64,000 bases of DNA. Origin: Paragordius varius. Lineage: Eukaryota; Animalia; Nematomorpha. Shown in pieces: positions 1-64,000 of the stretch. Under the pieces are notes generated by a model, which was not told where the DNA came from, did not search any database, and worked only from the letters and a program-made list of their open reading frames with translations. How positions within the stretch are numbered: position 1 is the first letter of the stretch; each line of letters starts with the position of its first letter. The translations under genes and the position numbers were made by a program. The stretch is taken from NCBI GenBank assembly GCA_964247055.1, contig OZ176060.1, positions 1,240,001-1,304,000 of the forward strand, given 5' to 3'.

Positions 1-11
1 CAGCTGATGGG
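1..11 (+). CDS. RPL5: 60S ribosomal protein L5 (uL18), tail of an upstream exon cut by the window edge (..TADG|GT)
   Basis: CA GCT GAT GGG followed by GTATTA donor. Phase 0 fits the next exon. A longer copy at 225-253 reads SQYIKHGITADG, matching RPL5 FSQYIK; this fragment could itself be an echo. Confidence 0.5.
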
Positions 12-164
12 GTATTAGTTTTTTTGGATTTAAAAGTTCTGATAAAAAGAAAGTTTATAAAAAGTTTAATAAGAATGTTCTAGAAAAGTTTATTAGGAAA
101 ATTTTGGGTAATTTGAAAAAGTTTAAGAGAGTTTTTAATGAACGTTTCAAGATCTCGTTTAAAG

Positions 165-660
165 TAATTAGCTGATGGTTACCATGACAACGCAGACAAC
201 AGTTGATTTAAGCGCTAAGCCAATACATTAAGCACGGAATCACAGCTGATGGGGTATTTAGTTTACTTAGAATTGAAAAGTTTTAAATAAGTTAATTAAA
301 GTTTTTAACAAAGTTTTAGAAATGTTTATTAAGAAAGTTTTAAAATTTTGATGTAGTAAAAGGTTTAGAATTAATCAGCTGATGGTTACCACGACAACGC
401 CGGTAACATTCGATTTGAGCGCCAAAGATGCATTAAGCTGGGGTTTGAGTTGATGTTGGGTTATTTTTTAGAGTTTTAAGTTCTCTAAGAAAGTTCGAGG
501 AAAAGTTAAGTAAAAAAGTTTTTAGTTTGAAATTAGTCAGCTGATGGTTACCATGGCAACGCAAACAACAGTAGATTTACGCGCCACATAACATTTAAAT
601 TTAATAAATAAAATTTTTATTTCAATAATTTATTTAGATTGAAACAATGTATAAGAAATT
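165..660 (+). repeat. RPL5 intronic echo units: exon tail (CAGCTGATGG) plus X-box-like motif x3, and an acceptor echo at about 630-658
   Basis: Degenerate copy of SQYIKHGITADG|GT at 225-255; TTTAG|ATTGAAACAATGTATAAGAAA duplicated about 195 nt before the real exon. Confidence 0.8.
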
Positions 661-831
661 TTATTTTATAACTTCACTTTTATATTTATAATTAAATTAT
701 ATATTAAATATATATAGAATTTTTAAGCACTTAAATATATATTTATAATTTAATAAATTAATATTACATTTAAATAAAAAATTTAAAAATTTAATAAATA
801 AAATTTTTATTTCAATTTTATTTCAATTTAG

Positions 832-926
832 ATTGAAACAATGTATAAGAAAGTTCATGAAGCGATCCGTGCTAATCCCGTCCATGAACCCAAACCTAAA
901 AAGAAATATACCAAGCCTGGCAAAAA
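832..926 (+). CDS. RPL5: 60S ribosomal protein L5, penultimate exon (IETMYKKVHEAIRANPVHEPKPKKKYTKPGK)
   Basis: TAG acceptor at 829-831 and GT donor at 927 (phase 2). Matches the uL18 C-terminal motif EEMYKKAHAAIRENP. Confidence 0.9.
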
Positions 927-1735
927 GTTTTTTAAATTATTTTTTTTTATTTAATAATATATATTTTTAATATTTAAATTAAATATAAAAATATTTTTTA
1001 ATATCAAGCAAAATGGTTTTAAAATATATCTATTTTAAAATGAATTTTTTTTTAATTAAAAATATTTTAAAAAAAGAAAATTGAAAATTTTTTTTTTTCA
1101 GGTTTAACATTTTATTTCAAATCGTTATTATATTTAATAAATATACTAAAAAGAAGTATAACAAGCCTGGGAAAACGTTAATTCTTTTTTAAATTTAAGT
1201 TTTTTATCTTAAAAAAATATATTTTTTTTTATTCAATATTGATTTAAAATATTTTTATATTTTTTAATATTTTTAAATTAGTATAATAATTATTTTAAAA
1301 TAAAAACAATTTTGGTGTTAAAAAATTTTAAACCTAATAAATTTTTTTCAATTTTTTTATATTAATAAAAATATTTAATTTTAAATATATTTATTTATTT
1401 AAATTAAATTTAAAAATCTTTTATTATTTAAATAATTTTTTTGTTAATTTTAAATAATATTTATGTTAGCCTGGAAAAAAGTTACTTTTTTTAAAATATA
1501 TATTTATTATTATTTATATTTTTAATAAGTTTGATAATTATTAATATTTTAAAAAAAATTAAACCTGAAAATGGTTTTTTTATAAACCTTTTAATTTCAA
1601 AATAAATTTAATATAAAATGTATATAATTATTTTAAAAAAATATGTTTTTTATTTAAAATGGGAAAAAGTTTTTTTTTCTAAATTTTATTTTTAAAAATA
1701 TATATATTTTAATTTTTTTTATTTTAATTTTAAAG

Positions 1736-1847
1736 GTATCAAAAAGTTAAGTTAACTTTGAAACAAAGGAAAGCGCGCGCAAAAGAAAAACTCGGAATTC
1801 TTAAACTCAAAGCTGGAATTGTTGAGGAATCTAAAATGGAAAATTAA
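1736..1847 (+). CDS. RPL5: 60S ribosomal protein L5, last coding exon (YQKVKLTLKQRKARAKEKLGILKLKAGIVEESKMEN*)
   Basis: AAG acceptor at 1733-1735, phase 2 in frame with the previous exon. Resembles the RPL5 tail KMSLAQKKDRV; TAA at 1845-1847. Confidence 0.85.
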
Positions 1848-3269
1848 TAAATAATTTTTTGGAAATTAAATAAATTTAATTAAATTTATTTCATTAATAA
1901 ATTAATAAATATTTATATATTGATAATTAATTGGAAATATATCAGATTAGCTGTTTTTTAAAAAAAAAATTATAAAAAATCTTAAATCAAAGCTGGAATT
2001 GTTGATGAATCCGAAATGGAAAATTAATAAATAATTTTTTGAAAATTTAATAAATAAATTAATTTTTGAAAATAATTAATAAATTTAAACATATATACAT
2101 ATGTAAATTATATCTGATCGGCTGTTTATCAAAAAAATTATTAATCATATTAAAGCTGCAATTGTTGGGGATTTTAAATTTGATTTTAATTAATAAATAA
2201 ATTTTCAAGAATTTGAAATATTTTATAATTTTATATAATAATTCTATTAAAAACATGGAAACACTGAGGATTAAAATAAAATTCTGAAAAATTAAAATTT
2301 TGAAAATATATTGTGATATAATCTATAATAATAATAAAATATCGAAAAAATCTGTAAAAATTATCCTTTGGGTAACTCTGACACAATCAGTCAAAAAAAC
2401 TAATCCATTACAATCAGATACCACAATACTAACTGTAACTTTCTAACCTGTCTGTCGATTATGAGAAGCGCTCACCTTTTTATATTATTTTTGTAAATTT
2501 TATAATTATTTTTATCCATTCAATAGAAATAAATATCTGTAGAAAGGTTTTTTTTTAGTTCGCGCGCCCTCTCGACCGTAGTAACGATTTTTTAAGCTTC
2601 GTCATTTATGTTCAAGGTTCCCACATCTTGATCCAGGCTCTAAGCGACATATCATATTTCGAGTAATAACATGATGATTTTCAATACCCTTGTAGGTGCC
2701 TGTTCGATGCCCTTGTATCCTCCTATAGGACATACATGAACTCATTATATTTTTCAAATTTTGTTTTAATTAATCTTATTTTCTTTTTTTTATTTTCTTT
2801 TATTTTAGTTAATCCATTGAAAAAGATACTCTCATGTATCGAAAATTTTGGATATAGTTTGAATTCAATAAATTTTACGAGAATACAAATTATTATTTTA
2901 ATCACCATCACATATGTAGACGGTTACTTACTGATTTACCCAGTTCCCAACGATAGATATTCCATGGACATTGTTTTGGTGGCTTATAAGCCAGCCACCT
3001 TAGAGTTTTGTCGGATTTGGGGCGGCCAGAAACCCCACACATGGCTATTCCCCCTTTGTCCTTGGCCGCCATATGAAAGACCGTAACATGTCTTTTCATA
3101 TTCTTTTCGTTTAAAAACCTAACTGCACAACCATCAACTGGACAGGATACTAAGGCGACTGTTTGTAAAGGTAAATTATTGATGACAGGGGTTAGGTCCT
3201 TCGATTTCCTTCCTGGATGCGCAAACTCTCGGGTATGTGAATATCTAAATATCTCGATAAAAAATCAAT

Positions 3270-4339
3270 AAAAATTGGCCGTTTTTCTTCGTCGTTTAAA
3301 AAGTGTTTTCGCGCCCTTTTTGCGAATCAGCTGATTTTTGATCCAGATCAGCTGATATTCTACCATCGTTTCTTATGTTCATCAAGACTAACACCCCCAG
3401 GCCCTAAGCTAATCAACAACAAAAGCCCGCCAACCACTGATTGGGTTTAGAAAAAAATCAATCGTATTTAAAATAAAAAAACAAACTCATTAATATAAAT
3501 CATGTGATTCAGAATTTTAAAACACAAAATTTATGAGAATTGACAATTTCAAGACAATAAAAAATCATAAAAATTAAAAGCTATATTCAGACAAACATCA
3601 AGAATTATCCTTTTTTTGTCATTTTTGGGGTATTCAGATCAGCGGATTTTAAACTTTTTAATCATTTTTTGGCAGATCAGCTGATTTCACCACCGTTTAA
3701 TCTCAAAATCCAACTATAGATTGGAAAAAATCAATAGTATTTTTTTCGAAATTTTTTTATAAAATGTTAAAATTTATTGATAATATTCATCATGAAATAA
3801 CCATAAAAATGATAAATTTTTCAATGTTAAAACATAAATTATAATTGAAATCATGTGAAAAAATTAAGCAAAAAGGAAAATAGGAAAAAATATTCAAATA
3901 TCGATAAAAATTCATCCATTTTTCTTCGTTAAAAAAGTATTTTCGCGCCATTTTTTGCGAATCAGCTGATTTTTGATCCAGATCAGCTGATATTCTACCA
4001 TCGTTTTTTGTGTTCATCCAGATTAACACCCCCAGGCCCTAAGCTAATTAACATTAAAAGCCCGCCAACCACTGATTGGGTTTAGAAAAAAATCAATCGT
4101 ATTTTTTAAAATTTCAATAAAAAATGTTAAAATTTATTGATATCATCATGAAATAATCATAAAAATGATAAAATTGATAAAAACAAAATATAATTGAAAT
4201 CATAGGAATAAGGTCAAGCAAATATTCAAAATTGTTAATAAAAAAATCAATAAAAATTGGCCATTTTTCTTCGGGTAAAAAGTATTTTCGCGCCATTTTT
4301 TGTGAATCAGCTGATTTTTGGTTCATATCAGCTGATATT
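3270..4339 (-). repeat. Two extra tandem copies of the SURF4 terminal about 105 coding nt, stop and 3' flank (coding copies 3360-3468 and 3995-4103)
   Basis: Both read [25 protein letters not shown] and share the downstream CAGCTG-containing flank. Confidence 0.9.
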
Positions 4340-4556
4340 CTACCATCTTTTCTTGTGTTCATCAAGACTAACACCCCCAGGCCCTAAGCTAATTAACATC
4401 AAAAGCCCGCCAACCACTGATTGGGTCTGGAAAAAATCGTATTTCATGAAATCACGTGTGTAACTGTCACGTGCTTGCCTCCACCAATCATTGACGTACA
4501 GGTTTAGGGCACTCAACCACGCCACAAGAATAAGGGCACTAAGACGAGTTTTGTAA
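4340..4556 (-). CDS. SURF4: SURF4 exon 5 ([11 protein letters not shown]...[37 protein letters not shown]), ending in a dilysine ER-retrieval motif
   Basis: Canonical SURF4 C-terminus KYDFFQT..GPGGVS.DE.KK.W. The five exons total 918 nt, in frame. Confidence 0.95.
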
Positions 4557-5186
4557 CTAAATTAATTAATAATAAAATAAAAAAAATGTCATTTTGATAT
4601 ATAAAGAATTGGCAAATTGTTAAAAAGTTTTTATAAGTTTTTCACATGTCAAACATTATGTTGTGAAAAAAATTTGTGCAACAAACACCAAACCACACAT
4701 ATTACAGATATATTTTATAAACCCATAAAAAAAGTTTGAAAATAAGCTAAAACAGCTGATTTGTATCAAATCTGGAACCAAGGAAAATATCCGCTATTAA
4801 CTGAACCATATCAAACATTATTATATTTATACTATAGATATTCAAACTTATATACAGAGTACAAACCCAAAGAGGCCTATTACCCTGATGGAGTTTAACG
4901 ATAACTCGGAAATGGGATCTTTTATAAAAAAAAAGTTGAGTATATCGAGAAACTTTAGTTGTGTAGGGGAACGGTACCTATGTCACAGGACTTTAAAAGA
5001 TAAGTTTTTTTTTAAAAAATACATAAATAACTAAATATATATATATCTGATCTAGAAAAGTTTATACATATATATATATATATATATATATTAATAATTT
5101 ACTCCTTTTGTTTTAACATAATCATACAGTCATTTTATTTTTATACCCTATTTTCTCCTTTCAAAAGAGGTGATTCCATCCGTTTC

Positions 5187-5187
<1 letters not shown>

Positions 5188-5236
<49 letters not shown>
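5188..5236. repeat. (TA)n microsatellite
   Basis: About 24 TA units; many shorter ones elsewhere. Confidence 0.9.
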
Positions 5237-5238
<2 letters not shown>

Positions 5239-5944
5239 AGAGAATCTATGTTTTTGAATAGTGTGATAGATTTTTATAAGTAAATTGAATATGTTTACAT
5301 TAAATCGTCTGCCTATTAATTATCGTCTGATTTTTTTTTTCTCTTCTTATGTATTCTTTTCTATAATTTTGTCATGTACTTAAAATTAATCTCACTTAAT
5401 ATCTATCAACTCAATTAACAACAAACTTTTTCTCATTATTATGCACATATTCAAAGACTATGTATGACATAATATGCATCCAAGATGTAATTACTGCAAA
5501 ATATTAAAAGAATTTAAAATATTCGTGCGTATCATCAAACAAAAACCATGCGGGAGTGGCTTTCTTAGTAAAATTGAATAAGCAGCTATATCTAATAAAA
5601 GATGTACAATAATCTAATATCAACAATATATGTGCCAGCTAAAACCTACAAACAACCTTTATTTCATTAAATTACTCCAAAAATTTATGCAATCGTTTTA
5701 TCGAATCGTAATATAAAATGATTCATTGTTGGAGACTTCAATATACGAATAAATACAAATAATGACACCCGGATGCCTTTCGGCCCATATATTAGCATTT
5801 TCAAAAACAATCAACACACGTTAATCTCTTACTCAACATTTGTTACGAATTTAACCTTAATATTTATTGAAAGGAAAATTTTTCTTAAATCTGGCACACT
5901 AATTATACAAGTACGATAGACCACTGTGTCTAATTAATCATAAA

Positions 5945-6497
5945 TATACCATTTACACTTCAAGAGTGTCCTTGAACAATTCAAGTTGGTCCTTGAACAA
6001 TTCAAGTTGGTCCTTGAACAATCCAAGTTGGTCCTTTAACTTTTTTGTTTTGTTTTTAACTTTTATCAATCAAATCGAAAATAATTCGTCTATTTTATTG
6101 TTTTTAACCTATTTTCTATTATTTAACATAAATTTTAAATCGACATTAAGTTTTAATCTTTGAGAAACCGTATATCTTTATTAATTTCTTAAAATAATTT
6201 TGGATATTTATAAGATTTTAGCACGAAATGAAAAAATATATAAGTTTTCAAGGTTATTAATAAAAAATTTTCATTAAAACCATTTAAAAGTGAAAAATTA
6301 ATTGAAAAAAAAATAGTTTGAAACAAAAAAAAGGTTTTTCAATAAATTTATTTTTATTTTTAAATAAATAAAGAAAATTAGGTTAATAAATAATTAAATA
6401 AACAAATAAATGCAAAAATTATGGTTAAATCAAAATTTATAAATTTTAAGGACCAACTTTAACTGTTCAAGGACACTCTTGAAGTGTAAATGTTATA
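5945..6497. mobile_element. Related foldback MITE (TATACCATTTACAC ends; 21-bp unit CTTGAACAATTCAAGTTGGTC)
   Basis: Inverted ends share the terminal 12 nt with the family above but carry a different subrepeat. Confidence 0.7.
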
Positions 6498-6756
6498 TAT
6501 GTCTCATGGATAAAACTAAAGCATCCATTGTAACACAAATTAAAATATCGGATTATGTCCATCTTTCCTTGTCATTAATACCTAATACAGCAGTTTGGAA
6601 GCAAACAGTCACATATATTAGGAAACTCTGCTGTTACAAAACCTACGAAATCCTATTTCAAATAAACAATATATTAAAAATTTTATAAACAAAATGAAGA
6701 ATGAAGAATATCAGAGAAATAGAAGATATAGAAGAACAAACTCACACTTTACAAAA

Positions 6757-7182
6757 TATACCATTTACCGTTCAAATTCACCCTTAAACAATTCAAATTC
6801 ACCCTCTAACAATTCAAATTTACCCTTGAACAATTCAAATTCACCCTCGAACAATTCAAATTCACCCTAAAAATAAATTATGTGTTTTCGAACTAATATA
6901 ACTCATTATTAATATAAAATATACCTTTATGGCATAATTAATTATTTTTTTCAGTATTATCTTAATTTAAAACAAAATTTTATTTTTTAAAAATATATTA
7001 AAATATAGGTAATTATTAATCTTAAAAACATGTTATTTATTTGAGGGTGAATTTGAATTGTTCAAGGGTGAATTTGAATTGTCCAAGGGTGAATTTGAAT
7101 TGTTCAAGGGTGAATTTGAATTGTTCGAGAAGGGTGAATTTGAATTGTTCGAGAAGGGTGAATTTGAACTGTAAATGGTATA
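6757..7182. mobile_element. Foldback MITE with TIRs TATACCATTTAC and 21-bp subterminal minisatellite (AACAATTCAAATTCACCCTTG)
   Basis: Long inverted arms; other copies at 8164-8763, 24180-24637 and 20705-20997, with right halves at about 9500-9641 and 34215-34273. Confidence 0.85.
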
Positions 7183-7398
7183 CTATAAACGACTGTGCTT
7201 CACACACCTGCTGATGGAAAAGATACCCAAAAAGAATGTATGGAAGAGCTGAAAACTCAATAAATTTAATGCAAACAATCTCAAACATAGCAATTGTTAT
7301 CATACCAACCGTAAATTATTACATCAGGTATCACGCGTCCCTTCGAAAGGATAAACGAGCATTTAGAGCTCGCTTCTGTAATCAAATCAACTTAAAAT

Positions 7399-7433
<35 letters not shown>

Positions 7434-8163
7434 CCCTAGGAGGGATATATAAAATGAGATCCGATATCTGACGACAAAACCTTTTACTGATAATAATTGT
7501 CTCACATACAAAAACTCAATATCAATAATATCAAGAAATTAATTCAACCAAAGATCTTCTACAATTATGGTACGAATTTTATAGTACATTATACGAATCA
7601 AATAAACCACAAGATAATACAAAAACCAATCACCCCAATTCTTTATGATATTTTTAAAAGGAAAAACTACAACATGGAATACATCGGTCATAATTAATAT
7701 CCCAAAACACAAAACAGCTAATAACTTTAACCAATTCCGCCCAATTACTCTAACTGACTAAACAGCTTTTACAAAAATATTTACATTCTATTTTACACAA
7801 GAGGATTAAAGCTTAACTAAAAAACATATTTATTTCACAATTCACATAACTGGGTTAAAGCGGCGTTTGCCCTTTAAAATAAGGCTCGAAAAAAAAACAA
7901 AAATTTACAAACAAGATAATAATCACTTTTTATTCATAGATTTTAAATCAGCCTTTAATATGGCATGCTCTGACAGCAGCCAAAGTTGACAAATTCTATA
8001 TTTTCAGGTAGGATATTACAATTAATCTACTATTATAATAGTCAAGCCATTCATTACAAAAATATATAATTCATAGTCAAAACCCTTCAAACTCAATGGA
8101 AGCACCAAACACAAGGGTGTATACGCTCCCCATTACTCTTTAACGTAGTTATATAAAATATAA

Positions 8164-8763
8164 TATACCATTTACAGTTCAAATTCACCCCCTTGAACAA
8201 TTCAAATTCACCCTCGAACAATTCAAATTCACCCTCGAACAATTCAAATTCACCCTTGAACAATTCAAATTCACCCTTAAACAGTTCAAATTCACCCTTA
8301 AACAATTCAAATTCACCCTCGAACAATTCAAATTCACCCTTAAACAATTCAAATTCACCCTTGAACAATTCAAATTCACCCTTGAACAATTCAAATTCAC
8401 CCTTCTCGAACAATTCAAATTCACCCTAAAAATAAATTATGTGTTTTCGAACAAATATAACTCATTATTAGTATAAAATATATCTTTATGGCATAATTAA
8501 TCATTTTTTTCAGTATTATTTTAATTTAAAACAAAATTTTAATATATTTTAAAAATATATTAAAATATAGGTAATTTTTAATCTTAAAAAACATGTTATT
8601 TATTTGAGGGTGAATTTGAATTGTTCAAGGGTGAATTTGAATTGTTCAAGGGTGAATTTGAATTGTTCGAGAAGGGTGAATTTGAATTGTTCGAGGGTGA
8701 ATTTAAATTGTTCGAGGGTGAATTTGAATTGTTTAAGGGTGAATTTGAATTGTAAATGGTATA
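8164..8763. mobile_element. Second copy of the 21-bp minisatellite foldback MITE, left arm expanded to about 12 units
   Basis: Same ends and same central about 170-bp spacer as 6757-7182. Confidence 0.85.
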
Positions 8764-8849
8764 CTAGTACTCCTACAAAAACAACTTAAGACAGACTCTT
8801 ATATGACATTTTCACAACTTATACTAGCATGAAGGGCTTAAGGATTACA

Positions 8850-9400
8850 ATGGAGAAAACTTAAATCATATCTTATTGTCACAACTGTGATATTATACAC
8901 CTTTCAAACAAATACAAGAAAAGAAATATTTAGGAGTTATCATATCTAAAGATATGGTAACACTAAAAATTTCGTGTGAAAAACAGAGTTAGATACTACA
9001 AGAAAGCTTGACTATAAATACAAAAAAAGATTTGGATTTCTAACTAAAGAAATATCCATTCAAAGATAGTTACAATTATTTAAAACACTTGTTTTCTCGT
9101 CAATCATATATTATTGCTTAGAAATATGGGACGACAAGCAATATATCATAGTAAAACCGTTCCAAGTGTTTGTCAACAATTCCCTCAGGAGGTATATGAT
9201 TAGAAAGAAAAGGAAGGAAATATCTAATAATAAAGTATGGAAACTTGCCAAACTGCCATCAATCCTGTAATTTATTCATAAAAGACGGATTGAGTTATTA
9301 GGGGGGGCACATTGAACGACACTCCCTAATAATCCACCAATTAGTATGAAACAATTAGAAATTTCCCAAAGGCTAACAATAAAAATACCAAAATACAATA
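8850..9400 (+). mobile_element. Decayed RTE-type non-LTR retrotransposon, RT C-terminal region
   Basis: Broken frames read KKYLGVII, LQLFKTLVFSSIIYYCLEIW and FVNNSLRRY..ISNNKVWK..RRIELLGGHIER, resembling RTE KYLG / LYG.E.W / ISN.ELW / RWLGH motifs. Confidence 0.65.
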
Positions 9401-10309
9401 TAGTAATCTTAAAAAAAACACCAAAATAGGCTGTTTAAAACAATCAATAAAAGCAATCACATCCATTCCATTTCCAGAAAAGTCCAAACAATTCAACTAA
9501 CGGATTTTTATTTTTTAAAAATATATTAAAATATAGGTAATTATTAATCTTAAAAAACATGTTATTTATTTGAGGGTGAATTTGAATTGTTCGGGGGTGA
9601 ATTTGAATTGTTTACGGGTGAATTTGAACTGTAAATGGTATAAAAGCAAATCACTATAAAAAATCAAATCAACGAGAATAAATGTAAAGCTGTTTATAAA
9701 GTTGGTGTTTTCACACCCTAAAATAATAATAATAAATTGTCCATCTTCAAAGCACAGGTTTCTTTTATTTTTTTCCCCCCCCTCTTTCTTTTCCTGAATA
9801 AACTAATCCATTAACTCTATTTTTTTTTAATGAAAAAGTTTTTTAAAAAATTTTTGACTTCTAATGTTAGAAATACAAAAAGTTTAGGGCACCCGACCAC
9901 CCCCCAAAGAATAAGGCGAGTTAGGTGTAAAACAGCTGATTCCGAAAAATCTTATGGAACATGTTAAGAATAAAATTGTAAAATCATAAAAAAAATAAAA
10001 CAGCTGATTTTGACTTTTAACGTTAGAAATTAAAAAGTTTAAAGCACTTCTCCGCCCCATAAAAATTCATAGGGCTAAGGTGTAAAACAGCTGATTTAAA
10101 AAAAATCATAAAAATTAATCTTTTTAAAACACCAGTGCCGAAACTCGAAAAAAAAGAAACTTTAACATTAATATATTTTTCTTGAAAACCCTGCCGGTTT
10201 TTTAATTTCAAAACAACAGGTAGTATATAAAAAGTGTTAAAAACGGTTAATATTAAACATTTATTTAGCATTTTGAGTTCAACAATTGATTCAAATGTTT
10301 TAAAAAAAC

Positions 10310-12013
10310 TGATACCATTTTTATTTGAGGTAAAAAATTTTTATTTTTTTGACTAAATTATAAAATTTTCGGAAAAATCGCATATATTATACATACATTT
10401 CAAAATCCAAATGAACTAAGAAATAAATCAGCTGTTTTTTCTAAAAAGCTCAATAAATCTTTAAAACTTTATTTAAAAACCAAAATCACCTGTTTTTACA
10501 AGATTTATTAAACCTTACCCAACGACTAGTACCATGAGAGCCGTTCCACCGCACACCATTAGGGCGGCAATCAGAACTTCAATATGGCTGCTCCCAGCTG
10601 ATGTGAACTCAGCTGATACTTAATTATATTTAAGGTAAAAATTTCATTTTTTTGATTAAATTATTAAAATTCTCCGAAAAAATTGCTCAAATCTAATATA
10701 CCTAAAAAACTCCCAAATATTTATTAATATCAGCTGTTTTTTAAAAATTTCAAAAGTTTTTAATCCAAAATTAACAATTTCTTCTTAAATCAGCTGTTTT
10801 ACAAGATTTATTAAAACTTTACCCTATAACGACTAGTACCATAAGAGCCGTCCCACCCCACAGCATTAGGGCGGCAATCAGAACTTCAATATGGCTGCTA
10901 CCGGCTGATTTTACTGCATCAGCTGATTTGACATTATTAAAGGTAAAAAATTTATTTTTTTGACAAAACTATTAGTTTATCCTCAAATCTAAAATATCTT
11001 TCCCAAAATTTTCAGTTGTTTTTCTAAAATCTCGAAAATATTTTATTCAAAATATATTCAATCAAAATCAGCTGTTTGAAAGAGATTTTTCAAATTTTAC
11101 AAAACCTTACCCAATAACGACTAGGACCATGAGAGCCGTCCCACCACACAACATTAGGGCGGCAATCAGAAATTCAATATGGCTGCTCCCAGCTGATTTG
11201 AAGTCAGCTGATACTTAATTATATTTAAGGTAAAAATTTCATTTTTTTGATTAAATTATTAAAATTCTCCGAAAAAATTGCTCAAATCTAATATACCTAA
11301 AAAACTCCCAAATATTTCTTAATATCAGCTGTTTTTTAAAAATTTCAAAAGTTTTTAATCCAAAATTAACAATTTCTTCATAAATCAGCTGTTTTACAAG
11401 ATTTATTAAAACTTTACCCTATAACGACTAGTACCATGAGAGCCGTCCCACCACACAACATTAGGGCGGCAATCAAAACTTCAATATGGCTGCTCCCAGC
11501 TGATTTGAACTCAGCTGATACTTAATTATATTTAAGGTAAAAATTTCATTTTTTTGATTAAATTATTAAAATTCTCCGAAAAAATTGCTCAAATCTAATA
11601 TACCTAAAAAACTCCCAAATATTTCTTAATATCAGCTGTTTTTTAAAAATTTCAAAAGTTTTTAATCCAAAATTAACAATTTTTTCATAAATCAGCTGTT
11701 TTTACAGGATTTAAAACTTTACCCAATAACGACTAGGACCATGAGAGCCGTTCCACCGCACAACATTAGAGCGGCAATCAAAACTTCAATATGGCTGCTG
11801 CCAACAGCTGATTTTACTGCATCAGCTGATTTGTCATTATTAAAGGTAAAAAATTTATTTTTTTGACAAAACTATTAGTTTATCCTCAAATCTAAAATAT
11901 CTTTCCCAAAATTTTCAGCTGTTTTTCTAAAATCTCGAAAATATTTTATTCAAAATATATTCAATCAAAATCAGCTGTTTGAAAGAGATTTTTCAAATTT
12001 TACAAAACCTTAC
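10310..12013 (-). repeat. Five about 300-bp tandem echoes of the SURF4 exon-4 3' end plus donor (about 10515, 10815, 11105, 11413, 11710)
   Basis: Each has SSHIEVLIAALM..GTALMVLVV(I)G|GTAA; two spacer types in the order X-Y-Y-X-Y-Y'. Confidence 0.92.
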
Positions 12014-12337
12014 CCAATAACGACTAGGACCATGAGAGCCGTCCCACCACACAACATTAGGGCGGCAATCAAAACTTCAATATGGCTGCTAACAGCAGCT
12101 GATTTTCCAGGACCAGCTGGTCCGGGTGGCGTTGTCATGGTAACAGTGACAACATTAGTTAGCGTTGCAAACATTAGAGCTAGCAGAATTCGCCCAGCCA
12201 GCTGGAAATATGTTTTGGGCATGTTTCCACCCGCCCGCGGCGGACCCGCAAAAACAGCTGATCGCGCCGCAGCCCGTTCAGTTAGGGCATGATCTTCGGC
12301 CAGAATAAGGCACAGACCACCACAGACAGCTACGTTT
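12014..12337 (-). CDS. SURF4: SURF4 exon 4 (NVAVCGGLCLILAE...PKTYFQLAGRILLALMF...GTALMVLVVIG), with a loop insertion
   Basis: Matches RNLALGGGLLLLLAE, PKQYMQLGGRVLL and GTALMILVAIG; TAG acceptor, GTAAG donor, phases 2/2. Confidence 0.93.
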
Positions 12338-13815
12338 CTAAGGGGAGAATAAAATTTTAAAAACAGGTGATTAAAAAAACATGTGATTTATAGTTTTTTA
12401 AAAAAACATGTGATTTGTGAAAACAGGTGATTTAATGAGATGAATTTTTTGATATTTTTTGTTTATATATTTAATTATCGAAAAATATAAGATAATTTTT
12501 TTATAAAAATTTTATTTTTTTATTTATTTTATAAAATTTTTTAAAAAAATTTTAATTTTTCAATTAAAATTAAATGAATTTTATTTATTTTTTATAAAAA
12601 TCTCATATTTTGAAATAATTTTATTTTTTTAATGTATTTTAAAATGTAATTTTGAGATAAATTTGCTAAATAGAATATTAAATAAAAAAAGTTAAAAAAA
12701 TGCTATTTAAAATATTTTTTCATAAATTTTTTTTAAAAATTACAAGAGAAAAAATAAAAAATATTTTTATTGAATGTTTTTTTTCTGATAATAAAATTAA
12801 ATAAATAATAATATTGTTATAGATTTTATATTTATTTTTAAATTATTTAATTTATTGGAAATATTATATTTATTTATTATTTATTTTAAAAAAAAATAAT
12901 ATGATAAATATTTTAAATTAATTTTTAATAATCTAAATAAAAAAATCTAAATACTAAAGTAAAAAAACTTCAAAAAATCTCAAATCCTGACATTAAAATT
13001 AAATAAATAAAAATATTATTATAATAATATTTATATTTATTTTTAATTAAATTTAAATTTTTTATTTTAAAAATTAAAAAAAACTTTTAAATAAAATGAA
13101 TATAATAATAAATTATATACATATATATATATAATTTAATTGAATTGATAAATTTATTTATTAATAAATACATATTATTTAAGTAATAAATAATAAAATA
13201 AAAAATTTAAACTAAAAAAAATTATTAAAAAATATATATTTTCGTTATAAAACAATTTTATTTTATTAATTTTAATTTTTATAATAATTTCTTTTTTCAA
13301 AAAAAATTTATAATTATTACTTCAAATTAATTTTTTTATAGTTATTATTTTTTAAAAATAAAAAAATATTTTTTTATATTAAATTATATAATATTAAAAT
13401 TAAAAAAATATTAAAATATAAAAATATTAATAAATTTAAAAAATATTAAATTAAAATAAAATAATATAATTTTTTTTAATAATGTTAATTTTTTTATAAT
13501 TATTTACTTTTTCAAAATAAAAAAAAAATTTTTTTTCATAAAATAAACATATATAAAAATTTAATAAAAAGTAAAAATTTAAAAATAGTAATAAATCTAA
13601 ATTGAATAAAATTTTATAATAAAATATTAATAAATCTTAATAAAAAATTTAAAAACATAAATAAAGCTTAATAAAAACTTAAAAACATTAATGAATCCAA
13701 ATAAAAATTTAAAATATTATTATATTCAAATAAATATTTAAAATATTAATAAATATAATTAAAATAAAATATTTATATTTTATAAAAAAAATTAAAAATA
13801 AAAAAAACTAAAAAC

Positions 13816-13993
13816 CTTAAAAAGAATCTCAAATCCCATATAATGTTGTAAGCTATCGTTTGGAGGCAGACGATGGCAAACAAAACGCCAACAGCTGGTT
13901 TCGTGAATTTGTGCGCCAAAATTAAACCGGAAGGAATCAGCTGACCAAGAAAATTTATAAGGACAAAACACGTGCCCCAAAAATGACCAAAAC
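13816..13993 (-). CDS. SURF4: SURF4 exon 3 (GFGHFWGTCFVLINFLGQL...LQTIAYNIIWDLRFFLR)
   Basis: Matches SURF4 NLLGQL and LQTIAYSILWDLKF; AG/GT flanks, phases 1/2. Confidence 0.93.
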
Positions 13994-13999
13994 CTATTT

Positions 14000-15125
14000 T
14001 GAAATAATTTTAAAATATATTTTTATGATAAAAAATATATAAAAAACTAAAAAAATGATATTATATAAATAAATTATTTACAAAACGGCAATTTCTTATG
14101 TAAAATAGCTGTTTATATAAATAAATTCGTTGATCAGCTGATATTGCTAAATAAAATCAGACGTTTTCAGTTGACCAGGAAAGTTTATAAGGATAAAACA
14201 CGTGTCCCAAAAATGACCGAAACCTATATTTGCAAATACATTTTAATTTTAAAAAAATAAAATTTTTTTATGAAAAATGTATAAATTGTAAAAAATAATA
14301 AATTTATGAATATATTATGTAAAAAATTATAAAAAAAATTATATTTTTATTCAAAAATTAATAAAACAGCTGATTCAGTCAAAATAAGGCCCGAATGAAT
14401 CAGCTGACCAAGAAAGTTTATAGCGACAAAACACGTACCCCAAAAATGACCAAAACCTATTTAGAAAAATATATTTTAATTTTATAAAAATAAAATATTA
14501 TTTGTAATGAAATATTTTTTGTAAAAAATATAAAAAATTGTAAAAAAATAAATTAATGAATATATTATAAAAAAATTATATTTTTTGATAAAAATTTTAA
14601 AATTTATGAAAAATTCAAATTAAAAAATGTATCAGTTGACCAAGAAAGTTTATAGCGACAAAACACGTGCCAAAAAAATGACCAAAACCTATTTAGAAAG
14701 ATATATTTTAATTTTATAAAAATAAAATATTATTTGTAATGAAATATTTTTTGTAAAAAATATAAAAAATTGTAAAAAAATAAATTAATGAATATATTAT
14801 AAAAAAAATTATATATTTATTCAAAAATTAATAAAACAGCTGATTCAGTCAAAATAAGGCCCGAATAAATCAGTTGACTAAGAAAGTTTATAGTATAGCT
14901 ACAATTTAGAAAAAAATATACAATTTTTATTAATATAATAAATATATTTTTGTGAAAAAATGTAATAAAAAAATAAAAAAAGGCAAGAAAAATAAATTTT
15001 GAATATATCATGTAGAAAATTACAAAAAAAAAATTCAACAAAAATTAAATCATCTGATTCAGCAACCGGAAAGGGAATCAGCTGACCAAGAAAGTTAGTG
15101 GTAAAAAATGGCCAAAACCTTAATT
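14000..15125 (-). repeat. About five echoes of the SURF4 exon-3 acceptor plus 5' part
   Basis: TAG|GTTTTGGTCATTTT...GGTCAGCTG recurs near 14165-14230, 14400-14465, 14632-14695, 14870 (partial) and 15078-15122. Confidence 0.88.
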
Positions 15126-15199
15126 AAGGAAATAAAGAAAAATTGAAAAAAATATTTTTATGAAAAATAAAAAAGCAGCATAGATTGTAAAAAAAATTT

Positions 15200-16810
<1,611 letters not shown>

Positions 16811-18338
16811 GCTTATTTTTTAAATAAATAAAAGTAATATCTAATTTTATTATTTCTTGTTGATTTTAAATAAAATATATAATATTTATTTAATTTCCAA
16901 AAATTTATATATTCCAGAAAATTCCAAAGATAATTTCAATATAATTTTATATAAATGAAATATAATTTAAAATTTTGAAAATTATATATATATATTAATG
17001 ATTTTAATTTTAATATTTATTGTTAATATAACACAAAATATATATTTTGTATTCTTAAAAAATATTTTTATTTATTAAAAATAAAAATTTCATTATAATT
17101 TCAAGAATATATTATGTTTTATTTTTTTGCATAATTTTATATATATTTTTTAAATAAAATTTAATGTAAAAATATATGAAATATCCAATAAACTAATATT
17201 AATATATTTTATCAAAATTATTTTACATCATAATTATTAAATTGATCATTTTAATTTATTATATATTATTAAATAATTATTTAAATTTAATTATAATATA
17301 AATAAATAAAATTCGAATATAAATGAATATAACTAAAATATTGAATTATTATATATTTTTAAATTTAAAATCTAATATTGTAATCTAAACTTTTTCTATA
17401 TAATATATTTAATTCAAATTTTAAGAAATAAAAATTTTTTTTAAAGTATAATTATTTAAATATTTATATTTTATTGGGAATTTAAATAATTACAGAAAAT
17501 ATAATATAATCTGAAAATTAGATAAAAATTTAAATTTATAAAAAAATTATATTTAATTGGAAAAAAAACTCAAAGAAAATATATTCCATTTATATAAAAA
17601 ACCATTTTTTTTATATTGAAAATTATTTTATTTTGGTTTATTAATGATCAATCTAAAAATTTTTTAGAAAATTTTTAATTTATATTTTTTGTTAATATCA
17701 ATTTTCCAGAAAATACAATATTAATTTTATATAATTTATTATTTCAAACTTTTAAAGATTATTTAATTATAAAATAAAATATATTTTCCTAACTTTTGAT
17801 GTAAATTAAAAAATAGTATTTATATTAATAATTAATTGGAATTTATAAGTTATGAATAATTTATTTAAAGAAACATGATTTTTGAAGATTAAACTCTTTG
17901 AAAAAAGTATTTTTTATAAAAATTTTATAAAAATTTCTTTTAAAAATATATTACGGTTTCAAAAAGTTTTCTAATTTTAAGAATAAATACAATTAACTTT
18001 TTTAAATTGGAATAAATTTATTAATTATATTTTATTTTTTTTAAAAAAAAACTATTTTCTTAATTTTAATTGCAAAAAAATATATAAATAAAAATAAAAA
18101 GTATAACCCATTCCTAACATAACTTTTCTAGAAAATTTATATAAATTAAAATTCTTATATAAAAAATATATTGAAATATAATCATTTATTAATGGTAAAA
18201 ATTTTAAAAACTATAATTTTAAAAAATTATTTTATATTTTGATGTACTGAAAATTAAATCAAACTTTAGTCTAGAAAGTAATAATTTCACTATAAGTTTT
18301 TCTAAATTTAATTTAAAATATTTTCATTTTAATTTAAC

Positions 18339-18407
18339 TTCATCGGCGAAATCTTCTGCTTTATTCAGGAGTTGTTTTTGATTTTTCAAAAGTGTGTTTG
18401 TTGTCAT
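18339..18407 (-). CDS. SURF4: Surfeit locus protein 4 (ER cargo receptor, Erv29 family), exon 1 (MTTNTLLKNQKQLLNKAEDFADE)
   Basis: ATG at 18407, AEDFAD motif of the SURF4 N-terminus, GT donor phase 0. Confidence 0.88.
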
Positions 18408-20205
18408 CTCGCCTCTCAATTGGGACCGAACATAAAACGTGGTATGAATGACAAATGATAAATTAAAATTATATTTTTTTAAAATAAGTTTTACTTTTTT
18501 ATTAAAAAAAATATATATTAATTTTAATTATTAATTAAAAATAGGTTTTTTATTTATAAAAAAAAGCTTAAAATGAATATTTAAATAATATATATTAACA
18601 CTTGGATACAACACATTCATTTTAGTCCTTCGATTCAAATTGGGGTAGTTAAAAAGCCCAGGTCTGTTTAAAATTAAATTCTTTAAAAAATATGGGAGGA
18701 ATCGAAACCATGATTGAATTTCACACTTATAAAACATTATATAAAAAAATTTACTCAAAAATATTTGTTATTACTTATTTTAAGCTAAAATCGAAAGATA
18801 AAAATTTCGTCAACGTGACATGTGTCAAATTGTAAAATTAAAAATAATACAAATTTAACCGCCTTTCTATTTCTATCAATGTTAGATGTAATTTATATAA
18901 AAAATAAGCTTTAGTTTTACTCTTAAAAATAAATGAAGACAATATTTTGCAATTTTTTGTAAAATAAAAATGGCGTCGAAGTAGTTTGAGATGGAACTTT
19001 TTTTCAAAACAAAATTTTATCAAGATATTTTGGCATATTTATATAATTTTTATCAGGATAGAAGCATATTAAATTGGGACCGTTTCCTTCGGTAGTTTTA
19101 AAAAATTTAATTTAAATTTAGTCTGGGGAATTTAGATACCCCAATTTTTAATCGAAATGTTAATATAAATCTTGATTTAAACTGTATGTCTTTTAGATAA
19201 AAATATTTGTCTTGAGATTTTCACGTTTTGTCTGTATAATTTCAATTTTTAATGTATTTTAATGTTGGTTGTTGTTTCATTTATCTTCTTGTATTCAATA
19301 AATAAAAGCTTATATTTTTTACAGTTTTTAGTCTAGAGGCTGAAATTGGGGAGCTCCAACACGCGATTAAATTCTACTAATATTTAACCCAATTATGTGA
19401 AAATCGCATCAAAAATCTTAACACTTCATCACGTTTTTAATATTTTTCCAATTTACCTTCTGGGTAATTTAGCTCCCAAAGCCTATGGTCTTAAGTTAAC
19501 TATACTAGTTTTAAAATTCTTGTTTTATTGAACTTTGATTATCAAACATTGTACCCTGTATTATATCTGAAAACTTGGTTAATTTAGCAAAGCTTTTAGA
19601 ATTTAGAGAGTCTAGAGCCGCTCTAAAACACATGAAATATTGGAAATTTAAAATTATTTCTCAATTATGTAATAATTGCATTAAAAAATCTTAAATCAGT
19701 CCCTCTTGCATGTAATTATCTAATTTTTTGGTGATAACTAGGGTTGTTCTGACCAGGTCAAAGACCTACTAGGTCAGACCTAAGTCTGACGCTAACATAG
19801 ATAAAAGATTTTTTTTCAATTTAGGCGTTTAACTATCTATATAAAAAAGTATAATTAGGAGAGGTGGATTAGAACTTAGGGTGTATCGATACATTTATCT
19901 CTAATCAGGAGAAATACAGTAAAAATTGAAATTATACGGACAAATTTTTCATAATAACCATATAAAGCAAAGTATAAAATTGATGCGTATATTGGTTATA
20001 CAATCAATTATATTTTAAAATTTGTAATTATATTATTTATATGAATAAAAATTTATAAAAGTATGGTTGTCTTTTAGAATTTATATTTTTACTTTTTATC
20101 GGTATAATTTCAGTTTTTACCGTATTTTCAGACCCGCTTCAATATGTACAGCGGAAAGCCTCTATGAAGAGAAATCTAGAGAATTCTCACAAAAACTGTT
20201 TAGAT

Positions 20206-20497
20206 CAGTGGTTCCCAACCTTTTTTATGTTCACGCCACACCAAATTAAAATTAAAATTCTTGCCCCTCTCCCTCCGTTTTCAAAAAATCTAAGATAAAA
20301 TAAATGAAAATTTATTATAATATTATAAAAATCATCCAATTAATGAGATCCTTTTATTTTCAAATTTGAAATATTTTTACATATCGGTATAAATCTTGAT
20401 ATTCTTTAATTTGTTTTCTTTTATAATTAAATTCTCCAAATTTCCCCCTCACCCCTTAATCTTAGATTTACCTAGGCAGCCATCTTGCGAACTACTG
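20206..20497. mobile_element. hAT-type MITE
   Basis: CAGTGGTTCCCAACC...GAACTACTG ends; 8-bp flanks GTTTAGAT/GTATAGAT (7 of 8 match). Confidence 0.7.
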
Positions 20498-21964
20498 GTA
20501 TAGATAAAGATCGTTTAAACAAATAAATGATCGTTAAATATAATTTACGGCATTAAGTTGACATAACTAGAAGTGATGAAAATGATATAATAATTAATTG
20601 ATTTTTGGAATTCGTAATAATAGAAAGATTAAAATTATGGAATGTGGTTAAACAAAAATTATATTTAGCAATTTTTCTCTTCATTAATTAAGTTTTATCT
20701 TGTGTAATTTACAGAAATTCACCCTTGAACAATTCAAATTCAACGAACAATTCAAATTCACGCTAAAAATTTTGTGTTTTTTAACATTATAAACCTCAAT
20801 TTTTTTTCATATAAAAATAAACTTACGTGAAAATTACTATACTGAAAAAATAATAACCTATATCATAAAATATATCTCTTATTAATAATGAGTTATATTA
20901 AACTGCCCGAAAACACAATTTATTTTTAAATTGAATTTGAATTGTTCAAGGTTGAATTTAATTTGTTCAAGGGTGAATTTGAATTGTAAATGGTATATAT
21001 AAAACAAATTTAAAATGCCAAGTCTTATCTTATGGCTATTAATTAAAACTTGCTATAAAGCCTTATTTATGATTCTATGTAGGATCATCATTTGTAATTT
21101 AATGAGTTTTACAGTAAAAGTTGAAATTACACAGACAAAACGTAAAAACATGGAAACAAATATTTTTTTCAGTGACAACCATACTTTTTAAACTATAATT
21201 TTTCTCATATAATTTATAAAACTAAAAAATATATAATTGATTGTTTTACCGATCTACATGTCGTTTTCATATTTTGCGTTTAATACAATGATTTATTATA
21301 AAAATAAAGATTGAAAAAGGATGTTTTTTTGTAGAAAAAAAATATTTGTCCTTATTTTTTTACGTATTGTCCGTATATAATATTAAAATTTACTATAAAT
21401 AATCAGGGTATAGTTGTTAGTACTTCAAATATATTTTTTAGATTTTTTAAAACTTTCTATAATTATTTATGATTTCAGAATTTATATTTAAAAGGCTAAC
21501 GCTTGAACTGTTATAGGTCTGACCTAATGTGATGTCTAATGAATAGGATTTATGATTAAATAATTTATCGAAATAATTAAGTATTTGTTTTACAATTTAC
21601 CATTTTACAGTAAAAATTGAAACTATATGGAAGGACAAAACGTAAAATAGAAAGAATATTTTTTTCTACAAGATAACCCCATATTTTTAAATTTTGATTT
21701 TTGTTAAAGATAACTATTTGATTGTTTAAAACTGCAAAATATAAAGAAATGTAAATTGGTAGAACAATCAATTATGAACATAAAGATTGTATTTAAATAT
21801 ATTTATTAGCAATTAACAATTCCCAAAAAGTATGGGGTTGGTTGTCTTTTGAAAAAAATATTTGTCTTTATATTTGTACGTTTCTGTCCGTATAAATTGA
21901 GTTTTTGGTGTAAATATTTTTATATGGGCAAAAAAATGTTAATTTTTGTCTTTACCCTTGTATT

Positions 21965-22365
21965 CTAATGAAAATTATAAAATAATAATTTATATTCTCG
22001 TAAAATTTATTAAATTCAAACTATATCCAAAATTTTCGATACATGAGAATTCCTTTTCAATGGATTATCTAAAACAAAAGAAAATAATAATAATAAGATT
22101 ATTTAAAACAAAATTTGAAAAAATATATAATTATAAATTATGAGAACATGAAGAAAAAACAATAACATATGGACATCAGTTTGCATTTTTTTAGCATAAT
22201 TTATAATTTATATTTTTTCAAATTTTGTTTTTATTAATCTTATTATTATTTTCTTTTGTTTTAGTTAATCCATTAAAAAAGATACTCTAATGTATCGAAA
22301 ATTTTAGATATAGTTTGAATTTAATAAATTTTACGAGAATACAAATTATTATTTTAACAGAAAAT
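21965..22365. mobile_element. About 400-bp foldback element; one arm recurs at about 2750-2900
   Basis: About 180-bp arms are near-perfect inverted repeats around a short spacer. Confidence 0.7.
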
Positions 22366-22499
22366 TTTAAAAGTTTGTCTTTACAACGTTTTTAAGTAAT
22401 TTTTTGACTATATTTAACAAAGTTATATTCTTCTGGGGTGGTTTTATATCGCCAAGCGAATAATATCGGATTACAGTTTTTAATTTTAAAAAAACTTTC

Positions 22500-22880
22500 A
22501 AATTCTAAAAGAAATATAACCTCGAAAACAAAACTGCTGAGTTTAAGTTCTTTCTTAAATTATTAAGAAAACAGCTGATTACAGTCTTGAACTTTAAAAG
22601 TCACCTGACTCTTAACGAAGTAAATCTTGAGATTAAAGGACAAGTAAATCTAAAAATAAAGTTCTTTCTTAGATTTTTAAGAACAGCTGATTTCAGTCTT
22701 CAACTTTAAAACACCTGATTTTTAACGAAGTAAACCTTGAGATTAAAGAATTACTAAGTCTCAAAATATTTAAGTTCTTTCTTAAATTATTAAGAAAAAC
22801 AGCTGATTACAGTATTGAACTTTAATAGCGTCCTGACTTTTAAAGAGGTAAAACCTTAAGAATAAAAAACAGCTGGATTA
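22500..22880. repeat. About 110-120-bp tandem repeat x3-4, each with AACAGCTG
   Basis: TTCTTTCTTAAATTATTAAGAAAACAGCTGATTACAGTCTTGAACTTTAA units. Confidence 0.8.
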
Positions 22881-23959
22881 AATTTTACTAATTTTTGAGT
22901 ATGATATTCTTTAATTATGTCATTTTTGAATCAAAATATATCATATTATCATTTTAAATCATTTTATATGGACAAATAATATTTTATTTTTTATCGTCGT
23001 TCCACATTTTCTTGAATAAAAGTTATGAATTTACGCCTTTTCAATTTATTTTTGTGATTTTTTCACGCAAAAGTTTATTTTATACATATAAATTCTGAAT
23101 ATATTTAACAGATTTATGACCTTTGAGGTAGTTTTGCATACCAGAGGGATTAAAAATTTGAATATCTAAAAAAGTACTTAAGGTATTAATCTTAATTTAA
23201 AATTTCTACTTTCTTTAGCCTTTTAGGCACATTATAAAGATTTTGTAATAAAAAAAACGTCATCGCAAACTTTAAAAAAATTATTTCTGCAAAAAAATGT
23301 ATTTTATGCGAAAATATAAATAATTTATTTTAAAAAGCTTTCAGACTACATTTTACCAGCAAAAACTTGATATATTTTGGTTTTTATATCAGCTGTTGGT
23401 TCAATCGCGTTTTGAAGCTGTGCCAATTTTATACTCTAGAGATCAAAAAACTGTAAGAAATATAAGCTTTTTTATCTATTATACAGGAAAACAATATTTA
23501 ATAATTGAATTTTAACTAAAAAAACTTTCAAAAGCTAACTTTATTTACTAAATTGCGCTCTGATATATAATACAACAAACTATAACAAATGAAAAAAATG
23601 AAAAGGTAATATGTTTTAAATATTTAAATAAATACAGTTTAGAGTTTCTTTTTTTTCCCGAATTTCTTAAAGAGTTAGGATATTTCCTGCCTTAACTAAA
23701 ATAACTTTCAAAAGCTTACTTTATTTACAAAATTGCGCTCTGGTATATAAAACTACCACAAAAGTAAACTAAAATTAAAAAAAGTGAAAAGGTAATAAGT
23801 TTTAAATAAAAATTTGGATATAGTTTAATTTAATAAGTTTGATGAGAATTCAAATAATTATATTAACATAAAATATTCGTTCTCGTTGACAATATTAAAA
23901 TATACAGTTTAAAATTTATTTTTTTCCGAATTTCTTAATGAGTTAGCATACTTAAATTA

Positions 23960-24095
23960 TATCGAGGACTTGTGAAGGCTTTCGCTAGCCTGCCCAGGTC
24001 TAATTGACAGTAATAATAATTAAAACTGGGTTTCGAACTCAGGCACGCAGTTTAAAAGTCCAGACTCCTACCTTTTTAACATTACGCCTTAATAA
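23960..24095 (-). mobile_element. Possible tRNA-derived SINE relic (related piece at about 40675-40735)
   Basis: B-box-like GAGTTCGAA(A/C)CC and a weak A box; absent from the paralogous segment at about 31100. Confidence 0.35.
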
Positions 24096-24179
24096 GTATT
24101 AACTACAATGGTAAAATACGTAATTGATTTTAATATTACAGTAAAAATTGAAATTATAATTATACAGAAAAAACGTAAA

Positions 24180-24637
24180 TATACCATTTACTGTTCAAAT
24201 TCACCCTTAAACAATTCAAATTCACCCTTAAACAATTCAAATTCACCCTTAAACAATTCAAATTCACCCTTAAACAATTCAAATTCACCCTTAAACAATT
24301 CAAATTCACCCTTAAACAATTCAAATTCACCCTTAAACAATTCAAATTTACCCTTAAACAATTCAAATTCACCCTCGAACAATTCAAATTCACCCTCAAA
24401 TAAATAACATGTTTTTTAAGATTAAAAATTACCTAATATATTTTTAAAAAATAAAATTTTGTTTTAAATTAAAATGATACTGAAAAAAATAATTAATTAT
24501 ACCATAAAGATATATTTTATATTAATAATGAGTTATATTAGTTCGAAAACACATAATTTATTTTTAGGGTGAATTTGAATTGTTCAAGGGGGTGAATTTG
24601 AATTGTTCAAGGGTGAATTTGAACTGTAAATGGTATA
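24180..24637. mobile_element. 21-bp minisatellite MITE nested in a TACAGT-ended MITE
   Basis: Interrupts AAACGTAAA-TATA-AAGACAAAT of the host element at the TATA. Confidence 0.8.
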
Positions 24638-24949
24638 TATAAAGACAAATATTTTTTCTAAAAGACAACCAACCATACTTTTTGAATCTTAATAATTTAT
24701 TTTATAATTGAAGAAAAACCAAAGTTATTTTTTTTTTTAAATTTAATTATTAAAAATGTAAAATTATGAAAACAAAAACCCATCTAATTTATATTAACCC
24801 ATTTTTTTAGAGGTCTTCTTATATATACTTTACCCTTATTTGGAAAAGTTTCACAAAACTTTATTAAAATTTTTCTTAAAAATATTTTTTACGTATATAT
24901 TTTTAAACAAAATAATAATATATTTATTAATATTTTTCAATTTTTTTAT

Positions 24950-27100
24950 TTCAATTACTAAGGTTTTCCTAATTTTTTGTTTTTTTCAATTTTTTAACAA
25001 ATATTTAATTTTTGTTTAGAAATATTATATAGAAAATATATATTATTAAATAATGTATATATAAAATTTAAATTTATTAAATATTTAGGAATAAAAAATA
25101 AATTTCTTTAGCCCAGCTTTTTCAAGAGTTCCTTATTTTTTGCTTTTTCAATCTTTTTTGAAATTTAAAACTATTTTGTTATCAAAAAACCTTAATATTT
25201 TTGTATATTAAGAAATTTTATGAAATATATAATTTATAAAAAATAAATAAAAATATAAATATATATGTATATATAAATTATTTAAATTTATCAATTTATT
25301 TATTTAATATTTTTAATGAAAATTAATAATTTTCTTTAGCCCAGTTTCTTTAAGAATTTCTTATTATTTGCTTTTTCAATCTTTTTTAAATAAAATATAT
25401 ATATATATATATAAATAATTTATTTAAATTTATTAATTTTTTTATATTTTAAAATAAAAATATTCTTAGGCCAACTTCTTCAAGAGTTTATTTTTTGCTT
25501 TTTCAAACTTTTGAAATTCAAAACTTTTTTTATCAAAAAATTCTTGAACTTTTTGAAAATATTATATATTAAATAAATATATAAATAAAATAATTATTTA
25601 AATTTATTAATTTTAAATTATTTTTTGTTTTTCTAATCTTTTTTAAAATTCAAAATTTCTTTTATTGAGGTATTTTTTTATTTTTAAAAATATTTAGAAA
25701 TATATATATATATATTATATAAATTATTTAAATTTTTTTGAAATAAAATAATTTATTATTCTAATTTCTTCGAGAGTTCCTTATTTTTTGCTTTTTCAAT
25801 TTTTTTTAAAATTCAAAACATTTTTTTTGAAAAATCCTTATATTTTTAAATAATAGAATATATATAAATAAAATATATATATTAAATAAAATAAATATAT
25901 AAATTATTCAAATTTATTAATTTATTTAATATTTTTTCAAAATAAAATTAATAAATTATTTTAGCCTAGTTTCTTCAGTTCCTTAATTTTTGCTTATCAA
26001 CTTTTTTTTGAAATTCAAAACTTTTTTTATAATTCAAAACTTTTTTATTAAATAAACCCATAATATTATTTTTAAATAAAATAAATAAATATATATATAT
26101 ATATATATATATAATAAATATTTTATTTAATATTTTTTTCAAAATAAAAAAATAAATTATTTTAGCGCAGCTTTTTCAAGAGTTCCTTATTTTTTGCTTT
26201 TCAATCTTTTTTGAAATTCAAAACTTTTTTTCGAAAAATTCTTGATTTTTTTATTTTTAAACAAAATAATTATATAAATTATTCAAATTTATTAATTTAT
26301 TTTATATTTTTAAAAATAAAAAATAAATTATTCAAATTTATTAATTTTATTTAAATTTATTTTATATTTTTGAATAAAAATTAAAATTTCTTTAGCCCAG
26401 CTTTTTCAAGAGTTCCTTATTTTTTGCTCTTTCAATCTTTTTATTAAAATTCTTAAAAAACTTTTATTTAAAAATCCTTAATATTTTTCATTTTTTTATT
26501 TTAGATTTAAATATGAATATAATAAATAAATATTAATTACTTAAATTTATTATGTTATTTAATATTTAAAATAAAAAAATAAATTTTTTAGCCCAGCTAG
26601 AGTTCCTTATTTTTTGTTTATTTCAATCTTTTTTGAAACACAAAACTTTTTTTATCAAAAAATCCTTAAAATTTTTTATTTTATAATCAAATATTTTATA
26701 TTTATATATATTTATAAATAATATAAATATATATATTTAAGTTTATTGAATAATTTTTTTAATAAAAAAATAAATTGATTTATCCTAGTTTCTTCAATAG
26801 TTCTTTAATTTTTGCTTATCAACTTTTTTTTGAAATTCTAAACCTTTTTTTTATAAAAAATCCTTAATATTTTTATTTTTTAAATAATTTTATATATATA
26901 TAAACTATTTAAATATATATATATATATATATAAATTATTTAAATTTATTAATTTATTTAATAAAAATTAATAATTTTTTAGACCTTTTTCAAGAGTTCC
27001 TTATTTTTTGCTTTTTCAATCTTTTACAAAATTCAAGACTTTTTTTATTAAAAAATCCTTAAATTTTTTATTTTTTATGGAAGAATAAATTATATTTTTA

Positions 27101-27149
<49 letters not shown>

Positions 27150-28080
27150 TAAATTAATATAAATATAAATTATTTAAATTTATTAATTTATTTATTAAAA
27201 TTTAAATTTAATTAGCCCAGTTTTTCAAGAGTTCCTTATTTTTTGCTTTTTCAATCTTTTTTAAAATTCAAAACTGTTTTATTTTTAAATATATATATAT
27301 ATATATATATGTATATAAAATATATAAATTATTTAAATTTATTAATTTATTAATTAAAATTAATATTTTCTTTAGCCCAGCTAAGAGTTCCTTATTTTTT
27401 GCTTTTCCATCTTTTTTGAAATTCAAAACTTTTTTTCGAAAAATTCTTAATTTTTATTTTTAGAAATTTTATGAAATAAAATAATTTATTATTCCAATTT
27501 CTTCGAGAGTTTATTTTTAGCCATTTCAATCTTTTTTAAAATTCAAAACTTTTTTGAAAAATCCTTTAAATTTTTTAATTTTTTTTTAATATAAAAATTT
27601 TAAATAAAATATATATATATAAATTATTTAAATTTATTAATTAATTTTATATTTTTGAAAATTAAATTTTATTAAGCCCAGCTTTTTCAAGAGTTCCTTA
27701 TTTTTGCTTTTTCAATCTTTTTTGAAATTCAAAATTTTTAACCAAAAATCCTTAATATTCTATTTTTAATAAAATTTATTAAAATTATATATTTTTAAAT
27801 AACATAAATTTATATATATATATATAAATTATTTAAATATATATATATATATATATAAAAATTATTTAAATTTTTTCAAAATAAAAAAATTTAAATTTTT
27901 TTAGCCTAGCTTTTTCAAGAGTTCCTTGTTTTTTGTTTCTTTCAATCTTTTATAAATTTCGCATTTTTTTATTATGTATTTCTTAATATTTTTCATTTAA
28001 AAAAATATTTTATAAATATATATATATATATAAATATTATATAAATTATTTATATTTATTAATTTATTTATTAAAATTAA
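24950..28080 (-). repeat. Array of about 16 echoes (130-250 bp) of the RPL7A terminal codons, stop and AT-rich 3' flank
   Basis: Recurrent GATTGAAAAAGCAAAAAATAAGGAACTCTTGAAAAAGCTGGGCTAA with indels and (TA)n spacers. Confidence 0.9.
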
Positions 28081-28086
28081 ATTTAT

Positions 28087-28191
28087 TCATCCTAATTTTT
28101 TCAAGAGTTCCTTATTTTTTGCTTTTTCAATCTTTGAAAGTCTGGCTTCAGATTTGGCGCCAAGCTTCCCGCCTCCCCAATGTCTACGAAT
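28087..28191 (-). CDS. RPL7A: RPL7A exon 6b, intact duplicate of exon 6a encoding the same peptide (TGA stop)
   Basis: Intact TAG acceptor; 6 differences from 6a, all silent. Confidence 0.75.
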
Positions 28192-28778
28192 CTAAAAATA
28201 TTTTTAAATAAAAATTAATTAAAAATTATTTTTTAAAAATTATATATTTGTTAAAAATTATATATTTTTTAAAAATATAATATATAAAAATAGTTAAAAA
28301 TTTAAAAAAGATTTTGAAATAAATATTTTTTTAAAAAAAATTTAAAATAAATTAATTTTTATTATTAAGTATATGAATAAATATTTTTTAAAAAATTGTT
28401 TAACTATAAGATGAATTAAATAAAAATTTAACAAATATAATATTAAAAAGTATATAAAAAAATAAATATATAAAATATTAAATAAATTTAAAAAATCAAA
28501 GATATTCAAAATTTAAATTTTTAGTCAATATATTAATAAAAAAATTTATTTAATTATAAAATTATTTTTTTTAAAAAAAAAATTATAAAAATTAGAGGTT
28601 AATAAAAAATTCAAAATTATTTACAAAAATATTTGTTTTTTCATTTAATAAATTTTTATAAATAATATATTTAAATTAAATAATTTAAAATAATATAAAA
28701 CAAATAAAAAAACTCAAAATTCAATTCATATATAATATTAATTTTTTTAAAAAATAATAAAATAATTTTAAAAAAAAC

Positions 28779-28848
28779 CTCATCAAAACGATCATTGAAA
28801 TTAGTTTTAATTACTTCAGTCAATTTACTCAATGAAGCACTATCTTCT
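28779..28848 (-). CDS. RPL7A: RPL7A exon 5b, intact duplicate of exon 5a encoding the same peptide
   Basis: Intact TAG acceptor and GT donor; 4 differences from 5a, all synonymous. Confidence 0.75.
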
Positions 28849-28859
28849 CTAAAATAAAA

Positions 28860-28924
28860 AAATAAAAATTATATTAAAAATTAACTAAAAAATCAAAAAT
28901 ATATAAAAGAATTAAAAAAATAAA

Positions 28925-28955
<31 letters not shown>

Positions 28956-30830
28956 TTTTTAATTAAATTAATTTAAAATATTCAACTCTTATATTAAAGT
29001 TAATTTTGGTGCCTAATTATAGTTTTATTATATGTAAAAAAATTGCAAAATTTAATTTTTAACCTTTAAAAAAATGTTCAAAACCTCAATTATTACATAT
29101 AATTAACCTTAATGAATCTTAAATATTATAAAATTTTAAAGATTCTAAAAAACTAAATAATTCGGGTTAATTTTGGTTAATTTTATAGTCCATCTTAAAA
29201 AAGTGTAATTAGATTGTAAAACTCAATTTTTAGCATTTGAAAAAAATGTTCAAAACCTCAATTATTAAACATGATTAACTAAAATCAATCTTAAAATCAT
29301 ATAAAAATTTAAAGATTCTAAAAAACTAAATAATTTTTACGGGTTAATTTTGGTACCTATTTATATAGTTATATTAAAAAGTGTCAATAGATTGCAAAAC
29401 TCAATTTTTAGCCTTTTAAAAAAGGTTTCAAAGCCTCAATTTTTACATATATTAAATTATTATTTCTCAATTTTTTTTAAAGATTTTAACAAACTAAATA
29501 ATTTTTACAGGTTGGTTTAATGACAGAATGTTTCCAATAAGAATTTAAAACATATTTAAAAACCATACAAAACTGAATTTTCAACCTTTGGAAAACGTTT
29601 CAAAGTATTTGCCCTTTTCAATTTCTTAAATCTTGAAATAAAAAATATTAAAAGATTTTTACGGGTTAATTTTGGTAAAAGCTACGCATTTACAAGATTT
29701 TAATCATAAACAAATTATCAATCTAAGGCTTTAAAACGTATTTCAAAAGCATACAAAACTCAATTTTCAACCTTTGGATAATGTTTCAAAGTTTTTTCAT
29801 ATATTTTCTGGATATTTTAAATTCTCAAATTTTAAAAAATAAAATCCAAACTATGCTTTACGGGTTAATTGGGTGAGGTTTCACGTAAAAATCAATTTAA
29901 AATCAATAATTTCACTTATTTTAATTTAAACTAATTGTAATTTTAAAGCTTTAAAACGTATTTTAAAACTTTTTAAATTTTCTAAGTAAATAAAAAAATT
30001 ACAATCCAAAAACATTTTATAAATTAATTTTATTGAGCGTTGAATTTTTTCACTAATTTATATATTAAACTTTAGATAGTATTTCAAAAGCATACAAATA
30101 CTCCGATTAATAGGGGATTTTTTCAAAATTTTGGAACTATTTCAAAGCTTTTTATAAAAACGCTCTTAGTGATTTATTAACATCTAAAAAAATTTTTTAT
30201 TTAATTAATTTTGTTAACTATACATGTTGAATTCTTTCTATTATTAAAGTTTAAAACTTTAAAACGTATTTCAAAAATATACAAAACTCAAAAACTTTGA
30301 AAAAAAATTTTGATTATAAAATTTAAGATCTTATGGTTAATTATGATTTTAAAAGATATTTTTAATGTATAAATACCCGAAAATTATATATTTAGGGTAA
30401 TTTCTATAAAATCTCAGTTCAAAAGATGGCTTTTTCTTTTAATATAAAAATTTTTTTTTGAAACTATATAAAATAATTTTTTTAAACTCACTATTTAAAA
30501 TCTTAATTATAATGAATACGTTTTTATTAAATTGTATTATAAAATATACTCATATAGCCCGATTTTTGGCATGCTCACAAACACCATTTAATAAATTTAA
30601 GAGATAATAACGCCTGTAAATCATGTTTAAAAAAGTTTTTAAATTATATAAGAAAAACTTTAGTTCTTTAAAAAATATTTCACTCTGATTTGAATTTCAA
30701 CTTAAAACTTTAAAAAACTCTGAAAAATTTTTACGGGTTAATTTTAGTGAGAGTTACGCGTTAAATGTCTTTCTGTGGACCAGAATTCCCAATCTCACTT
30801 TTAAATTGTATTAAAGGCTTTAAAACTCGC
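28860..30830 (-). repeat. Degenerate copy of the RPL7A exon-4 3' half (30730-30810) and downstream donor echoes, within the duplicated 3' module
   Basis: ..RLGILVHRKT.. with a 1-nt deletion and AACCC|GTAA; ACGGGTTAATTTTGG motif recurs near 29163, 29340, 29660 and 29860. Confidence 0.8.
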
Positions 30831-31503
30831 TTGCCTGCCTTAAATAAAATAACTCTCAAAAGCTTACTTTGTTTCCAAAATTGTGATCTGATATATAAAA
30901 ATACCACAAACGTAAAATAAACTAAAACAAATGAAAAAAACAAAAAGGTAATAAAGTTTTGAATAAAAATTTTGGAGATAGTATAATTTAATAAATTTTA
31001 CGAGATATCAAATTATTATATTAACATAAAATATTGGTTCGCGTTGACAATATTTAAAAAATATTCAGTTTAAAATTTATTTTTTTCCTAATTTCTTAAA
31101 GAGTTTAGCAAAATTTTAAAAACAAAAATCCATCTAATTTATATTAACCCATTTTAAATAAGTCCCCTTATACATCCTTTACCCATTTGAAAAAGTTTCA
31201 CAAAACTTTATTAAAATTTTTTTAAAAATATTTTTTACGTATATATTTTCAAATAAAATATATATATATATATATATAATATTTATATTTATTAATATAT
31301 TTGCTATTTTCAAAATAAAAAATTATTATTTTCCATTCCAATATTTACTTATTTTTTTGATTTTTCAATCTTTTTTGAAATTCAACAATTTTTTATTATC
31401 CTTGATAATTTTCATTTTAATTAAATATATATATATTTAAGTAAATTAATATAAATAAATAAATATAAATTATTTAAATTTATTAAAATTAAATTTAATT
31501 TCT

Positions 31504-31608
31504 TTAGCCCAGCTTTTTCAAGAGTTCCTTATTTTTTGCTTTTTCAATCTTTGAAAGTCTGGCTTCAGATTTGGCGCCAAGCTTCCCGCCTCCCCAATGT
31601 CTACGGAT
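31504..31608 (-). CDS. RPL7A: RPL7A exon 6a ([34 protein letters not shown])
   Basis: IRRHWGG motif and TAA stop. The CDS totals 909 nt, in frame. Confidence 0.93.
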
Positions 31609-32257
31609 CTATGAAAATAAAAAATATTTTTTTAATAAAAATAATTAAATTAATAAATAATTATATAAATTGATATATATATAATATATATATATATATT
31701 ATATCAAAAATCTATTAAAACTTAAAAATTATATTAGTTTTATTAATATATATATATATATATATATATATTAAATAGTTTTAAATATTTTAAAATAAAA
31801 CTAAAAATTTGAAAAATATTGAAACTTAAGTTAATTGTATATTTGTAATTTTGATTGAAAAAATATATATTATTAATATATAGGTTTTTTTAAAATTTTA
31901 AAAATATTAATTATAAATCTTAATTCAAAAATAAATATAATTAATAAAAAAATTAATATTATTAATAATAATATTAATATATATATAGGAATTACAAAGA
32001 ATATATATATTAAAAAAATAAATTTTATATATATAAATTAAATATGTTTTTTTGAATTTTTTAGATTAATTAAATATATATTTTATTTTTATTTTTTTTA
32101 AATAATATATATAAATTAAATGTTTTTAATTTTTTTATATAATTTAAAAATAAAACAATTTTAAAAATTATATATTTTATAATTTCTTTAAAAATAATAA
32201 GATAAATATTTAAATTAAATAATTTATAAATAATTTAATTTTTCTAAAATTAGAAAC

Positions 32258-32327
32258 CTCATCAAAACGATCATTGAAATTAGTTTTGATAACTTCGGTC
32301 AATTTGCTCAATGAAGCACTATCTTCT
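32258..32327 (-). CDS. RPL7A: RPL7A exon 5a (EDSASLSKLTEVIKTNFNDRFDE)
   Basis: Matches [23 protein letters not shown]; 70 nt, phases 2/0. Confidence 0.92.
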
Positions 32328-32329
32328 CT

Positions 32330-33587
32330 AAAATAAAAATTGAAAATATATTAAAATTATAAAAATAATAGAAAATAAATAAATGTATTAAAAAAATAAT
32401 TGAAAATATATAAACATTTTTTAATTAAATTAATTTAAAAATATCCTACTCTTATTTTAAATTTCAACTTTAAAGTTAAACTTTAAAAAACTCCAAAGAA
32501 TTTTTACGGATTAATTTTGGTAGCTAATTTTATAATTAATGTTAAAAAAGTACGTGAATAGATTGCAAAACTCAATTTTTAGCATTTGAAAAAATGTTCA
32601 AAACCTCAATTATTACATATAATTAACCTTAAACAATCTTAAATATTATATAAATTTAAAGGTTTTTAAAAAAACTAAATAACATTTCGGAATTAAATTT
32701 AATTACAGAATGTTCCCAATAAGAATTTGAAAAGTTTTTCAAAAGCATACAAAACTCAATTTTCAACCTTTGGAAAACGTTTCAAAGTCTCTTCATATTT
32801 TTTTTTTTTAAATTCTTAAATCTTGAAATAAAAAATTTAAAAAAAGTTTTTACGGGTTAATTTTGGTGAGATCTACACAGGTACAAATCTTATTATAATC
32901 AATAATCTCACTATTGTAATTTAAACAAATTATCAATTTAAGGTTTTAAAAAAGCATACAAAACTCAATTTTAAAAAACCGTTTTATATTTTCTCAGGAA
33001 ATTTCGAATCCTCAAATAAAAAATTTAAAAAAGGCTTTATTATACAGGTTAATTTTGTTAGAGCTACAGAGGTACAAATTAATCATAATCTAATATATAA
33101 ACAAATTATCATTTTAAGGCTTTAAAAAGCATACAAAACTCATTTTGAAAAACTTTTTATAATTTCAAGAAATTTCGAATCCTCGAATCTTTAACCCGTA
33201 AAAATAATTATGATGAAAGCTATACAAAACAAATATATTTAAAACCAATAATTTCACTTATATTTAAAAAAAAAATCATTTTAAGGCTTCAATAAGCATA
33301 CAAAACTCAATTTTGAAAAACTGTTATATATTTTCTCAGGAAATTTCAAATCCTCAAATCTTACAAATAAAAATCTATTTTTAGGGTTTAATTTTGGTGA
33401 AAGCTACACAAGTACAAATCTTATTATAATCACTAATCCACTTATATCTCAAATAAATATTTTAATGCTTTAAAACGTTTTCCAAAAGCATACAAAACTC
33501 AATTTTCAGCCTTTGGAAAACGTTTGAAAGGCTTTTCTCTTTTAAATTCCCAAATCTTAAATAAGAATCTAAAAAAAGTTTTTTTAC
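32330..33587 (-). repeat. Tandem echoes of the RPL7A exon-4 donor end in intron 4
   Basis: TTTACGGGTTAATTTTGGTGAG..CTACAC.GGTACA-like units near 32505, 32850, 33045, 33225 and 33385. Confidence 0.8.
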
Positions 33588-33718
33588 GGGTTAATTTTGG
33601 TGAGAGCCACGCATGTACAGGTCTTTCTATGGACCAGTGTTCCTAACCTAGCCTTCCCCTTAATAATGCAATAAGGGATTCCCATTTTACGGCACAGTGC
33701 TGGTAAAAATATCACCAT
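33588..33718 (-). CDS. RPL7A: RPL7A exon 4 ([44 protein letters not shown])
   Basis: Conserved [22 protein letters not shown]; phases 0/2. Confidence 0.95.
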
Positions 33719-34399
33719 CTAAATAATAAAAAAGAAATTAATGAAAAAAGGTTTAAAAATAAATAAAATATTGGGATTATTTTAAAAATAGCTTTAAAAA
33801 ATATATAACTATGTATATTATCACAAAGAATATATATAAAAATAAACTTTATTTTAGTTTAGTTACTAAATACCATCTAAAATAAGGCTTTTTTATATCA
33901 GATATGATATAATTAAAAAACATATAATAACTCTTTTATGAATTAATGTTTTAAAATTTAAATATTAAAGTAATCAAAAAAATTATAAATAAAAATATAT
34001 CAATATATATATATATATATCATTTACAATTTATATTCACTTGAAATTTACCCTAAAAATATATTATATTTTTTAAGACTAAGGTTTTATATATTCATTT
34101 TATATCTTTAAAAAATATAAAAAGTGGTTTAAAAAATACAGAAAAAATAATAAATACTGCCACATAAGAATTTATTTCTTATTAATGATTAGTTATATTA
34201 GAAACACAAAAACAGATGATTTTTAGGGTGAATATGAATTGTTCGAAAGGGTGAATTTGAACGGTAAATGGTATATTATTAACCAATAATACTGTTCCTT
34301 TGTTGTATATACTATTTGACTACAATAATTAATAACTCTCTCCCAATATATACTTAGTTATACTGTAATTTAAATTTCAAAAATAAAATATAAACCCAC

Positions 34400-35900
34400 A
34401 AAAATATGATAGAAAACTCAATTTTTTTAGAAATTTCAAAATAATTTCCAGAATTTTCTTCAATCAAAAAAAACGTCAAAGCCTAGAATTATTAAATTTA
34501 TTCATATTCTCCCGATGCCTAAAATTTAAATTTAAACTCAAAAGAACCAATCAATTCCAAAAACAAATTCCCAGGATGTTTTTTTGAAATTTTCTAAATT
34601 ATATCATATGGTTTTACGATGGGGTCAACACGCCATGTGATGGCATGTTTTCGATTCAAAACAGACAAAATTTTCAATTTCAAAAGCTTAGAGAATAATT
34701 GTTAGATCCTAGAATTTTTGTATTTCAATCCTAAAAATATTTCCCAATGTTTCAGGAAAATTTTAAAATTTTATTTTATTTAAAAAAAATAAATCCTAAA
34801 AATATTTTTAAACTAAAACGGTTTTTTTCTCAAAAAATATTCTAAATACCACCAAATTCTTTAAATAACCATATTGTTTTAACTCAATGGATTGCAAAGT
34901 CATGTTCAATATGGCGACAAAAATGCAATGTTTTTGGTTTACAACATATCAAAATTTCAATTTCAAAAGCTTAGAGAATAATTTCAGATCCTAGAATTTT
35001 TTACAAATCAAACCTAAAAATATATTAAAATCAAAACTATTTTTTCAAAAAATATTCTAAATTCCACCAAATTCCTTAAATTAAATCCAATCATATGGTT
35101 TTACCGTAAGATGGCATAATTGTTCAATTTCAAAAGCTTAGAATAAATTTCAGATCCTAGAATTTTTTCAAACATCAATCCTAAAAATACCCAATATTTC
35201 AGCAAAAACCCATAAACCCAGAATATCGAAATTATATTTAATTCAAAATATTTCAATAGCCTAAAAATATATTTTCAAATTCAAAATTTTATTTTATTTA
35301 AAATAAATAAATCCTAATTATATTTTGAGATTAAAACGCATTTTTTCAAAAAAGAATGTAAATTCCACCAAATTCCTTAAAACACCAAATTTAAATTTCA
35401 AAAGCTTAGAATTCAATTCCTAGAATTTTTTCAAACATCAATCCTAAAAATATTGTCCAATATTTCAGAAAACCCACTCACCCAGAATATCTATATATTT
35501 TATTCAAAATAAATTAATCCTAAAAATATATTATAAGATTAAAACTATTTTTTTCAAAAAATATTCTATTTCCAGAATATTCCTTAAAACACAAATTTTC
35601 AATTTTAAAAGCTTAGAGTATAATTTCAGATGCTAGAATTTTTGCTAACATTAACCCTAAAAATATTGTCCAATATTTCAGAAAACCCACTCATTCAAAA
35701 TTTTATATATTTTTTCAAAATAAATCAATCCTAAAAATATTCTAAAATAAAATTTTCAAAATTCTAAATTCCACCAAATTCCTTAAATTACATCCAATCA
35801 TATGGTTTTATATTAAAGTCAACGTCTGATGGCAGGTTTTTGGTTCAAAAACGAATAAAACTTCAAATTCAAAAGCTTAAAGAATAATGTCAGATCCTAG
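34400..35900 (-). repeat. Old tandem array containing decayed echoes of the RPL7A exon-3 donor end
   Basis: AATCATATGG..TTTTAC..TCAAC(G)TC..GATGGCA near 34605, 34880, 35090 and 35795 resembles 38325-38390. Confidence 0.65.
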
Positions 35901-38300
35901 AACAAAAAAATAAAAAGTTTCAAACCTTTTAACCCAAAAACATTGCTAAAAACCTTAAATACTTCAAATAATTAACATTTTTGATTTCGAAAAAAAAACT
36001 TTCAGAAAACCCACTCATCCATAATTCCAGAAAAATAAAGATTGTCAAACTTTTTAACCCAAAAATAATGCAAATAAACCTTAAATAAAACCAATAATTA
36101 TCAGTCCTAAACTTGTCAACATTTCAATAAAATTCAGAATTTCAGAAATATAAAAAGTTTCAAACTTTTTAACCCAAAAATTTTGCAAAAAAACTTTAAA
36201 TAAAACCCATAATTTTCAGTCCTAAAAACATTGTCCAATATTCCAGAAAACCCACTCAACCAGATTCCAGAAATAAAAAGTTTCAAACTTTTTAACCCCA
36301 TAAACTTTGCAAAAAACACCTTACAAATAAAACCCAAATTTTCAATCCTAAAAATATTTCTCAACATTTCTGAAAAATCTGAATTTCAGAAAACTAAATA
36401 AACTTTTAACCCAAAAATATTTCAAAAAAACCTTAAATAAAATCCATATTTTTCAGTCTTAAACATTTCCTAATATTTCAGAAAAAACTAAATCACACGA
36501 ATTTCAGAAAAATAAAAAGTCTCAAACTTGTTAACCAAAAAATATAAAAAAACCTTTAAAGAAAACCCATAATTTTCAGTCGTAAAAATATTGCCCAATA
36601 TTTCAGAAAACCCACTCACCCAGAATTCCAGAAAAATAAAGACTCTCAAACTGATCAACCCAAAAATATTTCAAAAAAACCTTAAATAAACCAATAATTC
36701 TCAATCCTAAAAACATTTTCAAATGTTTCAGAAAACCCACTCACCCAGAATTCCAGAAAAATAAAGACTCTCAAACTGATCAACCCAAAAATATTTCAAA
36801 AAAACCTTAAATAAACCAATAATTCTCAATCCTAAAAACATTTTCCAATGTTTCAGAAAACCCACTCACCCAGAATTAATAAAGACTCTCAAACTTCCTA
36901 ACCCAAAAATATTTCAAAAAAACCTTAAATAAAACCCATAATTTTCAGTCTTAAAAATCAACATTACTGAAAAATCAAAATTTCAGATAACTAAACTTTT
37001 TAACCCAAAAATTTTGCAAAAAAAACTTTAAATAAAATCCATATTTTTCAGTCTTAAACATTTTCTAATGTTTAGGCAAAACTAACCCAGAATTTCGGAA
37101 AAATAAAGGGTCTCAAACTTTTTAACTAAAAAAAATTAATTTTAAAAAAAAACTTTAAATAAAACCCATAATTTTCAGTCCTAAAAATATTTTAAAAACA
37201 AAAACCACTCAAAATTTCAGAAAATAAAAACTTCTTAACCCAAAGATATTTGAAAAAAAACCTTAAATAAAACCCATAATTCAATTATAAATTTCTAATT
37301 TCAGAAAAACTCAGAATTCAAGAAAATAAAGAGTTTCAAACTTTTTAACTCAAAAATATTTCAAAAAAATTTAAATAAAACCCATAATTTTCAGTCTTAA
37401 AAATATTTCTCAACAGCAAAACTCACCCAGAATTTCATAAAAATAACCCAAAAATATTTCAAAAAAACCTTAAATAAACCAATAATTCTAAATCATAAAA
37501 CATTTTCCAATGTTTCAGAAAACCCACTCACCCAGAATTCCAGAAAAATAAAAAGTTTCAAACTTCTTAACCCAAAAATATTTCAAAAAAACCTTTAAAT
37601 AAAACCCATAATCAGACCTAAAAACATTTTCCAATGTCTCAGCAAAACTCACCCGGAATTTTAATAAAACGTTTCAAACTTTTTAACCCAAAAATTTTGC
37701 AAAAAACCCTTAAATAAAACCATAATTTTCAGTCCTAAAAATATTCCATGTTTCAGAAAACCCCCTCACCGAGAATTTCAAAAACATAAGGTCTCTCAAA
37801 CTTTTTAACCTAAAAATATTTCAGAAAAACCTTAAATTAAACCCATAATTTTCAGTCTTAAAAATCAACATTTCTGAAAAATCAAAATAGATAACTAAAC
37901 TATTTAACCCAAAAATTTTGCAAAAAAACTTTAAATAAAACCCATAATTCAATTATAATTTACATTTTTGATTTCGAAAAAAAAAATTTTCAGCAAAACA
38001 CACTCACCCAGAATTTGAAAAAAATAAAGGATTCTTTCAAACTTTATTGACCCAAAAATTTGCAAAAAAATTTTTAAAACCTTAATAATTCTATCATAAA
38101 CATTTCTAATATCCAAAAAACTCACCTGAACAATAAAATCTCCAATAGAAGGAAATTTTTAAGAATCTCATAAGAATAAAGGCTCTCAAATTTCTCAACC
38201 CAAAAACATATCAAAAAAAACTTTAAAAAACCTTTTATTCAAATGTTTAACAATTCTGATTTCAAATCAACTTTCAAATAAACTTTCAGCATAAAAATCA
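35900..38300. repeat. About 115-bp intronic satellite, roughly 20 units, A/C-rich on the + strand
   Basis: Unit AACCCAAAAATATTTCAAAAAAACCTTAAATAAAACCCATAATTTTCAGTC...CAGAAAACCCACTCACCCAGAATT. Confidence 0.88.
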
Positions 38301-38345
38301 ATTCCCATATATAATTTAAAATCAAATCATATGTTTTTGTTTTAC

Positions 38346-38656
38346 CTCAATAGGATCAACGTCATGCGCAATGACAACTAAGATGGCACGTTTCTGTTCC
38401 ACCAACTTGGTAACGGTATTTATGCCCGACAGTAAAACAGGTTTTCTTTTAGCCGGGGTCAATGAACTTTTTGACTGCTCAGCAGCTGTTTTGGACGGGG
38501 TCGTTGAACTCTTGTTTTTTCCACCAGCAGCAGCTGATGCTTTTTTGTTTTTAGTGTCAACGGCAACCTTAGCAGCTGCTTGAGTTTTTAATCGTTTGGT
38601 TTTAGCCAACCGCGTTTCCGGTCGATATTTATGCAGCAGACGTAAAAGTTGCGTTG
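38346..38656 (-). CDS. RPL7A: RPL7A exon 3 ([15 protein letters not shown]...[27 protein letters not shown]), with a K/S/A/T-rich insertion
   Basis: Conserved HKYRPET and [11 protein letters not shown]; phases 1/0. Confidence 0.95.
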
Positions 38657-39253
38657 CTATGGTAACCAGGGAAAAAAAGAATAATAAAGTTCGAAAAAGG
38701 CTTTGAAAAAAATAATTAATAAAATTTCTAGATTTGTTTGATTTGATAGTTTTTTTAAAAAAATCACAAGTTGCGTTGCTATGATAACACGAATAAAAGA
38801 AAAAAGAGACTTTTAGTTGTAGAAAATCTAAAAAATTAATTATTAAAAAAATTGATTTAGGCGTTGCTATGAAAAAAACTGGAAAAAGAAAATTAATTTA
38901 ATTTTTTTTTGAAAGTTCTAAAATGTGAAAATTAAATAAATTATTAATTAAAAGGATATTTGCGTTGTCATGGCAACGAAACAAAAGAACATTTTAAATA
39001 AGGTTTCAAAAAGTGTTTATAATCAAAATATTAGGCTGATTTTTGAAGATTTAACAAGTAACCCATTAATAATTAATCAACTACTTTACCCCTTATAAAT
39101 AAAAAAAGATATTTACGTTGTCATGGCAACGAAACCAAAACAAAATGGTTTTAAAAATAATCCTATAAGTAAATATTTAAAATATAAAATTGGATTTTTA
39201 CGGATTTCAAAAGTGTACCGTAAATTTTATTTTAAATGCGTTGCCATAGCAAC
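38653..39253. promoter_or_regulatory. Cluster of RFX X-box-like palindromes overlapping and upstream of the RPL7A exon-3 acceptor
   Basis: GTTGCTATGGTAAC 38653, GTTGCTATGATAAC 38775, GTTGTCATGGCAAC 38964 and 39117, GTTGCCATAGCAAC 39240. Confidence 0.55.
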
Positions 39254-39807
39254 AAAACAAAACATTGTTTCTAAAATAAAGTTTAAATAAAATTTTCAAG
39301 AAAAAGTTTGTCAGTGATCTTGGTGAAAGATTCAAGAGTAATCATAATGAGCTCAGAAGCAATATTTTCATCATTCAATTCAAAATTAATACAACTTTTT
39401 TCGGGATATTTATATTATATATATTTATATAATGCAAAATAAAAAATAAAATATATAATATATTTTAAGTTTTTAAAACAGAAAGAAAAAATACAATTAA
39501 TTCCAAAATTTTATTGAAATAACTAAAAAAATGTCATTATTAAAAAAGCTAGAATTCAAAAACATTTTATATTCAAAAAATGTCATATAAAACTCTTTAA
39601 GAAACTCAAAAGTGCTAAAATACTTAAAAAAAAATTAATTATTAAAAATGATTTCTAACCTTAAATCTAAAAAAGGGAATAACCAATCATTTTTATTATA
39701 GGAATTATGGTAGTTTTATTTCAATAAGTTTTCAAAACTGTAAGCGCAAAAAACATTGTCATTAAAAAAATGTAGCTCTACAATGTTTCAAAATTTCTAT
39801 TAAAAAC

Positions 39808-40096
39808 CTGTTTGCCTATCGACAGCTTGTCTAAATTGATTAATCGGTGGCGGTACTTTAAGCCTTTGAAGTAGGATGCGTTTTTGTCTTTGAAGTCTAA
39901 TGTACCGCGGCCATTTCACAAAACGGGTCAAGTCACGTTTCGGTTGAATATTTTGCCCAATTCCAAAATTTTTAGGCCGTTTTTCAAACAATGGATTGGT
40001 TTCTTTCTTGGGGGCTACTGGAGCTTTTTTAACAATAGCAGGGGGCGGTGCAACTTTTTTTTGCATTTTTGCAGCCTTTGAAGAGGCAGAAGATTT
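39808..40096 (-). CDS. RPL7A: 60S ribosomal protein L7a (eL8), exon 2
   Basis: [12 protein letters not shown]...[38 protein letters not shown], near-identical to animal RPL7A. Confidence 0.96.
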
Positions 40097-40137
40097 CTAA
40101 AAAAGATATAAATTTGGCAAAAATTTACTTTGATAAC

Positions 40138-40140
40138 CAT
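40138..40140 (-). CDS. RPL7A: RPL7A exon 1 (ATG only), followed by a 41-nt GT-AG intron
   Basis: ATG|GTTATC...TTTTTAG|AAATCT. Gives an N-terminus of orthologue-like length; a pyrimidine tract lies about 45 nt upstream. Confidence 0.6.
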
Positions 40141-40181
40141 TTTTAATGCTTTTTTTCGGTATTTTCCAGGCCTAAGTTGTT

Positions 40182-40190
40182 GAAAGGAAG
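40182..40190 (-). promoter_or_regulatory. TCT/5'TOP-type pyrimidine initiator (CTTCCTTTC) of RPL7A
   Basis: Pyrimidine tract about 45 nt upstream of the ATG, as expected for a ribosomal-protein gene start site. Confidence 0.6.
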
Positions 40191-42480
40191 TATAGATATG
40201 TAAACCAAATGAGGTTTATGAATGTACACACTATTTGGTAAATTTTATTGAAAAAAATTTTTTTTAGAAATCTATTTTAAAATCAACTTAAATTTATAAT
40301 ATATAGCATAATTTGTTTAGTTATATTACTTTGATTAAAATCTCTATTTATTAGAAATTGATATTTGGATGTTTTTTATTAAATAGCCTTATATTGCAAT
40401 AAACAATTCTTAATACATTTTTAATTTTTAAATAGATATCTATCGTGTCCAATAAACTTAAATTTTTAAAAATTATAGCAATTTTATGGTATTTTTTTAG
40501 ACAGTGGTGATTAACAAATAATTTAGAGAGCTGGAAAAAAATTTATCTCTACCATAATACTGATAAAACTTTATTGTTGTTTTACACATTTGGATATATC
40601 TACACTTAAATAAGTACAATAAAATTAAGATAAAAAATATACATTTTCAAGTCCCATTTTTCCTTTTATAATTAATGGGTAAGGCTGAGGTTCGAACTCA
40701 GGCAGTGTAAGAGTCCGGCGCCCTGCCTACTATATATAAAAACCGCTGTTTTTAAACTTGATTGTTTATAATATAACTTTCTGCCTTTGAATTTGTAAAA
40801 TAGGGACGTAGTAAGATGTTAAGGTAAATTTTTATATAACACAAGCATGATTGTCTTTTGAAAAATATTCCTAACTACATTTTGTTTGTATATTTTGAAC
40901 ATAAACTCCACCTTAGCTCCATAAAAAGCTTTTTATGGCCGTATGCGGCCGTGTTACGCGATTATCATAACACTTGTTTTTGCTCATACGCATGATTTTA
41001 TAAAGTGATTTCCATTTAATTTGTTCGACTTTGAAAAATGGGTAAGGCACTTTGTCGTTAAAATTATTTTTTTGGTTAAAGCTAAATATATTTTGAATAA
41101 AAATAAAAAAATGTTAAAATAAAATATAGGCTATATAACAAAGATTTAACAATACTGTTTTGAACTATGGAAAATGTGAGTTCTAGAGGCAGTTCATTTG
41201 AATTAACGCAAAATGCCGAGATAATGTTTAATTGCATATTTTGATTGAAATTTTAGGCGCAATTTAAAAACATATTACTTAAAAACAACGGTTTTTACAC
41301 GCAGTTCTGTGTAGTATTTACAAAGCCCGCAAGAAATTTAAACTAAATGAAATCGATTTCCTATACATATATTATATATAAATATTACCAAATTTTAGCA
41401 ATGAACTATCAATAATTACTAAAATAAATAGTGGTTTTTACTGTCTTATGTTTGAAACCAAAAAAATAGTTGTGTTTTGCGAATCGAGGCGACCCGGGAT
41501 CTTCGATCCAAAAATGCGGCCCACGCAACCATTTTTGCATCTCTGCCTTATATCAAACCAGTCTATAAAACCAAAAATAAAATCGTTTCGGAAATCAGAG
41601 AGAGTGAGAAAAGATTGTAGGTCAATTTCATGAATTGTTTTACCCCTAATGAAATAATTATGATACAGGACTATCGCCAATCAAGGCATAATTAACCTTT
41701 TATCAAAAAAGGTCCTGAACGGATAGAAGATTTGTAAAATTAAAATTATACGGGCAAAAAAAATTTAAGACAATTTTTTGTAAAAGACAACCTTATACTT
41801 TTCAGACCTTATGCCTGCATAAACTATTTGAATAGGATTTAAATAATATATATAATAATACATGGCGATTCCCTATTTTGCAACCCAGAACAACAGACAA
41901 TATTTGAAAAATAAAAAAATTAAGAAAGTATGGGGTTGATATATATATATATATATATATATATAAATTGTTTATTGTTTTTCATTTCTACGTTTTGCAC
42001 CCGATTTCAATTTTACCTTATTTATCTAAATTATGTTCCGTCTTACACAGATAAACTAAGAAAAAACATCTAAAAATCGCTTTGATAGGAAATTCTCTCA
42101 CACTTGGAGTGTAATCTCTTGTCGCCAAATTAAAATTATACGTAAAAATATAAAGACAAATTTTTTTTTCAAAAAGACAACTATACTTTTTATCATCTTG
42201 ATTTTTAAAATGTAACCTATTTCAAAGTGCAGAATATAAAATAGAGATGTTTGGTAACACAATTAGTTATATAGTTTACCATAATAATTAAATGAGTTTT
42301 AAAGGATAAATTAAGGTATAAAAAGTATGGTTGTCTTTTCTAATAAAATGTCTTTATATTTTAGCGTGTTATCCGGATACCAATTCGAGTTTCACTGTAA
42401 TAATTTTGAGGAATGATTAAAATAGCTTAACGAATGATTTTCCCCCAAAGACACAATTAGATTATCTGGCATGACACTTG

Positions 42481-42778
42481 TATAGTAAAAATTGAAATTA
42501 TACGGCAAAATGTAAAAATATAAAGAGAAAAATTTTTTTACAAAAGACAACCATATTTTTAAACCTTGATTTATCCTATAAAAAAACATTTAATTATACA
42601 ATCGTAAAGATAATTGATTGTGTCACCAATTTATATTTTTTATTTTATACTTTGTAATTTAAAACAATCAATTAGTTATATTTAAAAATCAAGGTTAAAA
42701 AAGTAGGGTAATCTTTTAGAAAAAATATGTGTCTTTATATTTTCAAGTTTTGTACGTATAATTTCAATATTTACTCTA
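42481..42778. mobile_element. Tc1/pogo-like about 290-bp MITE family (TACAGT..ACTGTA ends, internal GACAACCATAC); representative copy
   Basis: Palindromic element; further copies near 19915-20124, 21110-21395, 21606-21910, 41740-42020, 42130-42395, 44030-44302, 50930-51180, 51573-51850 and 52060-52329. Confidence 0.7.
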
Positions 42779-43244
42779 AATTATCACAAAGAGATGGCTC
42801 ATTGCAAAATATATATAGAAAGCGATGGACAAATTTATTAAATATTTAAAATGTTTCATTTACCGAAAAACCATTAAAAACTTAGAAATACACCCAAACT
42901 TAGATATAAATCGTATTGAATCAAATAAAAATTCATTTTGCATTTTAAGCACAACCTTATGCAAAAAAAATATTTAGGAAAAATTTTATGTTAAAAAAAT
43001 TTTAATCTTGAACTTATCATTAATAAATTTTGCCAAATCTATGGCACATGGAGATTTAAAAATGGAAAATTTCTTATTTTTAATTTTATTTTTAGGGACA
43101 AACTTTCGATAATTAATTTAGAATTCCGAAATCTTCTTCCTGAATTTTAAAAGCCTTAAAAAATCTGGACCGCCAAAATATATGGACATTAACAAAAATT
43201 TATTAGATTTTGAACATAAGACTGTTAAAACAACTATTCAATAT

Positions 43245-43960
43245 AAAACCTTAGTTATCGCGATAAAATTAAAAAAAAAATAATGAAAATTGTTTAAGAA
43301 ATTATCAATTTTATTTTGATTACGTATATAATTTTTTAAAATTTCTCGCGGTCTAAAGAAATTTTTTGAAAAGGGGCATGTTACGCTGGTTTAAAGTCTA
43401 GGATGGGCGTAGACGAATGGCTTAGTAGTACGCATTAGAAAACTATATGTTTCAAGATTTTTTACTTTTCAAAAATAAGGCATTAAATTCGTATAAAAAT
43501 TTAGTTTATCGCGATAAAATTAAAAAAATAATAATAATAAAAATTGTTTAAGAAAGTCAATTTTATTAAAATTACATATATAATTTTTTTTATCTCGCGG
43601 TCTGCAGAAATAAATAAATATGCACTTCCGATTTAAACTTTAGAATGGGCGTGGAAGAATTGCTTACAAGTTCGCATTAAAAAAATATAGGAGCTTTTAT
43701 AGATATTTTGCTTGATTTTAAACATAAGGCAGTAAATTCATATAAAAACTTAGTTTATCGCGATAAAATTAAAAAATAATAATGGAAACTGTTTAAGAAA
43801 TATTAATTTTATTTTGATTACGTATATAATTTTTTTAAATTTCTCGCGGTCCGGAGAAATATTTTAAATACGAACTTTTGGTTTAAACTCTAGAATGGGC
43901 ATGGAGAATACTATAGGAGCTTTTATGGATATTTTGCTTGATTTCAAACATAAGTCAGTT
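43245..43960. repeat. Three tandem about 250-bp units
   Basis: TTAGTTTATCGCGATAAAATTAAAAAA...TCTCGCGGTC...TAGAATGGGC repeated three times. Confidence 0.8.
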
Positions 43961-46900
43961 AATTTCAAACATGTAACTTTTATATTGCGTTTAAAATCAG
44001 GGGTATAATAAATAACCTAATGAATTATACAGAATTATACGGACGGACAATTAAAGACAAATATTTTTTTTTCATAAGACAACCATACTTTTATGTTCAA
44101 AATTATTTAAAATTTAAATAATTATTTAAAATTGCAAAGTATGGAATATAAATGTGGTAACACAATCAATCATTAATTTTTTAAACTAAATAGCTAATAT
44201 GAGAAAAATTAAGGTTTTATAAAGTATAGGGTTGTATTTCAGATAAAAATATTTGTCTTTATATTTTAACGTTTTGGCCATATAATTTCAGTTTTCACTG
44301 TATATATGTGATAGAAAAGCGTATAGATTCTGGTGCTTTTGATTTTAGCCCTTATGAGTAATTTAAAAATTTGCCCATTTTGTGAAATTAAGTTTTATTG
44401 GGGAAGTTTAATGCTTTTCAAAAATAGAACATTAAAATATATATATTACATTTATTGTTATATTTTTAAATAAAAAGGCAGTTTCGAAAGTCTCAAATTG
44501 TTTGACACGTAGTAAAAATAAATAAATTCTTGTTATATAAAGGCGACAGAACCGAGAACGCGCTATAAAAAACTTAAATATATGCAAAACTTGAGATCAT
44601 TAAAAGTTTTTCTAAAAAAGGGTGAATATTTTACTCAAAAATATAATTTATAGCAATTTCGTCAAGCGAGTTTACAGTATTTTCAAGCATGATAAAAACG
44701 ATATAAAAAAATTTTAAATTATAGCAATCGTTTTATATTTATATGATTCTGAATTTATTATATGATAATTTAAATAAAAGGTTTATTTTTTGAAATTTGG
44801 ATATATTTCAAAAATAAAAAGATTATATTAAACATTATTGTTTCAATCAAATTCCTGGGATAATGGAAATGTTCTGCATAATCAAATTTTATATAAAAAA
44901 TGTTTTAATTATATTTCCTCTGCCTTTAAAATAGTATGAAGTATGCTCAAAACTTTGTTAAAGATTTTGAACAAAGTCTGCATTTTTCATAAAAATAAGA
45001 TTTTGGATGCCATAATTAAGCATATGTATATAGTATTATAGCAAAAACTCGGCATTTTTGTGTTTATTCTAAGAATACCAGCCCTATTTAGAAGGGAAAA
45101 ATGTTTTGGATTTTCGAAGCCCAGACCTTTTGTGTGTAGTGTTATATCGATAATCTTTAAAGTATGTGAGATATTTGGTTGAATTTAAATTTAGCTTTCT
45201 TCAGCCTTATAAGCGCATAATATACAAATGTATTTTATAAAAATCTAAAATTGTCAAAAAATCCTTACCTTGAATTTCTTCGCCGCCATTTCCTTTTTTA
45301 AATCGTTAAGTAAAAATAAATTTTTATTATGAATAGGATGCAAATAATTAGTTTTTTAAGCTTTCAAGATACATTTCCCAGCAAAAACTTGATATTTATC
45401 GATTTTAAATTTAGTGGTTAAGTTCAATCGTTACGCTTACCCAATTTTAGATTCTAAAAGTTTAAAAACTATAAAAATATAGCCTTTTTTAATCAACACT
45501 GGAAAACAAAGTTTGATAATTAAATTTTAACTTCAATAACTTTAAAAAAGAGATTTATTATTACCCCAATTATTATCGGCACAATAAAATGAAAATAAAG
45601 TATTAAAATTTTACAAATATATCGTTCTACCCCTTTAAATATATTGTGCCATATATTTTCATAGTTATTTATTTATGGAATAAGGTATTTAGCTTTTACC
45701 AAATTTTAAACAAACATAATTTGAACTATTTTTACATTTTACGATATGTAGCGATTACATAAGCCCCAAAACCACCATAATATTCCCCATAAAAATCCTA
45801 TTAAACATCTTGCGCTATAACTTATATAACATTTGAATACAAATCAGGTCTAGATTTCTTTGATATTGGGGTTATTGACTACCCTAGGTCTGTCTAAAAT
45901 CAAATATATGAAATATATTGAAACCATTTCAATTTGCAGTTATACAAGATTAATGCACTGAGATATAAAAATTATTCATGTTTGCGTTTATTTTTAAAAA
46001 AATAGCACAGAGTCCGTATCTAATACAAAAAACTAGTATTTTGCTCTATATGTAGTGTATGATATATTTTAAATGATGCTTTTTACGAAACCAGTTTTCA
46101 TCAAAAATTACATTTAGTATAATAATAATGTGTTCTGAATATATGGGAAAATTATCACAAAGCTGTATATATCATAATTAAATGAGACTAGTATTACAAA
46201 ATCAAAAGCACCGTTTATCCTGATACATTATCTATCAGAACATAATTATATTTCATCAAGATATTTTTTATATTTCCCAATTCGATGCACTGATATTAAG
46301 GATTATTTAGCGATTTAACAAAAAAATATTAGATGTTCGTCTTGGTTTTTGGCCTTAGGAGTCATTTAAGTAAAATTTTTGTGTAATTGGTCCGTATCAA
46401 GTAATCCTGAATTCGCTCATATTATGCTTAACTTTTTTGATATCTAAACACTTTATTCCAAAAAACATCATAAATTATATCATAAACCATATTTTAAAAG
46501 AAGCAAAATAATATTATAAAAAAATTTTGATCAGGGGTCTGAAAGTCTAAAATTTTTGCCCCCCCCCTCTCAAAAATATGCCCCCTTATATAAAAATGTT
46601 TATATATGTTAGATTATGGCATTAAAAAAATATTTTTTAAAATGCATACTTTGCTCAAAAACTTAATTAGCGAATGTTTGTTAAAAATATATTGGGTGGG
46701 GTGATAAAAAAGTCGCACTTGACTTGTAAGCCAAGCGTGGCAAGTTGAGCAAGATTACTTAAGCCAGTAAGTGTACACTTGAAGATCGGTGATAAAAAAA
46801 AACACTTAAGTCAAGTTTTTTGCTTATGAATGTAACAGTTTTTTGCCACCCAATTCGAATTTTATGGAAATTCTTTGGATCATTTTCAGCTAAAATTTAT

Positions 46901-47679
46901 GAAATAAGGCACAAAAAGAATAAACACCCAATACTATATGCATTTATTGAAGTAAAACTCAAAGTTAGGTATGTTAAAATAATAAATATTAAGATTTTTT
47001 TAAATATTCAACCCTATACCTATAGTTTTTAAGAAACCATTCGCCCTTCAAACACTCTTATATAATTAATTTTACTACAAGTTTAACATATTACAGGTAT
47101 AATACATATATAATTTTAGATTATATCTTAATTATTAATTTAAAGCAACATTAGTCTCACTAAATAACAATTGCGCTTAAAAAAATTAACAAAGGTATAT
47201 TTGAGGGCAGGTGATATCTGTAAAAATACAATTAATTCAAGTAAAAATATTGGTATAATTATATAGATTGTTAAACGTTAATAAACGTATTTACTTTAAT
47301 ACGCATCCTGAACAACTTTTGTCATTAATTCTGTATATCTATAAATTAAGGTTAATTTATTTTTGAAAATACATATATAACCTTTTAGATTTTAAAAAAA
47401 TATCCTTTTATTTGTTAACTGATTACAGCAATGTACATGAACAATTTCAAAAACAAATTGGAGCGCAAAAAAATAGAGTTGGAACATATATGAAACGTTT
47501 GTTAAGATTTAATGATGAAAGCATATCGATTTTATAACACTTCACAAATTTTCCCTACCGACCGATATTATTGAGTGTGGAGATTTTCCTCCGTTACATT
47601 AGCGACCCCGGCTTTCTGTACAACGATCAACCGTAACTAAAACAGTATCTAAAGTGGCGGAAAAAATTTGTGACATTGC

Positions 47680-48200
47680 TCATAAAAGGATCCGATTTCC
47701 ATCTGACCAGTTTCAACCCTAAACAACGTTGGCAGAAGAATCATAAGATGCCAAAATGCCATAGACTGTACCGGTACCCACATCGACATCATGAGGCCTA
47801 GGGGAATTTGGTGACGAATATATCAAAACCGAAAAGGCCGTTATAGCCTTAATTGTCAATTTACCTGTGACGGTGATGAATTTATAACGAGTTTAAACGC
47901 TAAAATGCCGGCGGGAAGCGTTCATGATAGCCGGATTTTCCGCAAAAGTAAAATACGTTCCATTTTAGCCAATACCAATGCGGCACTATTGGGTGACACT
48001 GGGTATGGAATTACTTCATATATAATAACACCATTTAAAAACCACCCTAACAACCTTTTACAAACGAAGTTTAATACATTCCATGCTAGAGAAAGAATAG
48101 TCATTGAAAGTGCTATTTGGTCAAACAACTCAAACGCAGGTTTCCCATATTGCAGCATAATAAAATACGAGTCCATTTGGATACCGCAGTAAATATTATT
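47680..48200 (+). pseudogene. Harbinger/HARBI1-type DDE transposase pseudogene
   Basis: AIDCTGTHI, RKGRYSLNCQFTCD, AGSVHDSRIFRKS, LLGDTGY, FNTFHARERIVIESAI across frameshifts. Confidence 0.85.
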
Positions 48201-49149
48201 GTACATAATATGACTAAATTTTTAAAGGATGATTTAGATATAGATGATGTAATATCAATTGATTTAGATAGATAATATTAATAACGATGATGATTGCGAA
48301 GATTAAGACAATATGGATAATGCTTTGACAGACGAAAGAATCTCTCAGGTTAACAAAAAAGAGATAACATACATTGTAAATGTATTAAAAACATTAAATT
48401 TATTATAAATATATTATGCTACAAATAATGATTCGTATGGATTATATATATATATATATATATTAATTACATTTTAATATTGGATTACATTTTGAAAAGT
48501 TATAATAAATTTATTTCACGAATTAAAATTATTATTGAGTTTATGTTTCTCCAGCAGTAAAACTACTTCTTTCTGAAGCAGTAATACTTCATAATGAAGC
48601 TCCAAAACTTTGCATTGCATATTGGCTATAGTATTTTGTGGGACACCTTTTTTGATTCTTTATATATTTTTTTATTTGTAGTTGGTCGCGGCACGGATGT
48701 ACCTATAATAATATAAATTAAAATTGACATTTTTATTACGTCTATCTATACCTTTAATATCGAGAGATTAAAAAAATCAGAGAGTTACAATTGTATATAT
48801 ATAAGACTTACAAGGAATATCAACGGCAATCGTTACGATACCACATTCTTTACCACCAGGAACATTAATATGCACTGATCCAACATAACCTTCTCATGGG
48901 GTAATAACACAATTTTTTTATTACCTACCTATGTAAATAGGTAGATAAGGATTTCAACTAAAAATAATATTAACCGAGACTTAGGTGTTTTTATATTTTT
49001 TGTGATGAATGAAATCACGTTTTGTGATGTGTTAAAAATTTCCTAACATTCTTGCTAATTATTTTATTAACTTTGTATTAAAAATACCCCTACCTTAACA
49101 TATTTCCTAAGTCATAAAAAATAATGGGCATAGTGAAATTGCCTTGATT

Positions 49150-49330
49150 ATGATAAAAAAGGGTAAGCCCGTTATAAATAATACCTGTTTGACAATTTGC
49201 GACATTTTTTTCAATTGAGAAATATTAATATCTTCCCCAGTGTCCATCACGAATTCCTGGTGTATGTCTCTCCATACTGCTTAACGTTTTGCTTTTGATT
49301 TTGGGAGGAGCCCCATTTGCAAATACAATG
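49150..49330 (-). pseudogene. Myb/SANT-like second ORF relic of the Harbinger element
   Basis: K.KR*AVWRDIHQEFVMDTGEDINISQLKKM, convergent with the transposase. Confidence 0.5.
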
Positions 49331-51365
49331 GGATATCTATTAAACATAGGTTAGGAATAAAAATATAATAAATTTAAAATTTATTACTTTTTTAGAATTT
49401 CCACTAACTTATCTCTATTCATGAAAAGAATAGAGAATTTTAGCTAAATATTAAAATAACGAGTTGAAATATATAAAAAATACTTATATAATACTAAAAT
49501 TAACTTTTATGATTAGCGGTTAGTTGACATGTGTTATGATAAAAGCAAATTATTTTTTTGTATGTGTATGTTATATCAATATAAATCAAATACCTTAAAA
49601 AAATTGCTTGAGTTAATACTATTCCTTTACTTCATTTGTTAATTTTTATTGCTAGACTTTTCTTGTCTTTTTTTGAAGAAATTACTCGGAGTGCAATTAG
49701 TTTCTATAAAATAAATATGATTACACATTTTGTACAGTTTTTCCAAACTTTCATTCTCTTCTGTATCCACCCACTTTGAATAGGTAAAATTAGCCAAAAT
49801 TAGCAAATAAACAGACCAAAGGTTCCAATTACATATAAAACCTAAATTATATACATAAAAAGTTACTAAAATATTTTTTTCTCATATTTTTGTATATGTC
49901 AAGTTCAAGTTTTTCTTCACCATATGATTTTTTATCACCTTCTGTTCAAGTTTTCTTGCTTGACTTAAGTGCCCTAATGTTAATTTTGTTTTATCACATG
50001 AAAGCAAGCCATGACTTGAAAAACTTGTAAGCCAAGTCAAAAAAATTTTTTTTATCACCCCACCCATTATATTAAAGCTTTATTGAACCGGTATAAAATC
50101 CTGAAAGCTATTATAAAACCGTTACATTTAAGAATGCTTGACATTTCTATCACCTTACAAAATTAATTTGACTTCAATATTAGGTGATTTTTGTACAAAA
50201 ACAATTTATAAATAATATTATTATGAAAATTAACGGATTTTTAATCGAAATTTTGAGCGATAGAAACGTTTTGCATCGTATTATAAAAGTATTTTTATAA
50301 TAACTTAAAACGTTTTTACCCCATGCTTTAAATTACGATACGCTTCAACCAATTTTTCTAAAAATTGAATTTTTGAACAAAGAATACATTTTTAGTTCAA
50401 AAATATTTTTTTGATACTATAATCTAGCCTATATGAAATAATATATTGCAAAATTTGGCATTTTTGCGTTAGTCTATTTTAAAGAAGGGCGAACATTCAA
50501 AACTGTCGGAGACCACATCTAAAAATTAAATATCTAAAACTATTCTGCTTTTTAAGTACATGATATATTTGGATGATATTTTTTGAAATAATATATAAAA
50601 AACTTTATATATATATATCATAATGTGCGTTAATTTTTCGATTTAACGATATCGTCCAATTATCAAATCAGTCTAAATAACTTTCATTTAGCACTCGTAA
50701 AGAGAGACCTGGCTATCAGAATATATATTTTTTACGTTCCTGAAGTTTAATTATATAGATATCATAATATATGTCTTTTGATTTGAAAGGCGACTGATTT
50801 TTTAAAAATAATTATGTTTTATTTAAGCCCAACGTAGTTTGGTTGTTTCAAGAAGGTTCTTGTGGATATATGTATTTGAAAATAAAAACATATCTAGTTT
50901 TATTTCAGATTACACAATCACTTATGTGCAGTAAAAATAGAAATTATACCAACAAAACGTAAAAATATAAAAACAGATATTTTTTGCAGACCATTTATAT
51001 TTTTGAACTTGAATTATTTTATGTAACTCATTGTTTTAAATTGCAGAGTAGGTAGAGATGTATCAATTATATATTTTCGTTTAATTCATGGATTTAAATA
51101 GCAAAAATTAAGGTTTAACAAAGTATGGATATCTTTTGGAAAAAAATATTAGTCTTTATTCGTTGTGTCTGAAATTTTAATGTAAATATGCATTAAGTTA
51201 TAATTATATACAGACAAAAAGTAAAAACTTAAAAACAAATATTTTTTCATAAATTACACCATATGTTTTATTTTATTTTCATTTACTACATCGTTTTATA
51301 AGTTGCAAAATATGGAAAGTAGATATAAATTGATTACAAATTTCCTCGTATATTTCAATATATAA

Positions 51366-51406
<41 letters not shown>

Positions 51407-52764
51407 TCAAAAAGCAGTGATTTATTTATATAAAAAATTTTGTCGTTTAGTTTTGAGTTATGTCTGTATAATATCAAATAAAACTAAAACAAGGGAGACT
51501 TTACGTGCGACCCACGAAAAATTGGGAAATTCATCATTTGCAAGAAGCTTACAAAATCTTAATTTAGATAAATACAGTAAAAACTGTAATTATACGGACA
51601 AAAATTAAAAATATAAAGACAAATATTTTTTTTCTAAAAGACAACCAATAATTTTCTTCACATTAATTATATAATTACAATTGTAAAATATATAATAGAT
51701 TGTTTAACCAATATACATATCAATTTTATACTTTGCAATACAATGAGTTATCTCTTTATAAAAATGAAGTTTAAATAAGCATGGTTATTGGAAAAAAACA
51801 TATGTCTACAATTCTAAGTTTTGTCCGTATAAAATCAATTTTTATTGTATGTCTTAAACAATATTTTTAATTAATCTATCCAATTGATTGGCAAAGAAGT
51901 AAAAAAAATTGTTATATTGTGTTCAGTATTATGTTTATAATTTAATATTATATTTAAAATAAATAATTTATAAAAACCCATATATAATTGCGAATATGCT
52001 GCCCGCTAAGTCATTTGTGTTGGACACCCCTGGACTAATTATGATTCTTCTAATGATTTACAGTTAAAATTGGAATCAAGAGAAATATGATTTTTTTCTA
52101 AAAGGCAACCATGCTATTTAAATTTTAAATTATTTTTATATATCTGATTATTTAAAACTGCAAATTGTATAATGGATAGTGTTACCAATAAACATTTCTA
52201 TCTCATACTTTATAGTTTTTAACAATGAGTTAAATTTTGAAAAATTAAGGTTTCAAAAAGTATGGTTATCTTTTGGAAAAAAATTGTCCTTATATTTTTA
52301 TGTTTTGTCCGTATATTTCAGTTACTGTAATATCTTATATATCAAAATTTTGGTTCAAAAAAGGCGTTGGTTTTTATTTGTATTTTTATCCTTATTATAA
52401 TAAAAATATAAGAAAACCTAAAAAGCAATAAAATTTAAAATCAAGGACTAATGCTCATTAGTTCAACTTATTTGAAATTTACGAAAAATCTAGCTAATTA
52501 ATAAAAAATAAGTGTTGTCTTTAAGTACTAAGTCTCAAGTTTGGTTGGAAAAATGTTGAATTTAAATTGAAAAAAAGGGTATTTATACGAAAAACACCAA
52601 AATATGAATAATAAACATTTATTAAGGGTAATACATGTAACAGATGTGGGCGAAATATATAAACGTACACTTTTAAATATTACAAACCTGAAAAAGAAGA
52701 ACAAAAAAAGAAAATATTTTTAAACAAAATTAATGATAAAAGTAAGCATTATTAAAACAATCTG

Positions 52765-53006
52765 ATACGATAAACAGTCATGTATCCTTTATTTTACAAA
52801 AATTTGTATTTTTTTTCGTTAAATGGGACAATAAATATTTGGTAAAGAATGGCAAAAACAAGAGCTCTATAATATTAACAATATCATATATTCATCAAAA
52901 AAGTATAAGATTACTTAGAGCTCTTGTTTTTTCCAATCTTTACCAAATATTTATCTCATTTAACGAAAAAAATATATTTTGCTAAAATAAGGGATACATG
53001 ACTGTA
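52765..53006. mobile_element. Palindromic MITE (ACAGTCATGTATCC ends)
   Basis: About 100-bp inverted arms. Confidence 0.65.
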
Positions 53007-53235
53007 ATATATCTATAATTTATAACTATTGAATATATGGTGGTGAGTGCGCGAACATATATATACGGATATTCAAACAAAAACATGTATGGAAAAACAA
53101 TTATATTGTAATGTAAAATAAATATGGTAGAATTATATAATTCTTTTAAAGTCAAAAAAAAGATTTAACATGTTTAAGATTATAATAGGAATAAAATAGC
53201 AGAAAAGGGATATTAGTTTCATATTAACTTTAAAA

Positions 53236-53456
53236 CAGTGGTATACCCGACCCAGAAAATGGGCTTCATAAAAGCATTTATAACAGAAATTAGATCTGAG
53301 ACTTTAATTTGAAAACAGAATAAAGATTAGCATTTTTTAAAGCTTTGGAAAATAAGAGAAATCGATGGCCGTACAAAATTAGCTTAAATGATTTTTAGGG
53401 GGGGCATAAAATATTTTGACAAGGGGCGCCTTGACAAAAAAGGTTGTGGACCACTG
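53236..53456. mobile_element. hAT-type MITE
   Basis: CAGTGG...CCACTG ends with a perfect 8-bp TSD CTTTAAAA. Confidence 0.8.
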
Positions 53457-54005
53457 CTTTAAAAAGTATTTAAAGACTGATTTGTGGTATCATCGAGAAA
53501 TTAATGAATTGGTTTAATCAAAACATATGTAATATATAACAAGCAAAATATAATTTTATCTATATAACAATAATTTGTTCAATTCAAGAATAATAAAATA
53601 TGGGTAACGGTATAATTTTGACGAAAAAAAACATAAAGAATCATTAGGGTTATGAAAAATAAGCCGGAAACAAAAGGTATTTATAAAAAGTTAACATTTG
53701 GATAAGATAGGATAACGGATCCTAACTAACCATATAATGTTATAAGTAATAATATATCTAACACGTAATAAAAACGAAATGGATTCATGTATATATATGC
53801 AACAAAGAAATAAACTAAACTATAATTAACTCATAGGTTATCCCAGGCTAACAAAAATAAATTGAATACATTTGTATTTTATCAAAAACCATTTCTTTTA
53901 TCAAAGCTCTCCCTTTAACGATATATAGAGGCGGTCGACCAACAGTATTTTATAGGATTAAAGGCTAGTTATAATCAGTATTTTTAAGACAGTTTCTGGT
54001 CATAT

Positions 54006-55198
54006 TCATTTATAACTAGTTTTGGGGCTTGACAGTTTCTTAGTTTTACCATGAGTGCTTGTGGTAAGAAAAGATGTGCAAGGAGTAACGGTACTGCTTG
54101 CACATGTTTTCGTTACCGCAAGCGTGGTGGTTGTAGGACGATGTATTAGGGCATCATTCACGAATGCCAATACATTGTCGTACGGAGACCAGTATTGAGG
54201 CTGGTAAAACGCTAAACTCCGAAGGGGTATATCCAACGTTTCAGCCATCTCATCCGTCGTGTATGATGGGGCACAACATGTGCTATTAATAGATGTACTA
54301 GTTTGAGTATTTGTTTTGTTAGCGGATCTAACATTTTTATGGCTCAAAGTGGTACTCAATGTATTACCTCCTAATGTAGATGTTCCCGTAAATACAATTT
54401 TTCCAGCTTTGGGTAAAACAAATGTCGAATTCGTGTTATTACTACCGGTGCTAACGGGATAACGCAGTTGCGGAACAGATGGCATCGCCAAATTTGTCAA
54501 CGTTTTGTTTGTCGTGTCATATAAAAATGTGCTATGGTAGTTAGAATTAGGGTAAGATTTGTTCGCTCCTGGTAACAATGGAATTGTGTGTAAGGAAGAA
54601 AGTTTTGCGGGTGGTTTATTTTCATTCATAATATTGTGGTGACTATTGTAATAGGGATAATAATTATATGATGATGATGATGACGCAGTTGTTGAAGGCG
54701 GAAATAGCGTAGCGTTTTGTTGCAATTGTAGCTGTTGTTTTTGTTGTAAAATCATGTAATTATGTTGCCAATGTTGGGTAAGTCGTGACAGGGTGGGATG
54801 TTCAAAGGGATGATGATGGGCTTGGACCGAAGAAACTAAACCGTCAACAGGATTATTAGTGGTTAAAACGATGTCATCACTCCTCGTGGTGCTCATACTA
54901 TTAAAGGGTAATGGGAAGTAGGTGCTATTACCATAAGAAAAACTCGGTGGAGACGAATTTGGATTAGAGATATTTGTTGAAGTGCTATTGCTGGTTGTTA
55001 TTGTTGTTGTTAGACTAAAACATGCCAGGGCACTCAAAACGTTGGCATCCTGTGTCACGGGACATGAACCATTATTGTAACGATAAACGTAAACGCGAAA
55101 ATCTTTGCTAGCAACAACGACAGAATCCTCGGCTAGTATGGCGACATCAAAGCACTGTGCATGTTTGACTTTGCTCTCCAATGCATCCAACAAATTAC
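54006..55198 (-). CDS. brat: brat last exon: final NHL repeat (ALESKVKHAQCFDVA..ASKDFRVYVYRY) plus about 350 aa of low-complexity tail
   Basis: TAG acceptor at phase 1 joins in frame; the frame stays open to the stop at 54006. Confidence 0.88.
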
Positions 55199-55553
55199 CT
55201 AACATTAGTAAAAAAATAAATACATTGATACAAAGGAGAGAAACAAAACGGTAAACGCATGGCAAAATTTGATAAATCAATTTTAATCACGATTTTTAAG
55301 CGAATTAATACAAAAAATTTGTCAAATGAATATGCATTTGAATCAGTTTTCGTGTTATACCATTATGATGAAAAGGATTTTAATTATGATTAACAAATGA
55401 TAAAGTAATATGGGGGCTTTATTGTGACTTATGGCATATAATTATTGACTAAAACGAAATTCAATAAGTCAATATAAAGTAATTATTAACAATTTAATTT
55501 AAACCGCGTAAGTTTTAAACCCTAATTTATAAGAAAAAAAATATTAATTTTAC

Positions 55554-58070
55554 CTTGTTGATCAAATATTGTGAGATTGAAATTATTGTGATTATCAGCA
55601 ACTATTAGACGACCCGTATAGTACTCAATGCCAACTCCTATGGGGTAATTAGTAAGTCCTGGTGCACCAATTTGTCGCAAATATTGGCCAGTGTAATCAA
55701 ACACTTTAACACTGTGGGCCCGATTATCACTGATAAAAATCTCCTGTTTATTGTTGACTGCCAAACCGTTTGGGAATTCAAGGTGTTTAGAGCAACCAAA
55801 TTTGTGCACAACATCCCCTGTCCTGCTATCAAATATAACCACTCGCATCACCTTGCATTCCACAATGACAACTTTGGCATCATCGTCAACCGCTACGCCC
55901 CGCGGATGTTGCAAGATATCGGCCCCAAATTTCCGAACAAATTGGCCCGTTTTGGTGAAAATTTGGATTTGATGGGTTGGACTTCGTTCTGTAACGACAA
56001 TATCACCGCTAGCTCGAACCGTCGCCACACGATTAGGGTAAAGTAATTGGCCATCACGTTTCCCACACTCACCAAACTGGTACTTAAAACGGCCTTCACG
56101 GTCAAAAATTTGGATTCTATGGTTATTAGTATCAGCAACGATAATGTCACCTTGTGCGTTAACTGTTACACCACTAGGCTCTGTAAATTGACCATCAAGC
56201 AATCCAAACTCCCCAAATTTGCTGTGATAAATCATTTTTCTACGTTTAATTTGAACATTTGGAGGTTTAACATCAACATCCAGGTTGTTGGTACAATAGG
56301 CATCGCACTCCACTGTAGCCGCATTTTTTAAGCTGTTAGATGGGTTATCAAGGTTAGCTGAAAGGGATGGTGGGAGAAAACAAAAATTTTCACCATTAAA
56401 TATCGGTGGATTGGAATACGCATTTAACATTGCTAAAGTATCGCTTTTTATCAGTTGATCACCCAAAACAGTTGAGGGAGAACACACTTTTATATTACCA
56501 GTAGTGTGGTCTTGACTATTGAAAGAAGTTGTACCATTTAATAAGCAGTTCCTTTTAGCATCATTACTTAATTCGAGCGTGATCCCATACGTTGACGAAT
56601 CATTATTTTGTATCCAAAATTTTTGTAGCAAACGATCATGCCGTGACGTCTCAAAACACATGTTATCTTTAACATGTCCAAAGGCATTCTTAACAACATT
56701 CGGTATGGCTGGTGAATAGGTTATAAATTCAATATCATAATTTAGTATATGTTGGGCAACAAGATCAGGTGATACATAAAGAATCCAAGCTACATCAGAA
56801 GTAAGAAGAGGTTTAAGCTTTTCCATAGCTTCATTCATCATATCCTCGTTCTTGCCATTAACATCATGATTGTTAAGAGATGAGTTTGTGGTTCCATTAT
56901 TGTTGTTGGTAGAAGTAACATTATTTATTTCAACTGAATTTAGCGATGATTTGCCAACATAGTGTACAAAGTCTTTGGACCGCTTCGAGAGTTCACGCAA
57001 CTTTTGACTGATTTGGGCTAGCTTTGCATGCTTTGTCACATACGATGATTCAATCTCCTTCAAAACATCACTCTTCCGGGCTTCAATGGCATTGTGAAAA
57101 CTCATAGTGGCATCCCCAACATCCCTTTTAGCTTGAAGGTATTGACCATTCAATTGATTTGTCGTTTTCTCCACATTTTTCAAAATGATATCATACTCAA
57201 GCAGACGGTTATTGATAACGTCAATGGCTGCCTTAGATTTATCGTCTGAGCTACTAATATTATTACCTATTGTGTTAATTATTACATCATTAGTTGAATT
57301 TGATGAATTGATATTGTGATCTTTGTTAACATAACCGCCGTTTGAAATGAGTGATGACACCTCGGTATTCAAGGTTTGTTGTTGTTTTACGGTAGGATTA
57401 TTTGGTAAAGATGGCACGTTTAAGGCGATACCGTCATGACCTGCTCGTAAATGTTCGTTAGCAAAACAGAGTGGACACTCTATGACAATGTTACAAGTAT
57501 TACAATAATGCCTATAGGATTCATTTTGTACTGGGTGCTTTGGACATTTAACTGTTGGTGGCGTGCTAAATTGCGATGATGATACTTTTTCAAGTTTTTC
57601 AGCATCGTTTGAGGTAATAATGTTATTATCTAGGGAAGTTGATGATATACCATCAGTACTTATATTATCATCCATATCATGATGTTGATGAATATCGCTA
57701 TTGTGTGGCCTATTATTGCCGTTGTAAAAAAAGGATTGCCATAGTGCTTTAGTCATTAAGGCTTGAAAACCACCCTTCTCCGTAAATATGGGAGTTGTTT
57801 GATGACAAATTGGACAAATGATTAAGGATGATTTATTATTATTATTATGGCCAATAAAAAAATCTTGTGGGCCAGATGAGTGTGCTTCAAGGCAAATCGA
57901 GCATAATTGATGAAAACAAGATAGTATACGAATATGATTTGGATCGGTTTCTAAAGAGCTATTTTCTTCAACATTACAACCTGGGCATTTCCATTTAGTG
58001 GCGATGATTTGATGGTCTGCCAACTTTTCACCGTTATTTTTAACATAATCGTAAAAATCTTCAGTTTTAC
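55554..58070 (-). CDS. brat: Brain tumor (Brat/NCL-1)-like TRIM-NHL protein, main exon: RING-like finger, B-box, coiled coil and most NHL repeats
   Basis: NHL region KRRKMIYHSKFGEFG..FTEPSGV.VNAQ.DIIVADTNNHRIQIFD..LLYPNRVA..ERSPTHQIQ closely matches Drosophila Brat. AG at 58071-58072; donor at 55553. Confidence 0.93.
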
Positions 58071-58099
58071 CTAATATATATATAACATAAACTGTATAC

Positions 58100-58181
58100 T
58101 TGTCGAATTAGCTAAGCTGTTAATAGTGTCTCCACACCAAAGAAGCAACTTGCTGTTTGAATTAATGGCACTGGAGGTCAT
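58100..58181 (-). CDS. brat: Candidate first coding exon of brat (MTSSAINSNSKLLLWCGDTINSLANST)
   Basis: Nearest in-phase ATG with a phase-1 GT donor, but it implies an intron of only 29 nt. Confidence 0.35.
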
Positions 58182-61100
58182 ACTTGATTATAATAGAAAT
58201 AGATGCTTTATAATGATAAAAATAAAGAAAACGGAAAACAATTAAACGAGTAACATTTTAAACGGGTAACAAAAATGCACAGGGAAGTAATCAAATCACA
58301 CCATAAAAACTAATTTTTTGAATAATTCATTTCAGCACAATATGTATGGTTGTCTCGTTTGAGCACAACTGTTTTTGATAATTTAAACTTGTTATTCCGC
58401 AACATGAAACATCTAAAATTTTGGCACAGGATTTATTTATCACTAGGCCATAAATATAACATAAGATATTTTGCTTTGATCTCGTCTTTAATAATTGGTT
58501 TACTACCAATCGATAGTAAACTAAAATTTAATATATTTAACATTTTATCACCGGGTAGTTTAATATCCTATGGCGATTTGAAAATTTGAATATCTTTGTG
58601 TTTAAGGTATTAAACCGAATAAAATATACTCTCTTTGGTTTTTTCGGCGCATTATGAGAAGTTTTTAAAAAAATGTAAATTTGTAAAAATACCCTCATCT
58701 CAAACTTTTTTGCCGCAATTTTCTTCCATAAATTTTTTTGAATCGTTATTACAACCGGCCAATGTATATTATGGTGTAAATGTAAACAATTAATACAGCA
58801 AACATATATCTTGATTTTAATATCTGCTATTCGTTTCAATTTTGGAGGTGTCCCAATTTCATACTACACAAGTCAAAAAACTGTAAATATATATACATTT
58901 TCTAATATATGCTTGATAATTGAATTTTAACGAAAATAACTCTTAAAAACTATATTTTATTTATAAAACTGAGCTCTAGGTACCCCAAAAAGTAAATTAA
59001 AACAAAAAGAGAATAGGTAATAAATTTTCTAATTTTAAATGTTGGTTCCAAAAGTTAAAAAGTTTTAAATCTGTGTGAAAATAATTCCATATAAATAAAG
59101 GCGAAGGATGCGAGATTAGAATCGGGGGTTGATGAAAAAAGTAGTCTGATAGAAAGATTTCTTCAAAGCTATGTGGTTTTGTTTTGGCCCTTAGTGATAT
59201 AAGATTTTATACAAATTTGTGCCAAGTGCTCCATATCAGAAAACGGCGAAATTTGACCACATTTTAGTTCTAAAATTTTTTGATGAAACAATGCTCCATT
59301 CCGAAAAACATCACAAAAATATATTTTATAAAAGCAAAACAATATAAGTGTTTTAGTTTTTAGATGTAAACTCCGAAAGTCACGCAAAAATGCCGGAATT
59401 TTGCGTTAAAATTTTTAAATAATGCTAAATTTTGGCATTAAAACCTATTTTTTTAAAATTCAATAATTTTAGAAAAATTGAATTTTTATATAAATTTTGT
59501 TGGAGTACACTTCCTCCTATTTTTGGGGATGATCAAAATTCTATAAAATCGCTCAAAAACATTTTTTCTATGATGTGATGATGCACAATTATTTTTCATT
59601 CAAATATTCGGTTGCCCCTAAATCTATGTCAAATATAAATTGTGTTTTAATAAAAATTTGAACAAAATTTGAGGTAAACGAATATTTATAAAATTCTAAA
59701 GCGATCGAAAGGTTCAAAATCACCAAATATAGAAAAAATGTTTTTACAATATCTCAAATCTATTTATACCGTTTCCATCATACCTAAAAAAAGGATTATT
59801 TTCGCTTCAACAAAATTTTGATAAAAACTAAATTTTTATAAAAAGTATGCATTTTTTAAAATTTATTTTTTATCGTGCAATAAGACATTTTTTTATCAAA
59901 AAAATTTTTCCGTTTAAGAAGAGCAAAAAAATTAGGACTTTCGGATCCCACATCTAAAACGTAAAATTTTTAAAGCGTCTTGCTTTTGATAAAATATAGT
60001 TTATTGTTATTTTTCGGAATGAACATTCTTTCATCATAAAATTTTATTAATAAAATGGGGTAAAATTTTGTTGTTTTCTGATATTAAGCGATTACCACAA
60101 AATTGTAATAACTTTCTTATATCACTCGTAAGCCCCAAAAATAAAATAATCATAAGATTCCTGATACATTTTTCTATCGTAATATATAAATCATCATGAA
60201 ATTTGTACACTGAATATTTGCTAAATATTGACATCAGAAAAATTTCCCAAAAATTTAATAAAAAATATACAGTGCAGAGTCTCTTTTTACCTTTATTATT
60301 AAACGGTATGGACTTATATAATTAAACATGTAAATTCAACACCTTTTTACCGAAAAATGAATGTACTGCTTCAACATAAATTTGAAGGTGAATGAATTGA
60401 TTATCATAGTATTTATGAAAATTGTTATAATATTTTAAGATTTTTTACGGTTTCAATCATGCCTCAAAACAGTATAAATTACGCTTTAACAGAATTTGGC
60501 AAAATTCGATTATCGAATATGTATTATTTGAAAAATTATGTTATTATAGAGTGTTATTGCCTCATCATTTTCGCCTTAAATGGCGAAAAAAGGTGGGGCT
60601 TTTCAAAGACAAGATGTAAAAAAATATTTTGCATTTTTTTCTATTTAGGATACATAGTCATATTTATTTAATTGAAGCATTTGGCTTATATAAAAAAATA
60701 TTTTAAACAATATAGCGACTTTCACTTGTCATATGGATTAGCACAAAAGTGCATAGCTTTTTTATATCACTCGTAAAGGCCAAAACTATGACACCAAATA
60801 TATAAAATTTAACAGAGTATTTTTATACTCCCCGTTGAAGGCAGTGTAATATGCGCTTGTTTTGTATTTAACGAAATTGAGGATTTACCACAAAATTATT
60901 CCAATAAGAAAATGTATCAGGAATATCATGGCCTTACATTTATAAGAAAGTTATTTATACTTATGTGGTCAGTTCTCCAAATCAAAAAATGACAAAATTT
61001 GCGCACATTTAGAAATATAATTTTTTTTGTTGAAAGCTAAATACTTAATATCATAAACTGCTTATAAGAGAAGACACTATTTTTAAAAATATTATAATTT

Positions 61101-61318
61101 TTATATTTGGGCTCCGAGAGTCCTGAATTTTTTTGCTCTTCTAAAATGGTGGATCACGTAAACTAAACGCAAAAATGCCGGGATCGAGTGTGAAAAATTT
61201 AACTATATACAAAATTTTGAAATTAATAAAAATATTTTTTGAAAATGCATACATTTTACAAAAATTTATTTTTTGGCAAAATTTTGTTAAACAATATTCT
61301 TGATGCATGGAAGATACG

Positions 61319-62337
61319 GGGTCGGGTGATAAAAAAAATTTTTTGACTTGACTTGCAAGTTTTTCAAGTCATGGCTTGCTTTCATGTGATAAAAAAAATT
61401 TAACATTACGCGACTTAAGTCAAGCAAGAAAACTTGATAAGGAGGTGAGAAAAAATCATATGTTCAAGTAAAACTTAAAGATTTTGCAAGTGTGGTGTAG
61501 GGCACACTTGACAGTTAAAAATATGGATAAAATTGTTTTGGGAACTATTTATGTATAAAATTTAGGTTTTATATGTAATTCAAACCTTTGTTAATGCTAT
61601 AAGTTGTTAATTTTATAAACTTTGGCTAATTAATTTATTCATTGGGTGGATATAAAAGAGGATAAATTTATAGAAAAACTCTGCTAATATTTAATAACAT
61701 GGCATATAAAAATATGCTAAATATATCAATTCCGTGACGGCAAAAAAAATTGGATTCTCGAAAATTTCTTAAAATTAATAATTAAATATTAATCTTGTAA
61801 AATTTCAAATCTTCGTTTATATGCAAAACTTCACTATTAACCAATGTAAAGAATTTATTTCATCATAAATTTATTTCGAATGTAATGTTAAAATCAATTA
61901 AAAATAATTATGTTATATTGTATCAACATCTTCCCATTATATTTGCAACTGGATTCCAAACAAAAGTAGTGTGGTAAAATAATGGAAAGTGTTTTAAAGG
62001 CGAATGATCAATCTAAAAATTATTACGAGTTTAGAAAACTCTATATATTAAATAAGATACGTGCCAGTGAGTTTAAAAAACTTCAATAAATGCATATTGT
62101 ATTTATTGTTTATCTTTTTGTGCCTTATTTCATAAATTTTAGATGAAAATGATCAAAAAAGTTTCCATAAAATTCGAATTGGGTGGCAAAAAACTGTTAC
62201 ATTCATAAGCAAAAGACTTGACTTAAGTGTTTTTTTTATCACCGATCATCAAGTGTACACTTGCTGGCTTAAGTAATCTTGCTCAACTTGCCACGCTTGG
62301 CTTACAAGTCAAGTGCGACTTTTTTATCACCCGACCC
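61319..62337 (-). mobile_element. Non-autonomous about 1-kb derivative of the same Harbinger-group family, TSD ACG
   Basis: TIR GGGTCGGGTGATAAAAAA; both arms match the arms of 46694-50065 in reverse orientation; ACG at 61316-61318 and 62338-62340. Confidence 0.85.
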
Positions 62338-62419
62338 ACGGTTAAAACCCTAAAGATATTATAAAAAACTATTTCTATATAATTTAATGATGCTGAAAAG
62401 TTCTATCGCTTCAGAATTT

Positions 62420-63480
62420 TAACACTTGGAAACAACACACTCAGTTTAGTCCTTCTATACAAATTGGGGTATTGGCTACGCCAGGTCTGTTTACAAATAC
62501 TTTAAAAAGTGTCAAAGAAATCACACCATGGCTAATTTTTCACTTACATAACATTATTAAACCGAAATAAATAAAAATATTTATTCACGCGTCAACGTAA
62601 CATGTGTGGAATGGTATATTTATAAATAATGCAAAAAAACCGCTTTTTCTATTTCGTTTATTTGATTCAAATTGGGGTATCTAAATACCCCAGACTAAAT
62701 TTGAGTTAAGATTTTTAAGAAAGGACTGAAAACGGTCCCAATTTAAATTTATGCATCTATCTAAATAAAAATTATATAAATATGCCAAAATATCTAAATA
62801 AAATTTTGTTTTATAAAAAAAGTTCCAGGTCAAACTACTTCGCCGCCATTTTTTTTACAAAATTTTTGCAAAATATCGTCTCATTCGATTTTAAGAGTAA
62901 AATTAAGGCTAACATTTTATTTAAATTACATATAACATTGTAAGAAATGGAAGTGGTTTCTTTTGCATAATTTTTTGATTTTACTTGCACACATGTCACG
63001 TTGACTAAATTTTCACCTTTCGGTTTTTGCTTAAAATAAGTAATATCAAGTATTTTTAAATAAATTTTTTTATATATTTTGGTTTAATGATGTTATATAA
63101 GTGCAAAATTTTGCCACGGTTTTGAACAAGCCTGGGGTATTTACTACCCCAATTCGAAACGTAGGACTAAAATGAATGTGTTGTATCTAAGTGTTAATGT
63201 TAAATGTAATTCAAATAAAATTAGCTCTAAATTTACCCTTAAAATTAAATAAAGGAATTTTTTTAAAAAATATTTAAAAATAAAAATGGCGTCGAAGTAG
63301 TTAGACGTGGCACTTTTTTTCAAATAAATTTTACTGAGATATTTTGGCATATTTATATAATTCATTTTAGGATAGAAGTTTAAATGTAAATTGTGACCGT
63401 TTCCTTCAGGAGTTTTCTAAAAATATTAATTTAAATTTAGTCTGAGGTATTTGGATACCCCAATTTAAATCGAGGTGTTA
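62420..63480. repeat. Cluster of alternately oriented copies of an about 570-bp interspersed repeat also present at 18580-19150
   Basis: Shared AAAATGGCGTCGAAGTAG, TTTTGGCATATTTATATAA, GGGACCGTTT and GATACCCCAATT blocks. Confidence 0.7.
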
Positions 63481-64000
63481 ATTTAAGGGTTTGTTCTTTT
63501 ATTTTTTGGTATTTTGTAAAAATAATTTGTATTTAAAATGAAATAAAACATAAATGAGAATTAAATATGAGATGTTAGAGATGTAATTTAAAAATTTTTT
63601 GCGCAATGCCGTTTTTATGTTTAAACAACTAGCCCATTTTAAAAGAGCGTAACAATTTGTTTGAAGCCACATATAAAAATTATAATTATTTTATCATTTT
63701 TTTTTTATATGTAATTGATAATATATTTAAATGATATTTTTTGTGATGCATTTAGCTTTAACCAAAACAAAATTCTTTAAAAATTATGTCCAAATGTCAC
63801 ATTTTGTGTCATATAGCACTGTTTTTTTAGTTTCATATCTCATAAAATATTTTTACTTTATAATTTAAATTTTAGTTTATATTTTAATTTTATTTTTACG
63901 TTTGACAAAGATTACTTGTAGTAATCGAAATATAATAAATTTATATAATTTTTGCTGAATAATTCCATATATAGTAATAGCACTTATTTAATTTGAGTCA

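Follow-up and report, generated by a model that had tools for sequence, protein, structure and literature searches.

Terminal exons of the eL8 (RPL7A) gene of Paragordius varius are duplicated and differ only by silent changes

Exons 5 and 6 of an eL8 (RPL7A) gene are present twice on the minus strand of the window (the whole stretch of DNA analysed, 64,000 nucleotides, to which all positions refer), approximately 3.4 kb apart. The two modules, 5a/6a (module A) and 5b/6b (module B), encode identical 57-residue peptides. The explanation favoured here, with moderate confidence, is a tandem duplication private to one haplotype, in which the distal copy would be allelic to working 3' ends and the silent differences would have been inherited or refreshed by exchange.

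Gene identity and exon map

For the assignment to eL8 each exon was used as its own query, one at a time. Exons 3 and 4 matched the L7Ae-type RNA-binding domain (PF01248) over the curated cut-off (E 4.2e-8 and 1.8e-10). The eL8-specific N-terminal region was present in exon 2, which aligned with residues 7-91 of eL8 chains (E 1.8e-37 to 3.7e-37), and the C-terminal tail was covered by exon 5 (residues 210-232) and exon 6 (residues 233-266, including the last residue). The exons are the following:

40129..40140, minus strand: predicted coding start in exon 1 (ATG GTT ATC AAA, GT donor next), from the sequence and the frames
39808..40096, minus strand: exon 2 of eL8/RPL7A, from the frame and the translation matched to eL8 chains
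38346..38656, minus strand: exon 3, start of the L7Ae domain (Pfam PF01248), carrying a Lys/Ala/Ser-rich insert
33588..33718, minus strand: exon 4, 131 nt, with terminal CC|GT (Pfam PF01248)
32258..32327, minus strand: exon 5a, 70 nt, eL8 residues 210-232, from the sequence and the eL8 match
31504..31608, minus strand: coding part of exon 6a, 105 nt, eL8 residues 233-266 followed by TAA, from the sequence and the eL8 match
28779..28848, minus strand: exon 5b, 70 nt, with a peptide identical to that of 5a and four silent differences, from sequence comparison
28087..28191, minus strand: coding part of exon 6b, 105 nt, with the peptide of 6a, TGA and the b-type end AAATTAGGATGA, from sequence comparison

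An in-frame ATG within exon 2 is a possible alternative start. The genome is strongly AT-rich.

Comparison of the two terminal modules

Both modules have intact splice sites, with AG acceptors and GT donors, as the earlier note had described. Also its count of ten silent differences and no replacement difference was reproduced, the change from TAA to TGA included, and there are no indels. Four of the differing sites are in exon 5 (5a vs 5b: AGC>AGT, ACC>ACT, GTT>GTA, ATC>ATT) and six in exon 6 (6a vs 6b: ATC>ATT, AAG>AAA, two changes in CTG>TTA, GGC>GGA, TAA>TGA). That ten random changes should all be silent has a probability of 1.6e-7 under uniform mutation, 6e-7 when only GC>AT changes are allowed, and 1e-5 with the changes restricted to C>T and G>A.

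The silent divergence between the modules amounts to 10 differences per 36.3 silent sites. This is at least the neutral level and thus indicates that module B was not recently converted wholesale by module A. Within exon 6 the 90-nt core includes no differences at 19.7 silent sites (p-value 0.02), and the ends six differences at 4.0 silent sites. The third-position GC is lower in 5b/6b (15/57) than in 5a/6a (22/57), a weak trend. The introns of the two modules are 63-75% identical, a level to be read against the 59 +/- 8% of unrelated AT-rich pieces, which bears out the strong intron divergence reported earlier.

The proposal that the modules have to be used in a mutually exclusive manner holds if both of them are used at all. 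The structure is splice-competent and frame-compatible in both modules, and because exon 5 is 70 nt long and starts in phase 2, a transcript with both of its copies, or with none, would lose the frame.

Genome-wide, exon 5 has exactly four copies and exon 6 five full copies, all of them at two loci, the RPL7A gene of the window and a collinear locus on another contig (C10; the contig of the window is C11). Module B is not a processed pseudogene (retrocopy), since intron 5 (587 nt) and the larger part of intron 4 are still there. An RNA gene, such as a snoRNA, that would explain the retention was not found by Rfam at the gathering score in the whole window; a relaxed Rfam search gave a SNORD24-like match in intron 2, which is not part of the duplication, and one miRNA match at chance level.

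Exon echoes and the exon-4 fragment

The RPL7A locus holds echoes of three exon edges, i.e. the start of exon 3, the end of exon 4 and the end of exon 6. Intron 2 contains repeats of the acceptor and first bases of exon 3, and intron 4 is filled with exon-end echoes of exon 4. The echoes and spacer copies referred to below are:

33384..33440, minus strand: first exon-4-end echo in intron 4 of module A, decayed and with the donor gone, from alignment with its counterparts on C10 and in module B
30745..30810, minus strand: first intron-4 echo of module B, from alignment to exon 4 and C10
24966..27950, minus strand: echo array of approximately 18 units derived from the exon-6 end, stop and 3' flank, from sequence comparison
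30815..31130, minus strand: X_A, a spacer copy that bounds duplication unit A on the right, from identity to the other X copies
23683..23966, minus strand: X_B, the spacer copy that keeps the original downstream location, from identity to the other X copies

The units of the array repeat the last approximately 16 codons of exon 6, the stop and the 3' flank. The array is a mixture of A-type and b-type-like units, most of which include indels or replacement changes. Exon 6b is thus trailed by an array of approximately 3 kb while exon 6a is trailed by a single decayed echo; on C10, echo arrays follow exon-6 copies of either end type. Altogether 34 truncated exon-6 echoes were found, mostly damaged, and over 1532 nt these include 47 silent changes, 61 replacement changes and 35 indels. 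Damaging changes number 1 in 586 nt of the complete extra exons of both contigs and 102 in 1598 nt of the truncated copies (Fisher test, p-value 2e-13), and the complete extra exons are without exception protein-clean. The module duplication resembles the exon-echo process on a larger scale, but the local echoes are truncated and not silent-only while the unit copied in the module duplication contains whole exons and both splice sites.

The segment 30745-30810 had been described in the earlier note as a frameshifted exon-4 fragment duplicated together with exons 5 and 6. Its likeness to the exon-4 end and a 1-nt deletion were found again, together with eight silent-type and five replacement-type changes in comparison to exon 4, but it is not a leftover of that duplication. 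The echo and approximately 220 nt of unique intron are orthologous to C10:3088834-3089096, which lies 163 nt past a complete exon 4, and counterparts of this echo were found in module A and on C10. As a neutral clock of the same age as the duplication the fragment had some appeal, since its replacement divergence (5/51) is close to the spacer branch lengths and would have given a probability of approximately 1e-6 for the constraint on 5b/6b. The C10 alignment identifies it as an older intronic echo, present also behind a complete exon 4, and it therefore cannot serve as a control for post-duplication decay.

The collinear locus on C10

The assembly includes two divergent collinear copies of the region, one on C11 and one on C10, with exons 2-4 differing by 3-9%. 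Exon 4 of the window and both C10 exon-4 copies have an identical peptide, with 11-12 silent and no replacement differences. C10 carries two other duplications, with units of approximately 7 kb and 22 kb and non-homologous junctions, and the junction of C11 is absent from the C10 locus.

Between exon 6b and the first exon 6 of C10 only one of 105 nucleotides is different, while the flanks are at background identity. The two exons also share the b-type stop end, and the first module of C10 is taken to be its working 3' end. The intron and flank of module B are orthologous to the C10 distal module, which follows a complete exon 4 as the 3' half of an ordinary allele would: identity in the terminal part of intron 5 and past exon 6 is 0.78-0.79, with a background of 0.59. 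On C10 the modules are reciprocal recombinants with respect to acceptor and end type. In the trees of introns and flanks the only well supported pairing is that of module A intron 5 with the second exon-6 copy of C10 (support 99/99, 7.7% apart), and the rest is near saturation. The relation of module B to the working-type alleles of C10 makes the silent-only differences explicable by inheritance or exchange. As the ten diagnostic sites of the earlier note are partly common to the C10 locus, a naive RNA-seq test based on them would give a false positive. AGT and ATT in exon 5 and the b-type end as such occur on C10 too, and the sites peculiar to module B are ACT and GTA at codons 10 and 12 of exon 5 and, taken together, ATT as codon 1 of exon 6 and the b-type end.

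Duplication junction and spacer copies

The duplicated unit extends from approximately 115 nt into intron 4 to approximately 0.7 kb beyond the stop codon. Its right end is a copy of spacer X, the normal position of which is downstream of the exon-6 echo array. At about 30815-30830, X_A is joined to intron 4 of module B at a short GTTTTAAAGCC-like match; the match across the junction is imperfect and only about 11-13 nt long.

X_A is 84-85% identical to X_B and 83-84% identical to the three C10 copies. The five copies form a star tree (83-85% identical, terminal branches 0.09-0.12), as if each of them were a haplotype lineage of its own.

Origin and maintenance of module B

The 3.4-kb tandem duplication would have arisen inside the eL8 (RPL7A) gene as one of at least three duplications at the locus, each private to either C11 or C10. 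Module 5b/6b would retain the original downstream flank and belong to the same lineage as the C10 module with a normal exon 4, being in effect an allele of the working 3' end on other haplotypes. The silent-only differences would then have been inherited from two long-separated working alleles, or kept clean by recombination or gene conversion, or both. The gene itself would work with the exon chain 4-5a-6a and use the first poly(A) cluster, and 5b/6b would be a spare, perhaps occasionally spliced in but not necessarily so. The sequences show the structure, the silent-only differences, the relation to C10 and the mosaic exchange; we infer that the duplication originated via unequal exchange and that 5b/6b is without regular use.

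Several features are consistent with a spare module B. Exons 5a and 6a are the first to meet the transcription and splicing machinery and have poly(A) hexamers of their own, and also the working exon-4 copies of C10 and C11 differ only silently. The echo next to the junction, which the C10 distal module and module A have as well, the kinship of module B with the C10 distal module, the exon-limited exchange, the uneven divergence of exon 6, the private junctions and the star-like spacer tree point in the same direction. The contrast between clean complete copies and damaged truncated ones fits selection better, unless the module duplications are much younger. Most tandem duplications begin as identical copies on one chromosome, and such a birth would, given the divergence of 0.2 between X_A and X_B, make the duplication old. 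If 5b/6b had been unconstrained since then, 12-15 replacement changes would be expected, while none was observed (p-value 4e-7 to 6e-6). Also the larger number of hexamers at 6b than at 6a, a layout of weak proximal and strong distal site, speaks against a spare.

The alternative that both modules are in use, with some transcripts running past the first poly(A) cluster or the 5a/6a acceptors, being spliced as 4-5b-6b or 4-5a-6b and ending at the poly(A) cluster of 6b, and with selection removing damage from 5b/6b, is possible but on balance unlikely. According to the earlier note both modules would be translated and subject to purifying selection; its structure of two complete modules with the same peptide is right, but this conclusion is not compelled, as inheritance or exchange also gives a silent-only pattern. 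Selection at low usage would be sufficient in a highly expressed gene of a very diverse large population. This alternative gains from the improbability of ten silent changes out of ten (1.6e-7 to 1e-5), from the intact splice sites, phase and length of module B, and from the dense AATAAA cluster directly after its TGA, when introns have 0.24 per 100 nt. The clean state of the complete extra exons, in comparison to the 61 replacement changes and 35 indels of the truncated echoes, is likewise in its favour, the A-B silent divergence speaks against wholesale recent conversion, and the lower third-position GC of 5b/6b fits relaxed selection on codon usage alone.

The same pattern is, however, equally expected if module B was a working allele or exchanges with one, and the supposed neutral control, the exon-4 fragment, is older than the duplication. 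The order of the exons is unfavourable as well: 5a and 6a come first, exon 6a is without a donor site, and joining 5a to 5b would lead to an immediate stop. No element enforcing a mutually exclusive choice was found. Finally, the C10 distal complete module, located approximately 26 kb past exon 3 with a SURF4 exon 1 copy in front of it, is equally clean, and its regular use is hard to imagine. That selection maintains the complete duplicate modules of both C11 and C10 on account of their actual splicing is rather doubtful.

If both modules were used, a core ribosomal-protein gene would have two mutually exclusive terminal exon pairs for one peptide. The second pair could then be a fail-safe for a missed first poly(A) or a switch of poly(A) context, and spliceability would decide which products of the exon-echo process stay protein-clean.

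Poly(A) signals

Past the stop of exon 6a there is an ATTAAA at +5 and an AATAAA at +20, and past that of exon 6b AATAAA occurs at +0, +15, +19 and +27. An AATAAA-rich motif is common to the first approximately 60 nt after both stops, and all five exon-6 stops have AATAAA or ATTAAA within 0-41 nt (consensus match), in comparison to 0.24 AATAAA per 100 nt in introns.

The idea that the modules serve two 3'UTRs in a regulated switch, a short one after 6a and the approximately 3-kb echo array after 6b, is therefore highly improbable: the layout alone fits it, but with four AATAAA at most 27 nt from the stop a short UTR would be the default also after 6b, and the functional difference suggested in the earlier note is unsupported. 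Moreover, each echo unit repeats the stop and poly(A)-signal region and decays like neutral DNA, and the C10 arrays occur irrespective of end type.

An assembly artefact, in which two haplotypes of the 3' end were assembled in tandem, is very unlikely as well: the module copies are indeed about as divergent as C10 and C11 are, and their exon differences are silent and allele-like, but the junction lies mid-contig and links non-homologous positions, downstream spacer to intron 4, through a match that offers no usable assembler overlap, where in a false duplication a whole allele would be copied and the joint would fall between homologous sites or at the end of a contig, and C10 has its two further duplications with other non-homologous junctions.

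Relation to known systems

The event is of an ordinary kind, a partial tandem duplication within a gene, in the unusual setting of a genome with recurrent copying of exon edges and gene ends and with enormous differences between haplotypes. A literature search for duplicated terminal exons with identical peptides, or for introns of exon-edge repeats, gave nothing specific. Polymorphism of partial tandem gene duplications can be accompanied by concerted evolution through unequal crossing-over and gene conversion. RPL7A resembles such systems in its private junctions, mosaic or recombined modules, exon-limited identity and star-like spacer tree, but it is unusual in that the joined copies are very divergent, approximately 0.2 per site in the spacer and with saturated introns. 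The locus offers a clean test case, where complete spliceable copies are protein-perfect and truncated ones a few hundred bases off decay, and it poses the question whether copies stay clean through use or through sequence exchange with working alleles.

With tandem exon duplications under mutually exclusive splicing RPL7A shares the tandem homologous exons of equal length and phase, their intact splice sites and the either-or frame. It differs in that a terminal block of two exons is duplicated, including the stop and poly(A) signals, and while mutually exclusive exons usually give different isoforms, the RPL7A modules encode the same peptide and add no protein diversity.

In alternative last exons and tandem alternative polyadenylation a weak proximal and a strong distal site are usual. 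RPL7A, as judged from its sequence, is alike in having two terminal exons with hexamers of their own, fewer at the proximal one, but different in that the coding content is identical and the nearby UTR sequences are related.

The RPL7A gene model

Each exon was searched separately in the identification of the gene as eL8 (RPL7A), and the encoded peptide is similar to vertebrate eL8 without full identity. The GC content of the window is mostly 11-29%, reaching 37% in one stretch; the exons have a moderately high GC content, and tandem repeats fill the long introns. The DNA is judged not to be human. The exons are the following, a and b marking the two copies that form modules A and B.

40140-40129, minus strand: exon 1, coding start of the gene model
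40096-39808, minus strand: exon 2, match to eL8 chains (residues 7-91, E 1.8e-37 to 3.7e-37)
38656-38346, minus strand: exon 3, Pfam Ribosomal_L7Ae match
33718-33588, minus strand: exon 4, Pfam Ribosomal_L7Ae match
32327-32258, minus strand: exon 5a (exon 5 corresponds to eL8 residues 210-232)
31608-31504, minus strand: exon 6a, coding part (exon 6 corresponds to eL8 residues 233-266, with the exact C-terminus)
28848-28779, minus strand: exon 5b, second exon 5, AG and GT sites intact
28191-28087, minus strand: exon 6b, second exon 6

Duplicated exons 5 and 6

The earlier note had described exons 5 and 6 as present twice with intact splice sites, an identical peptide and strongly diverged introns, and the analysis bore this out. 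The second copies keep their AG and GT, all 57 residues are the same, and the 4 + 6 differing sites, TAA>TGA among them, are all silent. The probability of ten silent differences out of ten is 1.6e-7 (36.3 silent and 137.7 replacement sites), 6e-7 if only GC>AT changes are allowed and 1e-5 with only C>T and G>A. Intron identity between modules A and B is 63-75%, compared with 59 ± 8% for unrelated AT-rich pieces. Use of the two copies would have to be mutually exclusive, as proposed, since exon 5 is 70 nt long and in phase 2. Mutually exclusive splicing of tandemly duplicated exons is a well-known type of event (PMC3342872). Unusual here are a duplicated unit of two terminal exons and peptides that do not differ.

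Exon 6a is followed by one decayed echo (truncated repeat of an exon edge) of the exon end and then by a 316-nt spacer, X_A (31130-30815). This is 84-85% identical to X_B (23966-23683), the spacer past the echo array 3' of exon 6b, and directly adjoins the so-called exon-4 fragment. That fragment had been regarded as debris of the duplication, but it is an intronic echo. The fragment and some 220 nt of unique intron (30792-30523) are orthologous (75% identity, E 4e-47) to positions 3088834-3089096 of C10, a second contig with a divergent copy of the region; on that contig a complete exon 4 is found 163 nt upstream of the orthologous stretch. The counterpart in module A (33440-33384) is more decayed, and the duplicated unit therefore starts about 115 nt into intron 4; the start coincides with a GTTTTAAAGCC-like match to the end of X. 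Use of the fragment as a neutral clock was rejected, the frameshift of an intronic echo being uninformative on the age of the duplication.

The second locus and exchange between modules

C10 is collinear with the window across at least 46 kb (about 3,050,000-3,113,000), with identities of 96-97% in exons 2 and 3, 92% in exon 4 and 72-93% in non-coding DNA. Its rearrangements differ from those of the window, consisting of a first module (exons 4-6), a lone exon 6 that comes with its echo array (source unit about 7 kb), and a second full set of exons 4-6, whose source unit of about 22 kb extends from intron 3 of RPL7A into intron 1 of SURF4. The whole genome holds exactly four copies of exon 5 and exactly five of full exon 6. 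All complete exon copies encode the same peptides, with the sole exception of the lone C10 exon 6 (Ile>Phe at the first codon).

Judged by sequence, the RPL7A modules are mosaics that exchange sequence. Intron 5 of module A groups as sister with the intron 5 that belongs to the lone C10 exon 6 (support 99/99, 7.7% apart), and the flanks of module B are closest to those of the distal C10 module (0.78-0.79). The end of exon 6b (AAATTAGGATGA) is shared with the first C10 exon 6, whose module is taken to be the working end of C10; these two exons differ at 1 nt in 105 and their flanks are unrelated. C10 also shows reciprocal recombination between acceptor type and end type. In exon 6, all six differences fall in the ends (4.0 silent sites); the 90-nt core, with 19.7 silent sites, has none (P = 0.02). 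The tree of the five X copies is star-like, its terminal branches being 0.09-0.12 long.

Units of both forms of the exon-6 end, a-type and b-type-like, are mixed in the array 3' of exon 6b, and this interleaving indicates that both existed during array growth. Decayed b-type-like ends, such as AAATTAGAAT-AATAAA, occur in some units (25766-25804, 27489-27534 and 26780-26826, minus strand) that are interleaved with a-type units. At a higher order the array repeats every 823 nt or so.

Origin and use of the two ends

The duplicated structure is real. The most economical reading, at about an even chance, is a tandem duplication private to one haplotype, in which the distal copy would be allelic to working ends elsewhere and its silent differences would thus have been inherited or refreshed.

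It is possible, with distinctly lower probability, that both ends are in real alternative use under selection. In the 34 truncated echoes of exon 6, 1532 nt in total, there are 47 silent-type and 61 replacement-type changes as well as 35 indels (28 frameshifting), whereas the extra complete exons of both contigs (586 nt) carry one replacement and no indels (Fisher P = 2e-13), so that completeness tracks cleanliness at this locus. This fits selection on spliceable copies, and it would also fit if the module duplications were recent, did not last long or were allelic to working ends, with echoes pairing only with echoes.

A regulated UTR switch, in which the echo array would serve as a long 3'UTR after exon 6b, is very improbable: exon 6b has AATAAA at +0, +15, +19 and +27 past the stop, exon 6a has ATTAAA at +5 and AATAAA at +20, and such clusters occur in all five exon-6 copies (introns 0.24 AATAAA per 100 nt), with no sign of the array being UTR. 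An assembly artefact is just as improbable because the junctions are non-homologous and in mid-contig.

Other introns and the neighbouring SURF4

Intron 2 contains a candidate box C/D snoRNA (39307-39379, minus strand) with TGATGA and CTGA boxes and a full-length match to Rfam SNORD24 (31.1 bits, below the gathering score of 41; E 0.084). The C10 copy has exactly the same 3' 40 nt, which span the presumed guide and the D box, and the flanks are variable. Human RPL7A introns carry SNORD24, and the host-gene relation may be conserved. In the same intron (38660-39270, minus strand), the real acceptor is preceded by at least five echoes of itself and the first exon 3 bases (CATAGCAACGC); echo arrays thus occur in RPL7A at the start of exon 3 and at the ends of exons 4 and 6. 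Intron 3 has about 2 kb of tandem repeats (35900-38100, minus strand; period about 125 nt) with strongly negative GC skew (-0.6), every unit containing CTGGGTGAGTGGGTTTTCTGAAA, which resembles a donor site.

SURF4 (PF02077) is located directly downstream of RPL7A on the same strand (4343-16460, minus; C10 3103894-3113150). Both genes belong to the vertebrate surfeit cluster, and their linkage may be conserved. Partial echoes of the last SURF4 exon (4343-4573) come after it, at 3998-4192 and 3363-3500. In the 5' part (about 16460-16500, minus strand), some 33 nt with stops break the frame after FYDKSADL, in what looks, from the sequence, like a very short intron. The tandem duplication of about 22 kb on C10 produced an extra SURF4 exon 1 (3084261-3084455, locus L012), and the peptide of its 44-residue core is the same as in the real exon (3103894-3104136, L013).
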